A stretch of DNA of 64,000 bases from an uncultured bacterium (GTDB taxonomy: Bacteria; Methylomirabilota; Methylomirabilia; Rokubacteriales; DASRDR01), in contig CAYXBJ010000178.1 in NCBI GenBank assembly GCA_964463175.1, positions 52,431 to 116,430 of the forward strand, read 5' to 3'. Positions within the stretch are counted from its first letter, which is position 1, and the number at the start of each line of letters is the position of its first letter. Below the pieces are notes generated by a model, which made no database searches, had not been told where the DNA came from, and was given only the letters and a program-made list of their open reading frames with translations. The translations under genes and the position numbers were made by a program. Below are positions 1 through 64,000 of this stretch, one piece after another.

Positions 1-198
1 GACTACGTCGGGAAGTACCCCCAGGCGATCACCGCGCGTGACCAGCTCCAGTACGCGCACGCCGAGCTGCCGGTGAAGAACATCATCGAGGTCAAGCGGG
101 CCATCGTCACGTCGCTCCAGACGGTGGTCACCACCAGCCAGCCCGTCGCGCCGATCCTGGCCGACGCGCAGAAGCGGGTGGACGAGATCCTGAAGTAG
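1..198 (+). CDS. C-terminal fragment of a protein of unknown function (5' end lies outside the window)
   Basis: Frame 1 reads ...DYVGKYPQAITARDQLQYAHAELPVKNIIEVKRAIVTSLQTVVTTSQPVAPILADAQKRVDEILK and stops at TAG 196-198. No diagnostic motif. Confidence 0.4.
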   Translation, partial: DYVGKYPQAITARDQLQYAHAELPVKNIIEVKRAIVTSLQTVVTTSQPVAPILADAQKRVDEILK

Positions 199-223
199 CC
201 CGCGCCACGCGAGCCGACCGCCC

Positions 224-267
224 GGCCGGCGGCGGCCCGGGGCCCTCGCCCCCGGCTGCCGCCGGCC
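224..267. terminator. GC-rich hairpin between convergent genes (putative bidirectional terminator)
   Basis: GGCCGGCGGCGGCC (224-237) pairs with GGCTGCCGCCGGCC (254-267): a 14-bp stem with one G.U wobble and a 16-nt loop. It sits between the + strand stop at 198 and the - strand stop at 454. Confidence 0.3.
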
Positions 268-453
268 CGGACGGCCTGGACGTTTGCACCACCGGGGCGC
301 GCGACACTCGGCCCTGCCTTCGAAACGACCCCGGCGACGACCTCGATCGACTCGTGGCGCTTGGACCGGAGCCCCGGCGGTGCGGATCGCCTCCCTTCTC
401 GGGCCACGGTGGCGGGACCCGGGGCGACGACGGCTCAGTGCGGGAGGATTCGG

Positions 454-1362
454 TCAGCCGCTCCCCTTCCGGAAGTACTGGATCGTGCCGGCGAACCGAT
501 AGAACAGCGGGGCCACGAAGCTGCGCACCAACCCGCCAGGCCCCGTCGCGACGACCGGGAACATCGGCCGCATGACGGGCGACAGGCCCGCCTCACGCCC
601 GAGGCGCCGGAGCGCCCCGTGCGTGAAGCAGTTGATGTGCTCCAGCGGATGGAACGCGTCCTTCCTGGCGCGCCAGGCCGGCGAGCCGAGCCGCTTCACC
701 CCCCAGCCGGCGTCCGGCACGGCGACTCGCATCACGCCCCCCGCCTTCAGCGCCGCCGCGAGCTTCTTCATGCTCTGGCCCGGATTCGGGATGTGCTCGA
801 ACGATTGCTCGCTGTTCACAAAGTCGAAATGCGCGCCGGGGAGCGCGTCGATGCTAACGATCTCCGCGCCGAACGTGCGAGCGTACTCCTGACGCTCCTC
901 CGACAGCTCGGTACCGTAGGCGCGGAATCCGAAGGCGGTGGCCATCCGACACCAGTAGCCCCAGCCCATGCCGTGGTCCAGCACTGCAATCTCGCGTGGA
1001 CGCTTCCGCGCGAAGGCGGCGATGTGCCCCATCTCCCTGGCGTAGCCCGAGTACAGGCCGTGGTCGCTGCCGAGCCGCTTCTCCCGCGACTCGCCCGACA
1101 CGATCCATTCCGAATACAGCCGCCCCAGATCACGGTCCCTCAAGATCGCGGTTTGCCACATGAAACCGCAGCCGTTGCATCGCGCAATCTCGTAGTCCGC
1201 GCCGCTCAGCACCTCCGGATCGATCCGGCCCGCGTAGTATTCGGTTAGAAAGCCGTACACCACGGGATCGAGGAACGCCTTGGAAAGAAGAATGGTCTTC
1301 TCGGGCCGGCTGCACACTTCACACGCGAGGCGAAGGCGAAAGTGCGGATGATCATCCTGCAT
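454..1362 (-). CDS. Class I SAM-dependent methyltransferase with N-terminal zinc-ribbon (sugar C/O-methyltransferase-like)
   Basis: N-terminal CxxC...CxxC (CEVCSRP...CNGCGFMW), followed by a glycine-rich SAM-binding core (VLDHGMGWGYW) and acidic motif. Confidence 0.75.
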   Translation of the reverse strand: MQDDHPHFRLRLACEVCSRPEKTILLSKAFLDPVVYGFLTEYYAGRIDPEVLSGADYEIARCNGCGFMWQTAILRDRDLGRLYSEWIVSGESREKRLGSDHGLYSGYAREMGHIAAFARKRPREIAVLDHGMGWGYWCRMATAFGFRAYGTELSEERQEYARTFGAEIVSIDALPGAHFDFVNSEQSFEHIPNPGQSMKKLAAALKAGGVMRVAVPDAGWGVKRLGSPAWRARKDAFHPLEHINCFTHGALRRLGREAGLSPVMRPMFPVVATGPGGLVRSFVAPLFYRFAGTIQYFRKGSG

Positions 1363-1379
1363 GCGCGCCTCCCGCGACC

Positions 1380-2252
1380 CTATGAGTCGAGCCGGCCCCG
1401 CACGACGAGATCTCCGTCGGTCAGGACGAACCGCTCAATGACCTCGCGAACGCCCTCTTCCTCCGCGGTGCCGCACACGACGTCCGCCCTGGCCCGGACG
1501 CCCTCCGGCGCGTGCCCCATGGCCACGCCCAGGCCCGCCGCCTCAATCATCTCGACGTCGTTCCAGTTGTCGCCGATGGCAATGGTCTCGGCGGCGGTGA
1601 GCGTGAGCGCCTCCAGCATGGCCTGGAGCGCCTCGCCCTTGGACACACCGGGCGGGAGGATCTCGAGGTACACGGGCTCCGACTGGACCGCGTGCACCGG
1701 CAGCGCCGCGTCACGGACCGCTTGCTGGAGACTGCCGACCCGCCCTTCGGAGCCGATGATCAGGAGCTTGTAGGGATCGGCCGCGGAGAGAAACGGCTCG
1801 AACGACGGCACGACCTCTGCGGTCAGCCCGTCGTCCGCGGCGTAGGCCTCGGTGAGCGGATGCGGCCGCTCGACGAGGACGCGGTCGTCCGCGTAGAGAT
1901 GGGGCTGGACGTCGGGGTCGAGCCGCACGATCGCGAGCGCGGCCCGAGCGGTCGCGGCGGGCAAGCGGCGCTCGTACAGAGTCCGCTTCGTCTCGAACTC
2001 GAGGATCTGGCCACCGTTGTAGAGGATCGCAGGAGGGTCGACGCCGAGAGCGCGAACCCACGGCTCGGCCGAGCGCCACATCCGTCCAGTGGCCACGCAG
2101 ACGCGGACGCCCCGCGCTTGCGCCGATGCGATGGCATCGCGCACCCCGGGCGTGATGCCGAGCCGCCGTGACCGTGCCGTCCCGTCCAGGTCGATGACGA
2201 CGAGGCGATAGCCGGCGGTCCTCTCCGCTGATCGGCGCTCTCGGCCGCTCAC
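1380..2252 (-). CDS. HAD-IIB (Cof-type) sugar phosphatase
   Basis: RLVVIDLDGT (HAD motif I), VATGR, and C-terminal GDNWNDVEM (motif IV). The first ~160 codons of the track ORF overlap the epimerase gene and are not credible. Start set at GTG 2250-2252 (VSGRERR...); true start uncertain. Confidence 0.65.
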   Translation of the reverse strand: MSGRERRSAERTAGYRLVVIDLDGTARSRRLGITPGVRDAIASAQARGVRVCVATGRMWRSAEPWVRALGVDPPAILYNGGQILEFETKRTLYERRLPAATARAALAIVRLDPDVQPHLYADDRVLVERPHPLTEAYAADDGLTAEVVPSFEPFLSAADPYKLLIIGSEGRVGSLQQAVRDAALPVHAVQSEPVYLEILPPGVSKGEALQAMLEALTLTAAETIAIGDNWNDVEMIEAAGLGVAMGHAPEGVRARADVVCGTAEEEGVREVIERFVLTDGDLVVRGRLDS

Positions 2253-2328
2253 AAGGACAGCGCGAGGCTCGGCCCGCTCAGGGACGGCGCGGCAGGGCGG
2301 TGAGGGGGCAGGAGCCGTCCAACCGAGC

Positions 2329-3345
2329 TCAGCACGCCGGCACGCGGTAGTACGCGCGATACCACTCCACGAAGCGGGCGACACCGTCCTCGATCGTCGT
2401 CCGGGGACGATAGCCGAAGTCACGGACGAGGTCGTCGATGTCGGCCCGGGTGGCGGGCACGTCGCCGGGCTGGAGGGGCAGGAAGTTCTTCTTGGCGGTG
2501 CGACCCAGGCACTTCTCGAGCACCTCGATGTACCGGAGAAGCTCGACGGGTCGGTCGTTCCCGATGTTGTAGATGCGGTAGGGCCCTCGGCTGGTCCCCG
2601 GATCGGGCCGGTCGCCAGACCAGGCGGGATCCGCCGCCGGTGGCTCGGCAAGGACCCGCACGATCCCCTCGACGACATCGTCGACGTAGGTGAAGTCTCG
2701 TTGCATCCGGCCCTCGTTGAAGACATCGATCGGCCGGTCCTCGAGGATCGCTCGGGTAAACAGGAAGAGCGCCATGTCCGGTCGCCCCCACGGGCCGTAC
2801 ACCGTGAAGAACCGGAGACCCGTGCACGGTAAGCCGTACAGGTGCGCGTAGCTGTGCGCCATCAGCTCGTTGGCCTTCTTCGTCGCGGCGTAGAGGCTCA
2901 ACGGATGGTCGACGTTGTCGTGCACGGAAAAGGGCAGCCGCGTGTTGGCGCCGTAGACGGAGCTGGATGACGCGAACACGAGGTGCTCGACCCGCTGGTG
3001 CCGGGAACCCTCGAGCACGTTGAGGAATCCGACCAGGTTCGCGTCGACATAGGCGTGGGGGTGCGAGAGCGAGTGGCGCACCCCCGCCTGCGCGGCCAAG
3101 TGGACGATGCGGGCGGGCCGGAGACGCCCGAAGAGATCGGCCATCGCCTCGCGGTCGCTCACATCCGCCAGCTCGAAGCCGAACCCGGCCTGCGCCGCCA
3201 GCCGGTCGAGTCGCGCCTGCTTCAGAGCGGGGTCGTAGTAGTCGCTCAGGTTGTCGATGCCCACGACGCGGTGGCCGTCGGTGAGGAGACGCTGGGCGAC
3301 GTGATAGCCGATGAACCCAGCGGCGCCGGTGACGAGGACGGTCAC
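2329..3345 (-). CDS. NAD-dependent UDP-uronate 4-epimerase (CapI/WbnF/TviC family, extended SDR)
   Basis: MTVLVTGAAGFIGYHV Rossmann motif, YAATK catalytic YxxxK, length 338 aa. Stop overlaps the upstream dehydrogenase gene by 4 nt. Confidence 0.85.
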   Translation of the reverse strand: MTVLVTGAAGFIGYHVAQRLLTDGHRVVGIDNLSDYYDPALKQARLDRLAAQAGFGFELADVSDREAMADLFGRLRPARIVHLAAQAGVRHSLSHPHAYVDANLVGFLNVLEGSRHQRVEHLVFASSSSVYGANTRLPFSVHDNVDHPLSLYAATKKANELMAHSYAHLYGLPCTGLRFFTVYGPWGRPDMALFLFTRAILEDRPIDVFNEGRMQRDFTYVDDVVEGIVRVLAEPPAADPAWSGDRPDPGTSRGPYRIYNIGNDRPVELLRYIEVLEKCLGRTAKKNFLPLQPGDVPATRADIDDLVRDFGYRPRTTIEDGVARFVEWYRAYYRVPAC

Positions 3346-4667
3346 GCCTTGATGACCTTCTCGCGGCCCGCCCGGACGTCGCGGGTGGCGTTGCGCGTGT
3401 CCACCACCACCACCGCATGCCGCACGACTTCCTCGTAGTCGATCGCCGAGTGGTCCGTCACGATGAGCACCGCGTCGGCGGCGCCCAGGGACTCGGCAGT
3501 CAGCGGGGTAGACTCGAGGTCGAACTGGTAGTGGCGGCCCCGTCCGAGCCGCGGGACGTGCGGATCGTGGTAAGCGATCTGCGCGCCACGCCTGGCCAGG
3601 ATCGAGAGGATGCGCAACGCCGGCGACTCGCGGATATCACCGGTGTCCCGCTTGTATGCGACTCCCAGCACCAGGACCCGCGCGCCGCGCAAAGTGGTTC
3701 CCCGGAGGTCCAGCGCGTCTCGGAGTCGGCTCACGACGTACTCCGGCATGGCGCTGTTGACCTCGCCGGCCAGCTCAATGAACCGCGTGTGAAAGTCGTA
3801 GGCACGGGCCTTCCACGTCAGATAGAAGGGATCGATGGGGATACAGTGGCCGCCGAGGCCCGGCCCCGGGTAGAAGGGCGTGAACCCGAACGGTTTCGTC
3901 GCCGCGGCCCCGATGACCTCCCACACGTCGATCCCCATCCGGTCGAAGCACATCTTCAGCTCGTTGACGAGCGCGATGTTGACCGCCCGGTAGATGTTCT
4001 CGAGGAGCTTGGACGCCTCGGCGACTCGAGTGCTGGACACCGCCACGACCTTGGCCACGACCGGCTCGTACAGCAGGGCGGTCAGGTCGCGGCAGACCTC
4101 CGTGCATCCCGACACGAGCTTGGGCGTGTTCCCGAGGGCGTAACGCGAGTTCCCCGGGTCCTCGCGCTCGGGCGAGTAGCCCAGTGCGATGTCGCGGCCA
4201 ACGGCGAGACCGCGTGCCTCGAGGATCGGGCGGACGAGCTCCTCGGTGGTGCCCGGGTACGTCGTGCTCACGAGCACGACGAGCTGTCCCGGCCTGAGGT
4301 GGGGCGCGATGGTCGAAGCCGTTCCCGACACCGCCGAGAGGTCGGGCTCCCCGTGCTCGTCGAGCGGCGTCGGCACGCAGATGATCAGCACGTCGCACTC
4401 GCCCGCCCGGCCGAAGTCGTTGGTCGCGGCCAGGCGCCCCGACGACACGAGGGCGGCCACGCGGTTCGAGGGGATGTCCATGAGGTAGGAGCGCCCCGCG
4501 GCGAGCGCCTCCGGCTTCTTGGGGTCGATGTCGAAGCCGAGGACCCGGTAGCCAGCGTCGGCGAACGCCAGCGCCTGCGGCAGGCCCACGTAACCGAGGC
4601 CGACGACTCCGACGACGCCGGTGCGATCCCGGAGACGACCACGCAACCCTTCCAGCACGCTCCTCAC
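3342..4667 (-). CDS. Nucleotide-sugar 6-dehydrogenase (UDP-GlcNAc/UDP-ManNAc/UDP-glucose dehydrogenase family; TviB/WecC-like)
   Basis: GVVGLGYVGLP NAD-binding motif, catalytic-Cys region GGHCIPIDP, C-terminal UDP-binding domain. Paired with the downstream 4-epimerase as in TviB-TviC. Confidence 0.85.
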   Translation of the reverse strand: MRSVLEGLRGRLRDRTGVVGVVGLGYVGLPQALAFADAGYRVLGFDIDPKKPEALAAGRSYLMDIPSNRVAALVSSGRLAATNDFGRAGECDVLIICVPTPLDEHGEPDLSAVSGTASTIAPHLRPGQLVVLVSTTYPGTTEELVRPILEARGLAVGRDIALGYSPEREDPGNSRYALGNTPKLVSGCTEVCRDLTALLYEPVVAKVVAVSSTRVAEASKLLENIYRAVNIALVNELKMCFDRMGIDVWEVIGAAATKPFGFTPFYPGPGLGGHCIPIDPFYLTWKARAYDFHTRFIELAGEVNSAMPEYVVSRLRDALDLRGTTLRGARVLVLGVAYKRDTGDIRESPALRILSILARRGAQIAYHDPHVPRLGRGRHYQFDLESTPLTAESLGAADAVLIVTDHSAIDYEEVVRHAVVVVDTRNATRDVRAGREKVIKA

Positions 4668-4966
4668 CTCCGTTCTTCCTCACGGCCCCAATGCAGGGCT
4701 CCGGCGCGTCCAGAAAACCCGGGTGACGCTCCGAGCATCAAGGACCTTCGTCGGCCCTTCGAAAGGTACACCGATGTCATCGCGCGTGTCGCGCACGACG
4801 AACACCGCGTGTCGTCGATGCGGACAGGCTCACCGGCCACGACGAGCGGCGCATCTTGGGCACCGTGTTCATGCACCCTGGGGGGCCCGCTCATGCGCGC
4901 GCATGAACGTCAACGCTTCCGTCCCGTGGCGGCCGTCGGTTCGCATCGGATCTCGCCCACGTGTCC

Positions 4967-5764
4967 TCAGTGGCCCGCGGATCGACGCTTGAACAGGAGG
5001 ATGGCCATGTTGGCATATCCCTTCTGTTCGACAAGGTCGTGGTCGGGCAGAGCCTCCAGTAGGCTCCGGATGCGTCCTGCGTCTCCCCGCGTTTCGCCCA
5101 CGATCCACTCGATCTCTCGAACTCGCGCCGATCCCTTGAAGATCGTGGTTTCGGATCCCTCGATGTCGAACTTCAGCAACTGCGGCGGCGAGGGCATTCT
5201 GCCTATGGCCACATCGAGGGGAGTCCCCTGCACCTGAACCGCCACGAAGTCGGCGTGATGAGAACTCGGCAGCACGAGCGAGCCCCGGGTGCTACGCAGG
5301 CGGTGCTCGAAGAATGCGACCGGTTTCTCTTCAGTCGACACCGCTTCCCGAAAGCAGCGAACACCATCAAGAGTGCCTACGTTCTTTACGAGAAGGTCGA
5401 AGTTCCCCGATAGCGGCTCATATACATGAAGACAGCGCGGCCGGAAATGGCACCAGAGGGACAGCACCGAGAATCCGATGTGGCCTCCAAGATCCAGGAT
5501 GCTCGAGATGGAATCGATGGGTACACTGAACTGCACATAGGTCTGCTCCCACACGACCTCTTTGAGGATCATGACGTCGGCGGGTCGCATGGTCCACGGG
5601 AACTCGGATCCTCCGACCCTGAGAGACACGCTCATCGAGCGCTTCACGGCGCCCGACATCTTGGCAAACGGAAGGGCAAGAGCGAGCTTCAGCCCTCCGA
5701 ATCCAGGGCTGAGCTGCCGACCCATGCGCGCGCAGGTCGCAAGCGTCCGGAGATTCGACATCAC
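4967..5764 (-). CDS. FkbM-family methyltransferase
   Basis: LDLGGHIGFSVL SAM motif, LKFDIEGSE. GC ~55% against a ~70% flank. Confidence 0.7.
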   Translation of the reverse strand: MMSNLRTLATCARMGRQLSPGFGGLKLALALPFAKMSGAVKRSMSVSLRVGGSEFPWTMRPADVMILKEVVWEQTYVQFSVPIDSISSILDLGGHIGFSVLSLWCHFRPRCLHVYEPLSGNFDLLVKNVGTLDGVRCFREAVSTEEKPVAFFEHRLRSTRGSLVLPSSHHADFVAVQVQGTPLDVAIGRMPSPPQLLKFDIEGSETTIFKGSARVREIEWIVGETRGDAGRIRSLLEALPDHDLVEQKGYANMAILLFKRRSAGH

Positions 5765-6028
5765 GCCGTCATTTCACGAGGAAGACGTAGAAGCCGCTCA
5801 CCTGTTTCGTACTCGCCCTTCCGCCGATGCGGTCCATCCCACCGCGCGACGCTCAGCCCGAATGGACTGAGCTCAAACCACGTCTCGATCGCCCCGCGAA
5901 TGGCCACGCACTCCATTCGCCCGAAGGGCTTGAAGAGCATTGGCGATGCCGTCCCCCAGTGTATCGCCGGAAGTCTTGAGCGCCCACGGCGCGTCTAGGA
6001 CTGGGATCCGCTGGCGCTTCGTCACAGC

Positions 6029-7243
6029 TCATCCGTCCCGCGAGCCGGCTCGAGCGCGAATCGGCTTGGATTCCTGGGCGCGGCGGCGGCGCCACAGGTC
6101 CTCGTAGAGCGCGAGCACGGCATCCGAAGCCCGTCCGGCAGCGTATTCCGACACGGCGATGCGCCGGGATTCCTCACCGAACTGCCTCCGTCGCGGCTCG
6201 TCCGTCAGCAATTCGGTGATCGCCGAGGCGAGGCCGGTCGCGTCCCTCGGCCGGACCAGGAGCCCGTTGACGCCCGGCCGGACGATCTCGCGACAGCCGG
6301 CAATGTCGGTCGCGACCAGCGGCCGGCCCATCGCGGCAGCCTCCAGGAGCACCCGGGACATGCCCTCTCGATAGGAAGGCAGGGCGACGATCGCCGCCAG
6401 CGCGAGGAGGCGCTGAACGTCGTGACGCTCACCGAGATACGTCACGGCACCAGCCCGCTCCCACCTCTGGACCTCATCCAGCCGGATGGCCGTGGGATTG
6501 CCGGTATCGATCGGCCCGACGAGCAGGAATCGCGCCTCGCGGACCTGCGCGCACACGCGGGGCGCGGCCTGGGCGAACTCACGGACGCCCTTGTCCCCGA
6601 GGATCCGGCAGATCATGACCACCGGCAGAGTGTCGTCGCTCAGATTCAGAGCACGGCGGAGGGCGCCGACGTCGTCGGGGCTCACGGCTCCCGGTGAGAA
6701 CTCCTCGACGTCAACGCCCTCCCCAGCCTGGATGACGCGCACCTTGGGATGGCCCGAGACTCCCAGAGCGCGCGGATCCTCCGTGTTGAGGAAGAGCATC
6801 GCGTCGCTCAGCCGGAGCGCCGCTCGCTGCAGCGACAGCACGATCCGTCGCGTCACCGGTCGCTCGCCCGTGAACGCGTAGCCAAGGCCGGTCAGCTGTG
6901 ACACGACCACCGGACGCGGCCGCAGGCTCCGGGCCGCGATCGAGCCGTAGGCCGCCGGCTTGGCCGTGAACTGGTGGACGAGATCCGGTCGGATCTCACG
7001 GTACAGCCGGACGAGGCGCCAGAGAGCCGAGAGCTCCCTCACCGCGCTCGTCGAGCTCCGGCGAAGCCTCCAGTCCCGGACGCGGGCGCCGATCCGCTCG
7101 AAGGGATCGCCGTCCAGATCACGCGGGGCGATGATCCACACGTCCGTCCCGGCCGCCAGCAGCCGCTCCACGAGCGGCCGGCGGAAGCGCCAGGTATCCT
7201 TCAGCGAGTTGGCGACGAGAGCCACCCGCCGGAGGGCCGTCAC
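6029..7243 (-). CDS. Glycosyltransferase family 4 (GT-B)
   Basis: C-terminal EGMSRVLLEAAAMGRPLVATDIAG (E-x7-E GT4 signature). Start taken at GTG 7241-7243, overlapping the upstream TGA as GTGA. The track ORF's extra N-terminus overlaps the upstream gene. Confidence 0.8.
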   Translation of the reverse strand: MTALRRVALVANSLKDTWRFRRPLVERLLAAGTDVWIIAPRDLDGDPFERIGARVRDWRLRRSSTSAVRELSALWRLVRLYREIRPDLVHQFTAKPAAYGSIAARSLRPRPVVVSQLTGLGYAFTGERPVTRRIVLSLQRAALRLSDAMLFLNTEDPRALGVSGHPKVRVIQAGEGVDVEEFSPGAVSPDDVGALRRALNLSDDTLPVVMICRILGDKGVREFAQAAPRVCAQVREARFLLVGPIDTGNPTAIRLDEVQRWERAGAVTYLGERHDVQRLLALAAIVALPSYREGMSRVLLEAAAMGRPLVATDIAGCREIVRPGVNGLLVRPRDATGLASAITELLTDEPRRRQFGEESRRIAVSEYAAGRASDAVLALYEDLWRRRRAQESKPIRARAGSRDG

Positions 7244-8436
7244 GCCGCGCGCCTCGCGACCGACTCGTACACCGCCAGCGTCTCCTGGGCCATGCGATCC
7301 ACCGTGAACATCGTACGCACTCGCTCCAGCCCTCGCTCTCCCATCCGGCGAGCCAGCGCCGGGTCGCGCAGGAGCGAGACGATCGCCCGAGCAAACTCCT
7401 CCGGGCAATCCGAGCGGACCAGCATGCCGGTCTCCCCATCGGCCACGATCTCGGAGATCGGTGCGATCGCGCTCGCCACCACGGGCCGCCCCGCCGCCAT
7501 CGCCTCGACCACCACCTGGCCGAACCCCTCGGCGCGGCTCGCGAAGGCAAAGACGACGAGCTCCTGCAGGAACCCGGGAACGTCATCGCGGTATCCGACG
7601 AGCTTGACGTGCTCCTCGACCCCCGCGGCGCGCACCATTTCCTCCAATTCCCGCCCGTACCCCAGCGGATCGTTCCCCGCGATGAGCAGGGAGGCCGCCG
7701 GGACGGCCTGGACAACAGCGGGCATCGCCCGGATCAGGACGTCATGACCCTTCCGGGGCTCGAGTCGGCCAATCGATCCGATCACCGGATCGGCCCCGCG
7801 CCCGTCACCGCCGGCTGATATCCGCGTGCCCTCGAACGGGTCGACCTCGATCCCGTAGTGGACCACGCGGATGCGCGACGGGTCGATGCCCACCGTGGTG
7901 ACGAGCCAGTCACTCACGCGGTGAGAGATGGCGATCAGCGCGTCGGCACGCCGCCACACCGCGCGGAAGACCCGGGCGTGCCACGACGTCGTCCAGTGAA
8001 TGTCGTACACGTCATGAATCGAGGCCACGAGAGGCGTCGAGGGATGGAGGGTTCGGCCCACGGCGCCTACCAGATCCGTCCGCAGTAAATGCGTGTGCAG
8101 GACGGTCGGGCGCTCGCTAGCCAGAAGCCGCCGGAGCCGGAGCATGGCGACCGGATCGAAGAGGCCGCGCATGCGAAGGTCGACGACCCGGACCCCCGCC
8201 CGCTCGAAATCCGGAACGAGCGAACGGGTCCCCCACCCCGCGGTTTCCTCGAGATGCGCGACGACGATCTCGACGCCGAGGCGCCGGAGCGCCCGACAGA
8301 GGTGCAGCAGGTGCACCTCGGCGCCTCCCACGAGGAGGGTTTTGACGAGGTGGAGAACCTTCACGGCCGGCGGTCCGCGGCCGAGGCCGGCGCCGACGGT
8401 CGGCGCGCAGGACCCGCTGCGCCGATACAACCCCAT
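7240..8436 (-). CDS. Glycosyltransferase family 4
   Basis: EGFGQVVVEAMAAGRPVVASAIAPISEIV motif. Possible alternative GTG start at VKVLHLV. Confidence 0.8.
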   Translation of the reverse strand: MGLYRRSGSCAPTVGAGLGRGPPAVKVLHLVKTLLVGGAEVHLLHLCRALRRLGVEIVVAHLEETAGWGTRSLVPDFERAGVRVVDLRMRGLFDPVAMLRLRRLLASERPTVLHTHLLRTDLVGAVGRTLHPSTPLVASIHDVYDIHWTTSWHARVFRAVWRRADALIAISHRVSDWLVTTVGIDPSRIRVVHYGIEVDPFEGTRISAGGDGRGADPVIGSIGRLEPRKGHDVLIRAMPAVVQAVPAASLLIAGNDPLGYGRELEEMVRAAGVEEHVKLVGYRDDVPGFLQELVVFAFASRAEGFGQVVVEAMAAGRPVVASAIAPISEIVADGETGMLVRSDCPEEFARAIVSLLRDPALARRMGERGLERVRTMFTVDRMAQETLAVYESVARRAA

Positions 8437-8484
8437 CCGCGCTCGGTGGCCTGACCGACCGTCATCGGCACGAATCCCGGCGCA

Positions 8485-9822
8485 TCAGATACGCAGCCAC
8501 ATCCACAGAGCGGTGAAGACGGCCACGCTCGTCCACCACAGCGCGAAGGCGAGCTTGTATCGCTGCCACCCGCCGGCCTCCATGCCCCACGCCGACAGAA
8601 GGAACATCAGGCCCAGCATCGCCGTACGCTGCCGGTAGGGATCGCTTCCGATGGCGACGCCCATGCTGGTCAGGGCAAAGACGGCAAACGCGATCACCGA
8701 GCAGATCAGCGCGACCCCGTTACGACGCGACAGCCAGCCACCGATCAGCGCGAACGGCATCAGCACGTACCAGACCGCGGCGTTCATGGCCTCGAGCAGC
8801 GTGTCGATCCCGGTGTCGAACAGGAACCTGAGCGGGGACGGCGACAAGAGGCCTCTGACGAAGAGCACTCCCAGGTTCGCCGGGGACAGCGCGTTACCGG
8901 GCGTTATGAAGCGCATCACGGTGGCGGTGGACTCGCCGAATCGCTGCATGAAGTACTGCTCTTGCGTCAGCCGGCTCATCACCATGTCCGCCACCGGACC
9001 CACGAACAGTGGCGAGACGACCGCGACCCCCAACGCCCCGGCCATGCCGAGGCGAACCCATGATCGGCCACGAATCATGTCGCGAAGGCTCGGCTGATCC
9101 CCGAACACGAGATAGAGGAGGAGGCCTAGCGCCCCGATGACTGCCCAGGTCGCACCCCGGAGCCAGTACAGAACGACGACAGGGACCGTCGCGCCGATGA
9201 TCCGGCGGGGAAGCGAACGGCCGGGTCTCGCCAGAAACCACGGAACGAGCGTCAGCAGAACGGCCGTCGGCACCTCCTTGAGCACGAGCGTCGAGAACAC
9301 GACGAGAGGAGGCAGATACGCCGTGAACCGGAATGCGCGCCGAGCCACAGCTTCATCGCGGAACAGCCACCGTCCCAAGTCCCACACGAGGAACGGCAAC
9401 AGCGCACCGAGCATGACGTTCAGCATCTTGGGGACGAGAATGTTCGGCGCGAGTCCGACGTACAGCAACGTCACGATCTGGTAGTAGCCGATCCCAGGTG
9501 CCAACGAGAAGAGTCCGTACGCCTGCGTCAGCCCGGCCGCGTGAAATCCCAGTTCATCGTCGTACAAGAACAATGATGTCAGGATCACGGCCACCACAAC
9601 TCGGAGTACGAACACACGCGTGAACAGGATGATCCGGTTGGGCATGGCGCTGCTCCGGACCACCAGCATGAGTCCCATCAGGTAGAAGATCACGGCGGCC
9701 GCGATCGCCGGAAGCACGGGAGCCTCGCCGAGTGCCACGACCCGCTCCGGCTGCATCATCCCGGCGACGCGGTACACGGCGAGACCCACGAGTGCGGCGA
9801 CCACGAGGAGGACGGCCAGCAT
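8485..9822 (-). CDS. Polytopic inner-membrane protein (>=10 TM), candidate Wzy-type polymerase / function unknown
   Basis: Hydrophobic throughout (MLAVLLVVAALVGLAVY..., many predicted helices), no soluble domain. Start taken at MLAVLL; the track ORF begins 37 codons earlier. GC slightly lower than flank. Confidence 0.5.
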   Translation of the reverse strand: MLAVLLVVAALVGLAVYRVAGMMQPERVVALGEAPVLPAIAAAVIFYLMGLMLVVRSSAMPNRIILFTRVFVLRVVVAVILTSLFLYDDELGFHAAGLTQAYGLFSLAPGIGYYQIVTLLYVGLAPNILVPKMLNVMLGALLPFLVWDLGRWLFRDEAVARRAFRFTAYLPPLVVFSTLVLKEVPTAVLLTLVPWFLARPGRSLPRRIIGATVPVVVLYWLRGATWAVIGALGLLLYLVFGDQPSLRDMIRGRSWVRLGMAGALGVAVVSPLFVGPVADMVMSRLTQEQYFMQRFGESTATVMRFITPGNALSPANLGVLFVRGLLSPSPLRFLFDTGIDTLLEAMNAAVWYVLMPFALIGGWLSRRNGVALICSVIAFAVFALTSMGVAIGSDPYRQRTAMLGLMFLLSAWGMEAGGWQRYKLAFALWWTSVAVFTALWMWLRI

Positions 9823-9954
9823 GGGCAACCCCACTCCCCGTCCTCCGCGCGATGCGCCGCCGGCCGGTCTCACGCGAGCGCGCACATCAGGCCTCATCGG
9901 CCCGTCGGGGCGTGCTGACGGCAGCAGTCCCATGCCCCCTCCACCACCATTCCG

Positions 9955-11172
9955 TCACGCTGCCTGGTCATCGAGACAGTCCAAGAGCCGTCGGGCTCTG
10001 CGATTCCACGTGTATCCCTCCACGGCCGTCCGAGCATTCCGAGAGAGGCGCCCGCCCAGCTCCGCATCCCGCAGAACGTCGGTGATGCCTCGCGCCAGCG
10101 CGCCGGCATCCCCCGGCTCGACCAGGAACGCCGTCTCCCCGTGGCGGAGCACCTCCCTCATCGCCGGCAGGTCGCTGGCCACGATGGGTGTCCCGCTGGC
10201 CATGTACTCGAACAGCTTCATCGGCGAGGTGAAATACGCCGAGAATTCGGTCCACGGCCACGGAATCGTCACGACGTCGAACGCCCGGGTCCACGACGGC
10301 ACGATCGTGTTGGGAACGCGATCGACGAAGCGAAATCGGTGCTCGGGCACGCCAGCCCGCCGCGCCACATCGACATACCCGGGAACCGCATCCATCGGGC
10401 CGCCAACACAGACCAGGAGCGGCTCGCGCCCGCCGAGTACGTCGAGCTGTCCGACCGCCGCAAGCAGCTCGCGTATGCCCTTTTCCATGTCCATCGTCTG
10501 GAACCGGCCGACGTATCCGATCAGCACCCGATCCAGCGGCAGCCCGAGGCGCCGTCGGCACTCCTCCCGCGAAGGAAGGTCCTGGAAGGGCCCGAGGTCG
10601 ACGGCATCGGGCAGGATCAGCACCCGGTCGGCCGGCGCCCCCTGCCCAATCAAACGCTGAGCGATGAACGACGTCAACGGCGCGATCAGGCGAAGCCCCC
10701 GCCGTCGCCGGAACGTCCGGCGCAGCAGCACGCCCTGCCCGCCTCCCGGAACCGTGTGGGCCTCGTACACCGTGGGCTGGCCCAGCCTCGTCAGCCAGTA
10801 CGCCGTCACCGCCTCCCGCGTGTAGTAGAGGTCTGCCCGGTCGGCGCGCGCTCGAATCGCGGCGTGCAGTCCCCAGGCCACGGAATGCGCGAAGAAGAGC
10901 CCACGCATGGCCGGGCGGGGCAACACCGTCTCGAGCCTCATCACGTCCAGGTTGGGCGCGGCGGCCACCTCGAAGATCTGGCGCACGCCGTAGTACTCGA
11001 ACACCGACTGCCGGCGAAGGCGAGCGTCTACCTGGTGACGAGCCGGGTGGATGAGCCGCACATCCACGCCGGCCAGCGACAGGGCCTCGCACATCTTGCA
11101 GATCTGGTAACCGTGTGCCTTCTCGGTCGGGAGGCGCGCGTTCGCGACGTAGACCAGCCGCTTGACGGTCAT
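9955..11172 (-). CDS. Glycosyltransferase family 4
   Basis: KLFEYMASGTPIVASDLPAMREVL motif; 405 aa. Confidence 0.8.
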   Translation of the reverse strand: MTVKRLVYVANARLPTEKAHGYQICKMCEALSLAGVDVRLIHPARHQVDARLRRQSVFEYYGVRQIFEVAAAPNLDVMRLETVLPRPAMRGLFFAHSVAWGLHAAIRARADRADLYYTREAVTAYWLTRLGQPTVYEAHTVPGGGQGVLLRRTFRRRRGLRLIAPLTSFIAQRLIGQGAPADRVLILPDAVDLGPFQDLPSREECRRRLGLPLDRVLIGYVGRFQTMDMEKGIRELLAAVGQLDVLGGREPLLVCVGGPMDAVPGYVDVARRAGVPEHRFRFVDRVPNTIVPSWTRAFDVVTIPWPWTEFSAYFTSPMKLFEYMASGTPIVASDLPAMREVLRHGETAFLVEPGDAGALARGITDVLRDAELGGRLSRNARTAVEGYTWNRRARRLLDCLDDQAA

Positions 11173-11954
11173 CGGGGCACCAGACGACGGCTCACGCGGT
11201 CAAGCCGCCGGTACCAGGTCTCCGCCGGCGAGACCTTCGCCAGAAACTCGCGGGGACCGCAGTCACGATCGACCCACACCCGAGGGAGCTGGAGCCAGTC
11301 GGGACTCGGTCCGACGAGTGCAGGCTCGGTCGTGACCGCCCACCGGAATCCTGCCTCGCCGACCATGGACACGATGCGCTCGTCCAGGCGCCCCTTCGGG
11401 TACGCGAAGGACACGACTTCAGTGCCCAGGGCATCTTCCAGCGCCCGCTTCGAGTCCCTGATCTCCACGGTAGCCACCTCCGGGGAGACCTGCGGCAGCT
11501 TCACGTGGCTTACTGTGTGGGCGCCGATCTCGTGCCCGAGCCGGGCAACCTCACGGACCTGACTCCACGTCATCATGGGACACCGGCCGGCCGACGCCGG
11601 GAACAGTCCGCCGACGAACCCGGTCGTCACGAAAAAGGTCGCCTTCAGGCCGAGGCGCTCCAGGATCGGCAAGGCCACCTCGTGGTTGTCCCGCATCCCG
11701 TCGTCGAACGTCACGACGGCCACGTTCGCCGGTCCCGCGCTCGACATGGCCGCCGCAAGATCGCGGAGCCGGACGATCTGGAACCGCTCCGCGAGCAAGC
11801 TCATCTGGTGAGCGAAGACATCTCGGTCGATGCTATTTTCGAGAGACTGCCCTACCGAGTGGTAGAGGGGAATCACCCGCACGCCACGGCCGGGACCGGT
11901 CGCAGTCCGCAACGCGCGGTACACGGCGCGTCGAGCGCGGTTACGCCAGGACAT
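11169..11954 (-). CDS. Polysaccharide deacetylase (NodB-homology, CE4)
   Basis: VTFDDGMRDN (TFDDG motif 1), HTVSH (motif 2), AYPKGR. Start taken at MSWRNRARR. Confidence 0.75.
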   Translation of the reverse strand: MSWRNRARRAVYRALRTATGPGRGVRVIPLYHSVGQSLENSIDRDVFAHQMSLLAERFQIVRLRDLAAAMSSAGPANVAVVTFDDGMRDNHEVALPILERLGLKATFFVTTGFVGGLFPASAGRCPMMTWSQVREVARLGHEIGAHTVSHVKLPQVSPEVATVEIRDSKRALEDALGTEVVSFAYPKGRLDERIVSMVGEAGFRWAVTTEPALVGPSPDWLQLPRVWVDRDCGPREFLAKVSPAETWYRRLDRVSRRLVPR

Positions 11955-12615
11955 CGGCAGCTCGGGCGCACACGACGTATCCGACGGGGCATCGCGGCCA
12001 CGAAAAGCGCCTCTCGGACCACGCATCCAGGTGCATGCAGGCCCAGTAGGCCACGGTCGGCACGATCGGTCGCGGTCGGAGGAACGGCTCGAGCAGGTAC
12101 GCAGCCGAGCACCACCGGCCGCCGAGGGCCTCGATCCGGGCGTCGACGAAACCCGCCCCGTCGAGGAGACGCGCGAGGCCCTGCTCAGTGAACCGCCAGT
12201 AGTCGGTCGGCTCCGGGTCGTACGGATAGACGAGGTTGGTCATCAGGAGCAGCGTGCCTCGGCGCTTCAGCACCCGCCGCACCTCGCCGAGGAACGTCGT
12301 CGGATCCCCGATGATGTTGAGGAATCCGCTGACGATCACGACGTCCGCCACGCCGCTTCGGAACGGGACGCCGCGGCTCAGGTCCGCCACGACGTTCGGC
12401 GAATACCCGGGATCGTAGTCGACACGGATCCTGACGACCGACGAGTCATCGTTCAATCCGAGCACGCGCGCGTACCCCGGGCGCAACCCGCTGGCCAGGT
12501 CGAGCACCACGCCGTGTATCTCGCCGCGCCAGGAGCCGAGCGCCCGATAACTGAGCATGCGCGCGATGCCCTTCCCTTCTCGGACGGCTCGCCATACCTC
12601 CCGGAACTGGATCAT
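11941..12615 (-). CDS. Class I SAM-dependent methyltransferase
   Basis: VLDLASGLRPGY glycine-rich motif; ATG 12613-12615 overlaps the upstream TGA (ATGA). The preceding 108 codons of the track ORF are out-of-frame overlap with the upstream GT. Confidence 0.7.
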   Translation of the reverse strand: MIQFREVWRAVREGKGIARMLSYRALGSWRGEIHGVVLDLASGLRPGYARVLGLNDDSSVVRIRVDYDPGYSPNVVADLSRGVPFRSGVADVVIVSGFLNIIGDPTTFLGEVRRVLKRRGTLLLMTNLVYPYDPEPTDYWRFTEQGLARLLDGAGFVDARIEALGGRWCSAAYLLEPFLRPRPIVPTVAYWACMHLDAWSERRFSWPRCPVGYVVCARAADVLA

Positions 12616-13673
12616 CGCCGCCTCAGCGATTCCAGGAGCGCGACGAGCCGGTCGAGGAGCCGGTCGAGACTGTGATGCTCGACCACGCGCCGGCGCAGAG
12701 CCTCCCCCATCGCTTCCCGATCGGCCTGACCCAGCGTCAGCAGCGGGTCGAGCCGGTCCGCCAGATCCGCGGCGTCGCCGTGGCGGAACAGGAGTCGGTC
12801 GGCCCAGTCGCCGAAGGTCTCGGCGAACCCCTCGTTTGCGGCGACGCTCGGCGTCGCGCAGGCCATCGCCTCCAATACCGCCTTGTCGAGGGCGCCCGTC
12901 GGGCAGAGGTTCACGTGGACGGCGCCGCGCCGCATCCACCCCGGGACCAGCTCGCTCGAGGCCCGGCCGACCAGTCGCACCCGGTCCTCGAGACCGCGGC
13001 TCGCGATCCGATCCCGGACCTCCTCCCGGTACGGAACGTCCCGGTCCGGCGCGTCACCGACGATGGCGCACTGCGCCTCGCGCCCCCGCTTCGTCAGGAT
13101 CTCCACGGCATCCACGAGGGTCAGCAGGTCCTTGATGGGCGAGACGCGCCCAACCGACACCACGAGGCCTGGATCCCGATCCGCCGGGCGGCCGGGGGAG
13201 AACAGGCGCGTGTCGATGCCGTGGCCCAGCAGGACCGCCTTGTCGTGACGGTACGGGTAGGACGTGGCGCCGGCGGAGACGACGCGATCGGACAAGTGAT
13301 GCGCAGCCTTCAGCGTCGGCGTGAGCTGCCGGTGAGCGTACCAGGTGACGAGCGGAATCCGGCGGGGACGCAGCAGCGGAGCGGCCAGCACCGTGAACTC
13401 CGGAATCATGTGGGAGAAGCACGCGTCCACGCCGCCCTCCCGGACCGCGCGCCAGAGGTACCGGTAAAAGCGCCACGCGCGCCGCGGCTCGCTGAATCCG
13501 AGCTCCTTGCCAACCGACCAGACGCGAACGTTCGCGGGCAGATCGACCCGGCCCCTTCGCATGGTGATCACGCGCACCGTCTCGGCCCGCTCCGCAAGGC
13601 CCGCCACCCAGCGCGCCGCGAAGGCGAGATCGCTGTCGAGGTCCATCGCCAGGTTGAAGACGAGCAGCTTCAC
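12612..13673 (-). CDS. Glycosyltransferase family 4
   Basis: GT-B fold with C-terminal ...NEGFAETFGDWADRLLFRHGDAADLADRL. Start taken at VKLLVFNLAMD (GTG). Confidence 0.7.
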   Translation of the reverse strand: MKLLVFNLAMDLDSDLAFAARWVAGLAERAETVRVITMRRGRVDLPANVRVWSVGKELGFSEPRRAWRFYRYLWRAVREGGVDACFSHMIPEFTVLAAPLLRPRRIPLVTWYAHRQLTPTLKAAHHLSDRVVSAGATSYPYRHDKAVLLGHGIDTRLFSPGRPADRDPGLVVSVGRVSPIKDLLTLVDAVEILTKRGREAQCAIVGDAPDRDVPYREEVRDRIASRGLEDRVRLVGRASSELVPGWMRRGAVHVNLCPTGALDKAVLEAMACATPSVAANEGFAETFGDWADRLLFRHGDAADLADRLDPLLTLGQADREAMGEALRRRVVEHHSLDRLLDRLVALLESLRRR

Positions 13674-13686
13674 CGCGCTACCAACC

Positions 13687-14898
13687 TCAGCGGGCGGCGG
13701 CTGCGCGCTGCGAACGGCGCGCCGTGCGCTCCCACATGCCGAGAAGTCGCTGGAGATACTCGTCCTCGGACAAGAGGTAGCCGTCGACGTGCGCGCGGCC
13801 TCGGGCGCCCATCGCGCGGGCTCGCGCCGGCTCCGCGAGCAGGTCGGCCATTCGCTCGCCCAGCCAGGCCACGTCCGTGAAGCTCGGCGCCACGAAACCC
13901 GTCTCGCCGTCGACCACCAGCTCGCGGGCACTCACAAACGGTCCGGCGAGGACCGGGGTGCCCATCAGATACGACTCGAGCGCGGTCCGCGGGAGCCCCT
14001 CGTAGAGAGAAGGCAGGGTTGTCACTGCCGCCGCGCCGTACCAGCCGCGAAGCGCGGTCGGCGGCACGCTTCCGAGCCACACCACTCGCCGCTCGATGCC
14101 AAGCGTCCGCGCGAGGTCTTGTAGCTGCCCACGCAACGGACCATCGCCGGCCAGGACGAGGGCAGCGTGCGGGACGCGGCACCCCGCGTGTTGAAAAGCA
14201 CGCAGCAGCACCCCAAGATTCTTTTGGGCGACGAAGCGACCAGTGAACACCGCGAGCGGCGCCGCTCCCAGGCCGCGCGCGTCGAGCTCTCGGGCGACGG
14301 TCAGCAGCTCTTCCTCTCGGACGGGCTCCTCGAAGACCCGGACGTTGGTCGGTGAGTGGAGCCACACCATGCGGCCCGCGAGCCTCGGAAACCGGCGCTC
14401 GAGCCGCTCGATCTCGCTTCGGGAGACGACGCGGATGGTATCGGCCCCGTGGACGACCCAGGTGCCGATCCGGCTCATCGCCCGATACAGCAGTGGCCGC
14501 TCGGCGATCCATTCGCGGCAATTCAGGAAGGTCGCGTGCAGCTGCACGTTCAGGGGGATTCCGTGCCGTCGCTTGAGCCAGACGCCCAAGAGCCCGTCGT
14601 CGAAGGGGGTTTGGGTGCTGACGAGATCGAAGGCCGTCCCGAGAGACCGGACCACCGGTAGCGCGCGGCGGGTAAAGCTGAAACGACTGCTCGGAACGGG
14701 ATGGATTCTCAGGCCCGCCGCCAGGTCGACCGAGCGCGCGGGCCAGGACCGTGGCACGCGTACCACGACATCGATCTGCCCATCGGGATAGCGCTCCCGC
14801 AGAGCCTGCGTGTAGCGAATGTGCCTAGCCGGCGTGTCCCCCACTTCCGGTCCCGGCCGGGCCAGTGTCTCATCGAAGCCGATCAGCAACAGTCTCAC
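13687..14898 (-). CDS. Glycosyltransferase family 4
   Basis: EGLPRTALESYLMGTPVLAGPFVSARELV motif. GTG start 14896-14898 is preceded by a GGAGGG Shine-Dalgarno about 8 nt upstream. Confidence 0.75.
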   Translation of the reverse strand: MRLLLIGFDETLARPGPEVGDTPARHIRYTQALRERYPDGQIDVVVRVPRSWPARSVDLAAGLRIHPVPSSRFSFTRRALPVVRSLGTAFDLVSTQTPFDDGLLGVWLKRRHGIPLNVQLHATFLNCREWIAERPLLYRAMSRIGTWVVHGADTIRVVSRSEIERLERRFPRLAGRMVWLHSPTNVRVFEEPVREEELLTVARELDARGLGAAPLAVFTGRFVAQKNLGVLLRAFQHAGCRVPHAALVLAGDGPLRGQLQDLARTLGIERRVVWLGSVPPTALRGWYGAAAVTTLPSLYEGLPRTALESYLMGTPVLAGPFVSARELVVDGETGFVAPSFTDVAWLGERMADLLAEPARARAMGARGRAHVDGYLLSEDEYLQRLLGMWERTARRSQRAAAAR

Positions 14899-15096
14899 CG
14901 ACGAAGTCCCTCCGCGGAGCTCACCGCCCCGAACCCATTCGCGTGCAACACGGACCTTCGAAGCGCGGGGCGGCGCGTCGGGGCGAAATGCCCGGCCAGG
15001 GCATGCGCCAGCTCGATGGTCCCGGTATTCCAGCCGATCGCGGGAGCACCACACCGGAACAGGGTCGGAATGCGAGGCATAGCCCGTCTGAATCTC

Positions 15097-16512
15097 TCAG
15101 CTCGAGCTAGACGCGAGCCGTTCTCGCAGCATCGAGCCACCGAGTATCCGGCGAAGCATGAGACTGCAGTACACCGTGAGGCCCACGGTCTGGGCGAGCA
15201 ATGCGAGGGCGATCCCGATATTCCCAAGTCGTGGCACCACCAATACCCACGCAAGAATCAGACCAGCGCTGGTGATTCCGGTGGCGAGCACGTACGCGCC
15301 AATCCGGTCGACCGCCATGTAGGCCGGGCGAAGCCAGAAGAACACGACTTGCCAGCCGGCTGCGAGCAGGAGGATCCGGGTAACTGGAATCGCCGGAAGA
15401 TACGCCGCCCCCACCAGCAGGACGAGGAACTCGCCCACAAGCACGGCGGCGCCGGCGGTCAGGAGGGCCAGCGGCATGCCGACGAGGAGAACCAGGCGCC
15501 ACACGTGTCGCCGGAACGCTTGCACGTCGCCTAACGCCCAGATGCGAATAAGCGCGGGGTAGGTGACCGTTTGGAGTGGACCGACCAGCAGCGCCAGCAG
15601 CGCGGCCACGCTCTTCGCGATCTTGTAATAGCCGACGTCGGTGGCCCCTCGGAAGAATCCCAGAATGGCCACGTCGAGCTGCTTCGACACCATGCCCACG
15701 GTAGCGTAGGCGCTGTTGAAGGCGAGAAAGCCCAGGACCTCGCGACGACGTCCGGCCAGCGTGGCACCGGATCCGTCGCTCAGCACGCCACCCCATTGGC
15801 GACGGGAGACGAGCGCCGACGCCAGACCGTAGAGGAGGCCATTTATCACCATCGAGATCGCATTGCCCCACACCACCCCGGCGACCTGCCATCCCGCCAA
15901 TAGGAACCAGAGAACCAGGCCACACCGGACGACATTGGTTGCGGCTTCGATCACGGCGATCGTCCCGAACCGCTGGAACGTAACGAGCACAGCAGTCGAG
16001 GTTCCAGCGACGGATCTCGGCACAAGCGCCAGCGTGTACGCGAAAATCAGCCACGCTAGCTCCGGCTGGTGGACGATCCGCACCGCGGCCCAGCCCGCCG
16101 TGAACGCCACGAGCACGGACGCCCCCAGAGCCACGCACAGATCGACGAGATACCCGAGCCGGCACATGGCCAGGGCGCGCCCGCGGTCTCCCCGGGCCTG
16201 GAACTCGCCCAGGTACTTGACCGAGGCCTCGGAGGAGCGCGCGTCCAGGATGTTGTACAGCAAGCCCGGGTAGGTCATCACCAGCGCGCTGACCCCGAAC
16301 AGCGACGGTCCAAGCCACCGGGCGACCAGCACGCCCAGGAGGACGTTCAGCCCCGCCCCGGCGACGTTCGAGATGGTGAGGATCCCGACGTGTCGGACGA
16401 ACGGTCGGCGGAGCCAGGCGGTGCCGATCGCGCGCCGGGCCGCTCCCCATACCCCCGGCCGGAAGCTCTCCTCGGGGTCGAGGGGCTCCGTCGGCGACTC
16501 GAACGTCTTCAC
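15097..16512 (-). CDS. Wzx-type oligosaccharide flippase (MOP superfamily, polysaccharide biosynthesis protein)
   Basis: ~12 predicted TM helices, 471 aa, typical PST-family composition (...LAFNSAYATVGMVSKQLDVAILGFF...). Confidence 0.75.
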   Translation of the reverse strand: MKTFESPTEPLDPEESFRPGVWGAARRAIGTAWLRRPFVRHVGILTISNVAGAGLNVLLGVLVARWLGPSLFGVSALVMTYPGLLYNILDARSSEASVKYLGEFQARGDRGRALAMCRLGYLVDLCVALGASVLVAFTAGWAAVRIVHQPELAWLIFAYTLALVPRSVAGTSTAVLVTFQRFGTIAVIEAATNVVRCGLVLWFLLAGWQVAGVVWGNAISMVINGLLYGLASALVSRRQWGGVLSDGSGATLAGRRREVLGFLAFNSAYATVGMVSKQLDVAILGFFRGATDVGYYKIAKSVAALLALLVGPLQTVTYPALIRIWALGDVQAFRRHVWRLVLLVGMPLALLTAGAAVLVGEFLVLLVGAAYLPAIPVTRILLLAAGWQVVFFWLRPAYMAVDRIGAYVLATGITSAGLILAWVLVVPRLGNIGIALALLAQTVGLTVYCSLMLRRILGGSMLRERLASSSS

Positions 16513-17636
16513 CGGCTCGCCGCCGCCGCGCGCAGCGCCTGTTCGGTCTCCGCCAGCATGCTGGGCCCGGCGGACCTGGTGGACGCGCGATCAACCTTGC
16601 AGCGCCCCCCGGAGCGAATGCGGGCCACGATCGTCGTCAGCGCGGCTTGCAGCGCGGCTGGGTCCCGCGGGTCGACAAGCGCGATCTCCGGGTATCTCTC
16701 CGCCACCTCCGGCGTCCCGCAGACGGCGGTCGCCACCGCGGGAAGCCCGAGCTCTGCCGCTTCGACCAGGACGTGCGGGTAGCCTTCGTAGGTCGAGTTC
16801 AGCACGAATGCGTCACAACCGGCCACCAGCGACAGCGTCTCTTCCACGCTCCGTCGCCCCGCGAAATGCACCCGAGCCGCCACGCCCCGCTCGGCGGCGC
16901 GACGCTCCAGCGCCGCGCGCTCGGGGCCATCTCCCACGATGACGAGGCCGACACCCTCCAGTCCGGCCAGCGCGTCGATGATGCCCGCGTGCCGCTTGGC
17001 TCGGATGAGCCGGCCGGCCGTGACGAGATTGACGTCAGTCGCGAGCGGCGGGGGCATCGGCAGGATCGACGGGGGCAGTGCCACCTCGTTGGGGATCACC
17101 GTGATCCTCGAGGCTGGCACCCCCTGCGCAGAGACCCATCGGGCGAGATAGCGGCTCGGAACGATCACATGGTCGGTCCGGGACAGCCACCAGCGTCGAA
17201 CCCGCTTGAGCCACTCGACCTTCCAGCCGTACCGGCGTGTCTGGAACGGCTCGAAATCGTCGTCGGTCCATCCCCGGGCCGTCGCCCACTCCCACGCGAA
17301 GTCTCCGACGACCTTCTGCACCTCCGGACGCCGGATGACGAGGGAACAAAAAATGGCTTCGATGGCGGGCCCGGTGACGAAGCAGACGTCGGCGTTCCGG
17401 GCGAGGCGCACGGCCGTCGCCGCGAACCCGAGCCATCGCAGCGGCCGGAACGCTGCCCGGGGCCTCCGGATCACCCGAAACGAGTACTCGCGGTCGTCGA
17501 GATCGGTCCGCTCGCTGAGGGTGAGGACGGTCACGGTGGAGCCGCGCGCCCCGAGGCCAGTGGCCACCAGCGGCACGTAGGTCGCCGGTCCGCCGATGTC
17601 GGGCGGGAAGATGGGTGTCATGATCAGGACTCTCAC
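16509..17636 (-). CDS. Glycosyltransferase family 4
   Basis: MRVLIMTPIFPPDIGGPATYV N-terminus, C-terminal EGYPHVLVEAAELGLPAVATAVCGTPEV. Stop overlaps the Wzx start (ATGA). Confidence 0.8.
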   Translation of the reverse strand: MRVLIMTPIFPPDIGGPATYVPLVATGLGARGSTVTVLTLSERTDLDDREYSFRVIRRPRAAFRPLRWLGFAATAVRLARNADVCFVTGPAIEAIFCSLVIRRPEVQKVVGDFAWEWATARGWTDDDFEPFQTRRYGWKVEWLKRVRRWWLSRTDHVIVPSRYLARWVSAQGVPASRITVIPNEVALPPSILPMPPPLATDVNLVTAGRLIRAKRHAGIIDALAGLEGVGLVIVGDGPERAALERRAAERGVAARVHFAGRRSVEETLSLVAGCDAFVLNSTYEGYPHVLVEAAELGLPAVATAVCGTPEVAERYPEIALVDPRDPAALQAALTTIVARIRSGGRCKVDRASTRSAGPSMLAETEQALRAAAASR

Positions 17637-17646
17637 GTCCCGGATC

Positions 17647-18750
17647 CTATCGAGTTTGGCCCGCGCGCCGCTTCGCGTCGGCGATCACGGGCAGATAGGC
17701 CCTCATCGGCCCCGCCGGGGGGAACAGACCCACTCGCTGGCTGTAGAGCCACACGTATCCGTCGCTCAATTCTAGCGCGTACTCGAGGGATCGCTGAAGC
17801 TCCGCCGGCGTGAAGTAGTCAGGGCGGTCCTGGTAGTCGAGCATCAGGCCGAATCCCGTGCGAACGTGCTGCCGGTAGCGCTCGGGCACGGCACTCAGCG
17901 ACATCGCGTCCTGGAGGACGCGCTGGCGGCCGGCCACGAAGTGCCACCGCCGCTTGAAGCCGTACGAAAATTCGTAGCCGTCGTGGAGCACCGCGCCGGG
18001 CGGAAGCACGTCGAGCAGACCATCGAGAAAAGCGGGCAGCAGCGCATATTCCGTCAGCTCGAGACGGCGCCCGTCCCGAATCAGGGACAGCGGCAGCGTG
18101 TACGCGAGCAGCGAGAGGATCACGGGGTCCCGGAGCCAGCTGGCCACCGCCGACATGACCTGGCGCCCCCGTCGACGCGCCGCCTCCGCCATCTCCGGAA
18201 AGGGCACGTCGGCGCTCTTCCGCTGGTCCTGGTAGCTGAAGAGCCGGTAGCCGTAGTGCTCGGGGTCCAGGAGGATGCCGCGCGTGCCGGTCACGGCAGC
18301 GATTCGCGCCAGCACGGACGCATTCCCGGCGATCACCTGCCATCGCGCGTCGTCCATCCAGCTCAGGCCTTCGGCGGAGAGACCCGGCGACAGGATCCAC
18401 GGCAGGAAGTTGTGCTGGAACCGCCGCCAGGACGGCGCCCGCAGGTCGTCCACCGCGGCGTCGAATTCCTCGAAACGGAACGCGCGGCGGCCCATCACCT
18501 GCCAGCCGAGCTGGTTCTCCGTGCTCCTCGCGCCCTGCGTCCACGCATCGCGCTGGATGGCGATCAAGATGCCGATCCCGTCCAGGGGCAGGTCTTCCAT
18601 CTCAGCCCAGCCGTTCCGCACCTGCTGGGTGTCCGGGCTGCTCCAGCCGTAGTACAGGACCTTGGCGGCCGAGCTCGCCGGGGCCGGCCGCCCGCCAAGC
18701 AGGAGGCACGCGGCGGCTCCGGTCAAAATGGTGCGCCTATCGAGCTTCAT
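17647..18750 (-). CDS. Predicted Tat/Sec-exported protein of unknown function
   Basis: MKLDRRTILTGAAACLLLGG twin-arginine-like signal. 367 aa soluble domain with no recognisable motif. Embedded between a GT and the priming transferase. Confidence 0.6.
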   Translation of the reverse strand: MKLDRRTILTGAAACLLLGGRPAPASSAAKVLYYGWSSPDTQQVRNGWAEMEDLPLDGIGILIAIQRDAWTQGARSTENQLGWQVMGRRAFRFEEFDAAVDDLRAPSWRRFQHNFLPWILSPGLSAEGLSWMDDARWQVIAGNASVLARIAAVTGTRGILLDPEHYGYRLFSYQDQRKSADVPFPEMAEAARRRGRQVMSAVASWLRDPVILSLLAYTLPLSLIRDGRRLELTEYALLPAFLDGLLDVLPPGAVLHDGYEFSYGFKRRWHFVAGRQRVLQDAMSLSAVPERYRQHVRTGFGLMLDYQDRPDYFTPAELQRSLEYALELSDGYVWLYSQRVGLFPPAGPMRAYLPVIADAKRRAGQTR

Positions 18751-18801
18751 GACGTGATTGCACGCGAGCGCCGCGACGGCGCTCTAGGTGCGCCGTGGAG
18801 C

Positions 18802-20268
18802 CTAACGCCCTGACGGCATCCCTGCCACGAAGGCGGTTCGCAGAAGGATGGCCAGGTCGAGAAGGAAGCCCTGGTTCTTGATGTAGTAGAGGTCGTACTC
18901 GAACTTCTCTCGGGAGTCCTCGAGAGACGCCGCGTAGCGGAAGTTCACCTGCGCCCACCCGGTGACACCGGGCTTCACGAGGAGCCGCGTGGAGTAGAGA
19001 CTGATCGTCTCCCGGAAGCCGTCGACGAAGTACGTGCCATCAGGGTCCGTCTTTCGCTTGCCCGACCGCATGATCGGAATGCGCTGGAGGAATCCCGCCA
19101 CGAAGACTTCCCGCTCCGGCCGCGGACCGACGAGGCTCATCTCGCCCTGCAGCACATTGATCAGCTGGGGCAACTCGTCCAGGCGCCACTTGCGCAGGAA
19201 GCGCCCGATGGAGGTGGTGCGCGGATCGTCCTCGGAGGCCCAGACCGGGCCGGTTCCGGCCTCGGCGTCCGGCACCATCGTGCGGAACTTCACGACCTTG
19301 AACACCCGGCCGTGCTGACCCAGCCGCTCCTGACGGTAGAACACCGGACCCTTTGATCCCATCTTCACGAGAGCCGCGACGCACAGCATGAGAGGTGCGG
19401 TCAGGACGAACAGCAGGGACCCCAGCGTCAGGTCCACCAGGCGCTTCACGCGCGGATTCATGAGCCGGATCTGGTTGAGGCTCAGGAAGAGTCCCCAGTG
19501 GTCCTGGTTGAAGGCGAGCGGCACCCGGCCGGTGAGCGTCTCGTACACGTGCAGGCCGTCGAGGATCTCGACCCCGCGCACGCGACAGCGAATCAGCTCC
19601 ATGACGAGATCCTCGTCACGGCGGTAGGGGGGAGCCAGGACGATGCACGTGGCATTCGCTTCCGCGGCCACCTGGCTCAGCGTTGCCGCCCCGACATATA
19701 CCGGAAGGTCGACCCGGCCGCCCTCGTTCTTCCCGTCGGAGCCCAGCACGAACCCGACCGGCTGGATCGAGCCGGCCGACGAGTTGAGCAAGAGCTCCGC
19801 GATGGCTTGACCCGCGTCGCCCGTCCCCAGGATCAGGGCGCGCCGCGGCGCCACGAAGTGCGCGGCGAACTGGTGCCCCACGAGACGCCAGACCCCGGAC
19901 ACCACCAGATTGATGAGCCCGAAGAGAATGAGAATGCCTCGACCGATCCGGTCGAGGCCCTGGAAGTAGACCAGCGACAGCGCGACCAGCCACGCGATCG
20001 CGTTGGCCGACACGTGGGTGACCAGCACCAGCGCGACGTCCCGGCGAATCCGCGAGATCTGGCTGCCGACCGCGTACAGGACCACGCCGTACACCAGCGA
20101 GACCACGGCAATCTGGGGCGCCTGCCTGAAGAGGTAGACAGGCGCTCCCGCGACGCCCAGCCGGAGGACGACCGCCAGCGCCAGGGACAGAAGCGCCCAC
20201 AGCCCCTCGATCAGGAGCAGGCGGACGTCGGTTGTCCGGACGCCCTCGAATCGCCGCCAGCGGCCCAC
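18802..20268 (-). CDS. Polyprenyl-phosphate hexose-1-phosphate transferase (WbaP/CpsE/EpsB-type bacterial sugar transferase), priming enzyme
   Basis: N-terminal TM helices and a central domain. C-terminal catalytic domain reads VFYRQERLG...FKVVKFRTM...MSLVGPRPE...KPGVTGWAQV. A ~25-aa insertion precedes KPGVTGWAQV. Confidence 0.85.
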   Translation of the reverse strand: MGRWRRFEGVRTTDVRLLLIEGLWALLSLALAVVLRLGVAGAPVYLFRQAPQIAVVSLVYGVVLYAVGSQISRIRRDVALVLVTHVSANAIAWLVALSLVYFQGLDRIGRGILILFGLINLVVSGVWRLVGHQFAAHFVAPRRALILGTGDAGQAIAELLLNSSAGSIQPVGFVLGSDGKNEGGRVDLPVYVGAATLSQVAAEANATCIVLAPPYRRDEDLVMELIRCRVRGVEILDGLHVYETLTGRVPLAFNQDHWGLFLSLNQIRLMNPRVKRLVDLTLGSLLFVLTAPLMLCVAALVKMGSKGPVFYRQERLGQHGRVFKVVKFRTMVPDAEAGTGPVWASEDDPRTTSIGRFLRKWRLDELPQLINVLQGEMSLVGPRPEREVFVAGFLQRIPIMRSGKRKTDPDGTYFVDGFRETISLYSTRLLVKPGVTGWAQVNFRYAASLEDSREKFEYDLYYIKNQGFLLDLAILLRTAFVAGMPSGR

Positions 20269-20280
20269 TGCGCTTCTCTC

Positions 20281-21459
20281 CTACCGGCGCAGTCGCGCGA
20301 GCGTCTCTCGGATCGTGTCGATCACGTACTCGACCGACTCCGCCGGCATGTCCGGATAGATGGGCAGCGAGATGGCTCCCGCGAACTGCCGCTCGGCCGA
20401 CGGGAACATCCCCGGCTGGTACCCGAAGCTCCGCTGGTAGGCGGGGTGCAGGTTCAGCGGCATGAAGTGGACGCTTGTGCCGATCCCCCGCGCCGCGAGC
20501 TCCCGCATCACGTCGTCGCGCCCCTTCGACAGGGCGTCCAGGTTCAGGCTGAGGACGTACAGGTGCCATGCGTGCACGTCACCCGACGGCTCGCTCGGAA
20601 TGCGGCAGGTGTCCAGGCCGTGGAGGCCCTCGCTGTAGCGCAAGGCGATCTCCCGACGCTGTTTTTGGAAGGCCTCGGCCTTGCGGAGCTGATGGAGGCC
20701 GATGGCCGCCGCGATGTCCGACAGGTTGTACTTGAACCCGTGGTCCTCGACCTCGTAATACCAGTTCCCCCGGTCACCGTAGCGATTCCAGGCGTCGGCG
20801 TTCAGACCGAACAGGCGCATGCGGCGAATCCGATCGGCCAGGTCATCGCGGTTGGTGGTGACCATGCCGCCCTCGCCGGTCGTGATCGTCTTCGTCGCGT
20901 AGAAGCTGAACCCCGCCACGTCGCCGAGGGTCCCGACCATCCGGCCCCGATTGGTCGCGGGAAACGCGTGCGCCGCATCCTCGATGACCGCGATGCCGTG
21001 CTGGCGCGCGAGTGCCATGATCGGATCCATGTCGCAGGCCCGTCCGGCAAAGTGCACGACGATGATCGCCTTGGTCCGATCGGTCACGTGGGACGCGAGG
21101 GTTCCGGCATCCACGTTCGGGTTCTCGAGACTGGAGTCGGCCAGCACCGGGCGCGCGCCGAGGTGAATCGCCGTGGCGGCCGTCGCGGTGAAGGTGTAGG
21201 CCGGGACGATGACCTCGTCGCCAGCGCCGACACCGACCGCCTCGAGGCCCAAGTGCAGAGCGCCGGTGCACGAGCTCACCGCGATGGCATGCTGGGCGCC
21301 GGTGAATACGGCGAACTCGCGCTCGAACCGCCGGGCCCGGGGGCCGGTCGTTAGCCAGCCAGATCTCAAGGTGTCCACGACCTCTCCGATCTCCTCTTCG
21401 CCGATCGAAGGAACGTGGTAGGGAACCTTCTTGATGGGCCGCGGCTCAATGCTGTCCAT
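20281..21459 (-). CDS. DegT/DnrJ/EryC1/StrS-family PLP-dependent sugar aminotransferase
   Basis: ...FSFYATKTITTGEGGMV (PLP-Lys region), 392 aa. Confidence 0.85.
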   Translation of the reverse strand: MDSIEPRPIKKVPYHVPSIGEEEIGEVVDTLRSGWLTTGPRARRFEREFAVFTGAQHAIAVSSCTGALHLGLEAVGVGAGDEVIVPAYTFTATAATAIHLGARPVLADSSLENPNVDAGTLASHVTDRTKAIIVVHFAGRACDMDPIMALARQHGIAVIEDAAHAFPATNRGRMVGTLGDVAGFSFYATKTITTGEGGMVTTNRDDLADRIRRMRLFGLNADAWNRYGDRGNWYYEVEDHGFKYNLSDIAAAIGLHQLRKAEAFQKQRREIALRYSEGLHGLDTCRIPSEPSGDVHAWHLYVLSLNLDALSKGRDDVMRELAARGIGTSVHFMPLNLHPAYQRSFGYQPGMFPSAERQFAGAISLPIYPDMPAESVEYVIDTIRETLARLRR

Positions 21460-23191
21460 TTGTTCGCTCCGCGTTTTCGCTCGCCAGCGGTAATCTGATT
21501 TCCAGGAGCGCCCCTCCTTGCTCGCAGGACATCAGCGAGGTCGTGCCCCCGTGTGCATTGACCACACTCCGAACGACCGACAGGCCGAGCCCCAGGTGCG
21601 GCCGGCTCTTCGTCGACACCAGCGGCGCGAAGACATCGTCTCGCGCGGCAAGCCCCAGTCCGCTGTCCTGCACGGAAATCAAGGCATGTCCGTTCTCGCG
21701 AGCCGTCCGCACGCGGATCTCTCCGCCTTCCGGCATGGCCTCGACGGCGTTCTCGATCGCATGGGCGAGAGCGGCCACGAAGTCAGGCATGGTGCGAGCC
21801 AGCAGAGGCTCGCTCATCAGCTCGAGACTGAGCCGGACCGGCGCGCGGCTCAGGTCGGTTCCCGCCTCCAGGCTGGCCCGGGCCATACTCATGACTCGCC
21901 GAACCACCTTGTTGAGGTCGGCCTCCCCGGTCCCGCCGGAGGTCTCGGACTCGTCCCCGCGAAGCGCACCGAGCACCGAACTGACCTCGCGCGTCACGGC
22001 CCCGGCCAGCGTGCTTGCTTCCAGCGAGCTCATTGGGGTGGACCCGTTCTCCCTCGTCAGGAGCTCCTGGATCCGGACTGGGAGGAGCGCCTCCACGAGT
22101 CGGTCGATCCCCTTGAGCGCCTCGCGCAGGGCAACGCGCTGGCTGGACGACAGCGTCTCGTAGGCTGCACGCCCGACGCATGCCCGCTCGTGCACGTGGT
22201 CCTCCAGCGTCGAGACCATCGCCAGCGCGTGGGTCGCAATCTCGGCCCGGTGCCGGAACGCCTCCAGCTCCCAATCGCTGAGCTGTAGCTCGTCCTCCAC
22301 GTACAGGCAGATGAGCCCCAGCAGTCGCCCCGCGCTCATGAGCGGCAGGGTGATCCGGGTCCACCGCCCGCTGTCCGGTATCGCCGCCCACAGGGGGTCC
22401 AGCGGATCGTCCGCGACGCTCGCGACTCCGATCGGCCACTCGGACTGCGTCCGGCCCCGGGCCAGCGCCAGCATCATCTGGGCCGCGTCCACGGAGGTCA
22501 CCGGCTCGGGGAATCGGTAGCGCGCAGCGACCGCGATGTCCCCCGCCGGAGTCACACGGAACAGGAGACCGCGCACTGACATCCCGAGCCACCCGCTCGC
22601 CTCCGAGGCGCACATGGCCAGGACGTCTTCGATGGTCCGGGCGTCGAACGTCTCGCGCACCATCCGGAGGAGAGACGCCATGGCCCGGACCTGCTGGCGC
22701 AGCCGCCCCGCCTCCCAGGCCTGAGCGGAGCTGGCGATGAACTCGTCGAGGATCGCGCGGCATCGCTCGCGCTTCTCGGCGCTCAAGGGCTCCCGCGCTG
22801 CGGAACGCATCTCGCCCAGCCCCAGAACGCCGACCGTCTCGTCGCCGTGCCGGATGGGCAGGAGGTAGATGGCGCGCAGGTCCGGAACCATCGACTGGGC
22901 CGCCTCGTCCTGGATGGCGACCTGATCGGCCGCTTCGAGATCGACGAACACCTCTTCGTGGCCCTGGAACGCCGCCCGGTGCGAGGGCGCCGTCGCGAGC
23001 GCCACCCGCGACCACAACGGGAGCGGCACGTCGAGGGGTCGCGCCGTCCCGACCGCCTTGACCGTGAGGCAGAAGGTCGGACGGTCCCACAGGGCGACGC
23101 TGGCAATGGTGACCGGCAGGCTGTCGGCGAGCTTCTGGGCAAGCTGCTGAGCCGCGGTCTCGAGGCCGAGCATGGTTCCGTTTCCGTTCAT
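21446..23191 (-). CDS. Cytoplasmic GAF-domain sensor histidine kinase
   Basis: C-terminal HATPase_c (ENAVEAMPEGGEIRV...DSGLGL...GLGLSVV). Upstream GAF-like regions; no TM segments. Start taken at MNGNGTMLG; the first ~124 codons of the track ORF overlap the upstream gene. Confidence 0.65.
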   Translation of the reverse strand: MNGNGTMLGLETAAQQLAQKLADSLPVTIASVALWDRPTFCLTVKAVGTARPLDVPLPLWSRVALATAPSHRAAFQGHEEVFVDLEAADQVAIQDEAAQSMVPDLRAIYLLPIRHGDETVGVLGLGEMRSAAREPLSAEKRERCRAILDEFIASSAQAWEAGRLRQQVRAMASLLRMVRETFDARTIEDVLAMCASEASGWLGMSVRGLLFRVTPAGDIAVAARYRFPEPVTSVDAAQMMLALARGRTQSEWPIGVASVADDPLDPLWAAIPDSGRWTRITLPLMSAGRLLGLICLYVEDELQLSDWELEAFRHRAEIATHALAMVSTLEDHVHERACVGRAAYETLSSSQRVALREALKGIDRLVEALLPVRIQELLTRENGSTPMSSLEASTLAGAVTREVSSVLGALRGDESETSGGTGEADLNKVVRRVMSMARASLEAGTDLSRAPVRLSLELMSEPLLARTMPDFVAALAHAIENAVEAMPEGGEIRVRTARENGHALISVQDSGLGLAARDDVFAPLVSTKSRPHLGLGLSVVRSVVNAHGGTTSLMSCEQGGALLEIRLPLASENAERTNGQH

Positions 23192-23204
23192 CGGAGTTGG
23201 CCCG

Positions 23205-26123
23205 TCACGATCCCGTGCCGGCCCCGACGGTGGCCAGGCCACGCAGGGCCGCAGCGTTGTCGGGCTGGCGCCGGAGCACGGTGCGATACTGCTGGATCGC
23301 CCGGTCGGCAAGTCCCGCCCGCGCGTACAGGTCGCCGAGCTCCGCGCCAAGGTCGCCGTCCGCCGGGCGGAGCCGCTGCGCCACTTCGTAGCTCGCGATC
23401 GCTTCCCGCAGGTAGCCGGCGCCCCGAAGGGCCTGCGCCGCCGCCCGGTGGAGGCGCCAATCGTCGCCGCCGACCGCGGCCGCCGTCCGGTACTCCTGGA
23501 ACGCCTCGGCGGCCTGCCCCCGCTGCTCGAGCAGCCGGCCGAGCTCGAGATGGACCCAGCCATCGTTCGGCTTGTCGCGAAGGATCTGGCGCCACAGCGT
23601 CACCGCCCGCTCCCACTGGCCGCGCTGGACAAACAGGGCGGCGAGCTCTCCCTGGACACGGTGGCGCCGGCTGGCCGGGCCAGGACCGGACTCGGCCAGA
23701 GTCGCAGCGGTGGCGAGCGCGATGTCCGCCTCCATCCCCTGGTTCGTCTGGGCGTAAACCATGGCGAGGACGGCGAAGACCTCCGCCTCTCCCGGCGCCA
23801 GCACCAGAGTGCGGCGGGCCTGTTCGAGCGCGGCCAGCGGGTCTTTCCGATTGATCAGCACCCGCGCGTACGCGAGTCGCGCCTCCACCTCGGTGGCGGG
23901 CTCCTGCGCGAGCGCGATCGCCTGCTCGAACGCGGCGGTGGCGCCCTGCGTTCGCCCGCGGCGCTCCAGATACGATCCGAGCCCGAGGAGCAGGTCGAAC
24001 TTCTGCGGCACGGTCGCCAGGATGAGCTGGTCGTCCACCTGCCGGGCCAGCAAGTCCTCGACAACGCCGTCGAGGAAGCCGGGGTTCAAGGCCACGGCCC
24101 GGCCGAACGCCGCGCTCGCCACCTCGTAGCGGTCCGGTTGACCGACGGCATTCAGCGCGAACGACCCCATGCGCCGGTGTCGATTCGCGTTCTGGGGGTC
24201 CCAGCGGACGGCGTCCTGGAAGTGCGCCAGGGCTTCGGGGAACACGCTCCGCTCCGACCCGACGGTCCCCGCGAGCCGCGGGTCAATCGGGGTCTGGATC
24301 GGGCTCTTCTGGACGACCTGGCGAACATTCTCCAGGGTTCCGAGGAACCAGCCGAACCGCTCGTGCGTGTCGGCCGCCCGCGGCCGGAGCTGGAGGCTCG
24401 TCCGATACGCCTCGTACGCGTCCGCGAGCAGGGGCTGCGCCGCCTCGAACTTCGCTGCGACGGACAGGTCGGACAGGCGCGCGCCGCTCGCGGTGATCCC
24501 GAGCGTCCAGGCGCGGCGCCCGAGCTCGGCGGAGACGTCGGCGAAGTCCGACCAGGCGGCCGGGTTCGAGCGATCCCAGGCAACGGCCGTCCGGAGGCCG
24601 GCGCGCGCCCGGATCAGATCCCCCTGCGGCGTCCCATCCCTTCGCCAGACACTGGTCACCGTGGAGGCGGCACTCGCTCGTTGCCATCCGGCGACGCTCG
24701 GGGGCGCCAGCAGCACCGTGGCGGCGACCACCGCCACCAGGGCGACGAAGACACTCACCGTGCTCCATCCCGGATTCAGGCGCCAGCCCCACCGCTCCAG
24801 GCCAACACGCTCCCCTTCACCATCCCGGTGGAGGGTCGCCGCCAGCGGCAGCAGCCCGGCAATCAGCGCCAGCATCACCGCATTGCCTGGCATGTGGAGC
24901 CCGAAGTCCACGACACTGTGAACCGTGACCGCGACGATCGCGCCAGTGCCTCCCAGCAGGAGCCCGCGGACGAACGGATCGCGGCGACCGCGCCACGCCT
25001 GCACCAGGGATGTCAGCAGCGCCACCAGTGCCCATCCGGCGATCAGCAGGCCCACCACTCCCGTCTCGGCCAGCAGCTGCAGGAAGTCGTTGTGCGCGTA
25101 GTCCACGAACTTGTCGGCCGGAACCTCGACTGGTTGATAGGGCGCGAAGCCATCCCGGAACGCGCCGAGCCCGATCCCGGCGACCGGCGCATCACCGACG
25201 ACTCGCAGCGTCGTCGCCCAGATTCTCGAGCGCAGATCCGACGCGGGCTCCCGCAGCACCTCGGAGAATCGGTCGGTCACCGCCCCGAGTCCGACCCAGC
25301 CGGCGTAGGTGACAACGCCGAGCGCGAGCGCCAGGATGGCCAGCGTGACGTGGTTCCCGGATCGAGCCGTGCGCGCCATGGCGAGCATGGCCAGCACGCC
25401 GACCACGGTACTCACCACACCGCCGCGGGAGAGCGTGAGGGCGAGCGCGAGCGCCAGGACAAGCACGCCACCGACCAGGAACACTCGCACCGTCAGACCC
25501 TCGAGGGCCCCCGCGGGAGGCGCCGACTCGGACCGCCCCGCGTGTCCGCGGCGCGAATGGGCGGAGGGACGCAAGAGCAGTCCCAGGGCCATGAACAGGG
25601 CGATGGAGAAGTAGAGGGCCTGGTGGTTCGGGTTGACGAAGGTGCTCGTCAGGCGGCCCGACGGGCTGGCCGCGAGCCCGCTCCAACCGATCTTGAGCTG
25701 TCCAGCAAACCCCACCCCGGCCAGGACGACCGCCCAGCCAACCAGCGCGAGCGTCAGCCGGGTGAGGCGCGCGCGGGTCATCGGGAGGCCGGTGACCACG
25801 AGGAACAGACCGAAGTAGGCGAAGTAAAGCCGCGCGCTCTCCCAGGTTGCGTACCGGTTGATCGAGCCGCCGGGCGAGAAGACCTGCCAGCCGACGAGGA
25901 CGGCCATCGCCACCGCCGGTCCCAGCAGTGGAGTCCGGCGAATCTCGAGCTCTCCGGACACCGCCATCCGAACGATCCACAGGGCGAGCAGCAGCGCCAC
26001 GCCGCCCTCGATGCCCGCCTGGGCCCAGGGCACGACGGCACCGAGGGGCAGCGGCGCGAACATCAGGAGCGCCACCACTCCGACCTCGATGACGGCGTCG
26101 ATAACCCGGGCGAGTCCAGTCAC
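23205..26123 (-). CDS. O-antigen ligase/polymerase-family (Wzy_C domain) membrane protein fused to a long C-terminal TPR-repeat domain
   Basis: N-terminal ~430 aa polytopic with Wzy_C hallmarks (LALTLSRGG, YAHNDFLQLLAETGVVGL). C-terminal ~450 aa of TPR-like repeats (...AYARVLINRKDPLAALEQARRTLVLAPGEAE..., ...LGDLYARAGLADRAIQQYRTVLRRQPDNAAALRGLA). Confidence 0.75.
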   Translation of the reverse strand: MTGLARVIDAVIEVGVVALLMFAPLPLGAVVPWAQAGIEGGVALLLALWIVRMAVSGELEIRRTPLLGPAVAMAVLVGWQVFSPGGSINRYATWESARLYFAYFGLFLVVTGLPMTRARLTRLTLALVGWAVVLAGVGFAGQLKIGWSGLAASPSGRLTSTFVNPNHQALYFSIALFMALGLLLRPSAHSRRGHAGRSESAPPAGALEGLTVRVFLVGGVLVLALALALTLSRGGVVSTVVGVLAMLAMARTARSGNHVTLAILALALGVVTYAGWVGLGAVTDRFSEVLREPASDLRSRIWATTLRVVGDAPVAGIGLGAFRDGFAPYQPVEVPADKFVDYAHNDFLQLLAETGVVGLLIAGWALVALLTSLVQAWRGRRDPFVRGLLLGGTGAIVAVTVHSVVDFGLHMPGNAVMLALIAGLLPLAATLHRDGEGERVGLERWGWRLNPGWSTVSVFVALVAVVAATVLLAPPSVAGWQRASAASTVTSVWRRDGTPQGDLIRARAGLRTAVAWDRSNPAAWSDFADVSAELGRRAWTLGITASGARLSDLSVAAKFEAAQPLLADAYEAYRTSLQLRPRAADTHERFGWFLGTLENVRQVVQKSPIQTPIDPRLAGTVGSERSVFPEALAHFQDAVRWDPQNANRHRRMGSFALNAVGQPDRYEVASAAFGRAVALNPGFLDGVVEDLLARQVDDQLILATVPQKFDLLLGLGSYLERRGRTQGATAAFEQAIALAQEPATEVEARLAYARVLINRKDPLAALEQARRTLVLAPGEAEVFAVLAMVYAQTNQGMEADIALATAATLAESGPGPASRRHRVQGELAALFVQRGQWERAVTLWRQILRDKPNDGWVHLELGRLLEQRGQAAEAFQEYRTAAAVGGDDWRLHRAAAQALRGAGYLREAIASYEVAQRLRPADGDLGAELGDLYARAGLADRAIQQYRTVLRRQPDNAAALRGLATVGAGTGS

Positions 26124-26881
26124 TTGGAGCGTGCCTCTCCCGACGAGCGGCCCTTGACCGGGTCATAAGCGCTTCGCGTGTAATACCCGTCGTACGTGTC
26201 GTAGTACCGCTTGGAGTAGCCGTGCGCCGCGGCATCGAACCGGTTGAGCACGGCGCCGATGATCCGTCCCCTCACCGCCTCGATGCGCTCCTTTGCGCGC
26301 CGCAGCGCCACCTCTGGTGTCTGCCCGCTGTCCACGACCAGCAGCACGCCGTCGACGTGCGGCGCGAGCGCGCACGCATCGCTCGTTGCGAGCGCCGGCG
26401 GGGAATCGAGGATCACGACGTCGAAGCGCTCCGCCACCGTGTTCAGGAACTCGTGCATCCGTCGGGAGCCCAGGAGCTCGGCGGGGTTCGGAGGCGTCGG
26501 ACCACTCACCACCAGGGAGAGATTCGGGACGGCGCTCTTGAGGAGCACCGCGGCCAGGAGCGAGTCGCCGACGAGGTACGACGACAGCCCCGGCGTGGTG
26601 GGCTGCCGGAACAGACTGTGGACGCTGGGGCGCCGGAGGTCCGCCTCGACCAGGAGGACCGAGCGTTCCCCCTGCGCCATGCTGATCGCCAGATTGGCCG
26701 CGGTCGTCGACTTGCCCTCACCGGGGCCGGCGCTCGTCACCAGGATGCGCCGGAGCGGGACGTCGGGATTCGCGTAATGGAGGTTGTTCCGGAGCACCCG
26801 GAATGCCTCGGCGGCGAACGACTGAGGGTCATTCAGCGTCACGAGGCTCGAGGGCGAGGACGAGCTCTTCAACGGGGTCAT
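26120..26881 (-). CDS. Bacterial tyrosine autokinase, cytoplasmic subunit (CpsD/CapB-like BY-kinase)
   Basis: Walker A SAGPGEGKSTTAANLA, Walker A' VLLVEADLRRP, Walker B DVVILDSPP, C-terminal Tyr cluster YSKRYYDTYDGYYTRSAY. Confidence 0.85.
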   Translation of the reverse strand: MTPLKSSSSPSSLVTLNDPQSFAAEAFRVLRNNLHYANPDVPLRRILVTSAGPGEGKSTTAANLAISMAQGERSVLLVEADLRRPSVHSLFRQPTTPGLSSYLVGDSLLAAVLLKSAVPNLSLVVSGPTPPNPAELLGSRRMHEFLNTVAERFDVVILDSPPALATSDACALAPHVDGVLLVVDSGQTPEVALRRAKERIEAVRGRIIGAVLNRFDAAAHGYSKRYYDTYDGYYTRSAYDPVKGRSSGEARSK

Positions 26882-26895
26882 CTCCTCTCTCCGAC

Positions 26896-28254
26896 CTAGC
26901 TACGCGCTCGGGGGAGCATGGGAATCAGGGAGAACACGGGTACACCGAGCGCATGCTCCACCTGCTCGGGCGTGCGAACGCTGTCGTCCATGTATTCGAG
27001 GAAGAAGGCAGCGCCGAGGCCCACGATCAGCCCCATGAGCGCGCCGAGCGCCAGGTTCAGCGTCTTTCGCGGCTTGATGGGGGACGTGGGGACGATGGCC
27101 GCCTCCACGATCCGGATGTTGTTCGAGTCCAGACCCTGGCTGAGGCTCGTCTCCTTGAGGCGCTTCAGCAGCACGTCATACAGCTGCTGGTTCGAATCCG
27201 CCTCTCGCTTCAGGATCCCGTACTGGATCTCCTTCTTCCCGAGAGCCTGGGCCTCGTCGCGGTACTGGTTCACGGCCTGGAGCATCGCGTTCTCGCGCGC
27301 CTTGAGCGCGTTGTACTCGCTCTCCATGCTGAGCGAGAGCCGGCCCACCTCTTCGCGGATCTTCAGCTGGATCTCGTCGATCTGGGACTGGATCTTGACG
27401 ACCTCGGGGTGCTTCTCGCGGTATGTCTTGAGGAGCTTGGAGCGCTGAACCTCGAGCTCGACGAGCTGGCCCTTCAGCTTCTGGATCAACGGATTGTTGA
27501 TCACCATCGGCGAGGACTCCAGCAGCTCGGGCTGCGTCGAGGCGCGCTTGAGCTCGCCCAGGCGCGTCTCCATCTCGAGCCGCTTGGCCTTCGCCTCGAT
27601 GTACCCGCTGTTGAATTCGGCGAGCTTACGGACCCCCAGGCTTTGCTTCTCCTCGACCTGGACCAGCCCCGCCTGCTCGCGGTAACGCTGAAGCGCCAGC
27701 TCCGACTCGTTCACCTTGTTCTTGAGGTCGGAGACCTGCGCGGTGAGCCAGCTGAGGGCATCGCGCGCGGACGACAGCTTCAGCTCGAGATTCTGATGGA
27801 CGTACGTGGTCGCCAGGGTATTGGCGATCTCCGCCGCGAGCTTGGGGTCCTCGTCCTCGACACGGATCTCGATCAGGCGCGTGTTCCGGATCGGCTCGAC
27901 CGAGATCGCGCCGAGGAACGACGACGCCGGATCGGCCGCCAGGGCCAGCCCCGGCTTCTTCGTCTTGAGCTCGAGGGTATCGATCACCCGCTCGGCCACG
28001 GGCCGGCTCTTGACGATCTGGACCTGCGTCTCGAAGAACTCCGTGGATTCGGGCGCGATGCCCGCGGCGTCCTGGAAGTTCACCACCCGCGGCCCCTCAC
28101 GCTCGAGGAGCGCCTTGGTCGCCGCCCGGTAGACCGGACGCTGGAGATAGGTGCCGAGAGCCACCGTCGCGACGATCACGACGAAGCACGCGACGACCAG
28201 CCAGGCGTGCTTCCGCAGCACACGGATGTACTCACGCAGATGGACCTGTTCCAT
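26896..28254 (-). CDS. Polysaccharide co-polymerase (Wzz/GumC/CpsC-like PCP-2b, transmembrane subunit without kinase domain)
   Basis: N-terminal TM (LVVACFVVIVATVALGTYL), long coiled-coil periplasmic domain, C-terminal TM (LNLALGALMGLIVGLGAAFFL). Start may be the upstream M (28290). Confidence 0.8.
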   Translation of the reverse strand: MEQVHLREYIRVLRKHAWLVVACFVVIVATVALGTYLQRPVYRAATKALLEREGPRVVNFQDAAGIAPESTEFFETQVQIVKSRPVAERVIDTLELKTKKPGLALAADPASSFLGAISVEPIRNTRLIEIRVEDEDPKLAAEIANTLATTYVHQNLELKLSSARDALSWLTAQVSDLKNKVNESELALQRYREQAGLVQVEEKQSLGVRKLAEFNSGYIEAKAKRLEMETRLGELKRASTQPELLESSPMVINNPLIQKLKGQLVELEVQRSKLLKTYREKHPEVVKIQSQIDEIQLKIREEVGRLSLSMESEYNALKARENAMLQAVNQYRDEAQALGKKEIQYGILKREADSNQQLYDVLLKRLKETSLSQGLDSNNIRIVEAAIVPTSPIKPRKTLNLALGALMGLIVGLGAAFFLEYMDDSVRTPEQVEHALGVPVFSLIPMLPRARS

Positions 28255-28304
28255 GAAACCCTCACTCGACACGGTGTGTCCCGGCGGCATTGCGGCCCCC
28301 TAGC

Positions 28305-29450
28305 CTAGAAGTAGCTCTCCGGCACGACGACCACGTCGTTGGCCGTGAGCGGAATGTCCCTGTCCTTGCGGCCCCGCTTGATGACCTCGTTGAGATCCAC
28401 GACGATCGTTTCCTGGCGACCGTCGCGATAAGTCCGGATGATCTTCGTCCGGTTCGGGGCAGCCTTGTCGGTGAAGCCTCCCGCGAGCGCGACGCCCTCG
28501 ATGGCGGTCCCCGCCTGCTCGAGCTGGTAGGCGCCGGGCTTCTTCACCTCGCCCATGACGTAGAAGGTGTTCCCGGCCGGCACGAGGACCGTGTCCCCCT
28601 CCGCCAGCAGAAAGTCGCGGGCGCGTGGGTCGGCGCCGCTCAGATCGATCGGGATCGTCTCCTGGCTGCCGTCCGGCTGCTTCCTGAGCACCTTGGAGAC
28701 CGACGAGGCGGCCCGCTCCGAGAAGCCGCCGGCCAGCGTGATGGCCTCGAGTGCCGAGGTCTCCTTCTCCAGCACGAAGGCGCCGGGCTTCTTCACCTCG
28801 CCCATGACGTAGAAGCTCGTCTGCTTCGCGATGTAGACGGTGTCACCGTTCTCGAGGGGAAGGTTCTCCGAGCTGTCGCCGTCGAGGAGCTTCCGGAGAC
28901 TCACGCGAATCGTCGTGCTACCCGCCGCGCCCGGAGTCACGGGACCATCGGCCTTCGGGAGGCGAACGACCACCGCCTGGCGGCCCGCGAACTTGCTGGG
29001 GCCCCCCGCCTGGGACAGCACGTCCAGCAGCGTCGAGCGCCCGGTGAGGAAGTAGGTGCCGGGCTTGTCGGCCTCGCCCAGGACGAAGACCCGTTGCGAC
29101 CGGTACTCCTGGACCGACACGGTCACCTGGGGATCGACGAGGTAGTCCTTCCCGAGCTGCTGCTGGAGGCGGGTCTCCAACTCGGTCGGGGTCAGGCCTC
29201 CCGCCGCCACGTCTCCGATCAGAGGAAAGGGCATGCGTCCGTCCCCCGCAATGACCGACGTGCGGGCGAGGTCCTCATGTCCGTAGACCGTGATCTTCAG
29301 AATGTCCCCGGGTCCGATCCGGTAGTCCTGGCCCTTGGGGCTGGAGGCCTGAGCGCGTGCGGCGCCCGCCCCGAGTAGGAGCAGACCCAAGGCCAGCAGG
29401 AGGAGGCCGTAGAGGGGGAGCCTCGATCGGTGGGCGAGCTTCATCATCAT
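28305..29450 (-). CDS. Outer-membrane polysaccharide export protein (OPX/Wza family), short form with two SLBB-type repeats; no C-terminal OM helix
   Basis: Signal peptide. Poly_export-like N-domain (DYRIGPGDILKITVYGHEDL), two GDT..FYVMGEVKKPGAY repeats. Ends ...VVVPESYF. Confidence 0.85.
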   Translation of the reverse strand: MMMKLAHRSRLPLYGLLLLALGLLLLGAGAARAQASSPKGQDYRIGPGDILKITVYGHEDLARTSVIAGDGRMPFPLIGDVAAGGLTPTELETRLQQQLGKDYLVDPQVTVSVQEYRSQRVFVLGEADKPGTYFLTGRSTLLDVLSQAGGPSKFAGRQAVVVRLPKADGPVTPGAAGSTTIRVSLRKLLDGDSSENLPLENGDTVYIAKQTSFYVMGEVKKPGAFVLEKETSALEAITLAGGFSERAASSVSKVLRKQPDGSQETIPIDLSGADPRARDFLLAEGDTVLVPAGNTFYVMGEVKKPGAYQLEQAGTAIEGVALAGGFTDKAAPNRTKIIRTYRDGRQETIVVDLNEVIKRGRKDRDIPLTANDVVVVPESYF

Positions 29451-29590
29451 CTGGAGTTGTTCCTATGCTTTCAGACGCCGGCAGGAGCAGCCGTCCGAGG
29501 TCGCGATAAGGCAGAAGTCCCTGTTGGGCACGATTTAGGTACTACGAGCAACTCTCGTGCCTAGAGTCAGGGAGGAGCAGGCGGGCTAGG

Positions 29591-31222
29591 CTAGAAGTAG
29601 CTCTCCGGGACGACGACGACGTCGTTGGCGGCCAGCGGTAAGTCCTTGTCTTTCCTACCGCGCTTGATCACCTCGTTGAGGTCCACGACGAATGTCTCCT
29701 GGCGGCCATCAGGCAGCGTACGGATCACTTTGGTGCGATTTGGCGCTGCCTTGTCCGTGAATCCGCCCGCCATGGCGATCGCTTGGATCGCGGTCGTGGT
29801 CTGATCAAGCTGATAGGCTCCTGGCTTCTTCACTTCGCCCATCACGTAGAAGGTGTTCCCGACGGGCACCAGGAGAATATCTCCATCCTTGAGGAGGAAT
29901 TCCCTTGCCTTTGGATCCGCCCCGGAGAGATCCAGGATATGGATCTCCTCCGTCCCGGAGGCAAGTCGGCGCGTGAGCTTCACCTGGGTATGGAGGGCCT
30001 TCTCGGTGAACCCCCCGGCGAGCGTCAGCGCCCCCACCGCCGTCGTGGCCGGATCGAGCGGGTAAGCGCCCGGCTTCCGCACCTCACCCAGGACGTAGAA
30101 CGCGTTGCCGGACGGGACCAGGAGCGTGTCGCCGTCGCGGAGTGGATAGTCGCGGCCGGCACGATCCGACCCCGAGAGGTCCAGGACGACGGTCTGCTCC
30201 TCCCCGGAGGCTCCCCGGCGAATCAGCTTGACCTGGCTCTGACCCGCCTTCTCGGTGAACCCCCCGGCGATCGTCACCGCCCCGAAGGCGGTCGTCGACT
30301 TCTCGAGGGGATAGGCTCCGGGCTTCCGCACCTCGCCCGACACGAAGAACGTGTTGCCGCGCGGGATGAGCAGGGTGTCACCCTCGGCGATTTGCACGTC
30401 CCGGGCGCGCGGATCAGCCAGGTCGACATCGAGGCTCTCCTGACTGCCGTCCGCCCGCTTTCGCAGGATCTTGGCCCCGCTCGGCGCGGCCCGATCGGTG
30501 AAGCCGCCGGCGAGCGTCACCGCCTCGAGGGCGTTCGTCTCCTTGTCCATTGCGTAGGCGCCCTGGCGCAGAACCTCCCCCAGGACGAAGAACGAGGTCA
30601 GCTTCGGGACATAGACGGTGTCGCCGTTCTGGAGGAGGATGTTCTCGCCCGGCACGCCATCCAGCAGGCGTTTGAGATCGGCGCGGAACGCGACGCTGCC
30701 CGCCGCGCCCGGGGTCACAGGGCCATCGGACTGAGCCCCGCGAACGACCACGACTTGGCGCCCGGCGTTCTTGCCAGGCCCTCCGGCCTGGGACAGGACG
30801 TCTAGCAGCATTGTCTGGCCGGTCAGCGCGTAGGTCCCGGCCTTGTCCACCTCGCCCAGCACGAAGACGCGCTGGGAACGATACTCCGCCACGGTGACGG
30901 AGACCTGCGGGTTGACGAGATAGTCCTTCCCGAGGAGGTCCCGGAGGAGCGTCTCGATAGCACCCGGCGTGAGGCCGCCCACGCGAACATCGCCGATCAG
31001 CGGGAACTGGAACGAGCCGTCCCCCGAGACGACGACCTGCTTTGTCAGGTCGTCGTGCCCCCAGACGGTGATCTTCAGGACGTCCTTCGCCCCGACCTTG
31101 TACTCCGTCGGACCGCCGCTACCCGCAGCCTGGGCGGCAGCGGGACCCGCGGGAACGAGCAGGAGGGCAACGAGTAGGAGGGCGGTCATGGCCGCCGGAA
31201 ACCATCGCACACTTACACCCAT
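29591..31222 (-). CDS. OPX/Wza-family export protein, long paralog with four SLBB-type repeats; no C-terminal OM helix
   Basis: Signal peptide (MTALLLVALLLVPAGPAAAQA). EYKVGAKDVLKITVWGHDDL, then four GDT..(F/Y)V.GEV(R/K)KPGAY repeats. The last ~90 aa are near-identical to the short paralog. Start set at MGVSVRW (31220-31222); the track ORF's upstream 160 codons are not credible. Confidence 0.8.
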   Translation of the reverse strand: MGVSVRWFPAAMTALLLVALLLVPAGPAAAQAAGSGGPTEYKVGAKDVLKITVWGHDDLTKQVVVSGDGSFQFPLIGDVRVGGLTPGAIETLLRDLLGKDYLVNPQVSVTVAEYRSQRVFVLGEVDKAGTYALTGQTMLLDVLSQAGGPGKNAGRQVVVVRGAQSDGPVTPGAAGSVAFRADLKRLLDGVPGENILLQNGDTVYVPKLTSFFVLGEVLRQGAYAMDKETNALEAVTLAGGFTDRAAPSGAKILRKRADGSQESLDVDLADPRARDVQIAEGDTLLIPRGNTFFVSGEVRKPGAYPLEKSTTAFGAVTIAGGFTEKAGQSQVKLIRRGASGEEQTVVLDLSGSDRAGRDYPLRDGDTLLVPSGNAFYVLGEVRKPGAYPLDPATTAVGALTLAGGFTEKALHTQVKLTRRLASGTEEIHILDLSGADPKAREFLLKDGDILLVPVGNTFYVMGEVKKPGAYQLDQTTTAIQAIAMAGGFTDKAAPNRTKVIRTLPDGRQETFVVDLNEVIKRGRKDKDLPLAANDVVVVPESYF

Positions 31223-31269
31223 GGCGTGACCCTGGACAGCGCGAAACACCGGCAGACGTCGTGCGCGGC

Positions 31270-32463
31270 TCAGTAGGTCAGTATCACGCTCGCCTTGATG
31301 CGGTTGTCCGTGTAGCTGAACTCGTTGAAGTTCGAGTTCAGGTCCAGGTAGTTGTAGCCGATCTCGAACGCCAGCCACTTCTTCATCTGGTACTTGAGGC
31401 TCACCCCGGCCTCGAAGAACACGTCCTCGCGCTGGGCGGTCTTCGTCCCGACGGTGCTGTCCTCCGGATAGTCGTTGACGCCGCCGAGCCCTCTCACCCG
31501 GAGGACCAGCCGCTCGCTGAGGAAGTGCCGGACTTCGACACCAGCGTAGTTCGAGACGTAGTAGAGCTGTCCCTCGAACGTCGACTCGACGTTCGCTCGG
31601 CCACCGAAGACCCGGACCTCCGACGGCTCGCGGTACTTCCAGATGATGTTCCCCTCGACGATCAAGCCGTCCCAGTCCTTCACCAGCGGATTGTCGTAAT
31701 TCTTCCACTCCCAGCCCGCCTTGACGAGAAGCGTCGTCTTCGCGGTGACATCGCCCTTGAGACCGAGCCAGAACCGCCAGCCCTCGGAGTCGCGGACGGC
31801 GGCGGACGCGGCGTCATCGTAGCGAACCACCACGTAGTCGAGCTCGCCAAGGACCGACGTCTTCGGCAAGAAGCGATAGAAGAACGTTCCGGTCCCGGTG
31901 TAGTCTTGGCGGTTGAGATTCTCTTCGGGGGCATCGTAGTCGACGAGGAACCAGCGGAAGTTCGCGTCGAACGAATAGCGCTCCCGGAGGGTGTAGTTCG
32001 CTCCGGCGTCGAGCGTGTTCTCGGTCCGCTCGACAAGCTGCGTCAGCTCCGGCACCGGGAACCCGGCGAAGTCGTCGGTGATGATGAACCGATCGCTGAG
32101 CCGCAGCGAAAGATTCCAGGGAAAGTTGTACTGCCCATCGACCAGGGCGTTGTGGTGGACGGTGTTGAGATCGGTGTTGTCGGTGTACTCGAGGATGTCG
32201 GCGCGGTAGCCGATGCGCGCGGTGTAGTGGTTGCCCGGAAGCTCGATGAGGATACCCGGGCTGATGACCCAGATGAAATCCTGGATCTTGTCGGTGTTTG
32301 TGAGCAGGATGTTGTCGTCGTACTCGCCCGACAGCTCGAGCGACGTGAGTATCCGGAAGGGGCCGAGCTGGATGTTACCCTGGGCAGCCGCGGGCCCCGC
32401 CAGCCCCATGATCAGCAGCAGGGCGATTCCAACCGAGATCCCCGCAGCGCGCCCTCTCAACAT
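31270..32463 (-). CDS. Predicted outer-membrane beta-barrel protein (candidate OM partner of the helix-less OPX proteins)
   Basis: Signal peptide MLRGRAAGISVGIALLLIMGLAGPAAAQG. Alternating hydrophobic/aromatic beta-strand pattern throughout; aromatic C-terminus ...IKASVILTY. GC ~53-55%. Confidence 0.55.
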   Translation of the reverse strand: MLRGRAAGISVGIALLLIMGLAGPAAAQGNIQLGPFRILTSLELSGEYDDNILLTNTDKIQDFIWVISPGILIELPGNHYTARIGYRADILEYTDNTDLNTVHHNALVDGQYNFPWNLSLRLSDRFIITDDFAGFPVPELTQLVERTENTLDAGANYTLRERYSFDANFRWFLVDYDAPEENLNRQDYTGTGTFFYRFLPKTSVLGELDYVVVRYDDAASAAVRDSEGWRFWLGLKGDVTAKTTLLVKAGWEWKNYDNPLVKDWDGLIVEGNIIWKYREPSEVRVFGGRANVESTFEGQLYYVSNYAGVEVRHFLSERLVLRVRGLGGVNDYPEDSTVGTKTAQREDVFFEAGVSLKYQMKKWLAFEIGYNYLDLNSNFNEFSYTDNRIKASVILTY

Positions 32464-32559
32464 ACCCCTCCCGGTGACAAAGCAGCGCCACCGTCGGGCA
32501 ACAGACCCGGTACGGTGGCGGCGCTGGTTAGGTTCGCTCTGAACGACCTGGCCGACGGC

Positions 32560-33132
32560 CTACTCGTTCCCGGTCGGGCTCGTCTGCTGCGAGATCCACC
32601 CCGGCAGGTTCGTCTGGAAATTCTCGGGCGGCAGGCCCCCGTAGGTCTCCACGAACTTGAGGATGGTGAACGTCCCCAGGGTCTGGAGGAACGGCACCGA
32701 CCCGCCCGACTGCGCGATCGGACCCGTCCCCGACATGCGGATGGTGATGTTGCCCGGATCGTCCCCGAGGGTGCGACCGACGATCTCGGCCTTGTTGGGC
32801 TCCACCACGATCACCCGGCCATTCGGCAAGAGGATCTCGACGCGTCCCTCGCTGCTCTCCACGAGGATGAGGTTCTTGGCCGAGGTGACCACTCGCGCCT
32901 CGCCGACGAGCGTCTTGACGACCAGCTTGCTCGCGTCCGGCTGGAAGGAGGTCTCGGCCGACGCGCCCTGTCCCAGCACCAACTCGAGACCGCCGAAGGA
33001 GGTCTTGCTAGGTCCGTTGATGATGCGCTTCTCGTCTTCCGCGGCCCAGGTGGCCGTGGCAGCAACCACGATCAGTGCGGCGAGCAATGCCGACAATGCC
33101 CTACGCGTCATATTCCCCTTCCCCCAATCCTC
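32560..33132 (-). CDS. Small secreted protein of unknown function (first gene downstream of the sigma-54 promoter)
   Basis: ATG 33130-33132 is preceded by GGGGAAGGGGAAT (strong Shine-Dalgarno). Signal peptide MTRRALSALLAALIVVAATATWA|AEDE. ~190 aa, no known motif. Confidence 0.6.
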   Translation of the reverse strand, partial: EDWGKGNMTRRALSALLAALIVVAATATWAAEDEKRIINGPSKTSFGGLELVLGQGASAETSFQPDASKLVVKTLVGEARVVTSAKNLILVESSEGRVEILLPNGRVIVVEPNKAEIVGRTLGDDPGNITIRMSGTGPIAQSGGSVPFLQTLGTFTILKFVETYGGLPPENFQTNLPGWISQQTSPTGNE

Positions 33133-33191
33133 GGGCCCATCAGGCCCGGCAGGTACAAGAACTCTATTCAAGGAAACGCGGCAACGATACA

Positions 33192-33207
33192 GCAAGGTGA
33201 GTGCCAA
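33192..33207 (-). promoter_or_regulatory. Sigma-54 (RpoN) -24/-12 promoter directing transcription toward 33132 and the downstream OM/OPX genes
   Basis: Minus-strand sequence TTGGCACTCACCTTGCT matches TGGCAC-N5-TTGC exactly (GG and GC elements, correct spacing). It lies about 60 nt upstream of ATG 33132. Confidence 0.6.
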
Positions 33208-33302
33208 TGGCAAGAGGCTCGACGATTGCCTTGGATGGCGGCCCTCTCGAAGCAAGGAACCGGCTGAAGGGGCCGCCAGTTCCAGGTCAGTTCTCTTGCG
33301 GC

Positions 33303-33313
33303 CTTCCGGGAAG
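33303..33313. promoter_or_regulatory. Inverted repeat CTTCC-G-GGAAG, candidate enhancer-binding-protein site (UAS) about 110 bp upstream of the sigma-54 promoter
   Basis: Perfect 5-bp arms with a 1-bp spacer, in the divergent intergenic region 33133-33400. Confidence 0.3.
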
Positions 33314-33334
33314 ATCAGTGCCCGTGAAATTGCC

Positions 33335-33364
33335 TTGACAGTCCCCCGGTCTGCTCCGGATAGT
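33335..33364 (+). promoter_or_regulatory. Possible sigma-70-type promoter for the NtrC-like gene
   Basis: TTGACA (33335-33340), 17-18 nt spacer, GGATAGT. Lies 37 nt upstream of ATG 33401. Confidence 0.25.
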
Positions 33365-33400
33365 GGAGAGCAGGAGAAATTCCGTAGACTTTTTCCCCTA

Positions 33401-34831
33401 ATGGACCAACCGGTCGTTCTCATAATCCACGAAGACGCGGCTGTCCGGGCCCTGCTCGGGCGGATGCTGCCCTCCTTCGGGTACACGGTCCGGACCGTGA
33501 CATCCGGGGAAGAGGCTATCGACCAGCTCACCCAGGGGGATGTCACCGTCGCCCTCCTGGACCTGGACCTCCCCGGCATGTCGGGCGCCGACACCCTCCG
33601 CGCGATCCGGGCCATGTCCCCTGCTCCCGAAGTCGTGGTCACGTCCGCCCGGGGGACCGTGACGGCTGCCGCGGATGTCGCTCGCCACGGCGCCTTCGAC
33701 TTCGTCCCGCAGCCCTTCGACCTAAAGGACTTGAACCACGTCCTCCGCACGGCCCACGACCAGGCCGTCCGGCGACGCCAGGCGCTCCACCTCGAGGCCG
33801 CGCTCAAGGCCCACGACCCGTTCCCCGAGATCGTCGGCCGGAGCACGGGGATCAAGCGAGTGCTCGCTCTCGTCAACAAAGCCGCGCGGACGCTCTCCCC
33901 CGTCCTCATCCAGGGCGAGAGCGGCACGGGCAAGGAGCTGGTGGCCCGGGCGCTGCACGCCAACAGCCCTCGCGCGAACGCGCCCCTCACAATCGTCGAT
34001 TGCGGCGCCCTCCAGGACACCCTCCTCGAGAGCGAGCTCTTCGGTCACGAGCGCGGTGCGTTCACCGGTGCCCACGGGCTCAAGCACGGGCTCTTCGAGA
34101 CCGCCAACCAGGGCACTCTCTTCCTGGACGAAATAGGCGAGATGAGCCCGGCGACCCAGGTGAAGGTCCTGCGCGCGCTCCAGTCCGGGGAGTTCCGGCG
34201 GATCGGCTCGAACCGCCACATCAAGGCCGATATCCGGGTGATCGCCGCGACGAACAAGGAACTGAAGGACGAAGTCCAGCGCGGCCGCTTCCGGGAAGAT
34301 CTCTACTACCGGATCGCGGTCATCGAGATCTACATGCCCGCGCTCCGGGAGCGGACGGATGACATCCCGCTCTTGGTCGAGCACTTCCTGCGGATCAACG
34401 CCTACGGCGGGCGGGAGCGCCTGCACGTCACGCCGGACGCCATGACGAGCCTGGCGCGGTATGCGTGGCCGGGCAACATCCGCGAGCTGCGGAATGTCAT
34501 CGAGCGGCTGTCGGTCCTCGCGGACAGCCAGGTGCTCACGGTCGACGCCCTGCCGCCGGCCATCGTGAAGGCGTCCCAGGAGCCCACCGAGTCGGCGGGG
34601 CTCCCCCGGCCGGCGGACGCCGGCCGGACCGACGGCGGGGGCGACATGACGCTCGACGATGTGGAGCGGCACCACATCATGCGGACCCTCGAGCGCCACC
34701 GCTGGAACAAGAAGCGGGTCGCGGGCATCCTTGGCATCGACACCAAGACGCTGTACAACAAGCTGCGCCGCTACGGGGTCCCCATCGGCTCACGTGGTGA
34801 CGGCGATGCGGCCGCCAGTTCCTCTGCCTAG
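33401..34831 (+). CDS. Sigma-54-dependent transcriptional activator (NtrC/Fis family; receiver + AAA+ + HTH)
   Basis: Receiver domain (ALLDLDLPGMSG). AAA+ with Walker A GESGTGKELVARALH and GAFTGA motif (ERGAFTGA), ...DIRVIAATN. C-terminal Fis-type HTH (RWNKKRVAGILGIDTKTLYNKLRRYG). Confidence 0.85.
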   Translation: MDQPVVLIIHEDAAVRALLGRMLPSFGYTVRTVTSGEEAIDQLTQGDVTVALLDLDLPGMSGADTLRAIRAMSPAPEVVVTSARGTVTAAADVARHGAFDFVPQPFDLKDLNHVLRTAHDQAVRRRQALHLEAALKAHDPFPEIVGRSTGIKRVLALVNKAARTLSPVLIQGESGTGKELVARALHANSPRANAPLTIVDCGALQDTLLESELFGHERGAFTGAHGLKHGLFETANQGTLFLDEIGEMSPATQVKVLRALQSGEFRRIGSNRHIKADIRVIAATNKELKDEVQRGRFREDLYYRIAVIEIYMPALRERTDDIPLLVEHFLRINAYGGRERLHVTPDAMTSLARYAWPGNIRELRNVIERLSVLADSQVLTVDALPPAIVKASQEPTESAGLPRPADAGRTDGGGDMTLDDVERHHIMRTLERHRWNKKRVAGILGIDTKTLYNKLRRYGVPIGSRGDGDAAASSSA

Positions 34832-34852
34832 ACCAGGAGCCTGGAGACAACC

Positions 34853-35287
34853 ATGAGCGATGATGCGGCGAGCCGTCCGCCCCGGACGGCCGCAACAGAG
34901 GAACGCGAGCGCATCCTCGTCTGCGACGACGATCCGCGCGTGAGGGAAACGATCGTCGAGGCCATGGCCGTCGAGTCGCTGGACGTGGACACCGCAGACC
35001 GCGCCGTGGACGCGATCCAGCGGATCATGCACACGAGCTACCGGGCGCTGATCCTGGACCTGAAGCTCCCCGGTCTGGGCGGGCTCGACGCCATCGCCGT
35101 CGTGAAACGGTTCGACGAGGCGCTGCCGATCATCGTGATGACGGGCCACGCCTCCTACCAGGTGGAGCAGGCGGCCCGGGCGGCCGGGATCTTTTACTAC
35201 CTCGTCAAGCCGTTCAACCTCGACGAGCTGCTGGCCGCGGTCCGCGCCGCGGTCCGGTTCCGGGAGGGTAGTCGGCGGCGCAGCTGA
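34853..35287 (+). CDS. Single-domain response regulator (CheY-like receiver)
   Basis: VCDDD, LILDLKLPGLGG, IVMTGHAS, YLVKPF; 144 aa, no output domain. Confidence 0.8.
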   Translation: MSDDAASRPPRTAATEERERILVCDDDPRVRETIVEAMAVESLDVDTADRAVDAIQRIMHTSYRALILDLKLPGLGGLDAIAVVKRFDEALPIIVMTGHASYQVEQAARAAGIFYYLVKPFNLDELLAAVRAAVRFREGSRRRS

Positions 35288-35308
35288 CGCCGGGGCGAGC
35301 CCGAGGGC

Positions 35309-35653
35309 TCAGGCCTCGGCGAGCAGTCCCCGCACCACTTCGGTCAGGCGGTCGCGGAGCTCCGGATCATCCGGCTCGTAGACATCGAGGATTCCCAGCA
35401 CCCGGACCTTGGGTGCGTGCGCGGGCCAGTGCTTCCGGATGTAAGCCTCGTGTTCCGGTTCCATGACGCAGACCACGTTCGCCCACGCGAGATCCCGTGA
35501 CGTGAGCGGGCGGCCGCCGGGGTCGGGATCGACGCCGGCCGAGCGCGCTTCGTGCTCGCCGCGTCTCGCGACGCTCCAGCTGAGCACCTGAAAGATCTGC
35601 TCACCGACCCGGCTCCGGCAGACATTGCCTCGGCAGACGAACAGGACCCGCAT
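35309..35653 (-). CDS. Low-molecular-weight protein-tyrosine phosphatase (Wzb-like, LMW-PTP/ArsC fold)
   Basis: P-loop VCRGNVCRS (CX5R), DVYEPDD (D-P-Y-like general-acid region); 114 aa. Confidence 0.7.
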   Translation of the reverse strand: MRVLFVCRGNVCRSRVGEQIFQVLSWSVARRGEHEARSAGVDPDPGGRPLTSRDLAWANVVCVMEPEHEAYIRKHWPAHAPKVRVLGILDVYEPDDPELRDRLTEVVRGLLAEA

Positions 35654-35803
35654 GAGTCGAAGGATACCATCGGGGAGCGCCGGCTCTCTTCCGCGGCTCC
35701 GTCATGACGGACCGGGCGGCAGCAGCGGGCACGATCTCCTTGCCCGCGAGCACTTCCGGCGCCAGCGGCTCGGGCCGATCACGGCGGCGGCCCGCGGGCA
35801 ACG

Positions 35804-36502
35804 TCACGCTCGGCCCCCCTCGCCGAGCTGACCGTCGCTCAACGCCAGGACGCGGTCGGCGGCGCGGGCGAGCTCCGCGCTGTGCGTGACCAGCACCACC
35901 GCCGATCGGCCGCTGCGCGCCCGGGCCCGGAGCTCGGCGAGCAGGATGGCGGCGTTCTCCGGGTCCAGGTTCCCGGTGGGCTCGTCCGCCAGGATGACCG
36001 CCGGATCGTTGAGCACGGCGCGACAGAACGCGACCCGCTGCTGCTCCCCGCCGGAGAGCGCCGGCGGGTACTGCTCCGCCCGCTCCGACATGCCCAGTCT
36101 CTGGAGAAGGCTGAGCGCCTCCGTCTCGGCGGCCGCCCGCGCCCGCCCGACGTAGCGGGCAGCGAGGAGCACGTTCTCGCGCGCGGTCATCTCCGGGATG
36201 AGGTTGTACGTCTGGAACACGAAGCCCAGGTGCCGGCCGCGAAAGCCAGCCAATGCTCGACGGCTCGCGCCGGTCAGGCGCTCGTCGCCGAACCAGAGCT
36301 CGCCCCCGTCGCTCCGGTCGAGGCACCCCAGGAGGTTCAGGAGCGTGGACTTCCCCGACCCCGAGCGTCCGACGACGGCCAGAAGCTCCCCGCGGGTCAG
36401 GGCGAGGTCCACCCCGCGGAGCACCTCGAGCACGCGGCCGTCCGGGGTCCGGAAGCGTTTGGTCAGGCCGATTGCCCGGAGGAGCGGAGCGCCGGAGCCC
36501 AC
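35804..36502 (-). CDS. ABC transporter ATP-binding protein (LolD/MacB-NBD/FtsE-like)
   Basis: GRSGSGKSTLLN Walker A, LSGGEQQRVAFCRAV signature, ILADEPTGNLD Walker B. GTG start just downstream of the permease stop. The 5' 145 codons of the track ORF are an out-of-frame read of the permease gene. Confidence 0.8.
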   Translation of the reverse strand: MGSGAPLLRAIGLTKRFRTPDGRVLEVLRGVDLALTRGELLAVVGRSGSGKSTLLNLLGCLDRSDGGELWFGDERLTGASRRALAGFRGRHLGFVFQTYNLIPEMTARENVLLAARYVGRARAAAETEALSLLQRLGMSERAEQYPPALSGGEQQRVAFCRAVLNDPAVILADEPTGNLDPENAAILLAELRARARSGRSAVVLVTHSAELARAADRVLALSDGQLGEGGRA

Positions 36503-36506
36503 GGCG

Positions 36507-37697
36507 TCAGGCCCCGCGCCGGATCGCCTCGGCCGGCGACACCCGGAGGATTCGGACGGTCGCGTACGCGCCGGCGATCGCTCCGAGCACGAGCGCGAAC
36601 CCGAGGGCGAACACCACGAGCCGGCCCGAGAACAGGAACAGGTGCTGGCCCACCTGGGCCGCGCGGGTGTCGAACGCCATCCCGCCGAGCACCGCGACGG
36701 CCGTCCCGAGCAGGCCCCCGCCAAGACTGACGGCGACGCTCTCTCCCAGGACCTCGCCGAGCAGGCGCAGGTCGGTCGCGCCGAGGGCCTGCTTGATCCC
36801 GAAGTCGCGGATCCGCTCGAAGGTCGCGGCCGCGACCGTGTTCGAGAGGGACAGCCCCCCGATGAGGAGCCCGACTCCGGTGACGCCGGCCATGAGCCAG
36901 GAAAAGAACGCCGTCGATCCGGCCAGCTGGTTCGCAATCTCGCTCGGGGCGACGACGTTGACGCCGGCCACCTCGTGGCGGATGCGCTCCGCGAGCGCGT
37001 CCGGATCGACGCCGTCCGCCCACCCCACTGCCGCCCCCGTGTTGAGATCGCTGGGCGTCAGGAGCCCGGCCGTCATGAACAGCGCGCGGAGCGTGGGATC
37101 GAGCCCGAGCCAGAGCTCGCGAGCGTCCTCGATCGGCACGAGGGCGAAGCGGTCGGGCGCGGTGAGCAGGCGCTCGCCGACGCCGACGACCTCGAAGTCG
37201 CGCTCGCCGATTCGGAGTCGGCTGCCGGCGTGCAGGCCGTGCCCCGCCGCCAGGTCGGCGCCGACGACAGCGCGGCCCCGATCGGCCACGGTCAGGCTAC
37301 GCCCTTCCGCGATGGGGAACGTCCGGTAGTTCCGGTTCGGCGACGGGATGCTCAGATCGACGCCCAGGACGAGCTCCTGGGTCACCGAGAAGATCTGGGA
37401 CGTGGCCGGGTTCAGCGGGACCATGACCTGGGGCTGGACCGCCGCGACGCCGGGAACCCGGCGGATCGCCTCGATGGTCTGCCGGCGCAAGAGGCCGCCG
37501 GACGTGAAGCCCGTCCCGGTTCCGATGCCCGCGCCGGCCACCGAGATCTGGCCCAGCACGAAGCGGTGCCCCCCGTCGATGAACCGGCTGATGCGGTCAG
37601 AGAGCGCGCCCAGAGCCACGAGCCCCGCGATCCCGACGGCGATGCCGGCGACCGCGAAGCCATAGCCTCGTGGCAGCACGCGCCACCGCCGGCGCAT
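36507..37697 (-). CDS. ABC transporter permease, FtsX/MacB/LolC-E family (4 TM with large periplasmic domain)
   Basis: N-terminal TM. MacB-PCD-like periplasmic region. C-terminal FtsX domain (...IKQALGATDLRLLGEVLGESVAVSLGGGLLG...). Confidence 0.75.
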   Translation of the reverse strand: MRRRWRVLPRGYGFAVAGIAVGIAGLVALGALSDRISRFIDGGHRFVLGQISVAGAGIGTGTGFTSGGLLRRQTIEAIRRVPGVAAVQPQVMVPLNPATSQIFSVTQELVLGVDLSIPSPNRNYRTFPIAEGRSLTVADRGRAVVGADLAAGHGLHAGSRLRIGERDFEVVGVGERLLTAPDRFALVPIEDARELWLGLDPTLRALFMTAGLLTPSDLNTGAAVGWADGVDPDALAERIRHEVAGVNVVAPSEIANQLAGSTAFFSWLMAGVTGVGLLIGGLSLSNTVAAATFERIRDFGIKQALGATDLRLLGEVLGESVAVSLGGGLLGTAVAVLGGMAFDTRAAQVGQHLFLFSGRLVVFALGFALVLGAIAGAYATVRILRVSPAEAIRRGA

Positions 37698-37722
37698 CGC
37701 GCCTCGGCCGCTCACCCGTCGG

Positions 37723-38976
37723 TCACGCGGCCGCCTTTCGACGCGCGTCGAAGGCACGGACCACCAGCGCGACGTGGGTTCCGCCCCGGGCCAGGCCGTG
37801 CACCAGCGTCGTCTCCGGCCGGCTCTCCATCGCATGCGTCACGAACCGTAGATCTCGACGGATGGGCTCGGAGAGGGGGAGCGCCGGCACGGCGGAGCCC
37901 GCCACCGCGAGCGCCGCGGCGGCCACGCGCAGGCCGCCGAGGCCGGCGTGGTCTCCCGCGAGCGGGGTGAGCGCGGTCAGGCGGGCGGGCGCCGTGCCGA
38001 GCGCGTGCGCCACCACGTCCAGCTCGCAGGCGTCGTGCGCCGGATGGCCGCTTCCCGTGAGATACGCGACCTCGACCGCATCCGACGGAACGCCGGCGGC
38101 GGCGAGGGCGCGACGGACCGTCGCCGGGTCGCGGTGTCGTGTTGCCGGAAATCCGTGGGCGGGCGCCGGGAGATTGCCCCACGCGGCCCCGGCGAGCTCG
38201 CCGTAGACCCGCGCGCCCCGGGTCAGCGCCATCTCCGCCGACTCCAGGACGACGAACGTCGCTCCCTCCCCCAGCACGGTGCCGCTCGCCTGCCGGTCGA
38301 AGGGCCGACAGCCCTCGGGACCCGGCTCCGCTCGGGACATCGTTCCGAGCCGGCTCAGCTCTCGGTAAAGGATCGGGCAGATCTCGTCGCACCCGCCGGC
38401 GAGGACCATGCTCGCCCGTCCCGCGGCGATCAACGCGGCGCCCCGGGCGACCGCCAGGTCGCCGGCCACGTCGACCGCGTTCAACGTGAGCATGGGGCCG
38501 CGCACGCCAACCGCGATCGACACCTGCGCGGCCATGGCGTTCATCACCGTGTTCGGGAAGGTGAGCGGCGAGAGGCCGAAGACCCCTCGCTGGAGAAATC
38601 CGAGCGCGAAGGCCTCCGGCGACCGGAAGTCGCCCCAGTGGGAGCCGAGGACGAGCCCGAGACCGGAGAGCTGCTCCGACTGGAGACTCGCGTCGCCCAG
38701 GGCCAAGCGGGCGGCCACGACCGCGAGCTGGCTCGCGCGCGCCAGCCGGCGCGCTTCGCTCTCCGGCAGGGACAGGACGCGATCGTCGACCTCCGCGCCC
38801 AGCCGGCTCGAGCAGTCGTCGGTCGGAAACGCCCGGATCGGCGCGACCGCGGAGCGGCCGCCGGCGAGGGCCTCGGCGACCGCGGCCCCGTTGCCGGCGC
38901 CGAACGCGCTGACGCTTCCGACGCCGGTGACGACGATGCGCGGCCGGCCGCCGCGCCGGCGCTCAGTCGCCGGCAT
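37723..38976 (-). CDS. Beta-ketoacyl synthase-like protein lacking the active-site Cys (chain-length-factor/KS-beta-like)
   Basis: Thiolase-fold KAS architecture (IVVTGVGSVSAFG..., C-terminal GGTHVALVV). The nucleophile position (canonically ACSS/ACAS) reads NAVDVAGDLA, and the His-His motifs are degenerate. Overlaps the upstream KS stop by 14 nt. Confidence 0.7.
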   Translation of the reverse strand: MPATERRRGGRPRIVVTGVGSVSAFGAGNGAAVAEALAGGRSAVAPIRAFPTDDCSSRLGAEVDDRVLSLPESEARRLARASQLAVVAARLALGDASLQSEQLSGLGLVLGSHWGDFRSPEAFALGFLQRGVFGLSPLTFPNTVMNAMAAQVSIAVGVRGPMLTLNAVDVAGDLAVARGAALIAAGRASMVLAGGCDEICPILYRELSRLGTMSRAEPGPEGCRPFDRQASGTVLGEGATFVVLESAEMALTRGARVYGELAGAAWGNLPAPAHGFPATRHRDPATVRRALAAAGVPSDAVEVAYLTGSGHPAHDACELDVVAHALGTAPARLTALTPLAGDHAGLGGLRVAAAALAVAGSAVPALPLSEPIRRDLRFVTHAMESRPETTLVHGLARGGTHVALVVRAFDARRKAAA

Positions 38977-40183
38977 CGAGGCGGCGCGGCGCGGCCACGC
39001 GCCGGAGCAGAAGGCTCAAGTTCTGACCGCCGAACCCGAAGGAGTTCGACAAGGCGTACTCGATCGAGGCCCGGCGGGCGACGTTCGGCACGCAGTCGAA
39101 CGCGACCTCGGGGTCCGGCTCCGCGAGATTGGCGGTGGGCGGAACGAGACCGTGGACGAGCGTCAGCACCGTCGCGATCGCCTCCAGCGCGCCGGCCGCC
39201 GCCATCGCGTGTCCGACCAGCGACTTGTTGGCGCTCACCAGCACCGCGTCCGGGTCGAACAGCTTGCGGAGCGCGGCGGCCTCGGTGCGATCGTTCTGGG
39301 GCGTGCCGGTCCCGTGCGCGTTGACGTATCCCACGGCGCTCGCCGGGACCCCGGCGCGGTCCAGGGCCTCCGCCATCGCCCGAACGCTCCCCTCGCCGTC
39401 GGGATGGGGCGAGGTCAGGTGGTACGCGTCGGTGCTCAGCCCGTAGCTGGAAAGCTCCGCGTAGCCGCGGGCGCCGCGCGCGCGCGCGTGGGCCTCGTCT
39501 TCCAGCACGACGAACCCGGCGCCCTCGCCGAGCGACATGCCCCGGCGATCCCGGGCGAACGGCCGGCACGGGTCGGGGTCGAGGAGCTTGAGGGCGTTGA
39601 AGCCCATGAAGCAGATGCGGGTCATCGCGTCCACGCCGCCCGCGAGCGCCACCGGCACCTCGCCGGCGGCGATCAGCTCCGCGGCCAGCCCGAGCGCCGC
39701 CCCGCCCGAGCTGCAGGCGAGGACCACGGTCTCCTTGGGGCCGGTCGTGCCGTAGCGGCGCGCGACGACGTCGGCATGGCTGAAGGGCAGGATCGTTCGG
39801 AGGGCGGTCCGGAGCTGCGGGTCGTCGGTCCCCTCGCGCTCGCGGTGCCAGAACCAGTCCTCGGCCTCCAGCATGCCGCCTCCGATGCCGCCGACCACCA
39901 CGGCCGCGGGGCGGAGCTCGCGGCGCGACAGGCCGGAGTCGCGGACGGCCTCGTCCACCGCGGCCACCGCGAAGCGGTCGGCTCGAGCCCGACGCGGCGA
40001 CACGCGGGACAGGACGGTGGCGGCGGGAACCTCGGCGCCGATCCGGGCGCGGAATCCCGTGGTGTCGAAGAGGCCGATGGGGCCGATCGTGCACCGCCCC
40101 GCGGTGAGACCATCCCAGAAGGCGTCCCGACCCGCGCCGTACGCGCTGACGACCCCCAGGCCCGTGACCAGAACCCGCTTCAC
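38963..40183 (-). CDS. Beta-ketoacyl-ACP synthase (KAS II / FabF-like), catalytically intact
   Basis: VLACSSG (Cys), NAHGTGT (His), KSLVGHAMAAAG (His), GFGGQN C-terminus. Confidence 0.85.
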   Translation of the reverse strand: MKRVLVTGLGVVSAYGAGRDAFWDGLTAGRCTIGPIGLFDTTGFRARIGAEVPAATVLSRVSPRRARADRFAVAAVDEAVRDSGLSRRELRPAAVVVGGIGGGMLEAEDWFWHREREGTDDPQLRTALRTILPFSHADVVARRYGTTGPKETVVLACSSGGAALGLAAELIAAGEVPVALAGGVDAMTRICFMGFNALKLLDPDPCRPFARDRRGMSLGEGAGFVVLEDEAHARARGARGYAELSSYGLSTDAYHLTSPHPDGEGSVRAMAEALDRAGVPASAVGYVNAHGTGTPQNDRTEAAALRKLFDPDAVLVSANKSLVGHAMAAAGALEAIATVLTLVHGLVPPTANLAEPDPEVAFDCVPNVARRASIEYALSNSFGFGGQNLSLLLRRVAAPRRLDAGD

Positions 40184-40190
40184 CTGGTGG

Positions 40191-40466
40191 TCACGCCCCC
40201 GGGGCCCGCGCGGCGACGAAGCGCACCAGGGCGCCGAACGTCCCGAAATGCGTCGCCACGTCCTCCCCTTCCTGGATCACGATGCCGAACCGCTCCTCCA
40301 GCGCGATCGACAGCTCGATGAAGTCGAGCGAGTCGAGCCCGAGCGTGCCCTCGATGCCCTTGGGGAGCGGCGTCTCGGAGGTCAGCGCGGACAGACGCGC
40401 CGGGTCGAACCGGAGTCGCTTGACGATGATGTCGCGCAACTCCCCGATGATCGCTCGCTCGTCCAT
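40191..40466 (-). CDS. Acyl carrier protein
   Basis: LGLDSLDFIELSIALEERFG (DSL phosphopantetheine site); 91 aa. Confidence 0.8.
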   Translation of the reverse strand: MDERAIIGELRDIIVKRLRFDPARLSALTSETPLPKGIEGTLGLDSLDFIELSIALEERFGIVIQEGEDVATHFGTFGALVRFVAARAPGA

Positions 40467-40484
40467 CCGTCCTCCCGTCCCTGC

Positions 40485-41444
40485 CTACCGGCCCCAGAGG
40501 ACCGCCCCGTACTCGCTTCGCCACGTGGCGGTCAAGAGCCACGGCTCCGGCGTCCCCTCGCGTCGCGTCCGGGCCAGCGCGAGGAGCGGACCCATCGCCA
40601 GCGCTTCGCCCAGCCGGGGCACCGCCGGGGGTGCGCCGATCTCCTGGAGCATCCGCGCCTCGGCGGCTCCCCGGCCGGCGCCGGCCGCGCCGCTCCACAC
40701 GAGGCGCGGTGCCTGGCCGTCGAGCGCCTGCCCGAGCACCGCGGCGACCGCACGCCGCGCCCCCGACGGCCCGGCGAGCGCGGACGCCCAGCGGAGACGG
40801 CCCGCCCCGCCCGCGTCCAGCAGAAGGCATGCGGCCCCCTCGATGAGCGGGCCGGCGTACAGCCGGCGAGCGCGGCGGAACAGGTCCCAGACCTCGTGGA
40901 ACGCCTCGACGGCGAGCACGAGCACCCGGTCCGCGCGCCCCTCGGCCAGCCAGCGCGCGGCCCACCAGAGGGCCTGCAGCGTCGCCGGAGCGCCACCCAT
41001 GAGGTTCACGTAGGCGCCACGGATCCCGAGCTCGATCGTCACCTCCCCCGGCACCGCGCTGGGTGAGGTGTACGGGAAGTGAAGCGTCGTCGAGGTCTCG
41101 TCCTCGAGGAACGCCCGGTTGGCGGCCGCGTAGCCCGTCGCGCTCACATACAGGATACCCGTTCGCGGCCCGGCCAGGTCGTCCTCGGCCAGACCGGCGT
41201 CGGCGACGGCCGCCTTGGCGGCGGCGACCGCGAACAGGCACTCGCGGGTCGCGCGGCGGAATCGATCGCCGTCCAGGACCGGCGTCGGCGCGGTCACGAG
41301 GCCACGACCGTGCTCGCCGGGTCGCGTCGACGCATCGGGGAGCCCGGGAATCCCGTCGCCCCAGCCTGTCACCACTCCGATCCCGAGGATCCGGGGCGTG
41401 GGCGGAGTCGCGAGCTCCGGTGGCGCCAGTGCGGCCGCCCTCAC
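40485..41444 (-). CDS. KS N-terminal-domain-like protein without catalytic Cys (degenerate ketosynthase half)
   Basis: ILGIGVVTGWG start. The region aligned to the KS nucleophile reads GAYVNLMGGAPATLQALWWAARWL (no Cys), then ADRVLVLAVE. Lacks the C-terminal His-His half. Overlaps the upstream KS gene (ATGA). Confidence 0.5.
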   Translation of the reverse strand: MRAAALAPPELATPPTPRILGIGVVTGWGDGIPGLPDASTRPGEHGRGLVTAPTPVLDGDRFRRATRECLFAVAAAKAAVADAGLAEDDLAGPRTGILYVSATGYAAANRAFLEDETSTTLHFPYTSPSAVPGEVTIELGIRGAYVNLMGGAPATLQALWWAARWLAEGRADRVLVLAVEAFHEVWDLFRRARRLYAGPLIEGAACLLLDAGGAGRLRWASALAGPSGARRAVAAVLGQALDGQAPRLVWSGAAGAGRGAAEARMLQEIGAPPAVPRLGEALAMGPLLALARTRREGTPEPWLLTATWRSEYGAVLWGR

Positions 41445-42685
41445 GGCGTCTCGTCCCCCACCGCCAGCACCAGACTAGCGTTGCAGCCGCCGAAGCCCAG
41501 CGACGTCGACAAGCTCACGCGCGGGCGCCAGGCGCGCGCCGTATTCGGCACGCAGTCCAGGTCGCAGGCGGGATCCGCCTCGCCATAGTTCAGCGTGGGC
41601 GGCACCTGGCCGTGACGGCCCGCGAGCAGACACATGATGGCCTCGAGCGTCGCCGCCGCGCCCATGGTGTGGCCAAGGTGCGCCTTGATGGAGTTCACCG
41701 GGATCTCGTATGCGCGCCGGCCGAGGACGCGCTTGAGCACCTCGGTCTCCAGGCGGTCGTTCGCCGGCGTCCCGGTTCCGTGCGCGCTCACCATCTCCAG
41801 CGCGTCCGGCTCGAGCCCCGCCTCCGCAAGCGCCGCGCGCACGGACAGCTCGAGCCCCCGGCCTTCCGGATCCGGGGCCGTGATGTGGGCGCCGTCCGCC
41901 GTGCTCGCGTGGCCGAGAAGGTGTCCGATCGGGGCGCGCCCGCGGCGAGCCGCCGCGTCGACGCGCTCCAGCACCACCAGGCCCGCTCCCTCGCCCAGGA
42001 GGAGACCGTTGCGCCGCCGATCGAACGGGCGGACGGGGTCCCGCGTCAACGAGCGCAGCGCGTTGAAGCCGCGCTGGACGAAGCGGCAGAGCGCATCCGC
42101 CCCGCCGGCGAGCACGACGTCGGCCTGCCCCGCCCGCAGGAGATCGGCGGCGAGTCCCAGGCTCGTGGCGCCCGACGCGCACGCGGTGGTCACGGTCAGG
42201 ACCGGCCCCCGGGCCCCCAACCAGCGCGCCAGGTTCCGCGTCGGTCCGTCGTACGCGGAGCTGCTCAAGGCGGCCAGCGGGGCCGTTGCCGCGAGGGCAC
42301 GACTCGCCTCGTCGATCCCGCCCAGCGCGGTGCCGATCACCACGCCGATCCGGGCGCCCTCGGGCAGCGCGTCTCTCAGCCCCGCCGTCTCGAGAGCCTC
42401 GCGGGCCGCGTGAACGAGGAATCGCGTGGTCCGGCAGTACGGGTTGCGTCGGGAGGGCCCGGCGCCACCCGGTGGCGGCGCCGAGACCTCGCGCCGCAGC
42501 TTCTTGATCTCGCCCCCTCGCGTGACGCGGAGGTCGTCCACCCGAAAGCCTTCGATCTCGCTGATGCCGGAGGCGCCCGTCACCAGCCCGGCCCAGAACG
42601 CGTCGAGGTCCTGCCCGATCGCGGTCACCACGCCGGCGCCCGTGATCGCGACGGGAGACACGCGGGGCGCGAGGGCCCGCGTCAC
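41441..42685 (-). CDS. Beta-ketoacyl-ACP synthase (KAS I/II-like), catalytically intact
   Basis: VTTACASG (Cys), SAHGTGT (His), KAHLGHTMGAAA (His), GFGGCN. Confidence 0.85.
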   Translation of the reverse strand: MTRALAPRVSPVAITGAGVVTAIGQDLDAFWAGLVTGASGISEIEGFRVDDLRVTRGGEIKKLRREVSAPPPGGAGPSRRNPYCRTTRFLVHAAREALETAGLRDALPEGARIGVVIGTALGGIDEASRALAATAPLAALSSSAYDGPTRNLARWLGARGPVLTVTTACASGATSLGLAADLLRAGQADVVLAGGADALCRFVQRGFNALRSLTRDPVRPFDRRRNGLLLGEGAGLVVLERVDAAARRGRAPIGHLLGHASTADGAHITAPDPEGRGLELSVRAALAEAGLEPDALEMVSAHGTGTPANDRLETEVLKRVLGRRAYEIPVNSIKAHLGHTMGAAATLEAIMCLLAGRHGQVPPTLNYGEADPACDLDCVPNTARAWRPRVSLSTSLGFGGCNASLVLAVGDETP

Positions 42686-43039
42686 GCGAGGGGCCCCCGG
42701 TCATCGTGGGTGCTGAGCGGCCGATCGATCCCCGCGGGAACCGGACGGCCCGCCGACGCGACAGTCACGCCCACGGGACGCTCCCGATCGACGGAGGGCG
42801 GAGTCAGCGCGCGCGCCGGCAGCGCGAGCACGCGTCGGAGCGGCGAGAGAGGTCGAGCGGGAAAACCCCGACAGCGCCCGGGGCGCCGGCCGTGAGGGGC
42901 CCAACCCACGAGGCTGGATGGGATCCGCCGCGCCCACCCCCGCGGCATACGTACCTCATAGGCCGCTCATTGTGGGCATCGGCCATGGCGTTCGTCAACA
43001 ACCGCGACGGAGGCAGCCGGGCCCGGCGGAGCGTCCCGC

Positions 43040-44011
43040 TCAGCGATTCAGGGGCCGGCGGAGGAAGCCGAAAAGACCCTGGGGCAGGAAGATGACCATG
43101 AGGATGAACAGAACCCCCACCGGAATGAGGTAGTACTCCGTGAAGTAGCGGGACACGCCCTCCCGGAGCAGCAGGAAGAAGGCCGCCCCCGCGAACGGCC
43201 CGACCAGGGTTCCGATGCCTCCCATGACGTTGAAGATGACCACTTCCCCCGAGACCACGAAGAACACGAAGTCCGGCGCGGCGAACTTGTTCTGGAGCGC
43301 GTACAGCACGCCGGCCAGGCCGGCGACGAGCCCCGACAGCATCACCGCCACCATCTTGTACCGCTCCACGTGATACCCGATCGCCCGGGTGCGCGGCTCG
43401 TTCTCCCGGATCGACTGGAGCACCATCCCGAACGGCGATCGGGTCACGCGGCGGACGGCGAGGTACGAGAGCGTCACCACCGCCAGCACGAACCAGTGGA
43501 ACGTCGACAGCGTGAAGCGCCAGTCCCCCAGGCCGGGTATCGAGAAGGGCGGCTGTCTGAAGGTCAGGCCGTTCTCCCCGCCGGTCACCTTCGTCCAGGT
43601 GAAGATGACGACGTAGAAGATCTGGGAGAACACGAGGGTGGAGATCGCGAAGTAGATGTCGCGCAATCGCGTCGCGAAGAAGGCGACGAAGACGGCGACC
43701 GCGCCCGCCCCGACGAGACCGTAGAGCCCCGCCAGCCAGAGGCTCGGCGGCTTGACCGTGAGGAGGGCGGCGGCCGCCCCGTACATGCCGAGCCCGAAGA
43801 AGGCCGAATGGCCGAACGACACCATCCCGGCGTACCCGATGAGGATGTCCGAGGACATCGCGAGCAACCCCCAGATCAGGATCTCGGTAACGAAGCGCTG
43901 CCAGAACGGCGGCAGGACCAGCGGCGTCGCGGCGAGCGCGGCCAGCACGGCCCCGAAGCCGATCCAGTAGCCCATCGCGCCCCGATCCGATCGCGCGGTG
44001 CCCGCCGTCAT
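43040..44011 (-). CDS. Branched-chain amino acid (HAAT-family) ABC permease, LivM-like
   Basis: ATG overlaps the upstream stop (ATGA). Ten TM segments, ...SFGHSAFFGLGMY...; 323 aa. Confidence 0.8.
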   Translation of the reverse strand: MTAGTARSDRGAMGYWIGFGAVLAALAATPLVLPPFWQRFVTEILIWGLLAMSSDILIGYAGMVSFGHSAFFGLGMYGAAAALLTVKPPSLWLAGLYGLVGAGAVAVFVAFFATRLRDIYFAISTLVFSQIFYVVIFTWTKVTGGENGLTFRQPPFSIPGLGDWRFTLSTFHWFVLAVVTLSYLAVRRVTRSPFGMVLQSIRENEPRTRAIGYHVERYKMVAVMLSGLVAGLAGVLYALQNKFAAPDFVFFVVSGEVVIFNVMGGIGTLVGPFAGAAFFLLLREGVSRYFTEYYLIPVGVLFILMVIFLPQGLFGFLRRPLNR

Positions 44012-44868
44012 TTCGGGGTCGGCACGAACAGCCCGGTCGGCCGGACGAGCATGGTGAGGACCAGCACGACGAAGGACACGATCACCGCCTGCGCCGGACT
44101 GACCACGATCGCCGCGTAGGCCTCGACCAGGCTGATGAAGATCGCGGCCAGGATCGACCCGCCGAGGTTGCCCATGCCCCCGACCACGACCACGATGAAG
44201 GCGCGGAGCGTGAAGTCGAGGCCCATGGTCTGGGTGACCCCGCCGAGCGGCCCGAACAGAACCCCGCTCGCGGCGGCCATCGCCGCGCCGATCGCGAAGA
44301 CCCCGGTGTGCACTAGGGGCACCGGGATGCCCATCGCCGAGGCCATCACCCGGTCCTGGGTGGTGGCCCGGATCCAGATGCCGAATCGGCCGTGCTTCAG
44401 GAAGAGCCACAGGGCGAGGATGATCGCGCCGGACAGCCCCGCGGTCAGGATCCGGTACCACGGGTACTCGAGGTAGAAGAGCGTGAACCGGCCCGTCACC
44501 GGCTCCTGGATCTGCCGCGCCGAGGGACCCCACTGCCAGATCGCATACTTCTGGAGGACGAGCGACACGCCGAAGGTCGCGAGGATCGTCGTCAGGGGAT
44601 CGCGGCCGAGCAAGGGTCGCAGCGTCGTCGCCTGCAGGAGGGCGCCGAAGACGCCGATGATCAGCGCGGCCACCACCAGGGCGAGCCAGAAGCTGCCCGT
44701 CGCCGCGATGGTCGCGGCGCCGACGAAGCCTCCGAGCATCACGAGGTCCCCGTGAGCGAAGTTGACGACGTCCATGATCCCGAAGATGAGCGTCAGCCCC
44801 GACGCCACGAGGGCCAGGATCATTCCGTTCACGAGCCCGTTGACGGTCTGGATAAGGATCTGGTCCAC
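44008..44868 (-). CDS. HAAT-family ABC permease, LivH-like
   Basis: MDQILIQTVNGLVNGMILALVASGLTLIFGIMDVVNFAHGD... typical LivH N-terminus. Confidence 0.85.
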   Translation of the reverse strand: MDQILIQTVNGLVNGMILALVASGLTLIFGIMDVVNFAHGDLVMLGGFVGAATIAATGSFWLALVVAALIIGVFGALLQATTLRPLLGRDPLTTILATFGVSLVLQKYAIWQWGPSARQIQEPVTGRFTLFYLEYPWYRILTAGLSGAIILALWLFLKHGRFGIWIRATTQDRVMASAMGIPVPLVHTGVFAIGAAMAAASGVLFGPLGGVTQTMGLDFTLRAFIVVVVGGMGNLGGSILAAIFISLVEAYAAIVVSPAQAVIVSFVVLVLTMLVRPTGLFVPTPK

Positions 44869-44872
44869 GGAG

Positions 44873-45579
<707 letters not shown>

Positions 45580-45580
<1 letters not shown>

Positions 45581-46368
45581 CAGGTCTTGAGGTAGACCTC
45601 CTGGACGCGGGCGTTCGCCTGGATCTCGGCGGGCGTGCCCTCGGCCAGGACCTCCCCGTAGTGCAGCACGGTGATCGTGCGGGCGAGCCCCATCACGACC
45701 TCCATGTCGTGCTCGACAATGAGGATAGTGTAGTCCGCGGCGATCCGGCGGACGAGCTCCACCGTGGCCCGCGTCTCGACGGCGCTCATGCCGGCAGTCG
45801 GCTCGTCCAGGCACAGGACTCGCGGCTCGGTGGCGAGCGCGATGCCGATCTCGAGGTTGCGCTGCTCGCCGTGCGACAGGTTGGCTGCCTGCTCCTCCGC
45901 CTTCTCCTCGAGGCCGACCTCCGCCAGCACGCGCCGCGCGCGCTCCACGATGTCGGGATACGCCAGATGGTGTCGCCAGAGATTCCAGGCGTGCCGGCGG
46001 GACTGGACGGCGATGCGCACGTTCTCCAGCACGCTGGCGCCCGGGAGGATGTTGGTGATCTGGTAGCTCCGCGCGATCCCCTTGTGGGAGATCGCGTGGG
46101 GCGGGAGCCCCGTGACGTCGTCCCCGTCCAGGACGATGCGGCCGGCGGTGGGACGCAGTACCCCCGTCAGGCAGTTGAAGAGCGTGGACTTACCCGCGCC
46201 GTTGGGGCCGATGACGGCGCGGACCTCGCCGGGCACCACGGCGATCGAGACCTGGTTCAGGGCGGTCAGCCCGCCGAACTGCACGCTCAGCCCTTCGGTC
46301 CGGAGGATCGGCGGAGCGGCTCCCGGCTGGGGTCGGGACACCGCTCCGCCGGCGCGCGCGTCGGTCAC
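45580..46368 (-). CDS. HAAT-family ABC ATPase, LivG-like
   Basis: GPNGAGKSTLFN, LSHGEQRNLEIGIAL, LCLDEPTAGM. Confidence 0.85.
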
Positions 46369-46377
46369 GAGGCCGTG

Positions 46378-47682
46378 CTACGAGAACTGGCAGGCCGGTG
46401 GGACGATCGTCTTTTCCTTGGGGATCACGTCGAGGACCTTGTACTTCCCGCCGCGGAGCTCGAACAGGAGCTCCCGCGTGAACGCCTGGTGGTCCTCCTT
46501 GCGGAGGATCTTGTCGCCCTGCGGGAAGTCCTCGCCTTCCTTCATCTCCAGTCCTTCCAGGGCCTCGATCAGTTTCATCGTGTCCTTCCGCCCCTGGAAG
46601 CCCGACTTCTGCATGCCGATCCGGAGCGCGTTGACTCCCTCGAAGTTGGACTGCACGTAGCGGTCTGGCAGGGGCCCGCTCGGATCGATCTGCTTCAGGC
46701 GCGCCGCACCGTCCTCGAGGAACCGCTTGTTGTGCGGCGTGTTGAGCACGCCCTCCATCACCGGAATGTAGCGGTCGATGCCGACGAACCCCTCGCCCTT
46801 GCTGCCGATCGCCGGCAGTGCGGTCGTCACGGCGATGGCGCCATCGCCGGCCAGCCGGTACTTCTTGCTGAGCCCCAGGTCGAAGCTCTGGGTGACGAAC
46901 GCGATGCCCTGAGGTCCGAAGAAGATCCCGAACAACCCGTCGAAGTTCCCGGTGACCTTCGCCAGGAACGGCGTCATGTCCGCCGTCCCCAGGGGGATAC
47001 CGGTGGTCTCGACGACGGTGCCGCCGTTCTTCGAGATCTGCTCGGTGTAGGCATCGCGGGTCGACTGCCCCCACGCGTAGTCGGCGTACGCGATGTGCCA
47101 GCGCTTGCCGATCTTGTTGACCATGTACGGGGCGGCCGCCACCGCCTGGGCCGGCGCGAAATCGAACGGCCGGAAGGTGAAGCGGCTGCACTTGGTCGTG
47201 GTGATCGTGGTGTCGAGGCACACCGTGATCATGTTGACGAGCTTGTGCTCCTCGTAGACCGGCATGCAGGCGAGGCACACGTTGGAGAGATAGCCGCCGG
47301 CGTGGGCGTCGATCTGATCGTCGACGACGAGCTTCTCGGCCTTGCGCCGGCCGACGTCGGGTTTCGACTCGTAGTCGGCGACGAGAAGCTCGATCGGCCG
47401 GCCGTTGACGCCACCCGACTTGTTGATGCGGTCCACCGCCATCTGCACGCCGACGAGCGCGGTCTTACCGCCGGAGGCCGCGGTGCCCGAGAGGGGCTGG
47501 AGCGTCCCGATCTTGAAGGGCTTGGCCTGTCCGAACGCCTCCCGCCACGGCGCCGGCACCAGCATCGTCGCCCCGAGGGCGCCGGCCACCCCGGCGGACA
47601 GACCGAGGAACCGCCGGCGCGTCGTCTTGCCGCTCCACCACATCTCCCGCGTCCAGGGCTCGTCCTGCCAGCGCTCCGCCAT
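46378..47682 (-). CDS. Periplasmic substrate-binding protein, Leu/Ile/Val-binding (type I PBP) family, Tat-type signal
   Basis: TTRRRFLGLSAGVAGALGA signal, then FKIGTLQPLSGTAASGGK... GGAGGAAT Shine-Dalgarno upstream of ATG 47682. Confidence 0.8.
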   Translation of the reverse strand: MAERWQDEPWTREMWWSGKTTRRRFLGLSAGVAGALGATMLVPAPWREAFGQAKPFKIGTLQPLSGTAASGGKTALVGVQMAVDRINKSGGVNGRPIELLVADYESKPDVGRRKAEKLVVDDQIDAHAGGYLSNVCLACMPVYEEHKLVNMITVCLDTTITTTKCSRFTFRPFDFAPAQAVAAAPYMVNKIGKRWHIAYADYAWGQSTRDAYTEQISKNGGTVVETTGIPLGTADMTPFLAKVTGNFDGLFGIFFGPQGIAFVTQSFDLGLSKKYRLAGDGAIAVTTALPAIGSKGEGFVGIDRYIPVMEGVLNTPHNKRFLEDGAARLKQIDPSGPLPDRYVQSNFEGVNALRIGMQKSGFQGRKDTMKLIEALEGLEMKEGEDFPQGDKILRKEDHQAFTRELLFELRGGKYKVLDVIPKEKTIVPPACQFS

Positions 47683-47759
47683 CGTCAGATTCCTCCCTGT
47701 CAGGTGTCGGAAGGTCGGCTGAGAGTCGTCCGCTCCGGGTGGCCCCCTCTATACTCCAG

Positions 47760-47785
47760 CGCGAGGCCCGGGCGCAAGCCTCGCG
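47760..47785 (-). terminator. Hairpin downstream of the PaaK-like gene
   Basis: CGCGAGGC-ccgggcgcaa-GCCTCGCG: perfect 8-bp stem with a 10-nt loop, ~70 nt after the stop at 47855. Confidence 0.3.
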
Positions 47786-47854
47786 TGATCGCCGGCTCGA
47801 CGCGCTGTCGGATCGTCGCGCCGGCACCCTCGCGCGCGAAGCCGAGCGCGCGAC

Positions 47855-49078
47855 TCAGTCCCACTTCCTCCGGTCGTCGATCTTCTTCGCGTTCGGGAGA
47901 ATGGTCGCGGGCGCCACCACGCGGATGGCGCCCCGGAGCTTCATCACTTCCCGGATCGCCTCCACCATGCCGTCGCTCACCTGCTCCGCGCTCGCACCGG
48001 GCGCCAGCTCGACGTGGAACTCGAGCTCGTCCTGGTGGCCCTCGCGCGTCACCACGACCTGCCAGCGCGCCACGGCCGGGAAGCGGGCGGCGATCTCGTC
48101 GGCCTGGCGGGGATGCACGAACATGCCGCGGACCTTGGTCACCTCGTCGACGCGCCCGCGCCAGCCGAGCATGCGGGGAGCGGTGCGCCCGCACGGGCAC
48201 GGTGCCTCGGTGATCACGGACAGATCCCCGGTCCCGAACCGGATCATCGGGTAGGCGCGGTGGTTGACGGTGCAGACGATCTCGCCGGTCTCTCCGGCCG
48301 CCAGCGGGGCCCCGGTCTCGGGGTCGCAGATCTCGAGGACCACGTCCTCCATGACGTGCATGCCGTCGGCTTCCCGGCATTCGTAGGCGACGATCCCGAG
48401 ATCGGCGGTGCCGAAGCCCTGACGCGTCAGGATTCCGTGGTCGGTCTCGATGGCCCGCCGCAGCGAGGGCGGCAGCGCCTCGGCGCCGACCTGGGCGACC
48501 TCGAGCGGCAGTCGTCCCAGCCCCTTCTCGTCGGCGTGCTTCAGGATGGCGAGGAGGAACGAGGGCGTGCCGACGTAGCCGGTGACGCCGAGATCCAGGA
48601 TGGTCCGGACCTGCACCTCCACGTTGCCCGGGCCGGTCGGCACGACCGTGCAGCCGAGCAGGGCGAGCCCGCGGTCGAAGAGGTGCGCGGCCGGCGTCAG
48701 GTGGTAGAGGAACGTGTCGATGACGACGTCGCCCGGCCGAAAGCCGCCGGCGTACGCCGCGGTCTCGGTGCGCCACGGGCTCCAGTCGCGCCGCGAGAAC
48801 GGCTCGTAGATCGGTCCCGGTGACACGAACACCCAGCCCAGGTCCGCGGGCGACACGGCCGAGAAGCCCCCGAACGGCGGCGTCGCGCGCTGTGCATCCG
48901 GCATGGTCGCCTTCTTCATGACCGGGAGGCGGGCGAGGTCGGCCGGCGTCCGCACGGAAGCCGGGCGGAGACCCGCGGCCTCCAGACGCCGGCGCACGCC
49001 GGGCGCGCGCCGCCAGGCGTGGGCCACCAGCGCCCGCACCCAGGCGCCCTGATAGGCGCTGCGCGCCCGCACGCCCAT
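47855..49078 (-). CDS. Phenylacetate-CoA ligase family protein (PaaK-like / coenzyme F390 synthetase-like adenylating enzyme)
   Basis: ...FSRRDW..., TSGTTG-equivalent region, C-terminal ...KVRGMFVHPRQAD... Start uncertain (M at 49078 or GTG upstream). Confidence 0.7.
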   Translation of the reverse strand: MGVRARSAYQGAWVRALVAHAWRRAPGVRRRLEAAGLRPASVRTPADLARLPVMKKATMPDAQRATPPFGGFSAVSPADLGWVFVSPGPIYEPFSRRDWSPWRTETAAYAGGFRPGDVVIDTFLYHLTPAAHLFDRGLALLGCTVVPTGPGNVEVQVRTILDLGVTGYVGTPSFLLAILKHADEKGLGRLPLEVAQVGAEALPPSLRRAIETDHGILTRQGFGTADLGIVAYECREADGMHVMEDVVLEICDPETGAPLAAGETGEIVCTVNHRAYPMIRFGTGDLSVITEAPCPCGRTAPRMLGWRGRVDEVTKVRGMFVHPRQADEIAARFPAVARWQVVVTREGHQDELEFHVELAPGASAEQVSDGMVEAIREVMKLRGAIRVVAPATILPNAKKIDDRRKWD

Positions 49079-49187
49079 CGTCTCGCGCTTCCGGTCGTAG
49101 TAGCCGCGCAGGCGATCGGCGCGCTTCACGGCATCCACCGTCGGGAACGCGCCGAGCGAGGCGCCTCGGCCGCGCCGTGGCCTCCGC

Positions 49188-50024
49188 TCATGAGAGCCAG
49201 CGCTTGCGGCGCCGGTAGTGCTTGACGTCCCGGTAGCTCTTCCGCTGGCCGACCCCGGAGAGCCCGAGATAGAACTCCTTGACGTCCTCGTTCTCGCTGA
49301 TGGTGGACGCGTCTCCGTCCAGCACGATCCGCCCGCTCTCCATGACGTACGCGTACCGGGCAAAGCTGAGCGCCATGGCGGCGTTCTGCTCGGCGAGCAG
49401 GACGGCGACCTGCTCCTCCCGGTTCAGACGGCTCACGATCTCGAAAATCTCCTGGACCAGCATCGGGGCCAGCCCCATGGACGGCTCGTCGAGGAGCATG
49501 AGCCGCGGGCGCGCCATCAGCGCCCGCCCGATCGCCAGCATCTGCTGCTCGCCGCCTGACACGTATCCCGCTCGCACCGTCCGGCGGTCCTTCAGGCGGG
49601 GGAAGTATCGATACACGCGCTGGATGTCCTCGTCGATCGCCCGCCGGTCGCGCCGCGTGTACGCACCGGTCAGGAGGTTCTCCTCGACCGTGAGGTGCTC
49701 GAAGATGTGCCGTCCCTCCATCACCTGCACGACGCCGCGCCTCACGATGTCAGCAGGATCGCGGGTCTGGATGGGAGACCCCTGGAACTCGATCGCGCCC
49801 TTGGTCACCTCGCCCCGCTCCGTGCGAAGCAGCCCCGAGACAGCCTTGAGGGTCGTGCTCTTGCCTGCCCCGTTGGCCCCGAGCAGGGCGACGATGCTTC
49901 CCTCGGGCACTTGGAGGGAGACCCCTTTGAGCACGAGGATCACGTGGTCATAGATGACCTCGATGTTGTTGACGGTCAGCAGCGCCTTCCCGTTCTCGCT
50001 CATGAGTCTTCGCCGGAGCGCCAT
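49188..50024 (-). CDS. HAAT-family ABC ATPase (LivF-like) of the second system
   Basis: GANGAGKSTTLK, VSGGEQQMLAIGRAL, LLDEPSMGL. Confidence 0.8.
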   Translation of the reverse strand: MALRRRLMSENGKALLTVNNIEVIYDHVILVLKGVSLQVPEGSIVALLGANGAGKSTTLKAVSGLLRTERGEVTKGAIEFQGSPIQTRDPADIVRRGVVQVMEGRHIFEHLTVEENLLTGAYTRRDRRAIDEDIQRVYRYFPRLKDRRTVRAGYVSGGEQQMLAIGRALMARPRLMLLDEPSMGLAPMLVQEIFEIVSRLNREEQVAVLLAEQNAAMALSFARYAYVMESGRIVLDGDASTISENEDVKEFYLGLSGVGQRKSYRDVKHYRRRKRWLS

Positions 50025-50070
50025 CGGCCCGCGAGCCCCGCAGGGCCCGCGGGCCGGTAGCCCACCGCGG

Positions 50071-51384
50071 CTAGCTCTTCGGGCAGTCCCGCGGCGTGTA
50101 GTTGAGCTTCTTGCCCTCCTCGACCGCCGCCTCCTCGATCTTCGGTCGTACCACGTCGCGCATGGGCTCGATCCAGTCGGAGACGATGTTCCACTTCTTT
50201 CCGTCCCACTGCTGGACCTGCGCCATGCCGTTGCCCTCGTGGTTCTCGCAGGTGACCTTGAGGGGTCGGATGAGCCCCTTCATGCCGAGCTGCTCGAGGC
50301 GCTGATCGGTGATGTTCAGATTCTCGAAGCCCCAGCGGATCTCCTCATTGGTCAGCTGCTTGTTACCGTACTTGGCCATCGCCGTCCGGATGGCCTCGAC
50401 GTTCAGCATCGCGTTGACGATCATGCGGTTGTACAGCACCTCGCCGATGCCATCGCGCCGGCCGGCACCCTTCCCCTGCTCGTAGAGGTAGTGGTTGATG
50501 TCCTGGTGAACCTTGAAGCCGGCGCCCGGGGCGGTGAACGTCATCGCCTTGTAGCCCTTGGCGCCATCGCCGGCGGGGATGACGTCGATCTCGGTACCCG
50601 TCCACCAGTTACCGACCACGTGGTCCATCTTCATCCCGTGGGAGGCCGCCTCCTTCACCGCCACCTGGTTCATGACCCCCCAGCCGGAGATGTAGATCCA
50701 GTCCGGATTGATCCGGCGAACCTGGAGCCAGGTCGCCCCCTGCTCCTGCCCCGGATGATCGACGGGAAGCAGCGTGAGGTCGAATCCGTACTGCTTGGAC
50801 AAAAGCTCGAGGGTCGGATTCGCCTCCTTGCCATACGGGCTGTTGTGGAAGATGTGGACCAGCTTCTTGCCCTTCAGCTTGTCCATCCCGCCTTCCTGCT
50901 GACCCACGTACTTGACGAAGGCCGACGCCTGGCTCCAGTAGGTCATCGGGAAGTTGAAGACCCACGGAAACCAGCGGCCGTCGGCCGCTGCTGTCATGCC
51001 GTAGCCCATCGAGTGGACGACGACCTTGTCGACCGCCGCCTTGGGGATGAGCTGGTAGGTGATGCCCGTGCTGTACGGATTGACGAGCACCGGCCCCTTC
51101 CCCTTCAGGCGCTCGTAGCACTCCACACCCTGTTTCGTGTCGTACTGCGTCTCGCACTCCTCGACCACGATCTTGAACCCGTTGATGCCTCCGTCCCGCT
51201 CGTTCACCAGCGCGAAGTAATCGAGGGCCGCGTTGGCGATCGGGGTGCCGCTCGGCGCGTACGGGCCGGTGCGGTAGACGAGGAGCGGGATGAAAAACGT
51301 CTTGTCCTGGGCGGGCGCCAGCGACCACGCCCCGAGCGCGATGACCGCCGTCAGGACCACGCTCAACATGACACGCAGCTTCAT
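50071..51384 (-). CDS. Periplasmic substrate-binding protein (type I PBP, Liv-like family)
   Basis: Signal peptide MKLRVMLSVVLTAVIALGAWSLAPAQD; 437 aa. Confidence 0.8.
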   Translation of the reverse strand: MKLRVMLSVVLTAVIALGAWSLAPAQDKTFFIPLLVYRTGPYAPSGTPIANAALDYFALVNERDGGINGFKIVVEECETQYDTKQGVECYERLKGKGPVLVNPYSTGITYQLIPKAAVDKVVVHSMGYGMTAAADGRWFPWVFNFPMTYWSQASAFVKYVGQQEGGMDKLKGKKLVHIFHNSPYGKEANPTLELLSKQYGFDLTLLPVDHPGQEQGATWLQVRRINPDWIYISGWGVMNQVAVKEAASHGMKMDHVVGNWWTGTEIDVIPAGDGAKGYKAMTFTAPGAGFKVHQDINHYLYEQGKGAGRRDGIGEVLYNRMIVNAMLNVEAIRTAMAKYGNKQLTNEEIRWGFENLNITDQRLEQLGMKGLIRPLKVTCENHEGNGMAQVQQWDGKKWNIVSDWIEPMRDVVRPKIEEAAVEEGKKLNYTPRDCPKS

Positions 51385-51451
51385 GGTGACCTCCTTGTCG
51401 GTGGTGGTGAGCTACGGACGTCCTCCGAATCCTCCATCGCGCCAACGGCCT

Positions 51452-52528
51452 TCAGTACGGGAAGGGCCACATTCGGAGCTTCTCCTTGGTGACCTGCCAC
51501 AGGCGCGCCAGCCCGCTCGGCTCGACGATCAGGAAGAAGACGATGAGCCCGCCGAACACCATCAGCTCGATTTCCTTCTGGAGCGCCGTCGGCATCTTGA
51601 CACCCAGCCAGTGGGGCACGTTCGTGAGCAGGATCGGGATCAGGATGATGAAGGCGGCCCCCAGGAACGAGCCGAGGATCGAGCCCAGTCCTCCGATGAT
51701 GATCATGAACAGCACGAGGAACGACTGGTTGATGTCGAAGGCCAGCGTCTCCGCGCTACCGAGGAACAGGAACACGAGCTCGGCCCCGGCCACGCCGCAG
51801 TAGAACGAGCTGATTCCGAACGCGAGCAGCTTCGTCCGGAGCGGCCGCACGCCGATGATTTCGGCGGCGATGTCGCGGTCGCGGATCGCCATCCACGCCC
51901 GGCCGATCCGGCCGCGCACGAGATTCTTGGCGACCAGGGCGAATACCGCGACGAAGGCCAGGCCCACGAGGTAACGCGCCGAGGCCGTCGAGTTGGGGCC
52001 GGTCAGCAGCACCCCGAACATGGCCCGGTTCGGAGCGGTGATCGTGCCGGACGACGCGTAGTTCACGAACCACGGCACCTTGTTGAAGAGCCAGAGGAGG
52101 AAGAACTGCGCGGCCAGCGTGGCGACCGCCAGGTAGAAGCCTTTGATCCGGAGGCTCGGGAGTCCGAAGATCAGGCCGACCCCGGCCGCGATGACCCCCG
52201 CGGCGAGGAAAACGAGGACGATGCTCGCGCGGGGAAACGACGTGGTCAGCTTGAAGGCCGAGTACGCGCCCACCGCCATGAACCCGCCGGTGCCGAGCGA
52301 CAGCTGCCCGGCGTAGCCGGTGAGGAGGTTCAGCCCGATGGCCGCCAACGCGTAGACCAGGAACGGGATGAGGATCGCCTGGAGCCAGTAGTCGTTCGCG
52401 ACGAGCGGCGGGACGAGCGCGGCGGCCACCAGGACCAGCCCGGCCACCCATCGATCCTGGACGATCGGGAAGATCGCCTGGTCGCTCGCATAGCTGGTCT
52501 TGAACTGGCCGGCCTCGCGGTAGATCAC
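51452..52528 (-). CDS. HAAT-family ABC permease, LivM-like
   Basis: ...LTGYAGQLSLGTGGFMAVGAY...; 358 aa, polytopic. Confidence 0.8.
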   Translation of the reverse strand: MIYREAGQFKTSYASDQAIFPIVQDRWVAGLVLVAAALVPPLVANDYWLQAILIPFLVYALAAIGLNLLTGYAGQLSLGTGGFMAVGAYSAFKLTTSFPRASIVLVFLAAGVIAAGVGLIFGLPSLRIKGFYLAVATLAAQFFLLWLFNKVPWFVNYASSGTITAPNRAMFGVLLTGPNSTASARYLVGLAFVAVFALVAKNLVRGRIGRAWMAIRDRDIAAEIIGVRPLRTKLLAFGISSFYCGVAGAELVFLFLGSAETLAFDINQSFLVLFMIIIGGLGSILGSFLGAAFIILIPILLTNVPHWLGVKMPTALQKEIELMVFGGLIVFFLIVEPSGLARLWQVTKEKLRMWPFPY

Positions 52529-52601
52529 GCGCTCACCGCTCCTTCATGGGGTCCGCGCCCGTCGCGCGACCGAGCTCGGCCCGGGGCCGGTCGCTGGCGC
52601 C

Positions 52602-53536
52602 TCATACCCGCTCGATGATCTTCTCGCCGAAGAGGCCCTGCGGCCGGAACACCAGGAACACCAGCGCGACCACATATGCGAACCAGTTCTCGATCGCTCC
52701 GCCGACCAGCGGCCCCCAGTAGACCTCGCCGATCTTCTCCCCCACCCCGATGATGAGGCCGCCCGCGATCGCGCCCGGCACCGACGTGAAGCCGCCCAGG
52801 ATCAGGACGGGCAGCGCCTTCAGGGCGATGAGCGACAGCGAGAACTGGACTCCGCTCTTGGCGCCCCACATCACACCGGCGGCGATGGCCACGATGCCCG
52901 ACACCGACCAGACGACCACCCAGATGGTCTTGAGCGGGATGCCGATCGACAGGGCCGCCTCGTGGTCGTCGGCGACCGCCCGGAGGGCGCGGCCGATGCG
53001 CGTTCGCTGGAAGAAGATCGCCAGGATGGTGACCAGCACCGCGGCGGTCGCCGCCGCGGTCAGCTCCAGCCGGTTCACCAGCACGCCGTGGACGTTGAAC
53101 GACGTGTCGGGGATGCCGATGTCGAGCCTCTTCACGTTGGCGCCCCAGACGAGCTCGCCGAACCCCTCGAGGAAGAAGGAGAGGCCGATCGTCGCCATGA
53201 AAGGATGATGTATTCCTGGTTGACCAGCGGCCGCAGCACGAACCGCTCGATCGCGAACGCAAGCGCCACCATCACCGCCATGGTCAGCCCGAGCGCGAGC
53301 CAGACCGGCGCCCCGCGCTCCAGGAGGCCGACCAGCGTGAGCGCCGCGAACAGGACCATCACGCCCTGGGCGAAGTTGAAGACCCCCGAGGCCTTGAAGA
53401 TCAGGACGAACCCGAGGGCGACCAGCGAGTACATGAGCCCGGCCGCGATCCCGCCGATGAGCACCTCGACCAGAAAGGCCGGGTTGGCGACCATGTCGGC
53501 GAAGGGCGCGACCAGGACGGCGTGGAGGATCTCCAC
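52602..53536 (-). pseudogene. HAAT-family ABC permease, LivH-like, interrupted by a -1 frameshift near 53197 (or a sequencing error in a T-run)
   Basis: ORF 53132-53536 encodes the LivH N-terminus (MEILHAVLVAPFADMVANPAFLVEVLIGGIAAGLMYSLVALGFVLIFKASGVFNFAQG...RPLVNQEYIIL) and then runs into nonsense. ORF 52602-53198 continues in another frame with MATIGLSFFLEGFGELVWG... The junction is ...ATCATCCTTTCATGGCG... Confidence 0.55.
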
Positions 53537-53624
53537 GGCGCTCAGCTCCCGCCCGCTGCCCCGGGCCCCATCGCCTCAGCGGGCCCGCGGTCGGACACAG
53601 CGCGTCGTCCCCGCCCCGGGCGCA

Positions 53625-54482
53625 TCACTCGTGGGCAACCCCCAGGTACGCGTGGATCACCGCCGGATCGGCCCGGACCACCGCCGGCGGCCCGTCGGCG
53701 ATCTTGCGCCCGTAGTCCAGCACCGCCACCCGGTCCGAGATGTCCATGACGACGCTCATGTCGTGCTCGATCAGCATGATGGTCGTGCCGAACTCGTCGT
53801 TGACGTCGAGGATGAAGCGGCACATGTCCTCCTTCTCCTCGACGTTCATCCCCGCCATCGGCTCGTCAAGGAGGAGGAGCGTCGGCTCCGCGGCCAGCGC
53901 CCGCGCCAGGTCGACGCGCTTCTGCAGCCCGTACGGCAGCCGGCCGGCCGGTGTCTTGCGGACGGCCTGGATCTCCAGGAAATCGATGATCCGCTCGACG
54001 AAGGCACGGTGCTCGAGCTCCTGCCGTCGGGCCGGCCCCCAGTAGAGAGCGTCCCACAGGAAGCTCCCTCGCATCTTGAGAAGCCGCCCGGTCATGATGT
54101 TGTCGAGCACCGTCATGCCGCGGAACAAAGCGACGTTCTGGAACGTGCGGGCGAGGCCGAGAGCGGCCACGTCGGGGGCCCGGAGACGGGTCCGATCGCG
54201 CCCCTGGAAGAGAATGCGTCCCTCCTGAGGATGGTAGAAGCCGCTGATGACGTTGAGGAGCGTGGTCTTCCCCGCCCCGTTCGGCCCGATGATTGCCAGG
54301 ACCTCGCCCGGCTGCACGTCGAGGCTCACCTGGGTGAGCGCGTGGACGGCGCCGAAGCGAACGCTGATGCTGTCGACCTCGAGGAGGGGCGTCCCGCTGG
54401 GCTGGCCGTTCGTCGGCGCCGCTGTGGGCGCGCCCGCGGCGCGAGGCGGCCGGAGCGTCCCCGCGCCCGGCTGGGCGCTCAC
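53625..54482 (-). CDS. HAAT-family ABC ATPase, LivG-like
   Basis: GPNGAGKTTLLN, GLQKRVDLARAL, LLDEPMAGM. Confidence 0.8.
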   Translation of the reverse strand: MSAQPGAGTLRPPRAAGAPTAAPTNGQPSGTPLLEVDSISVRFGAVHALTQVSLDVQPGEVLAIIGPNGAGKTTLLNVISGFYHPQEGRILFQGRDRTRLRAPDVAALGLARTFQNVALFRGMTVLDNIMTGRLLKMRGSFLWDALYWGPARRQELEHRAFVERIIDFLEIQAVRKTPAGRLPYGLQKRVDLARALAAEPTLLLLDEPMAGMNVEEKEDMCRFILDVNDEFGTTIMLIEHDMSVVMDISDRVAVLDYGRKIADGPPAVVRADPAVIHAYLGVAHE

Positions 54483-56461
54483 GCGGTCGCCCCGCCGGCA
54501 TACACCTCGGCCTCCCGGATCCGCACGTCGGCCCGCACAGTGCCGGTCCGGCCGTCCTCGTAGGTGACCTTCGCCTCGACGGAGACGTGGTCCTGCCCCG
54601 AGTAGAGCGCCTCCACGAGCGTGGCGTACTTCTGGGCGATGAACCCCCGACGCACCTTCCGGGTCCGGGTGATCTCCTGGTCGTCGGGGTCGAGTTCCTT
54701 GTGGAGCATCAGGAAGCGCCGGACCTGCGCTCCGCGGAGTCGCGGCTCCTCGAGGAGGCTCCGGTTCATGCGCGCGATCTCATCCCGGACCAGATCGTAG
54801 ACCTCGGGCTTCTGGGAGAGGTCCGTGTAGCTCGTGTAGGCGAGGCCGCAACGCTCGGCCCAGCTCCCCACCGCAGTGATGTCGATGTTGAGGAGGGCGG
54901 CGACGTACGGCCGGTCCTGACCGACGCAGACCGCTTCCCGGATGTAGGGCGAGAACTTGAGCTTGTTCTCCAGATACTTCGGGGCGAAGAGCGTGCCGTC
55001 GGAGAGATGCCCGACGTCCCGCGCGCGGTCGATGATGCGGAGGTGCCCGTCCTTGTCGATGATGCCCGCGTCCCCGGAATGCACCCAGCCGTCCTCGATC
55101 GTCTGCCGGGTTGCATCCGGGTTCTTGTAGTAGCCGACGAAGACGCCGGGGCTCCGGTAGAGCACCTCGCCCGAGTCGTCGATCCGGATCTCGACGTCGG
55201 TCAGCGGGGTCCCCACGGTGTCGAGCCGGACCTCCCCGTCCCGCTGGATACAGATGAGCGCGCTCGACTCGGTCATGCCGTACAGCTGCTTCATGTTGAC
55301 CCCGAGCGCGCGATAGAACTCGAACAGCTCGGGCCCGATCGCCTCGCCCGCGGTGTAAGCGAGCCGGACCTGGCTCATGCCGAGGTTGTCCCGCAAGGGA
55401 CCGTAGACGAGCACGCGGCCGAGGGCATGGAGCACGCGATCCCCGACCGGAACGGACTCGCCGGCCAACCGTCGCCGCTCGACGCGCCGCGCGACGTCCA
55501 GGAAATACCGGATCACGCGGCGCTTGGCCGGCGCCGAGTCGTCGATCCGGATCATGGCCGTCGTCAGGATGCGCTGGTAGATCCCCGGCGGCGCGAAGAA
55601 GTACGTCGGACCGATCTCCCGGAGGTCCTGCAGCACGGTCGTCGTGCTCTCCGGGCAGTTGGTCGCGAAGCCGGTCAGGATCGACTGCGCGAACGAGAAC
55701 ATGTGGTCGCCGATCCACGCCATGGGCAGGTACGCGACGACCTCGTCGGTGGCGCGCAGCCCCTCGTACTCGATGGCGTTCCGGCCGGTGATGATGAGGT
55801 TCCGGTGGGACAGCATCGTCCCCTTCGGCTGGCCGGTGGTGCCCGACGTGTAGCAGATGATCGCGACGTCGTCCGCGGCACCCTTCGCGATCTCCTGCTC
55901 GAAGTAGCCCGGATGCTCGCGATCGAACCGCCGCCCGAGCTCCTGGACCGCCTCCAGGCTGATGAGGCCCGCGTCCTCGTAGTGCCGGAGGCCGCGGGGG
56001 TCTCCGTAGATGATGTGCTCGAGTCGCGGGCAGGTCGCCTTGACCTGGAGGAGCTTGTCGACCTGCTCCTGGTCTTCCACGACGGCGAAGCGCACTTCGG
56101 CGTGGTCGACGATGAACTCCATCTCCTTCTCGATGGAGTCCTGGTAGAGGGGCACCGGCACGCCGCCGAGCGCCTGGGCGGCCAGCATTCCCCAGTAGAG
56201 CTGCGGCCGGTTGTCGCCGACGATCGCCGTCTTGTCCCCGCGGCGGAATCCGAGGGCCGCCAGGCCGAGCGCGATCAGCCGTGCCTGCTCGAGGTACTGG
56301 CGCCAGGTATACCTCTGCCAGATTCCGTATTCCTTCTCCCGGATGGCGATCTTGTCGGGGAAGCGCTCGACGTTCCGGCGGAGCAGCTTCGGAAACGTGT
56401 CCAGCGCGGGATCCAGGTGGGTCTTGCCGTTCGTTGCGGTCGTCCGGTCCGCCTGCGCCAT
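54479..56461 (-). CDS. Long-chain-fatty-acid-CoA ligase / AMP-dependent synthetase (FadD-like, ACSL)
   Basis: YTSGTTGQPKG AMP-binding motif, ...GYGMTES..., ...LHSGDAGIIDKDGHLRIIDRARD. 660 aa from MAQADRTT. The track ORF's 250-codon N-terminal extension is not credible. Confidence 0.8.
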   Translation of the reverse strand: MAQADRTTATNGKTHLDPALDTFPKLLRRNVERFPDKIAIREKEYGIWQRYTWRQYLEQARLIALGLAALGFRRGDKTAIVGDNRPQLYWGMLAAQALGGVPVPLYQDSIEKEMEFIVDHAEVRFAVVEDQEQVDKLLQVKATCPRLEHIIYGDPRGLRHYEDAGLISLEAVQELGRRFDREHPGYFEQEIAKGAADDVAIICYTSGTTGQPKGTMLSHRNLIITGRNAIEYEGLRATDEVVAYLPMAWIGDHMFSFAQSILTGFATNCPESTTTVLQDLREIGPTYFFAPPGIYQRILTTAMIRIDDSAPAKRRVIRYFLDVARRVERRRLAGESVPVGDRVLHALGRVLVYGPLRDNLGMSQVRLAYTAGEAIGPELFEFYRALGVNMKQLYGMTESSALICIQRDGEVRLDTVGTPLTDVEIRIDDSGEVLYRSPGVFVGYYKNPDATRQTIEDGWVHSGDAGIIDKDGHLRIIDRARDVGHLSDGTLFAPKYLENKLKFSPYIREAVCVGQDRPYVAALLNIDITAVGSWAERCGLAYTSYTDLSQKPEVYDLVRDEIARMNRSLLEEPRLRGAQVRRFLMLHKELDPDDQEITRTRKVRRGFIAQKYATLVEALYSGQDHVSVEAKVTYEDGRTGTVRADVRIREAEVYAGGATA

Positions 56462-57261
56462 TAGCTTTTCGCCGTCCTCCCGATGACGGTGCGCGCCGGG
56501 TCGATGTGATCCCGGAGGAGCTCGATCTCGCGCGCGCTCGGCGGGGCGAGGCGCTCGATCCGCGCATCCATGCGCGGCTTGGCGCCCATCCCGGCGATGA
56601 CGTCGTCGACGCCCACGCCGTCGAGCACGCCGAGCAGCGTCAGCTCGCGCGTCGACTCGTCGAAGCCGAAGAGGCCTTTCGAGGTCACCACGCGCCAGGG
56701 CCCGGTGCCGGCCGGCAGCCCGGCGCGCTCGCGGGCGTCCGGCGTGCCGTCGAGATAGCCCGGCGAGGTGATGAAGTCCACCCGCGGCACGAACCGCCGA
56801 GGCTCGTGCATCATGACGACGATCGTCCGCCAGCAGCAGGACGCGACCTCGTTGGCCCCGCCCGACCCCGGGAAACGGCGCTTGGGATGCCGCCAGTCGT
56901 CCCCGAGCATGGTCGAGTTGATGTTGCCGTAGAGATCGATCTGCGTCGCCCCCAGGACCCCGTAATCGATGAGCCCCAGCTGCGACATGGCGAAGACCGT
57001 GTTCATGTTCGTCCAGGCGATGGAGCGGTAGCAGTTGGTCGGACCGCCCATCGTGTTCCGGACGAACGGGGTCAGCGGGGTGGGGCCGATCGCCCCGAAC
57101 TCGAACACCTGGACCAGGTGGGGCGCGTGCATTCGCTGGGCGAGCACCGCCGCGAACTGGGGCATCCCGAAGCCGATGAACGCGGTCTTCTGGTCCTCGA
57201 GCAGTCGCGCGCACTGCGCGATCATGAACTCGGCCTCGGTGAAGTCCCGGGGCTCGGTCAC
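56461..57261 (-). CDS. CoA-transferase subunit B (3-oxoacid/glutaconate CoA-transferase family I, beta subunit)
   Basis: ...IGFGMPQ..., ...GGANEVA...; GTG start overlapping the subunit A stop (GTGA). Confidence 0.7.
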   Translation of the reverse strand: MTEPRDFTEAEFMIAQCARLLEDQKTAFIGFGMPQFAAVLAQRMHAPHLVQVFEFGAIGPTPLTPFVRNTMGGPTNCYRSIAWTNMNTVFAMSQLGLIDYGVLGATQIDLYGNINSTMLGDDWRHPKRRFPGSGGANEVASCCWRTIVVMMHEPRRFVPRVDFITSPGYLDGTPDARERAGLPAGTGPWRVVTSKGLFGFDESTRELTLLGVLDGVGVDDVIAGMGAKPRMDARIERLAPPSAREIELLRDHIDPARTVIGRTAKS

Positions 57262-58238
57262 GGGCCGTACCCCTCGCGGATCGTGGCGCGACGCCGGAGG
57301 GCTTTCAGGCGCCGGAAGCCGACGCGCGTGTCGAGCATGTCCTCGTCGCTGTCGACGGAGTAGATGTACTTCTCCAGGTACTCGCCGAGGCGGCCGAGGC
57401 GCTCGAGGTTGTAGTACTCGGCGAAATGCTCGAAGTCGATCTCGTAGGCGCCGGGGAGCCCGCCGGGATACGCTCCGAACGGGGCGTGGACGACCGCGTC
57501 GACGAGGAAGTACGGGATGGTGGTCAGCCCGGGCGCCTTCCGGATCTCTTCGTGCTCGATGATCTCGTCGGCGGACACGATCACCTTGCGGGCCGACATG
57601 GCCGTCTCGAGCGGCTGGACCGCGGGCCCGAAGCAGCGCGCGTTGCCGTAGATGTCGGCCTGGTGCACGTGGACGAGCCCGACGTCCGGATTCAGCGCGG
57701 GCACGAGGGCGATCGGCTTCCCCGTGAACGGATCGCGGATCACCTTGGCGCCCGAGTAGCGGAGCGTGTCGGATCCGAGCAGCGCCCGGGTCGGCAGGAA
57801 CGGAACGCCCATGGCGCCCGCCTGCTGGCGAAGGGTGAGGGTGCCATTCGTCCACTCGGACACCGTGACGTCGCCCCGCTCGACCGCCCGGTTGAGGGTC
57901 TCGCCCAGGCCCATGAACCCGACATCGATCTTCGCGCACGCCCCCGCCGCCACGAGCAGCGTCGATTCCATCAGGGTGAACTTCGCGCAGTACCAAAGAT
58001 CCCGCCGCCGCTGCCGGATGATCTCCCGGACGAGGACGAGAGGGCCCCGGGTGAAGGAGGAGAAGTCGAATGAGACGTAATCCCCGTCGGCGACGAGACG
58101 GCCGACCGCGTCGGCGGCGGTCGTCGTCTTGTCGACCAGATCGCGCCGCTTCCGGTCACGCATCCAGGCCCGGAGGGTATCCGGGTCATGGAGCCGGTAT
58201 TCACCCTCGCCGGTGGCGAGAAGCTCCGCCTCTGGCAT
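57258..58238 (-). CDS. CoA-transferase subunit A (family I, alpha subunit)
   Basis: ...KVIVSADEII... region and size (326 aa) consistent with the GctA/ScoA-type alpha subunit. Confidence 0.7.
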   Translation of the reverse strand: MPEAELLATGEGEYRLHDPDTLRAWMRDRKRRDLVDKTTTAADAVGRLVADGDYVSFDFSSFTRGPLVLVREIIRQRRRDLWYCAKFTLMESTLLVAAGACAKIDVGFMGLGETLNRAVERGDVTVSEWTNGTLTLRQQAGAMGVPFLPTRALLGSDTLRYSGAKVIRDPFTGKPIALVPALNPDVGLVHVHQADIYGNARCFGPAVQPLETAMSARKVIVSADEIIEHEEIRKAPGLTTIPYFLVDAVVHAPFGAYPGGLPGAYEIDFEHFAEYYNLERLGRLGEYLEKYIYSVDSDEDMLDTRVGFRRLKALRRRATIREGYGP

Positions 58239-58480
58239 TCGTCAGCCTCGAAGCCGTCATGCGCCGGGGCTATGGGCGGGTCTACCCGTCGGTAGGCACC
58301 GACGCCCGAAGTGATCCCGAAAAGGTACGCGGAGTGTAGCGAACCGGTGAAGCGGCTGTCAAGAAGGACGCGGACTTACGTGACACAATGTCCTGAGTGA
58401 GACTGGCGACGCGCCCGCCTCTCGGGCCTGCGTGCCTGTCCGCGACGACGCCCCAACCATTCGACTGCGGAGGGACGATC

Positions 58481-59581
58481 ATGCCACCCTCGGGAGCCTC
58501 CGACCCCGCCGCGCGGCGGGACGCGCTCGCCAGCCGGCTCCTGGAGGCCACGCTCGGCCTCATGGAAGTGGGAGCGGTCCACCTCGGGGACCGGCTGGGC
58601 TTCTACCGGGCGCTCGCGCGCTCGGCCGGGATGACGTCTTCGCAGCTGGCAGCCGAGACGGCGACCCATGAGCGCTACGCGCGGGAGTGGCTCGAGCAGC
58701 AGGCGGTGAGCGGCGTCCTCGAGGTGGACGACCCCGGTCGCCCGGCCAGGGCTCGGCGATATTCCCTTCCCGCCGGCCACGCCGAGGTTCTGGCGGATCC
58801 CGACAGCCTCGCCACGATGCTGCCCTTCGCGCAGTTCGGGGTTGGCGTGATCCGGGTCATGCCCGCGCTGCTGGAGGCGTTCCGGACAGGTGGCGGGGTC
58901 TCGTGGGCCGCGTTCGGCGCGGACCTTCGCGAAGCGCAGGCGGCGCAGAACCGACCGGCGTTCCTCCGGCTCCTCGGTCAGGAATGGCTCCCCGCGATAC
59001 CGGATCTCCATGCCCGCCTTCAGGCCGATCCTGCCGCGCGGGTGGCCGACGTGGCATGCGGCGCCGGGTGGGCCGCCATCGGGATCGCACGCGCGTATCC
59101 CAACGCGCGCGTCGACGGTCTCGACCTCGATGGTCCCTCGATCGAGCTGGCGCGGGCCAACGTCGCCGAGGCCGGCCTCGGTGATCGCGTGACCATGATC
59201 GTTCGCGACGCCGCCGACCCGGCACTGGCGGGGCGATACGACCTGGTGACGATCTTCGAAGCCCTCCACGATCTGTCGCAACCGGTCGAGGTCCTCCGCG
59301 CGTGTCGCCAGCTGCTGGCGCCGGGCGGCTCGGTCCTCGTCGTCGACGAGCGGGTGGCCGACACGTTTGTGGCCCCGGGCGACCAGGTCGAGCGGCTGAT
59401 GTACGGTTTCAGCATCCTGTGCTGCCTTCCGGCGGGGATGGCCGACCAGCCCTCGGCCGCGACTGGCACCGTCATGCGAGCGGACACGCTGCGCCGTTAC
59501 GCCGCGGAGGCGGGGTTCCGGGACACCGAGGTGGCGCCGATCGCGAGCGACTTCTTTCGGTTCTACCGCTTGCGTCCGTAG
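58481..59581 (+). CDS. SAM-dependent methyltransferase (class I; O-methyltransferase-like with N-terminal dimerisation/winged-helix region)
   Basis: ATG 58481 is preceded by a GGAGGGA Shine-Dalgarno. VADVACGAGWAA glycine motif, DLVTIFEALHD. The track ORF begins 28 codons upstream. Confidence 0.75.
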   Translation: MPPSGASDPAARRDALASRLLEATLGLMEVGAVHLGDRLGFYRALARSAGMTSSQLAAETATHERYAREWLEQQAVSGVLEVDDPGRPARARRYSLPAGHAEVLADPDSLATMLPFAQFGVGVIRVMPALLEAFRTGGGVSWAAFGADLREAQAAQNRPAFLRLLGQEWLPAIPDLHARLQADPAARVADVACGAGWAAIGIARAYPNARVDGLDLDGPSIELARANVAEAGLGDRVTMIVRDAADPALAGRYDLVTIFEALHDLSQPVEVLRACRQLLAPGGSVLVVDERVADTFVAPGDQVERLMYGFSILCCLPAGMADQPSAATGTVMRADTLRRYAAEAGFRDTEVAPIASDFFRFYRLRP

Positions 59582-59635
59582 GCGCCGGACCGCGGCCGCC
59601 CGCCGTCGCCCGCCGCCGTGGTCGACGGCAGCCCG

Positions 59636-61036
59636 TCACCGTCCCAGCGCGGCGAGCATCTCCTCCACGCGAGTGAACTTCACCCGCGGGCGCCCGGCGG
59701 CCCGACCGCGCTCGACTTCGAGCGCGTCGAGCCGGAGCCAGTCGGTCCACGACACGCTGTGCGGCTGGCGCTGCTGGACGAGCGCGAGGGCGGCGCCGGA
59801 CTCCGGCTCGGAGGGCGCGAGCTGCCGATCCTGGCCGACGTCCTCGACCATGCACGCGACAGTCTCGGCGGCGTCGGGCTTGTTGGTGCCGATCACGCCC
59901 GTCGGGCCGCGCTTGATCCATCCGGCCACGTACTCCCCCGCCCGCGGCTCGCGGGTGTCCAGCTCGAGCACGCGCCCCTTGTCGTTCAAGATCACGCCCC
60001 AGGCGTCGTTGAACGGCACTCCGGGGATCGGCACGCCGCGATACCCGACGGAGCGGAAGACCAGACCCGCGGGCAGGTTCTCGAACCGATCGGTGGGACG
60101 GGCCTGCAGCGTCCCGGCCGCCGTCGCCTGGAGCTCGTTCTTCACGAGACGCATGCCGACCACGGCGCCGTTGTCGTCGCCCTGGAGGGCGACCGGGGAC
60201 ACCAGGAAGCGAATGACCAGCTGGCGGGGCTTGCCGCCCGCCGGGCGCCGCGCGAACTCGCGCAAGATCTCCACCTTCTTGAGCGTGCCGCGGTCGCCGC
60301 TTCGCTCGAGCTCGGCCCGGGTGAGCGGGTCCGGCTCCGTCTCGTCCGGCCGCGCGATCACGTCGGCGCCCGGCAGCTCGCCGAGCTCGCGGATCTCGGG
60401 ATTGGTGAAGCTCGCCTGCGCCGGTCCCCGTCGGCCGAGGAGATGCACCTCGCGCACGCGGCTGTCTCGGAGCGCGGCCAGCGCCCGGTCGCTGATGTCG
60501 GTCGTGGCCAGCTCCTCGGGAGTACGGCAGAGGATGCGCACCACGTCCACCGCGACGTTGCCGACCCCGACCACCGCCACGTGCTCCTGCGACAGATCGA
60601 AGCGGTGGTCCTGGTAGTCGGGGTGCCCGTTGTACCAGGCCACGAAGTCGGTCGCCGGATGGCTGCGCTGGAGGTCCTCGCCGGGGATGCCCATGTGGCG
60701 ATCGGTCTGGGCGCCCGTGGTGTAGACGATCTGATGATAGTGCGACCGGAGATCCTCGATCGTCACGTCCTTGCCCAGCTCGACGTGGCCGAAGAAGCGG
60801 AACCCCGGGTGGGCCGCCGTCTTGTCGAAGGTGGCCGTGACGGTCTTGATCTTCTGGTGGTCCGGAGCGACGCCGAACCGGACCAGCCCGTAGGGCGTCG
60901 GCAGCCGGTCATAGAGGTCGACCTCGACCGAGAGGCCCGGCTGCCGGAAGAGATGCTCGGCCGTGTAGAAGCCGGCCGGGCCGGCGCCGATCACGGCGAC
61001 CCGCAGCGGGTGCCCTTCCGTGCCGGGACGCGTCAC
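59636..61036 (-). CDS. FAD-dependent NADPH:ferredoxin/adrenodoxin oxidoreductase (FprA-like)
   Basis: VAVIGAGPAGFY FAD-binding GxGxxG and a second VAVVGVGNVAVD NADP motif; 466 aa. Confidence 0.8.
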   Translation of the reverse strand: MTRPGTEGHPLRVAVIGAGPAGFYTAEHLFRQPGLSVEVDLYDRLPTPYGLVRFGVAPDHQKIKTVTATFDKTAAHPGFRFFGHVELGKDVTIEDLRSHYHQIVYTTGAQTDRHMGIPGEDLQRSHPATDFVAWYNGHPDYQDHRFDLSQEHVAVVGVGNVAVDVVRILCRTPEELATTDISDRALAALRDSRVREVHLLGRRGPAQASFTNPEIRELGELPGADVIARPDETEPDPLTRAELERSGDRGTLKKVEILREFARRPAGGKPRQLVIRFLVSPVALQGDDNGAVVGMRLVKNELQATAAGTLQARPTDRFENLPAGLVFRSVGYRGVPIPGVPFNDAWGVILNDKGRVLELDTREPRAGEYVAGWIKRGPTGVIGTNKPDAAETVACMVEDVGQDRQLAPSEPESGAALALVQQRQPHSVSWTDWLRLDALEVERGRAAGRPRVKFTRVEEMLAALGR

Positions 61037-61100
61037 GGATCAGGGCTCGACGCCCGCGCGGCGCCGCGGGGCGCCGCGCGCTGGCCGGCTCGACGGAGCG

Positions 61101-61532
61101 TCAAGGCCGCATCCCGACCTGCATCTGCAGCGTGTCCACCTCGCCGAGGTACTGGTCGAGCTCGGCCTTCACGACGTCGCCGATCGAGACGATGCCGATC
61201 AGACGGCCCTCCACGACGACGGGGACGTGCCGGATGCGGCGCTCGGTCATCGTGTGGCGCACCGCCCGGAGGTCGTCGTCGGGCACGCCCACGATCACGT
61301 CCCGCGTCATGATCTCGCCCGCGCTCCGTCCGAAGAGCCGCTCGTCGCGCGTGGCCTCGCGGACGATGTCGCGCTCGGACAGCATGCCGACGGGCGCTCC
61401 GGCCGCATCCACGACGACCAGCGCCCCGATGTTGTGCTCCGCAAGGAGCCGCAGCGCCTGCCGGATCGACTGGTCCGGACGGCACGTCGTGACCTTGCCA
61501 CCCTTCCGCGCCAAGATGCTCGCGATGTTCAT
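61101..61532 (-). CDS. CBS-domain pair protein
   Basis: Two CBS motifs (...DQSIRQALRLLAEHNIGALVVVD..., ...RAVRHTMTERRIRHVPVVVEGRLIGIVSIGDVVKA); 143 aa. The track ORF is extended 5' by ~220 non-credible codons. Confidence 0.75.
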   Translation of the reverse strand: MNIASILARKGGKVTTCRPDQSIRQALRLLAEHNIGALVVVDAAGAPVGMLSERDIVREATRDERLFGRSAGEIMTRDVIVGVPDDDLRAVRHTMTERRIRHVPVVVEGRLIGIVSIGDVVKAELDQYLGEVDTLQMQVGMRP

Positions 61533-61744
61533 GTCACTCCACCGCCTTTGCCCGCTCACGCAGGCTCTCCTTCCGGAGTTTCCCGGTCGAGGTCCTCGGC
61601 AGCGGTCCGAACCTGACGGCGCCGGACATGCTGACCGGCGCGCCCCCCCTCGCGCGCCCGGCCCGAACGTCACAGGCGTGATGGCCAGCGCCTCCGACGT
61701 CGGGGCGACGGAGACGCAGGGCGTCTGATGGTTGACGGCCGAAC

Positions 61745-62542
61745 TCATGCGCCTCGCGCCGCAGCTGGCGGCGGGTAGAAGCGCGCCTCCCGCCGCTCGT
61801 CCCAGGCCCGGTTGGCTTCCTCGAGCTCCCAGGCGCGCATGCACTCCATCTGCGCGGCGACGACCTCGTCGATCATCCCGCGGGGATCCTCGTGAAGGGA
61901 GGCGAGGAGGAGTCGCTTCGTGTGACGCGTGGCGGTCGGCGCGGCCCCGAGACACTTCTCCACGACACGCCGGAGCTCGTCGTCGAACGCCGCGACCGGA
62001 GCCACCCAGTTCACCAGGCCCATCTGCAGACCCTGCTCGGGCGTCAGGTGGTCGTTCAGGAGAGCGAGCTCCTTGGCCCGTCCGAGCCCGACGACGCGGG
62101 CCAGCCGCAGAACGGCGCCGTCCGGAATCAGCCCGTGCCGGGTCGCGCCGAGGCCCAGCACCGCGTCGGCCGCGCAGAGCCGCAGGTCGCACGCGAGAGC
62201 GAGCTGGAGCCCGCCGCCGAGGCAGTAGCCGCGGATCGCCGCGACGACCAGCTTTCCCATGTCCTCGAGACCGTTGAGCGCGCGAATCCAGTCACGGAAG
62301 AACGGCTCGCCGACGGCGCCGGCCGACAGCGCGGTCCGGTCCATCCCGGAGGAAAACGCGCGCCCCTCGCCCGTCACCACGACCACCCAGGCGCCCGGGT
62401 CCTCCTCCGCGGTGGCGACGGCCGCGGCGAGCTCGCTTGCCAGCGGTCCGTCGAGGGCGTTCAGCACCTGGGGCCGGGTGAGGGTGATCCATCCCACCCC
62501 GTCCACGGACTCGTACCGGACGCGCGCGCCGCCGAGCTTCAC
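61745..62542 (-). CDS. Enoyl-CoA hydratase/isomerase (crotonase superfamily)
   Basis: VVVVTGEGRAFSSGMD, AAIRGYCLGGGLQLALACDLRL oxyanion-hole motifs. Confidence 0.8.
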   Translation of the reverse strand: MKLGGARVRYESVDGVGWITLTRPQVLNALDGPLASELAAAVATAEEDPGAWVVVVTGEGRAFSSGMDRTALSAGAVGEPFFRDWIRALNGLEDMGKLVVAAIRGYCLGGGLQLALACDLRLCAADAVLGLGATRHGLIPDGAVLRLARVVGLGRAKELALLNDHLTPEQGLQMGLVNWVAPVAAFDDELRRVVEKCLGAAPTATRHTKRLLLASLHEDPRGMIDEVVAAQMECMRAWELEEANRAWDERREARFYPPPAAARGA

Positions 62543-62641
62543 CGCGCCTACCCTAGCATGGCCCGCTGGCGCGGTTCCGTAGGCCGGCCCGGCGTGACAA
62601 GCGGCGAGCGACGCGGCCCGCCCGGCCGGGTGACGACGGAT

Positions 62642-63367
62642 CTAGGTGGCGCGAGGTCCGAGGACGAGGCGATCGTGAAGGGCCGTGAGGATCTCGTCGA
62701 TCGCCGCAGACGCCCAGATGCGGAAGAACGGGGAGGCCTGAAGCGCGCCGAACTCCTGATCCACGCGCGCCTTGGTCGCCTCCGGCGTCTCGCCCGCGCG
62801 TGGCACCCGGATGTGGCCGTAGACCAGTCGGTCTTTGTCGTAGATCCTCGGGTACTCGATGTAGTGGTACAGGTGTCGGAGATCGGCGGTATAGAAGACG
62901 ACGACCGGAATCGATTGCCACGTCTGCCCCCTCTTCTCGTTCAGGAACTCCGCCATGAGGTCGGCGTTGCTGTCGGGGGCTTCGACCAGGCTGGGCCGGT
63001 GGCTCTGGCTGAATCGCTCCCCGTCGCGGCGGAAGATCCGGAGCTCGAGCCCGCCAGCCTCGGCGAGCCGCTTCAGCATGGGGATGTCGCGCCGGCAGTC
63101 GGACGACCATTCCTCCGCGAGGACGAGGATCTTCCGCGGGCCGCCGGGCTGCGCGACGAGCCACCGGATGGCGGCGTTCTGGGCGTCGGACAGACGGAGC
63201 GAGTGGTACCAGCTGCGCATCCACCCGCTCCAGTCCCGGCGCGCATCGCCGGCGGGCGAGCCCTGGCGCCGCAGATTCTCGGGCGTGGCGATGTAGTGCA
63301 GATACTGATCGAAGGTCATGCCGGAGGCGTAGCGCTCCGGGGTGACCACGCTCGTCGTCCGGTCCAT
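62642..63367 (-). CDS. Thioredoxin-like-fold protein, single Cys (function unknown)
   Basis: ILVLAEEWSSDCRRDIP... resembles a thioredoxin-fold protein but has no CxxC. Start taken at MDRTTSVV, 14 nt from the upstream stop. Confidence 0.4.
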   Translation of the reverse strand: MDRTTSVVTPERYASGMTFDQYLHYIATPENLRRQGSPAGDARRDWSGWMRSWYHSLRLSDAQNAAIRWLVAQPGGPRKILVLAEEWSSDCRRDIPMLKRLAEAGGLELRIFRRDGERFSQSHRPSLVEAPDSNADLMAEFLNEKRGQTWQSIPVVVFYTADLRHLYHYIEYPRIYDKDRLVYGHIRVPRAGETPEATKARVDQEFGALQASPFFRIWASAAIDEILTALHDRLVLGPRAT

Positions 63368-63380
63368 CGAGCCTCCCGGG

Positions 63381-64000
63381 CTAGCCGGCCTCGAGGAGCG
63401 CGCGCGCGATGACCATGCGCTGCACCTCGGAGGTCCCCTCGCCGATCTCGCAGAGCTTGGCATCGCGGTAGAAGCGCTCCACCGGGAACTCCCGTGTGTA
63501 GCCGTACCCGCCGTGGACCTGCACCGCCTTGGACGCGCACCGCACCGCGACCTCGGAGGCGAACACCTTCGCCATCGACGCCTCCCGCATGACCGGGCGG
63601 CCCTGATCCTTCCCGTACGCGGCGCGGAGCGTCAGGAGCCGCGCCGCCTCGGTCTCGGTGGCGAGGTCCGCCAGCATCGCCCGGATCGCCTGGAATTGCC
63701 CGATGGGCTGCCCGAACGCCTGGCGCTCGCGCACGTACCGCACCGCGAGGTCGAGCGCGCCCTGGGCGAGCCCCACCGACATGGCCGCCATGGCGATCCG
63801 GCCGCCTTCCAGCACCTTCTTGGTGTCCTGGAAGCCCCGATTCCGCTCGCCCAGGAGGTTCTCCTTCGGCACGCGCACCGCCTCGAGGACGAGCTCCGCC
63901 GTGTCGGACGCGTGGAGCCCAAGCTTCTTGTAGCGCTGGCCGGCCCGGAACCCTGACATCCCCCGCTCGAGGATGAACGCCGACACGCCGCGTCCGCCCG
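63381..64000 (-). CDS. Acyl-CoA dehydrogenase, C-terminal part (5' end beyond window)
   Basis: ...[26 protein letters not shown]..., [26 protein letters not shown]: ACAD C-terminal helical domain with catalytic-Glu region. Confidence 0.8.

Follow-up and report, generated by a model that had tools for sequence, protein, structure and literature searches.

Organisation of the locus

The window analysed here is a 64-kb stretch of DNA from Candidatus Rokubacteria (Methylomirabilota), an uncultured soil bacterium. The export genes lie on the minus strand and begin with a conserved signal-peptide protein of 183 aa (32560..33111), which is followed by a beta-barrel protein (31270..32463), a long OPX protein (29591..31222), a short OPX protein (28305..29450), a polysaccharide co-polymerase (PCP; 26896..28290) with Wzz and GNVR matches and two transmembrane segments, a separate BY-type tyrosine autokinase (26120..26881; TIGR01007, 167.9 bits, over the cutoff) and a fusion protein conserved in related loci (23205..26123), whose Wzy_C (O-antigen ligase/polymerase-like) membrane domain is joined to a long TPR domain at the C-terminus. 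The remainder of the Wzx/Wzy cluster (454..23200, same strand) encodes a Bac_transf priming transferase (18802-20268), a Wzx flippase (15097-16512), a 9-TM protein (8485-9933), a GAF histidine kinase, a DegT aminotransferase, six GT4 glycosyltransferases, a polysaccharide deacetylase, a UDP-glucose dehydrogenase, an epimerase and a methyltransferase. The window as a whole contains two OPX genes and one gene each for barrel, PCP, BY-kinase and Wzx. In all related loci the 183-aa protein is encoded ahead of the barrel (49-88% identity); it gave no match in Pfam, NCBIfam or the PDB.

A sigma-54 -24/-12 element, P1 (TGGCAC-N5-TTGC; 33192..33206, minus strand), precedes the export operon, ~80 nt ahead of its first gene; it is a perfect consensus match and was present at the syntenic position in 10/10 related loci tested. 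A second element, P2 (AGGCACGAGAGTTGC; 29548..29562, minus strand), identified as a sigma-54 -24/-12-like sequence motif, lies in the 140 nt that separate the two OPX genes, where GGCACG-N4-TTGC(T) was kept in 10/10 loci and the flanks were not conserved. Twenty of the 22 occurrences of the element in 393 kb were located at P1 or P2. An NtrC-type sigma-54 enhancer-binding response regulator with full-length NtrC/AtoC-type matches is encoded divergently (33401..34831, plus strand); its position is conserved in related loci and it is likely to be the activator of P1 and P2.

The sequence-only reading had placed the barrel and OPX genes in the same operon. The shared strand and the 47-nt gap between the barrel gene and the long OPX gene downstream of it agree with this, but the conserved element between the OPX genes makes it an oversimplification, and with such elements both there and upstream of the operon the genes are probably not simply co-transcribed. 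No terminator-like site was found in the 140-nt inter-OPX spacer, therefore read-through from P1 is likely.

Two periplasmic OPX proteins

Class-3 OPX proteins are defined by an N-terminal Poly_export domain (PF02563) followed by one to seven SLBB domains (PF10531), they carry neither Wza_C (PF18412) nor GfcC (PF06251), and the chain stops after the last SLBB (Saidi et al. 2022). Both OPX proteins have this architecture. The long protein (543 aa, or 532 aa from the alternative start at 31189 in the JGI gene call) consists of a signal peptide, a Poly_export D1 domain (Pfam, E=7e-24), five SLBB stretches and a PESYF tail; the short protein (381 aa) consists of a signal peptide, D1 (E=2.8e-25), three SLBB stretches and the same tail. 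Neither gave a Pfam match to Wza_C or GfcC, the SLBB_2 match in the long protein extends to residue 538 of 543, and matches to EpsE, PEP-CTERM export and EpsY-type profiles were also obtained. Both translations terminate in ...NDVVVVPESYF*, and the earlier observation that both Wza-family proteins end in VVVPESYF after their last SLBB repeat was thus upheld by translation and Pfam. The common ending reflects paralogy rather than chance, as the two proteins are 60% identical overall and 84% identical in the last SLBB.

The long OPX as modelled by AF2 (pLDDT 86.9) finishes in a beta-strand (535-538) and has just two long helices, one being the signal peptide and the other that of D1; the C-terminus of the short OPX was judged by Pfam and by its 84%-identical last domain. 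The top Foldseek matches of the model were Wza and WzaB, and the best PDB sequence match was the Myxococcus xanthus Class-3 OPX WzaB (9n9a), with an alignment that reaches the final residue (DVVVVPESYF against DIVFVPESFF). The C-terminal PESYF aligns, position by position, with the porin-binding PESFF tail of WzaB. This aromatic tail (WzaB Ser202-Phe203-Phe204) is a Class-3 criterion (Mellouk et al. 2026), and removal of S202-F203-F204 from WzaB abolishes WzpB binding and secretion (PMC12819527). A truncated beta1-beta2 loop without the Tyr-ring gate of Wza is a further Class-3 trait (Mellouk et al. 2026), and the phmmer alignment has an 11-residue gap relative to Wza across AGQYRSASDTGNW, the region that holds the Tyr110 gating loop; the OPX here share the truncated loop.

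In PslD, an OPX of Pseudomonas aeruginosa, the C-terminus forms a barrel of parallel beta-strands (PMC13434223), an octamer to which a segment of ~34 aa (221-254) supplies a transmembrane beta-strand. Resemblance to PslD lies in the last SLBB (query 454-541 aligned to PslD 133-221 of 256); the OPX here end where the PslD transmembrane segment begins and so cannot form a PslD-type pore. Both proteins are wholly periplasmic stacks of D1 plus three or five SLBB rings, with no Wza alpha-helix, PslD beta-strand segment or Tyr-ring gating loop. The claim that neither has a C-terminal membrane-spanning helix accordingly stands, on Pfam, on the WzaB and PslD alignments and on the terminal strand of the long OPX model.

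No cysteine was found in or near the signal peptide of either OPX, making these ordinary signal peptides and not those of lipoproteins, and neither has kept the PCP-binding motif of WzaB, Arg106-Arg107, the position reading LVNPQV and LVDPQV. The absence of a lipoprotein signal peptide and of the Arg-Arg motif is not class-defining, since ~30% of Class-3 OPX have SPI signal peptides. WzaB oligomerisation depends on N-terminal lipidation (PMC12819527), so the OPX here may assemble differently.

The barrel and its relation to the two OPX

The signal-peptide protein upstream of the OPX genes had been proposed to be a barrel of 16-18 strands. AF2 gave 18 (pLDDT 89.9), with polar residues facing inward in alternation with outward hydrophobic residues and a C-terminus of ...VILTY, and the PF10082 (BBP2_2) match behind the signal peptide covers the full length (E=3e-36). 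The closest solved structure is AlgE. No plug, TPR or periplasmic domain is present, leaving an AlgE/PgaA-like plain barrel. A probable, indirect assignment to the Wzp/EpsX/VpsM (EpsL) type comes from PF10082 and from the JGI naming of homologues of ~74% identity as VpsM. Sequence membership of that type is set by the EpsX/ExoB/MXAN_1916 or KEGG VpsM (K20920) profiles; the KEGG VpsM group is one of the two barrel profiles that defined the composite system. Helix-less OPX are encoded no more than a few genes away, in the same polysaccharide cluster, and the protein is proposed to be the exit pore. In a published survey, OPX of ≤280 aa are the partners of 93% of such barrels, which makes the long OPX proteins here atypical partners.

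It is highly improbable that the barrel instead anchors capsule in the manner of Wzi, or acts as a general porin, while the OPX reach the surface by another route. The OPX possess no segment able to cross the membrane, and in the AF2 model the mature barrel chain begins ~3-8 residues ahead of the first strand and lacks the N-terminal helical plug of Wzi. The protein also belongs to PF10082 with relatives named VpsM, shows synteny with the OPX genes at every locus, and is of a type shown to be required for export by experiments on EpsX, WzpB and VpsM.

The order barrel, long OPX, short OPX was found again in eleven further distinct related loci, and in a twelfth (L014; barrel 45% identical) both OPX genes are kept ~4 kb apart. 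The longer order of small ORF, barrel, long OPX, short OPX, PCP, kinase and Wzy-TPR was found in L007-L009, L011-L013, L015 and L020-L022, with barrel identity down to ~53% among loci with the full gene order. In the co-occurrence check proposed by the sequence-only reading, helix-less OPX and barrel occurred together in every full-length related locus examined, and that reading's description of two OPX paralogs beside one barrel holds as gene content, there being a single barrel in the window and the same arrangement in related loci. Both paralogs ended in PES[F/Y/L]F in 9/9 loci of the long form whose reading frame is intact.

Long and short OPX sequences formed separate groups with parallel branching (long monophyletic, short paraphyletic, with midpoint rooting), which indicates one old duplication. 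Across the clade, the two paralogs, the fixed difference of two SLBB and the order of the genes are all retained, and both copies are under purifying selection (dN/dS 0.07-0.37 for both). Conservation in both copies peaks in the barrel-facing C-terminal domain (~81% between orthologs, 78-79% between paralogs), and D1 and SLBB1 fall below it (65-73%).

Taken as a whole, the locus very probably specifies a Class-3 OPX/beta-barrel ('Wzp'-type) composite outer-membrane translocon of a sigma-54-controlled Wzx/Wzy pathway, in which both OPX would serve as alternative conduits using the same PCP and barrel. Interaction, oligomeric state and export are computational predictions; from the conserved WzaB-like tail in both paralogs we infer that both may dock on the single barrel. 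Wzx would flip the repeat units, and the PCP/BY-kinase assembly would house their polymerisation at the inner membrane. The polymer would then enter an oligomeric OPX ring stack docked via D1 on the PCP, whose aromatic C-terminal tail would meet the periplasmic rim of the barrel, and would leave the cell through the barrel. Each paralog would form its own homo-oligomeric conduit on the same PCP and the same barrel, the short one with ~4 rings (roughly 120 Å) and the long one with ~6 (roughly 180 Å).

That the two OPX serve different polymers or partners, one local and the other with a PCP, barrel or pathway elsewhere or under other conditions, is unlikely. Such a division would suit the separate conserved sigma-54 elements of the two OPX genes, the detachment of the short OPX gene from the cluster in L014 and the presence, besides Wzy_C-TPR, of the unassigned 9-TM protein, which could be another polymerase. 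Against this, the window holds only one PCP, kinase, Wzx and barrel, the OPX genes are adjacent in 11/12 further related loci, and the domain facing the barrel is as well conserved in one OPX as in the other. Paralogs from the same genome were also slightly more alike (D1, 69 against 66%; SLBB1, 68 against 65%), which fits shared partners.

A single conduit built from both OPX, either as a mixed hetero-oligomeric ring or as a serial stack of barrel, long OPX, short OPX and PCP, is less probable still. The serial order would fit the grouping of the long OPX with the barrel (47-nt gap, P1 unit) and the tight coupling of the short OPX to the PCP (14 nt from stop to start, P2 unit), and both OPX are always kept together. 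However, both retain the PCP-facing D1 and the barrel-binding tail, which are needless for the lower member of a stack, and ten rings (~300 Å) plus the PCP would exceed a periplasm of roughly 230 Å, the figure from the PslD-PslE complex. In a mixed ring, protomers of four and six domains cannot keep both ends in register. Nothing in the results separates alternative conduits from mixed or stacked assemblies.

Under the alternative-conduit reading, the elements would define partly separate units, P1 for the small ORF, barrel and long OPX and P2 for the short OPX, PCP, kinase and Wzy, and such units would let the cell alter the periplasmic reach or stoichiometry of the conduit. We tentatively suggest, as a possibility rather than an expectation, a dual-adaptor translocon in which a monomeric 18-stranded barrel and one PCP are joined by two non-lipidated OPX conduits of four and six rings under separate sigma-54 promoters, the adaptors being swapped or mixed. 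If this were true, swapping or mixing of adaptors would let the cell tune the periplasmic reach, gating or throughput of one export machine, a form of regulation without earlier description in any OPX system.

Comparison with known export systems

The proposed match to a described OPX/beta-barrel export mode is borne out by the Class-3 OPX and Wzp features present. This kind of exporter, a periplasmic OPX docked to a separate outer-membrane barrel, is already known (EpsY/EpsX, VpsN/VpsM; published 2022, mechanism 2026). What is new is that two OPX of unequal length are kept beside one barrel, an arrangement without earlier description, and the extent of the novelty is modest. To it belong the recurrence of this gene order in related loci, the age of the duplication and the selection on both copies, the strong conservation of the C-terminal domain, the sigma-54 element in the inter-OPX spacer and the non-lipoprotein signal peptides.

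The locus resembles the M. xanthus translocons (EpsY/EpsX = WzaX/WzpX, WzaB/WzpB and ExoA/ExoB; PMC9601211, PMC9603273, PMC12819527) in its periplasmic-only OPX without Wza_C, the truncated Tyr-ring loop, the PES-aromatic-Phe tail aligned to the WzpB-binding tail of WzaB, the adjacent 18-stranded barrel with AlgE as closest solved structure, and a Wzx/Wzy pathway with PCP and BY-kinase. M. xanthus, in contrast, has one D1D2 protein of ~200 aa in place of two paralogs, one of 381 aa with 3 SLBB and one of 543 aa with 5, and its OPX carry lipoprotein rather than ordinary signal peptides. The tail is Tyr-Phe here and Phe-Phe in WzaB, the Arg-Arg PCP-binding motif of WzaB is absent here, and the present locus has putative sigma-54 promoters, one of them between the OPX genes, and belongs to a different phylum (Rokubacteria).

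Vibrio cholerae VpsN/VpsM and the PF10082/EpsL/TIGR03016 barrels of XrtA/XrtB (PEP-CTERM) loci share the full-length PF10082 barrel, with JGI-named VpsM homologues; VpsN is a single short OPX, whereas two are present here. There is also a resemblance to components of PEP-CTERM loci in the PCP, the kinase and the sigma-54 response regulator, and both OPX exceed the TIGR03027 cutoff (198.8 and 191.2 against 180). An XrtA/PEP-CTERM exopolysaccharide locus is characterised by an exosortase together with a cutoff-passing EpsL/TIGR03016 barrel, PCP, kinase and PrsR regulator. This identity was rejected, as the OPX alone pass; the barrel (68.6 against 90.85), PCP (173.9 against 278.85), kinase (150.5 against 230.65) and regulator (322 against 502.6) fall below the curated NCBIfam cutoffs, and the 64-kb window yielded no exosortase gene.

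Escherichia coli Wza, a Class-1 OPX, shares the D1 and SLBB folds (Foldseek E ~6e-21, 28-29% identity over ~276 alignment columns). A Class-1 assignment was rejected on the absence of the outer-membrane-spanning D4 amphipathic helix (Pfam, alignment, AF2 of the long OPX); unlike Wza, the OPX here also lack the Tyr110 gating loop and lipidation, have more SLBB rings and need a separate barrel. The barrel differs from the synthase-dependent porins AlgE, PgaA, BcsC and PelB in having no TPR or periplasmic domain and in belonging to a Wzx/Wzy-dependent pathway, in which the TPR domain is fused to the Wzy_C membrane protein instead of to the barrel.

Gene content of the cluster and its surroundings

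The OPX and barrel genes lie in a polysaccharide gene cluster, which forms one long run on the (-) strand from 33111 to ~454. At the head of the cluster and first in transcription order is a 183-aa signal-peptide protein (32560–33111, -), followed by the 397-aa barrel (31270–32463, -), the long OPX protein of 543 aa (29591–31222, -), the short OPX protein of 381 aa (28305–29450, -), a Wzz/GNVR polysaccharide co-polymerase (PCP; 26896–28290, -), a BY-type tyrosine kinase encoded as a separate protein (26120–26881, -) and a 972-aa fusion of a Wzy_C membrane domain with TPR repeats (23205–26123, -). The rest of the cluster, 3' of this head, encodes a GAF histidine kinase, a DegT aminotransferase, a Bac_transf priming transferase, a Wzx flippase, six GT4 glycosyltransferases, a polysaccharide deacetylase, a 9-TM protein, a UDP-glucose dehydrogenase, an epimerase and a methyltransferase. 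On this gene content the cluster was assigned to the Wzx/Wzy-dependent pathway. A tblastn search of the 64-kb window with the head proteins detected neither a further barrel nor another OPX pair, PCP or kinase; as a statement of gene content, the sequence-only reading of two OPX paralogs beside one barrel holds. Upstream of the cluster and divergent from it are an NtrC-type sigma-54 response regulator (33401–34831), a receiver-only regulator and a weak match to low-molecular-weight phosphotyrosine phosphatase. Barrel relatives in the genome collection were from MAGs carrying the label Candidatus Rokubacteria or Methylomirabilota, which is consistent with the 65–75% G+C content of the window; identical copies are present on several contigs from JGI soil metagenomes. 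Identification as a PEP-CTERM/exosortase locus was not supported by profile scores or by an exosortase search of the window.

Several neighbouring genes have features of their own. The 183-aa protein was always the first gene ahead of the barrel in related loci (49–88% identity) and generated no Pfam, NCBIfam or PDB match; it may be an unrecognised accessory part of the translocon. In the Wzy_C-TPR protein a 10-TM domain (O-antigen ligase/polymerase-like) is joined to a periplasmic TPR region of ~500 aa, a fusion kept across the clade. TPR domains of synthase-dependent systems bridge to AlgE-, PgaA- or BcsC-type barrels, whereas here the TPR region sits on an inner-membrane protein and the AlgE-like barrel has none. 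A 482-aa protein with at least nine predicted transmembrane segments and no family match (8485–9933, -) could be the true Wzy polymerase, leaving the Wzy_C-TPR protein another role. A block at 35804–42685 (-), beside the regulators, comprises a MacB-type ABC exporter (FtsX/MacB_PCD permease and ATPase) and four ketoacyl-synthase genes; gene calls on the identical contigs add an acyl carrier protein. Several relatives have the block in synteny with the export cluster, and its product may be a lipid or polyketide-like compound linked to the polysaccharide.

C-termini and class of the OPX proteins

The sequence-only reading held that both OPX proteins end in VVVPESYF after the last SLBB repeat and lack an outer-membrane helix, and both points were borne out. 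Each translation ends in NDVVVVPESYF, and Pfam assigned Poly_export and five SLBB domains to the long protein and Poly_export and three to the short protein, with no Wza_C or GfcC match in either. The last SLBB_2 match of the long protein extends to residue 538 of 543. The long protein was the only one of the two modelled (AF2, 48 sequences, pLDDT 86.9); its model ends in a beta-strand (535–538), long helices are confined to the signal peptide and the Poly_export domain (D1), and no membrane-spanning helix was predicted at the C-terminus. Foldseek placed the model on Wza D1–D3 and on WzaB, a Myxococcus xanthus OPX protein. The best solved-structure sequence match of the long protein was also to WzaB (crystal structure 9n9a), in an alignment that reaches the final residue (DVVVVPESYF against DIVFVPESFF). 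WzaB without Ser202-Phe203-Phe204 neither binds the WzpB porin in vitro nor supports secretion in vivo (PMC12819527). Alignment with E. coli Wza leaves an 11-residue gap at the Tyr110 gating loop, and loss of a loop of this type is a stated Class-3 trait (Mellouk et al., 2026).

Insertion of the OPX proteins into the membrane by themselves was considered in two forms. A Wza-like route was ruled out by the missing Wza_C match, the end of the chain after the last SLBB unit and the model of the long protein. PslD crosses the membrane via a C-terminal beta-strand segment, residues 221–254 (PMC13434223); the window OPX sequence aligns to PslD 133–221 and then stops, and this route was also ruled out, because the chain ends where the PslD membrane segment starts. 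The WzaB tail match, the missing Tyr110 loop and the lack of a membrane segment are among the grounds on which the window proteins are filed as Class-3 OPX proteins with a Wzp/VpsM-type barrel. The match to a described OPX/beta-barrel export mode, drawn in the sequence-only reading, is supported.

Divergence of the two paralogs and their sigma-54 elements

The domain order is D1-S1-S2-S3-S4-S5 in the long protein and D1-S1-S2-S3 in the short protein, S denoting SLBB units. The first units of the two proteins match at 69%, the second at 62% and long S5 with short S3 at 84%, while long S3 is similar to long S4 (64%). The long form thus equals the short form enlarged by two internal SLBB units. 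The gene order from small ORF through barrel, long OPX, short OPX, PCP and kinase to Wzy-TPR recurred in related loci (L007, L008, L009, L011, L012, L013, L015, L020, L021 and L022), in which barrel identity falls to ~53%. In a further locus, L014 (barrel 45% identical), both OPX genes are kept ~4 kb apart, as judged from tblastn coordinates. The short form always has three SLBB units and the long form five, or six in L022.

In a neighbour-joining tree of D1-S1-S2 the long sequences group as a single clade, and branching is parallel in the long and short sets, the short set being paraphyletic under midpoint rooting. The long clade and the parallel branching indicate one duplication, before these lineages split. 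Ortholog dN/dS was 0.07–0.37 for both paralogs (rough values, as dS is near saturation), and one paralog being a decaying duplicate was rejected on these values. In both paralogs conservation is highest in the C-terminal domain, with identities of 81% between orthologs, 79% between paralogs of the same genome and 78% between paralogs of different genomes. Gene conversion would account for such near-identical domains, but same-genome paralogs are no more alike than cross-genome paralogs and are less alike than orthologs; it was rejected, and the similarity is attributed, from these comparisons, to shared purifying selection. The tail is PES[F/Y/L]F in both paralogs wherever the reading frame is intact. 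Taken together, the tree, dN/dS, C-terminal conservation and tail provide indirect evidence that both paralogs are functional and have the same partner at the outer-membrane end.

Some related assemblies have irregular genes. P0165 (929 aa, L023 7001–9790) looks like the long and short OPX genes joined by gene calling on an error-prone assembly, the long OPX of L021 (6068–7585) has an aberrant C-terminus, and fragmented PCP and Wzy genes occur among L023, L021 and L009. Frameshift errors in the long-read MAGs are the probable cause, and P0165 and the L021 C-terminus were left out as evidence.

Two sigma-54 -24/-12 elements, a point absent from the sequence-only reading, are associated with the head of the cluster. 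P1 is a perfect element, TGGCAC-N5-TTGC (33192–33206, -), ~80 nt upstream of the small ORF, and P2 is a one-mismatch copy, AGGCACGAGAGTTGC (29548–29562, -), within the 140-nt spacer between the OPX genes. The pattern is not significant in the window alone (three matches against 2.7 expected), and P1 and P2 are supported instead by their conservation between loci. GGCA[CT]-N5-TTGC occurred 22 times in ten related loci (within L007–L021; 393 kb, both strands counted), 20 of these exactly at the syntenic position of P1 or P2 on the coding strand, in flanking sequence that is unconserved. No terminator-like site was found in the spacer between the OPX genes, and the short OPX, PCP, kinase and Wzy genes overlap or have gaps of 14 nt or less. 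Two transcription units are likely from this layout: P1 would serve the small ORF, barrel and long OPX, with read-through, and P2 the short OPX, PCP, kinase, Wzy and onward. Both are presumably driven by the divergent NtrC-type activator (33401–34831).

Proposed assembly and comparison with known systems

OPX protomers form ring stacks (Wza/Wzc, WzaB/WzpB/WzcB, EpsY/EpsX), in which D1 contacts the PCP, the last SLBB unit and aromatic tail contact the barrel rim and the polymer exits via the barrel. The analysis establishes which parts are present, how they fold, that the OPX proteins lack a membrane segment, that their tail is of the WzaB type and how far the locus is conserved. Each paralog would probably build its own conduit on one common PCP and barrel. 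At ~30 Å per ring, a value based on WzaB D1+D2 (~62 Å) and Wza (~100 Å), the short conduit would reach ~120 Å and the long ~180 Å. The paralogs might instead be combined in mixed rings or a serial stack; this is less likely, because each paralog retains its two conserved ends and the lengths argue against it. Compact and extended states of PCP periplasmic domains have both been reported, and one Wzc octamer has been observed with two Wza translocons; separate conduits of unequal reach on one PCP are therefore conceivable, though speculative.

Class-3 OPX/porin systems are the commonest OPX type, and their mechanism is known from one model organism with a short, lipidated, single-copy OPX protein. 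The composite translocon was published in 2022, in two papers defining an OPX protein without the Wza helix paired with an adjacent 18-stranded barrel (PMC9601211, PMC9603273), and the mechanism followed in 2026. The headline claim is thus not new, and the gain here is incremental, because the core system was already published. Literature searches, which were incomplete and are weak evidence of novelty, found no precedent for tandem or paired OPX genes or for Rokubacteria exopolysaccharide export, and no conserved pair of unequal Class-3 paralogs beside one barrel, lack of lipidation in such a pair or internal sigma-54 promoter between OPX genes. In L019 (6403–10370), a distant metagenomic locus, multi-SLBB OPX genes in tandem (484 and 789 aa; 32% identical to the long OPX) immediately precede genes for GspC, a GspD secretin and a GspE ATPase; no barrel was visible in the stretch retrieved. 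Given this distant pair, tandem OPX genes may be more widespread than the Rokubacteria clade. T2SS secretins have been linked to slime polysaccharide secretion in a 2025 paper (PMC12475490).

Saidi et al. define Class-3 OPX proteins as Poly_export-SLBB(1–7) without Wza_C or GfcC. In the study by Schwabe et al. the closest structural homolog of EpsX was AlgE, and one of the two barrel profiles was the KEGG VpsM group. JGI gives the name VpsM to homologs that share ~74% identity with the window barrel. The estimated lumen charge is approximately neutral (25 K/R against 24 D/E) and uninformative on the polymer. In a published survey 93% of barrel-coupled OPX proteins were 280 aa or less, whereas both window proteins are much longer. 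WzaB requires lipidation for oligomerisation (PMC12819527); unlike WzaB, neither window protein has a cysteine in or near the signal peptide, and they are therefore not lipoproteins. The Arg-Arg PCP-binding motif of WzaB is replaced by VN and VD. The locus is the first concrete view of exopolysaccharide export and sigma-54 control in the uncultured soil phylum Rokubacteria, and the lineage is a natural contrast, with paralogs that share PCP- and barrel-facing ends, differ in SLBB ring number and have no lipid anchor. If both dock on one barrel, assembly would not depend on lipidation in every system, the PES-aromatic-Phe tail would act generally as a porin-docking signal and conduit length would be adjustable.

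Follow-up and report, generated by a model that had tools for sequence, protein, structure and literature searches.

How is an exopolysaccharide cluster switched on in Rokubacteria, abundant soil bacteria that are known only from metagenomes? The question is raised by a Wzx/Wzy-type cluster of about 30 kb from a Candidatus Rokubacteria bacterium, contained in a 64-kb stretch of DNA (hereafter the window). At its edge, an earlier sequence-only reading had seen a sigma-54 promoter divergent from the gene of an NtrC-type activator. Literature searches on sigma-54 or on this polysaccharide locus in Rokubacteria returned nothing.

The gene content of the cluster was examined by domain and family models. 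The minus strand encodes an outer-membrane beta-barrel of the BBP2_2 family (31270..32463; PF10082, E = 3e-36), with weak, sub-cut-off matches to PEP-CTERM-associated outer-membrane proteins, and two polysaccharide export proteins. OPX1 (29591..31189; Poly_export and five SLBB domains) scores 285.9 against the TIGR03028 EpsE model (cut-off 262.65); it has 532 aa in public gene calls and its N-terminus was checked. OPX2 (28305..29450; three SLBB domains) scores 191.2 with TIGR03027 (cut-off 180). They are followed by a Wzz/GNVR polysaccharide co-polymerase (26896..28290), a tyrosine autokinase (BY-kinase; 26120..26881; TIGR01007, 167.9 for a cut-off of 108), a Wzy_C polymerase/ligase-like domain fused to TPR repeats (23205..26123) and a histidine kinase (21446..23563; HATPase_c and GAF_2) whose true start is probably downstream of 23563. 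The barrel, both OPX genes, the co-polymerase and the kinase had all been named from the sequence alone, and each was recovered here. A low-molecular-weight, Wzb-like phosphotyrosine phosphatase, the usual partner of a BY-kinase, is encoded on the same strand at 35309..35653 (PF01451), and one ORF of the cluster scores 361.9 with TIGR03025 (cut-off 295.55). The set expected of a Wzx/Wzy-type pathway, down to the flippase and the priming phosphoglycosyl transferase, is complete: two OPX, co-polymerase, tyrosine kinase, Wzy_C, Polysacc_synt and Bac_transf.

The putative promoter upstream of these genes, P1, reads TTGGCACTCACCTTGCT on the minus strand (33191..33207, read from 33207 to 33191), with GG at 33205-33204 and GC at 33193-33192, exactly 10 nt apart. 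It matches the consensus TGGCACG-N4-TTGCW at 11 of 12 positions, the exception being T for G at -20. The exact pattern TGGCAC-N5-TTGC, on which the sequence-only reading was based, was re-read at 33192-33206 and is the single match on either strand of the 64 kb; shuffled sequences contained 0.05 matches on average, and at least one match in 4 of 100 shuffles. The same reading had proposed a weighted RpoN scan of the window. In our consensus-weighted scan P1 came first with 19.3 bits, the highest score over 30 shuffles being 16.5 bits. Only two sites of the window scored above every shuffle, P1 and a second site, P2; each lies between genes, on the strand that encodes the cluster, and has genes downstream. 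No rpoN gene was found among the scanned ORFs of the window.

P1 is co-oriented with the first gene of its unit and lies at a plausible distance from it. This gene (32560..33111, minus strand) encodes a 183-aa secreted protein without assigned function, composed of a signal peptide, a conserved beta jelly-roll core of about 110 aa and a variable tail. A fold search retrieved generic jelly-roll and cupin matches only, and no conserved sorting motif was found in the variable C-terminal region. The start had been placed at an ATG at 33132, where the in-frame codon is in fact GAG; the conserved start is ATG 33111 (MTRRAL...), with GGGGGAAGGGGA just before it, and with this start the intergenic region measures 289 bp instead of the 268 bp first given. 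The predicted P1 transcription start is at about 33180, with ATG 33111 located 69 nt downstream. The predicted 5' UTR (33112..33180, about 69 nt) holds the ribosome-binding region GGGGGAAGGGGA and a stem CGGGCC/GGCCCG (33132-33148), the sequence of which is kept among relatives with zero compensatory changes. A structured 5' UTR was rejected on this ground and because its fold is no better than that of shuffles (z = -0.33). Nor did a known RNA family emerge: over 28000-36000, leaders and gaps included, Rfam gave no match at E <= 1.

In order to evaluate P1 further, orthologous upstream regions were drawn from Rokubacteria MAGs and metagenomes. In all 22 of the 22 Rokubacteria regions, the blocks TGGCA and TTGCT read the same and stand at one fixed distance, while the flanks shift by indels and the 5-nt spacer positions are 45-77% conserved. 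Both blocks are also kept in L030, a more distant relative in which the activator is 73% identical and the first-gene product only 48% identical. This makes 23 of 23 regions, sequences that are not independent because all the relatives compared belong to one phylum. Another locus (L029) was left out, because its frameshifts and an insertion within the motif fit assembly errors. The distance from the inferred P1 start to the ATG is 65-75 nt in 21 loci. Together, the shuffles and the conservation rule out a chance match and support reading P1 as a -24/-12 promoter of sigma-54.

The -24 box is included in an inverted repeat, TGCCA-A-TGGCA (33202..33212). The sequence-only reading had pointed it out and it is present, but such short palindromes are not above chance: two perfect repeats with 5-nt arms were observed for a shuffle mean of 1.14, and at least two occurred in 31% of the shuffles. 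Since the form TGCC(A)-N0-4-(T)GGCA is kept in most loci, one could propose that the repeat and TGGCA...TTGCT form the operator of a dimeric regulator of the sigma-70 type, and that the likeness to -24/-12 boxes is coincidental. The spacer of the repeat varies from 0 to 4 nt, however, which is unlike an operator, whereas the spacing from TGGCA to TTGCT never changes. Moreover, the independent P2 site shares the GG-N10-GC core but lacks the repeat, and an activator with a GAFTGA loop is encoded next door. We consider this operator extremely improbable.

A different objection comes from a weak sigma-70-like sequence, TTGCCA-18-TATCGT (33184..33213, minus strand), that overlaps P1, matches the sigma-70 hexamers at 9 of 12 positions and would use nearly the same start site. 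P1 could then be a composite promoter, in which the weak sigma-70 promoter gives basal expression and a parked sigma-54 holoenzyme blocks it until the activator fires. Within Rokubacteria, TTGCC and TATCGT show fair conservation, and in two loci (L010 and L020) both hexamers have shifted relative to the -24/-12 boxes while their own spacing stays at 17 nt. This shift is probably one evolutionary event, though, and hexamers found by the same rules occur in only 8 of the 23 loci; L030 is without a -10-like hexamer. Above all, the invariant positions are those of the sigma-54 element and would fall in the sigma-70 spacer. A composite promoter thus appears unlikely. The proposal that the cluster is governed by an RpoN/activator switch is favored by the conservation of P1, by the divergent activator gene and by P2; its wording "rather than" a sigma-70 promoter was too absolute in view of this weak overlap.

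The divergent gene (33401..34831, plus strand) was confirmed to encode an NtrC-type enhancer-binding protein of REC-AAA+-HTH architecture. Response_reg (PF00072), Sigma54_activat (PF00158), AAA_lid_14 (PF25601) and the Fis-type HTH_8 (PF02954) follow each other in this order, all above cut-offs, and both the Walker A motif (GESGTGKE) and the GAFTGA loop (HERGAFTGAHG) are intact, the latter as the sequence-only reading had said. The protein aligns over its full length to NtrC4 (PDB 4l4u), and its nearest solved structures are NtrC4, NtrC1 and ZraR. It falls below every cut-off of the named activator equivalogs of NCBIfam, the best being AtoC (420 for a cut-off of 714), and scores 393 with the NtrC model (cut-off 558.6). 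In the receiver domain, E11, D12, D54 and T81/S82 are present, but every orthologue has Gln where the conserved Lys would stand (FVPQPF), which makes the control of the activator by phosphorylation uncertain. A single-domain response regulator with the canonical LVKPF motif is encoded just downstream (34853..35287, plus strand). The activator gene has its own putative promoter of the sigma-70 type, TTGACA-18-GATAGT (33335..33364, plus strand; 10 of 12 positions matched), in which TTGACAG is invariant and the GGATAGTGG stretch largely invariant (alignment A2).

Does this activator act on P1? P1 could be a sigma-54 promoter that is fired, as P2 could be, by an activator encoded elsewhere, the neighbour regulating something else. 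Many genomes are rich in sigma-54 activators (PMC3162934), the receiver domain of the neighbour is atypical and no upstream motif common to P1 and P2 was found. On the other side, the activator gene is divergent from P1 in every locus with enough upstream sequence, the distant L030 included, a nearly invariant element lies inside the shared intergenic region, and the divergent layout is the usual one for cognate pairs. Control by a distant activator is in our view very unlikely, and we retain the neighbour as the probable activator of P1.

Where such an activator may bind was examined by looking for conserved blocks upstream of P1. The helix-turn-helix of the activator is invariant among orthologues, and a conserved binding site is thus expected. 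The best candidate is Block A (GGAGAAATTCCGTAGACTTTTTCC, 33373..33396), a 24-nt imperfect dyad GGAGAAA-N10-TTTTTCC that is nearly invariant in 20 loci, with a related form in L030. It lies in the activator leader, at about -193 to -216 from P1. In L020, with its short intergenic region, it stands some 113 nt ahead of the -24 box. We regard it as the best candidate for both an enhancer and an autoregulatory site; alternatively, it could be an RNA element of the activator leader. Closer to P1 (-76 to -103), block b reads GGAACTG...TTCAG...GGTTCC, that is GGAAC-N18-GTTCC, on the minus strand (33256..33283). It is partly conserved (alignment A2, anchored view), is not clearly recognisable in L018 or L019 and finds no room in L020; it may be an accessory activator site or an IHF-like site. 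The palindrome CTTCC-G-GGAAG, which the sequence-only reading had taken as the upstream activating sequence, does exist at 33303..33313. We nevertheless rejected it as the main activator site: it is at chance level, and just 5 of 20 Rokubacteria loci have it, their spacers ranging from 1 to 9 nt, although the helix-turn-helix is invariant.

P2, the second site of the scan, reads TAGGCACGAGAGTTGCT on the minus strand (29547..29563) and is located in the gap that separates the OPX1 stop from the OPX2 start. It scores 18.3 bits, second in the window and above all shuffles, and its predicted start is at about 29536. Its core, GGCACG-N4-TTGC (29548-29561), was found once, at the same place, in 10 of 10 loci covering the OPX1-OPX2 gap, and inspection by eye of these 10 loci showed no shared -10-like hexamer on its downstream side. 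A switch made of RpoN and the activator gains weight from this conserved second sigma-54-type site of the cluster. No enhancer motif common to both promoters could be retained: Block A and its dyad pattern each have a single occurrence in the 64 kb, with no copy near P2, and TTTCTCC-like strings upstream of P2 are present in some loci only.

Because P2 lies between the two OPX genes, the cluster is not one simple operon. A further break may be introduced between the first gene and the barrel gene, where a GC-rich stem-loop (32482..32524, minus strand) is followed by a T-enriched tail, TTTGTC (32476-32481). It is seen in nearly all loci. In 17 of them, 95.7% of the cells of the alignment are paired and 4 of 11 pairs show compensatory changes; 14 cells carry a double change, compared to 6.3 +/- 1.8 in shuffles (0 of 500 reaching the observed value). 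The inner part of the stem-loop was picked up by a terminator scan, and the tails across loci are T-enriched (TTTGTC, TTCTTG, TTTTC) with no clean U-run. We read this structure as a leaky terminator or as a hairpin that stabilises the transcript. The downstream genes had been described as a single outer-membrane export operon: the list of genes holds, but a single transcription unit does not, given the stem-loop after the first gene and P2 ahead of OPX2, the co-polymerase and the kinase.

The two promoter motifs, their conservation, the gene linkage and the domains of the activator can be read directly from the DNA, and it is from them that we infer how the switch would work, namely sigma-54 dependence, the acting activator and its binding place, autoregulation, an attenuating role of the stem-loop and the sensor partner. 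Sigma-54 RNA polymerase would sit on the -24 GG and the -12 GC of P1 and be held there as a closed complex. The divergent activator (33401-34831), made from its own sigma-70 promoter (33335-33364), would bind upstream DNA and, through ATP hydrolysis and its GAFTGA loop, open P1 for a start at about 33180. Its likeliest site is the 24-nt dyad in its own leader (33373-33396), with the GGAA-type sites at 33256-33283 as accessories. As this dyad is downstream of the activator's own promoter, autorepression is expected: once occupied, it would also repress synthesis of the activator. The first output of P1 would be the small secreted jelly-roll protein, and the stem-loop behind its gene would probably let just a fraction of the transcripts extend into the barrel and OPX1 genes. 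OPX2, the co-polymerase and the tyrosine kinase would be transcribed from P2, as would probably the biosynthesis genes that follow; among these is the GAF histidine kinase, a candidate sensor partner of the activator. That P1 is a functional sigma-54 promoter of the Rokubacteria exopolysaccharide cluster, working in this way, is in our opinion quite probable, judging from sequence and conservation.

Divergent pairs of an activator and its target with autoregulation, such as pspF-pspA, norR-norVW and xylR-xylS, are known. The present locus is like them in that a sigma-70 promoter for the activator and a sigma-54 promoter for the target lie at opposite sides of one intergenic region of about 300 bp, and the conserved candidate site downstream of the activator promoter would activate the target and repress the activator. 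Unlike in those pairs, binding to Block A is only predicted here, and action at the RNA level could apply.

Sigma-54 control of polysaccharide loci is a general theme (PMC3162934). In Vibrio fischeri, the syp locus encodes its own REC-AAA+-HTH activator, SypG, on which all four syp operons depend and which acts with sigma-54 at several internal promoters (PMC10162802). Our locus similarly combines its own REC-AAA+-HTH activator with two conserved sigma-54-type promoters in one cluster. It differs by its phylum, by a score of 330 bits with the LuxO/SypG-like model (cut-off 800), by the activator gene being divergent at the edge of the cluster, by the small secreted-protein gene that comes first and is followed by a stem-loop, and by the evidence, which here is that of sequence. 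In Myxococcus xanthus, the NtrC-like regulator EpsI/Nla24 is encoded in a Wzx/Wzy-type exopolysaccharide locus and is needed for exopolysaccharide synthesis (PMC4877007, PMC7484181); the likeness with our locus is at the level of gene content, and EpsI/Nla24 binds c-di-GMP. The PEP-CTERM system with PrsK, PrsR and PrsT also has an NtrC-type activator near exopolysaccharide genes, with sigma-54 sites some 70 nt ahead of genes that encode small secreted proteins and stand behind long intergenic regions (Haft et al. 2006, PMC1569441). The exopolysaccharide genes described here resemble EpsE/EpsF/EpsG and PEP-CTERM-associated families. Membership in the PrsR/PEP-CTERM system was nonetheless rejected: the scores are below cut-offs for PrsR (322 for 502.6), PrsK (57 for 300) and PrsT (70 for 312), and exosortase models had no match among the window ORFs scanned with NCBIfam. 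In addition, TTTACA, the 3' end of PEP-CTERM "motif 1", was not seen on reading the region upstream of P1.

The -24 box within an inverted repeat, the embedded weak sigma-70 promoter and the location of the only universal upstream element in the activator leader led us to a bolder idea, which we hold to be rather unlikely: the locus could be a compact bistable switch with autorepression and kinase feedback. If so, a parked sigma-54 holoenzyme would silence basal transcription, and the activator, once bound, would fire P1 and turn off its own gene. Feedback would come from the sensor kinase encoded in the P2 unit. As its first product the switch would yield an abundant, hitherto undescribed and Rokubacteria-specific secreted jelly-roll matrix protein, the level of which would be decoupled from that of the export machinery by the leaky terminator.

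The more probable scheme leaves the general picture unchanged, as sigma-54 and locus-encoded activators are already known for polysaccharide and cell-surface loci in several phyla. It provides a testable map of how an exopolysaccharide cluster may be switched in an uncultured phylum, with two sigma-54 promoters, a dedicated activator, a candidate enhancer and a stem-loop. The first product of this switch would be a conserved secreted protein without assigned function that represents a new protein family.

The minus strand at 33207-33191 reads TTGGCACTCACCTTGCT, with a GG at 33205-33204 and a GC at 33193-33192. This site, hereafter P1, agrees with the sigma-54 consensus TGGCACG-N4-TTGCW at 11 of its 12 specified positions. 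The sequence-only reading had placed a TGGCAC-N5-TTGC element here on the minus strand, and both direct reading and pattern counting agree with it: the exact pattern has a single match on the two strands of the window, for a mean of 0.05 in shuffled sequences (at least one match in 4 of 100 shuffles). When one mismatch was allowed, 3 matches were found versus 2.7 expected, so the loose pattern by itself says little. In a weighted scan using approximate weights derived from the published sigma-54 consensus, P1 scored 19.3 bits and a second site, P2, 18.3 bits; the next site reached 11.3 bits and the best of 30 shuffles 16.5. Both sites are on the minus strand and in intergenic gaps of one gene cluster. 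The -24 box of P1 also forms one half of an inverted repeat, TGCCA-A-TGGCA (33202-33212), which is kept in most relatives with a spacer of 0-4 nt.

The cluster is of the Wzx/Wzy exopolysaccharide type and runs on the minus strand from 33111 down to about 2300. It encodes, in order, a small secreted protein (the first gene, 32560-33111), a BBP2_2 barrel, two OPX proteins (OPX1 and OPX2), a co-polymerase, a tyrosine kinase and a Wzy_C-TPR protein, then a GAF histidine kinase, an aminotransferase and a priming transferase, and finally glycosyltransferases, a flippase, a deacetylase and sugar-nucleotide enzymes. On the opposite side of the intergenic region stand the genes for an NtrC-type enhancer-binding protein (EBP; the activator, 33401-34831, plus strand), a single-domain response regulator and a low-molecular-weight tyrosine phosphatase. 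Domain and family matches bore out the earlier gene descriptions. No exosortase, PEP-CTERM protein or rpoN was found within the window, whose G+C content is about 69%. Exact copies of the activator protein are present on JGI metagenome contigs, and all six genome matches of the first-gene product are Candidatus Rokubacteria MAGs; none of the 121 homologues of this product has a name. Adjoining the regulators, at 35600-42700 (minus strand), are a MacB/FtsX-type ABC exporter and three ketoacyl-synthase genes, which may form a lipid or polyketide unit tied to the envelope locus. Farther on, at 44-57 kb, are genes for acyl-CoA ligases and for two ABC uptake systems of the branched-chain amino-acid type.

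P1 was compared across 25 related loci and one more distant locus, L030. One long-contig relative, L029, was left out of the counts for activator-gene frameshifts and a 2-nt insertion inside the promoter TTGC (L029 3700-4100), which are consistent with sequencing or assembly errors. TGGCA and TTGCT, separated by a fixed 6-nt gap, are invariant in all 22 Rokubacteria regions with upstream sequence, although such counts overstate independence, all compared sequences being from one phylum. In these regions the gap positions are 45-77% conserved and the flanks are displaced by indels. Mean column identity of the whole intergenic alignment is 60%, which makes the P1 footprint informative. In L030, where identity is 73% for the activator and 48% for the first-gene product, CTGGCACCGGGATTGCTC is still present about 85 nt before the ATG. 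In every locus, 65-75 nt separate the inferred transcription start from the downstream ATG, and wherever a locus extends far enough the activator gene is found in divergent orientation. Judging from these alignments, the conservation of P1 is the pattern expected of a selected two-part protein-binding site, and it fits sigma-54 specifically.

A composite promoter, in which a weak sigma-70 element (TTGCCA-18-TATCGT, a 9/12 match in the scan) overlaps P1, is a minor possibility, as the same sigma-70 criteria single out a site in only 8 of 23 loci, L030 is without a -10-like hexamer at P1, and the invariant P1 bases would fall in the sigma-70 spacer. The sigma-70 and sigma-54 starts would be only a few bases apart, and a start mapped near 33180 therefore cannot separate the two. 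The inverted repeat that includes the -24 box, of the form TGCC(A)-N-(T)GGCA and kept in most loci, could also be read as an operator for another regulator; its spacer is variable, unlike that of an operator, and argues against this.

P1 had been described as pointing at an ATG at 33132, but there is no ATG at that position. The conserved start is the ATG at 33111, which is preceded by GGGGGAAGGGGA and opens MTRRAL..., a signal peptide; the intergenic region is therefore 289 bp long rather than 268 bp. A stem CGGGCC/GGCCCG (33132-33148, minus strand), immediately on the 5' side of the first gene's ribosome-binding site, is kept in sequence in 22 loci with a variable loop and no compensatory changes, and may act as DNA or as RNA. 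An out-of-frame ATG at 33140 (minus strand) opens a 10-codon frame, MGPRIGGRGI (33108-33140), whose stop overlaps ATG 33111; it is present in this window only and absent from relatives.

P2 (TAGGCACGAGAGTTGCT, 29547-29563, minus strand), which the sequence-only reading had missed, is located in the gap that runs from the OPX1 stop (29591) to the OPX2 start (29450). GGCACG-N4-TTGC occurs once, at the same position, in 10 of 10 loci covering this gap; the flanks vary, and no common -10-like hexamer was seen near P2 in these loci. The cluster thus has two conserved predicted sigma-54 promoters. P2 would be the separate promoter of OPX2, the co-polymerase and the kinase, and the single operon proposed earlier needs correcting. 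A GC-rich stem-loop (32482-32524, minus strand) with a T-enriched tail (feature 32476-32524) separates the first gene from the barrel gene. In an alignment of 17 loci, 95.7% of its cells pair, 4 of 11 pairs show compensatory changes, and double-change cells number 14 versus 6.3 ± 1.8 in shuffles (0 of 500 reach 14); sliding the 3' partners by 1-3 columns as a control lowers pairing to 29-77% of cells. The gap from the stem base to the barrel ATG is only about 18 nt, so transcription of the barrel and OPX1 genes has to come by read-through from upstream. The stem-loop may act as a leaky terminator or stabiliser, which would yield a high ratio of first product to export proteins.

The activator has an intact GAFTGA motif, as claimed earlier, and aligns full-length with Aquifex NtrC4 and NtrC1 and with ZraR; it does not reach the cut-off of any named NCBIfam equivalog, PrsR included. 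Its receiver has D54 and the acidic pocket, and the conserved Lys is replaced by Gln (Q103, FVPQPF not KPF) in all orthologues, the distant L030 included. The adjacent single-domain regulator (34853-35287) has a canonical receiver. The activator HTH region (RWNKKRVAGILGIDTKTLYNKLRRYG) is invariant in intact Rokubacteria orthologues, L020 carrying one conservative V-to-A change, so its binding site should likewise be conserved. Both short palindromes noted earlier (33303-33313 and 33202-33212) exist as sequence. The first, CTTCC-G-GGAAG, had been taken for the UAS, but a CTTCC...GGAAG or TTCC-N-GGAA form is found in only 5 of 20 Rokubacteria loci, with spacers of 1 to 9, despite the invariant HTH. 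Perfect 5-nt-arm repeats in the 289 bp are also at chance level (2 observed, shuffle mean 1.14, at least 2 in 31% of shuffles), and this palindrome was rejected as the main enhancer.

The only universally conserved upstream element is Block A (GGAGAAATTCCGTAGACTTTTTCC, 33373-33396), an imperfect dyad GGAGAAA-N10-TTTTTCC that is nearly invariant in 20 loci, recognisable in L030 and unique within the window. It lies at about -193 to -216 from P1, downstream of the activator's conserved sigma-70 promoter (TTGACA-18-GATAGT) and just upstream of the activator ATG, close to which there is no Shine-Dalgarno sequence; its conservation exceeds that of the flanking codons. In L020, a relative with a short intergenic region, about 113 nt separate Block A from the -24 box lying downstream of it. 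Block A is a candidate for both main enhancer and autoregulatory site, though it could be an RNA element of the activator leader, GGAGAAA forming a hairpin with UUUUUCC, rather than a DNA operator or enhancer. A second element, Block b (GGAACTG...TTCAG...GGTTCC, 33256-33283, -76 to -103 from P1), is partly conserved, being present in most loci, not all. GGAA/TTCC tetramers number 9 in the intergenic region (33112-33400) versus 2.1 expected (0 of 2000 shuffles reach 9) and, outside Block A, 48 in 18 relatives versus 18 expected, most relatives being enriched but L018 and L020 having none. Such GGAA-type sites, possibly with the 33303-33313 palindrome among them, may be accessory sites.

Similar arrangements are known. 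In Vibrio fischeri, all four operons of the syp locus are switched on by sigma-54 together with the locus's own response-regulator EBP, SypG (PMC10162802); in the PEP-CTERM PrsK/PrsR system, genes for small secreted proteins close to EPS genes have sigma-54 sites ~70 nt upstream (PMC1569441); the Myxococcus eps locus has EpsI/Nla24 (PMC4877007) and Burkholderia a BerB/RpoN cascade (PMC5552954). A link of sigma-54 with EPS and the cell exterior had been drawn in an earlier comparative study (PMC3162934). We liken the present locus to these four systems in its mode of working, without claiming SypG or EpsI orthology; a test for membership of the PrsR system was negative. Literature searches for Rokubacteria turned up nothing on either sigma-54 or this locus. 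On the sequence evidence, P1 is very probably a working sigma-54 promoter, paired with P2 and a dedicated activator, and we consider the sigma-54 mechanism stated for the locus likely. The core sigma-54/EBP interpretation of the sequence-only reading thus stands, and its start codon, UAS assignment and single operon do not. Control of polysaccharide loci by sigma-54 and an EBP is already known, and the locus described here would be a further case, from an uncultured phylum.

Follow-up and report, generated by a model that had tools for sequence, protein, structure and literature searches.

The seven genes at 35804–42685 form one operon. On balance, it is probably the core that has been conserved in an envelope-lipid gene cluster specific to Rokubacteria. 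It is best read as encoding a synthase for a specialised acyl lipid together with a dedicated exporter, a variation on the KS/CLF systems of APE and ladderane type. The copy found in the window (the whole 64,000-nucleotide stretch of DNA analysed here) is a trimmed, still selected form of an uncharacterised 11-gene lipid cluster that occurs across soil Rokubacteria.

A compact synthase-exporter operon

The seven genes follow one another closely on the minus strand, in the order KS1, CLF1 (Cys-less), ACP, KS2, CLF2, FtsX/MacB permease and ABC ATPase. The features of the region are as follows.

42686–43039, minus strand: upstream intergenic region, with a sigma-70-like site and a DUF8321 gene remnant
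41441–42685, minus strand: KS1, active FabF-like ketosynthase, 414 aa, GTG start
40485–41444, minus strand: CLF1, catalytically dead, compact chain-length-factor-like protein, 319 aa
40191–40466, minus strand: ACP, dedicated acyl carrier protein, 91 aa, LGLDSLD motif; PF00550
38963–40183, minus strand: KS2, second active FabF-like ketosynthase, 406 aa
37723–38976, minus strand: CLF2, full-length KS homologue lacking Cys and His, 417 aa
37698–37722, minus strand: junction of the GT2 deletion (blastn break against locus L006)
36507–37697, minus strand: permease of MacB/FtsX type (type VII ABC) with a periplasmic core domain, 396 aa
35804–36500, minus strand: ABC ATPase of the exporter, 232 aa, GTG start; PF00005
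35654–35803, minus strand: downstream deletion junction, ∼3.8 kb lost (alignment against locus L010)
35309–35653, minus strand: short low-molecular-weight (LMW) phosphotyrosine phosphatase, 114 aa, CRGNVCRS; PF01451

The KS1 and CLF1 genes share a GTGA overlap, as read from the sequence, and those for KS2 and CLF2 overlap by 14 nt. The remaining gaps are 18 nt (CLF1 to ACP), 7 nt (ACP to KS2), 25 nt (CLF2 to permease) and 6 nt (permease to ATPase), with the permease start placed at 37697 against an open reading frame limit of 37835. Upstream of KS1 there is one promoter-like site, sigma-70-like, at 42998–42969, where 0.1 would be expected. Pfam and open reading frame analysis recovered all eight minus-strand genes of the original prediction, which had also placed the phosphatase 150 bp downstream on the same strand; we read the same 150-nt spacing after the ATPase. 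As predicted too, the operon contains no AT, KR, DH, ER, TE, AMP-ligase or membrane-fusion gene detectable by open reading frames and Pfam. A PaaK-like AMP-binding gene (47855–49363) lies 5 kb upstream, among LIV importer genes, and this PaaK/LIV neighbourhood is found only in close relatives of the window.

Two ketosynthases and two chain-length-factor-like proteins

Both KS1 and KS2 carry PF00109 and PF02801 and retain the Cys-His-His triad and Lys. Their NCBIfam fabF scores (331 and 362 bits, respectively) fall below the cut-off of 493.75, and both are about equidistant (34–39%) from FabF, NodE and KS-alpha: KS1 is 39% identical to NodE, 37% to Streptomyces KS-alpha and 34% to E. coli FabF, and KS2 is 39% identical to the last of these. 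The closest PDB sequence is 9s5h_B, the KS of a two-KS entry, for KS1 (273 bits), and T. thermophilus FabF (302 bits) followed by 9s5h_B (297.5 bits) for KS2. Each KS family forms a separate Rokubacteria clade in a neighbour-joining tree with seven reference sequences, a tree that does not separate fatty-acid-like from polyketide-like chemistry. The ACP scores 36.8 against the AcpP equivalog (cut-off 70.45); in pairwise comparison with the reference proteins, it aligns best with ApeE (32% over 85 aa, E 1.5e-12) and less well with E. coli AcpP (E 1.8e-6). Scores under the fabF and acyl_carrier equivalog cut-offs, together with the separate KS clades, bear out the earlier view of a dedicated, non-housekeeping cassette that resembles APE, type II PKS and NodFE systems and is identical to none of them.

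For CLF1, Pfam matches the N-terminal part of PF00109 only (36.5 bits), with Gly at the position of the KS Cys. The AF2 model (pLDDT 84.8, pTM 0.87) nevertheless predicts a whole, compact thiolase fold, for which the best Foldseek matches in the PDB are chain-length factors: Iga12 (6kxd_B, E 7.7e-15, TMq 0.76), AntE (6smo) and the act CLF (1tqy_B). The original description of this protein as N-terminal-only is thus correct for the sequence match and falls short of the predicted fold. By hhalign, CLF1 is related to CLF2 of the same operon with 89% probability, and shows no sequence relation to ApeC (0.2%). Its family is small, with 34 cluster representatives at E ≤ 1e-30 among 1.84 billion.

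CLF2, previously described as a full-length, Cys-less, CLF-like KS, is just that: PF00109 scores 103 bits and PF02801 merely 18.7 bits, the Cys position is occupied by Asp in the window and by Gly or Thr in relatives, and both His are missing. The decarboxylating Gln of aromatic-PKS CLFs is not found in CLF1 and never occupies the Cys position in the CLF2 family. This family is monophyletic in Rokubacteria in the neighbour-joining tree, and groups with Streptomyces CLF in 80% of bootstrap trees, a grouping to which long-branch attraction may contribute.

Because the best structural matches of the 319-aa protein are chain-length factors, the cassette most likely comprises two KS:CLF pairs and one ACP. 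The proposed partners are encoded by translationally coupled genes, which, along with the matches of the CLF1 model, is the basis for the pairing.

A larger cluster in related Rokubacteria

We recovered 80 independent Rokubacteria species loci, 49 of which span the whole cluster. The order KS1, CLF1, ACP, KS2, CLF2 recurs in 73–80 of the 80 (KS1 itself in 78), and the arrangement is therefore no chance. All 49 whole-cluster loci have a larger form, in which the added genes include GT2 (49 loci), a DUF8321 lipoprotein (47), a flavin halogenase (40) and an acyltransferase (31). In relatives, the acyltransferase gene, of LpxL/PatA type, lies directly upstream of KS1 and after the DUF8321 gene, providing the LPLAT-like enzyme that had been expected. 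The GT2 gene lies between CLF2 and the permease, where more distant relatives also carry the halogenase. Characteristic motifs are present in the halogenase (GxGxxG, a conserved Lys and GWFWWIP; best NCBIfam match CmlS, 229 bits), the acyltransferase (HLGNWE), GT2 (DGDGQHD) and DUF8321 (a lipobox). Downstream of the larger cluster there is frequently hpnJ (738 bits for the HpnJ family in locus L065, cut-off 577.6). The flanks in distant relatives resemble glmM, nnr, tsaE and radC, as judged by reading the sequence, with a GT-C glycosyltransferase and hpnJ downstream. There is no KR, DH or ER within the cluster, and a generic SDR adjoins it in only 12 loci.

The permease contains PF12704 (MacB_PCD) and PF02687 (FtsX), with weak NCBIfam matches to ADOP, DevC and MacB, and the ATPase best matches LolD (198.6 bits, cut-off 307.75) and MacB. 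Of the 80 loci, many of them truncated by a contig edge, 61 yielded an FtsX-type permease gene; the ABC ATPase gene is in 49/49 whole-cluster loci by the selection used. Each of the 49 complete loci has KS and transporter genes together, with only short intervals between genes, so that the predicted coupling of the KS cassette to a MacB-type exporter extends to every species locus spanning the region.

Deletions and selection in the window's lineage

The accessory genes have been cleanly deleted in the window's lineage, and GT2, halogenase, acyltransferase and DUF8321 all lack homologues in the whole 64 kb. A 157-nt remnant (42758–42914) is the 3′ end of the lost DUF8321 lipoprotein gene; read from 42914 to 42758, it is 70–72% identical (blastn) to the end of this gene in L006, L007 and L010. 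Two segments of L006 (6960–7688 and 7844–8717) are absent from the window, and nothing is left of the acyltransferase gene that relatives carry after DUF8321. The GT2 gene (L006 13872–14799) has no counterpart, with the alignment breaking at 37715/37716. Beyond the ATPase, the L010 alignment runs to 16394 (window 35820) and restarts at 20181 (window 35652); the intervening segment of L010 encodes a CDP-alcohol phosphatidyltransferase, an HpnL-like membrane protein and HpnJ (Pfam, NCBIfam).

The window, L003 and the P0011 contig represent three lineages that have diverged from one another and have the reduced form in common, and none of the 49 whole-cluster species loci is as strongly reduced as the window. 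All seven reading frames are intact, with GC3 near 0.9 where computed. Between two reduced-form copies, the seven genes have dN/dS of 0.10–0.20 at dS of 0.28–0.63, similar to, and no higher than, full-form lineages. This purifying selection on synthase and exporter implies that the core still works.

The phosphatase matches PF01451 at 37.3 bits (cut-off 23.2), over the N-terminal 43 profile positions only. We assign it to the neighbouring Wza/Wzc polysaccharide locus, where it fits as the Wzb because it is grouped with a BY-kinase-type ATPase, Wzz/GNVR and two Wza; Wzy_C-TPR is a further neighbour. In the nearest full-form relatives, the CDP-alcohol phosphatidyltransferase, HpnL-like and HpnJ genes separate the ATPase from the phosphatase, and across relatives the phosphatase is apart from the cluster or absent. 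No polysaccharide locus lies near the cluster in more distant relatives. The originally proposed coupling of the cassette to the phosphatase, and its link to the polysaccharide locus, are thus not sustained.

Alternative explanations

Minimal type II polyketide synthases consist, by definition, of KS/CLF pairs and an ACP, without KR or DH. The content of the cassette fits this textbook definition, and it could make an un- or partly reduced polyketide, such as a phenolic or pyrone lipid, which would leave the cell through the ABC pump as a free secondary metabolite with a role in antibiosis or signalling. KS1 and KS2 are as near to Streptomyces KS-alpha (37–38%) as to FabF, CLF2 groups with Streptomyces CLF (subject to the same possible long-branch artefact), and relatives carry a true flavin halogenase, an enzyme type that usually acts on aromatic or enolisable substrates. 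We nevertheless consider this explanation unlikely: a cyclase, aromatase or tailoring oxygenase occurs in 0/80 loci, neither CLF has the decarboxylating Gln, the conserved accessory genes suggest lipid anchoring (ApeJ-like GT2 and acyltransferase, lipoprotein, GT-C glycosyltransferase, hpnJ), and the exporter belongs to the MacB/Lol class, whose members extract membrane-embedded substrates. It is slightly less likely still that the genes for KS and ACP are additional paralogues serving FAS II elongation, which tune bulk membrane fatty-acid length, next to an unrelated ABC transporter. The similarity of KS2 to the E. coli and T. thermophilus FabF proteins favours such a role, the absence of dedicated KR, DH and ER implies FAS II dependence, and KS and ACP operons without reductive enzymes exist (kasA-kasB-acpM, nodFE). 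However, the four KS-type proteins and the ACP all score under equivalog cut-offs, transporter and KS genes are co-conserved in every complete locus, and the dead CLF partners indicate a dedicated product, as do the accessory halogenase, GT2 and acyltransferase.

The original prediction had the lipid possibly attached to, or anchoring, the neighbouring polysaccharide; in this reading, the LMW tyrosine phosphatase would be in control. The cassette does adjoin a complete Wzx/Wzy-type locus, a simple scan detected no terminator between cassette and phosphatase, and three lineages share this layout. Yet the adjacency results from the 3.8-kb deletion, distant relatives have neither locus nor phosphatase nearby, the phosphatase has obvious partners in its own locus, and the window lacks an acyltransferase that would join lipid to sugar, making this explanation improbable. 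Least probable, and already disfavoured, is that the window's copy is a non-functional, decaying remnant in which stop codons have yet to accumulate. Four deletions, which took DUF8321, the acyltransferase, GT2 and the phosphatidyltransferase/HpnL-like/HpnJ segment, and the lack of an equally reduced species locus among the 49 are consistent with decay; the intact reading frames, the low dN/dS and the retention of these seven genes in a third diverged lineage argue against it.

Proposed function and relation to known systems

In the favoured model, KS1:CLF1 and KS2:CLF2 heterodimers, each an active ketosynthase with a dead chain-length-factor partner, would assemble malonyl units on the dedicated ACP into a specialised acyl chain whose length is defined. 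FabD, and probably also the reductive enzymes of FAS II, would be borrowed from the cell. The MacB/LolCDE-type ABC transporter, operating without a fusion protein, would take the lipid product from the inner membrane; from the transporter type alone, we infer a periplasmic or outer-membrane destination. In the window, the product may be handed off by an enzyme encoded in trans or in some other way, a hypothetical step because the window has no acyltransferase or thioesterase for chain release. In nearly all relatives, the chain would be further handled by the halogenase, GT2, the acyltransferase and the periplasmic DUF8321 lipoprotein.

FabF-type KS/CLF-like heterodimers have a precedent in a fatty-acid-type pathway (10.64898/2026.05.19.726425). 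ApeJ, the lipid-anchoring enzyme of aryl-polyene systems, glycosylates a phospholipid and then moves the ACP-bound polyketide onto the sugar (10.1101/2020.12.19.423268). The GT2 of the relatives (GtrB/ArnC-type) matches ApeJ residues 10–233 (33% identity, E 2e-25) and their LpxL/PatA-type acyltransferase matches residues 362–549 (31%, E 8e-15), such that the two domains of ApeJ correspond to two separate proteins in the Rokubacteria cluster.

A compact block of ketosynthase, carrier protein and exporter genes

Positions 35309 to 42685 of the window contain, on the minus strand, eight open reading frames with strong coding signal. The window has a GC content of about 70% and finds its closest protein matches in metagenome-assembled genomes (MAGs) of Methylomirabilota/Rokubacteria. 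Coding signal and Pfam identities together bear out the original prediction, which had placed eight genes here.

Genes of the cassette and the adjoining phosphatase
41441-42685, minus: KS1, ketosynthase (PF00109 and PF02801)
40485-41444, minus: CLF1, 319-aa KS-like protein (matches the KS N-domain model in part only, 36.5 bits)
40191-40466, minus: acyl carrier protein, ACP (PF00550)
38963-40183, minus: KS2, ketosynthase (PF00109 and PF02801)
37723-38976, minus: CLF2, 417-aa KS homologue (PF00109)
true start 37697, minus: MacB_PCD/FtsX permease (PF12704, 68 bits; PF02687, 53.5 bits)
35804-36500, minus: ABC ATPase (PF00005, 104 bits)
35309-35653, minus: short low-molecular-weight (LMW) phosphatase (PF01451, 37.3 bits)

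Neighbours among the first seven genes overlap by up to 14 nt or lie up to 25 nt apart, and the phosphatase gene follows after a gap of 150 nt. A sigma-70-like site is found 5′ of KS1 (one, against 0.1 expected from shuffles), and Rfam gave no RNA family in the whole window. Aligned to E. coli FabF, KS1 and KS2 both retain the Cys-His-His triad and the Lys. All three catalytic residues are gone from CLF2, where the Cys position is occupied by Asp, and in relatives by Gly or Thr, rather than by the Gln of aromatic-polyketide chain-length factors. The corresponding position in CLF1 is Gly.

The permease and ATPase carry the three domains of a MacB-superfamily (type VII) ABC exporter, with PF12704, PF02687 and PF00005 all above their cut-offs. 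They share with MacB, LolCDE and DevCA a MacB periplasmic core domain, FtsX helices and a separate LolD/MacB-like ATPase. The system is distinct from LolCDE, with a LolD score of 198.6 bits against a cut-off of 307.75 and a single permease gene, and its proteins fall short of every NCBIfam equivalog cut-off. Neither the operon nor the relatives' conserved cluster contains a gene for a membrane-fusion protein of the HlyD type (MacA, DevB).

The 319-residue protein has a predicted chain-length factor fold

An AlphaFold2 model of CLF1, built from a 44-sequence alignment (pLDDT 84.8, pTM 0.87), predicts a compact yet complete thiolase fold. The best solved matches in a Foldseek search with this model were all chain-length factors, namely Iga12 (6kxd_B; E 7.7e-15, TMq 0.76), AntE and the actinorhodin CLF. 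On the short CLFs Iga12 and AntE (6smo) the model superimposes with TMq 0.76-0.78 at a sequence identity of 13-20%. Profile comparison matched the N-terminal half of CLF1 to the window's own CLF2 with a probability of 89%, and hhalign returned a probability of 0.2% for ApeC, the CLF of aryl polyene (APE) systems, to which CLF1 is unrelated in sequence. Judged by its predicted structure, the 319-residue protein is a chain-length factor.

The CLF1 gene overlaps the KS1 stop codon by 4 nt (GTGA), and the KS2 and CLF2 genes overlap by 14 nt. In both pairs, therefore, an active KS is coupled translationally to a catalytically dead homologue of CLF fold, known from the model in the case of CLF1. This fold, together with a gene overlap like that of KS2/CLF2, means that the cassette is best read as KS1:CLF1, ACP, KS2:CLF2, and we infer that each KS:CLF pair forms a heterodimer.

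The CLF1 family is small: a search space of 1.84 billion yielded 34 cluster representatives at E≤1e-30, rising to 152 at E≤1e-10. Its remote relatives, of 330-350 aa, occur in Verrucomicrobiota and on one contig with Planctomycete-type genes, as a bare pair with an adjacent KS. At two sites outside Rokubacteria, a locus of a Chthoniobacterales MAG (L092, 8799-12527) and the P0204 contig (GCA_041443065.1), CLF1 relatives scoring 60-75 bits lie directly 3′ of a 401-402-aa KS and are followed by small unannotated ORFs. Such bare KS and short-CLF pairs may be widespread among PVC-group bacteria. Nothing informative surrounds these pairs.

A larger cluster across Rokubacteria contains the cassette as its core

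Searching one genome per species with the CLF1 family as query recovered 80 loci, almost all labelled Rokubacteria or Methylomirabilota. A tblastn panel gave a fixed gene order across these loci: DUF8321 lipoprotein, Lip_A_acyltrans acyltransferase, KS1, CLF1, ACP, KS2, CLF2, family 2 glycosyltransferase (GT2), FAD-dependent halogenase, FtsX permease and ABC ATPase. The window's cassette is the core of this larger cluster. Among the 49 loci that span it entirely, all encode GT2, 47 DUF8321, 40 the halogenase and 31 the acyltransferase. Literature searches covering Rokubacteria ketosynthases, and xanthomonadin with halogenase, glycosyltransferase or acyltransferase, turned up no account of the cluster.

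The halogenase contains GxGxxG, a conserved Lys and GWFWWIP, an instance of the flavin halogenase signature WxWxIP, and its top NCBIfam match is CmlS. The acyltransferase has an HLGNWE motif and scores higher as a PIM acyltransferase (91 bits) than as LpxL (56 bits) in NCBIfam. GT2 contains DGDGQHD, a motif of GtrB/ArnC/DPM1-type enzymes, with PpgS and AglJ as best matches. The DUF8321 protein carries a lipobox; it has no match in our local Pfam and NCBIfam copies, and precomputed tables assign PF26995 and PF26997 to proteins of this family. By eye, stretches reading NYC, NHAVLVYG and YDPND look conserved in DUF8321 (L002, a relative's locus, 6971-7810; window remnant 42758-42914), and they recall a papain- or transglutaminase-like Cys-His-Asp triad.

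Three further genes recur 3′ of the cluster on the same strand: a small lipoprotein (25 loci) that matches no Pfam or NCBIfam family, a PMT_2/ArnT-like GT-C glycosyltransferase (36 loci) and hpnJ (35 loci). The lipoprotein and GT-C genes come after the ABC ATPase, with hpnJ beyond them, as in the related loci L023 (18074-20224) and L033 (17680-20315). HpnJ scores 738 bits, above its equivalog cut-off, and 77 bits on rSAM_ladder_B12; it is the only conserved radical SAM neighbour. A GT2 of the polyprenyl-phosphate-sugar synthase type together with a GT-C enzyme constitutes the usual two-step scheme of periplasmic glycosylation. The 5′ flanks of distant loci, read by sequence rather than by a family-model scan, resemble housekeeping glmM, nnr, tsaE and radC.

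Some loci depart from the common layout. One subclade has a TcuA-like FAD-dependent flavoprotein (588 bits, NF006130) between the FtsX permease and the ABC ATPase. In 12 loci a classical short-chain dehydrogenase/reductase (SDR) gene lies on the same strand directly 5′ of the DUF8321 gene, in most at a distance of 30 nt or less. This SDR may supply the pathway with a ketoreductase specific to certain lineages; as a dedicated ketoreductase it was set aside, being generic and KduD-, glucose dehydrogenase- or FabG-like. L017 is rearranged between 4768 and 6844, with the acyltransferase 3′ of the ACP and followed by a 412-aa methyltransferase-domain protein that is present in this one locus of the 80.

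Additional genes in related loci
L016, 12714-14201: TcuA-like flavoprotein
L018, 10313-11809: TcuA-like flavoprotein
L019, 16886-18559: TcuA-like flavoprotein
L051, 6311-7075: SDR
L027, L037, L044, L054, L055, L058, L068, L072, L073, L079 and L084: SDR

A reduced form in the lineage of the window

The nearest full-form loci (L006, L007, L010, L012 and L014) lack only the halogenase gene, and DNA alignment against them shows that the deletions in the window are clean. The DUF8321 gene has been mostly deleted, leaving a 157-nt 3′-end remnant at 42758-42914 with 70-72% identity. The acyltransferase gene has gone entirely, as has the GT2 gene, whose deletion junction is at 37715/37716. A 3.8-kb segment has also been lost between the ATPase and phosphatase genes. 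In L010 (16349-20167) the interval between these genes holds a PIP-synthase-like CDP-alcohol phosphatidyltransferase, an HpnL-like protein and HpnJ, and the same three lie there in L006, L007, L012 and L014. Their loss together with DUF8321, the acyltransferase and GT2 hints at a joint function. The deleted families have no homologue elsewhere within the 64-kb window. The same reduced layout, with corresponding flanks, is found in two other diverged lineages, represented by L003 (CLF1 83% identical) and the P0011 contig (81%).

The region 43040-53575 of the window, also on the minus strand, contains two LIV-type ABC importer gene sets with a PaaK-like AMP ligase (47855-49363) between them, and this block also lies 5′ of the cluster in L002, L003 and the P0011 contig. 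The ligase was considered as an activator of a starter unit and rejected, as it is embedded in importer genes and its neighbourhood is limited to close relatives of the window.

The neighbouring polysaccharide locus

A complete Wzx/Wzy-type polysaccharide locus occupies 3342-34831 of the window. It encodes an initiating sugar transferase (Bac_transf), DegT, five GT4 glycosyltransferases, UDP-glucose dehydrogenase, a NodB-type deacetylase (11169-12239) and a Wzx-like flippase, as well as a 985-aa Wzy_C-TPR fusion, a GAF histidine kinase, a BBP2_2 porin, a sigma-54 response regulator and a single-domain response regulator. Also encoded, at 26120-31708, are two Wza paralogues and a Wzc that is split into Wzz/GNVR and a BY-kinase-type P-loop ATPase. 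Two ORFs of the locus, 8485-9954 and 17647-18783, have no Pfam match.

The LMW phosphatase fits as the Wzb of this locus: it has CRGNVCRS at residues 7-14, scores 37.3 bits on PF01451 against a cut-off of 23.2, and lies near Wza and BY-kinase-type genes. It is short, at 114 aa, and the aligned Pfam positions are the first 43 of 144; it retains the CX5R loop and, close to the C terminus, a DP motif. Its gene lies so near that of the ABC ATPase because of the 3.8-kb deletion, and most relatives do not show this proximity.

Alternative explanations

Four rival explanations were considered: that the cassette provides an anchor for the neighbouring polysaccharide, that it is decaying, that it consists of fatty acid synthase (FAS) paralogues, or that it makes a secreted polyketide. 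The original prediction, of a specialised lipid that is exported and possibly attached to the polysaccharide, holds in part. Its polysaccharide component drew on the adjacency of the two loci; we found nothing to link the function of the cassette to the polysaccharide, and this adjacency, too, stems from the 3.8-kb deletion and is missing in most relatives. The losses in the window's lineage are what decay would predict, but comparison of the window with L003 gives a dN/dS of 0.10-0.20 (dS 0.28-0.63) for all seven remaining genes, and full-form lineages are no lower. By these ratios the reduced cassette is a functioning unit and not debris.

As for FAS paralogues, the NCBIfam scores (KS1 331, KS2 362, CLF2 173, CLF1 30.5 and ACP 36.8 bits) are all under the housekeeping equivalog cut-offs of 493.75 bits for fabF (TIGR03150) and 70.45 bits for acyl_carrier (TIGR00517). 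KS1 and KS2 are each 34-39% identical to FabF, NodE and Streptomyces KS-alpha. In a neighbour-joining tree with seven references, in which deep nodes are weak, KS1, KS2 and CLF2 form separate Rokubacteria clades with 100% support, none of them sister to E. coli FabF. The tree also grouped KS1 with ApeO (80%) and CLF2 with the Streptomyces CLF (80%); because pairwise identities give no support to these groupings, we take them as possible long-branch attraction. Against an aromatic type II product stand the missing CLF Gln (CLF2 Asp/Gly/Thr, CLF1 Gly) and the lack of cyclase-like families among the conserved genes of the 80 loci. A cispentacin-type AmcF/AmcG/AmcB system was also rejected, with KS1 at 255.6, CLF1 at 18.5 and ACP at 37.4 bits against equivalog cut-offs of 325, 80 and 80 bits, respectively. 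By gene content, the cluster looks like an envelope-lipid rather than an antibiotic pathway.

A proposed pathway and its implications

For such an envelope lipid, the two KS:CLF pairs would most likely draw on FabD of the housekeeping type II system (FAS II), and perhaps also on its FabG, FabZ and FabI, to lengthen a chain carried by the dedicated ACP; initiation may fall to one pair and extension to the other. In the full clusters the chain would be halogenated and joined through an ester to a membrane lipid bearing a sugar, with the MacB-type transporter pulling the product toward the outer envelope. The anchoring step is missing in the window's lineage, so that off-loading there would occur in trans or by another route. 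The most far-reaching reading is of a previously undescribed class of envelope lipids made across the phylum Rokubacteria and defined by two fatty-acid-type KS/CLF heterodimers, halogenation, a sugar ester on a membrane lipid made by a split form of the APE lipid-anchoring enzyme ApeJ and a genetic tie to hopanoid side-chain genes (hpnJ), with an autonomous synthase-exporter core. We regard this reading as a whole as rather unlikely. Under it, a core functioning with no acyltransferase, glycosyltransferase or thioesterase in the cluster would imply a new mode of off-loading and export of an ACP-bound chain.

The Rokubacteria abound in soil and are uncultured. The numerous KS genes in their genomes have been tallied as “biosynthetic potential”, and we know of no product assigned to them. 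Our analysis assigns four of these KS-type genes to one cluster, conserved across the 80 recovered species loci, and carries the CLF concept for fatty-acid-type systems into a second phylum, where each cluster has two pairs. The full cluster, the halogenase-less cluster and the core alone form a natural deletion series, which indicates a minimal functional gene unit for expression. A halogenated glycolipid or hopanoid-associated lipid, should either prove to be the product, would be a candidate soil biomarker for the phylum.

Comparison with known systems

Among known systems, those of APEs (E. coli CFT073, Xenorhabdus doucetiae) resemble the cluster in their type II FAS-like KS, a truncated and dead CLF partner and their own ACP, and both have dedicated envelope export with a Lol flavour (PMC8253772). 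In BLASTP against all 18 APE proteins of E. coli CFT073, matches were limited to ApeO, ApeR, ApeE and ApeJ: KS1 and KS2 match ApeO and ApeR at 30-35%, the ACP is nearest to ApeE (32%), and GT2 and the acyltransferase correspond to the N-terminal (33% identity, E 2e-25) and C-terminal (31% identity, E 8e-15) parts of ApeJ. ApeC, ApeI, ApeP, ApeQ, ApeM, ApeH and ApeK gave no match. The APE core set comprises the KSs ApeO/ApeR, the ACPs, the CLF ApeC, the dehydratases ApeI/P, the ketoreductase ApeQ and the transporter ApeM (Grammbitter et al.). Since ApeC, the dehydratases, the ketoreductase, the ApeH adenylation enzyme, the thioesterase and the MMPL transporter are without counterparts, this is not an APE cluster. 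The two also differ in export, by a MacB-type ABC transporter rather than MMPL ApeM with LolA/LolB-like proteins, and in having two KS:CLF pairs rather than one pair and a homodimeric ApeR. ApeJ-type genes have no homologue in the window; in the relatives each of the two domains has a gene of its own. For Xenorhabdus ApeJ two steps are proposed, transfer of GalNAc to a phosphatidyl intermediate followed by acylation of the sugar with the polyene carried on ApeE (10.1101/2020.12.19.423268), and by analogy they would provide a concrete model for the full Rokubacteria cluster.

In the anammox ladderane cluster, two FabF homologues form a KS/CLF-like heterodimer with a dedicated ACP, described by its authors as the first CLF in a fatty-acid pathway (10.64898/2026.05.19.726425, preprint). 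Ladderane Cluster I (amxFabF2/amxFabFmut and amxACP) thus shares a FabF-type KS, a dead CLF-like FabF homologue, a dedicated ACP and a lipid pathway with the Rokubacteria cluster. In sequence searches of solved structures, 9s5h_B ranks first or second for KS1 and KS2, with FabFs also at the top. Entry 9s5h, which contains two KS chains of 413 and 412 aa, is probably the ladderane KS/CLF heterodimer; its code is absent from the preprint text, and a search of the relevant literature did not find it. Unlike ladderane Cluster I, the Rokubacteria cluster has two pairs, one with a strongly shortened CLF, and an ABC exporter, and relatives of the window add the halogenase, GT2 and acyltransferase. 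Neither the window nor the conserved cluster contains FabZ or ladderane-type radical SAM genes.

The rhizobial AcpXL/FabF1XL/FabF2XL/LpxXL system makes very-long-chain fatty acids for lipid A. In a comparison of gene content rather than sequences, it resembles the cluster in its dedicated ACP clustered with two FabF-like KSs and in its partial reliance on housekeeping FAS II, and relatives of the window additionally share a Lip_A_acyltrans-family acyltransferase and an hpnJ neighbourhood, which recalls the hopanoid-lipid A conjugates of Bradyrhizobium. The Rokubacteria cluster lacks FabZXL and the alcohol dehydrogenase, and has dead CLFs, a halogenase, GT2 and an ABC exporter. NodF/NodE likewise pair an orphan ACP and a KS, with no reductive enzymes, to make a special acyl chain via housekeeping FAS II. 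KS1 is 39% identical to R. tropici NodE, whereas NodF barely matches the ACP (25%, E 0.02); NodFE itself has neither CLFs nor an exporter, and the Rokubacteria cluster has no nod context. Iga11/Iga12 (PDB 6kxd) and AntDE are KS/CLF heterodimers from type II polyketide synthases of the highly reducing or Gram-negative kind. Iga11 is a strong sequence match of KS1 (215 bits) and KS2 (242 bits), but the cluster lacks the ketoreductase and dehydratase of the ishigamide system and the cyclases of the anthraquinone AntDE system. A functional parallel to the exporter is DevBCA, which exports the polyketide-derived glycolipids of heterocysts. Set among these systems, the cassette is a variant of KS/CLF-based machinery for specialised lipids.
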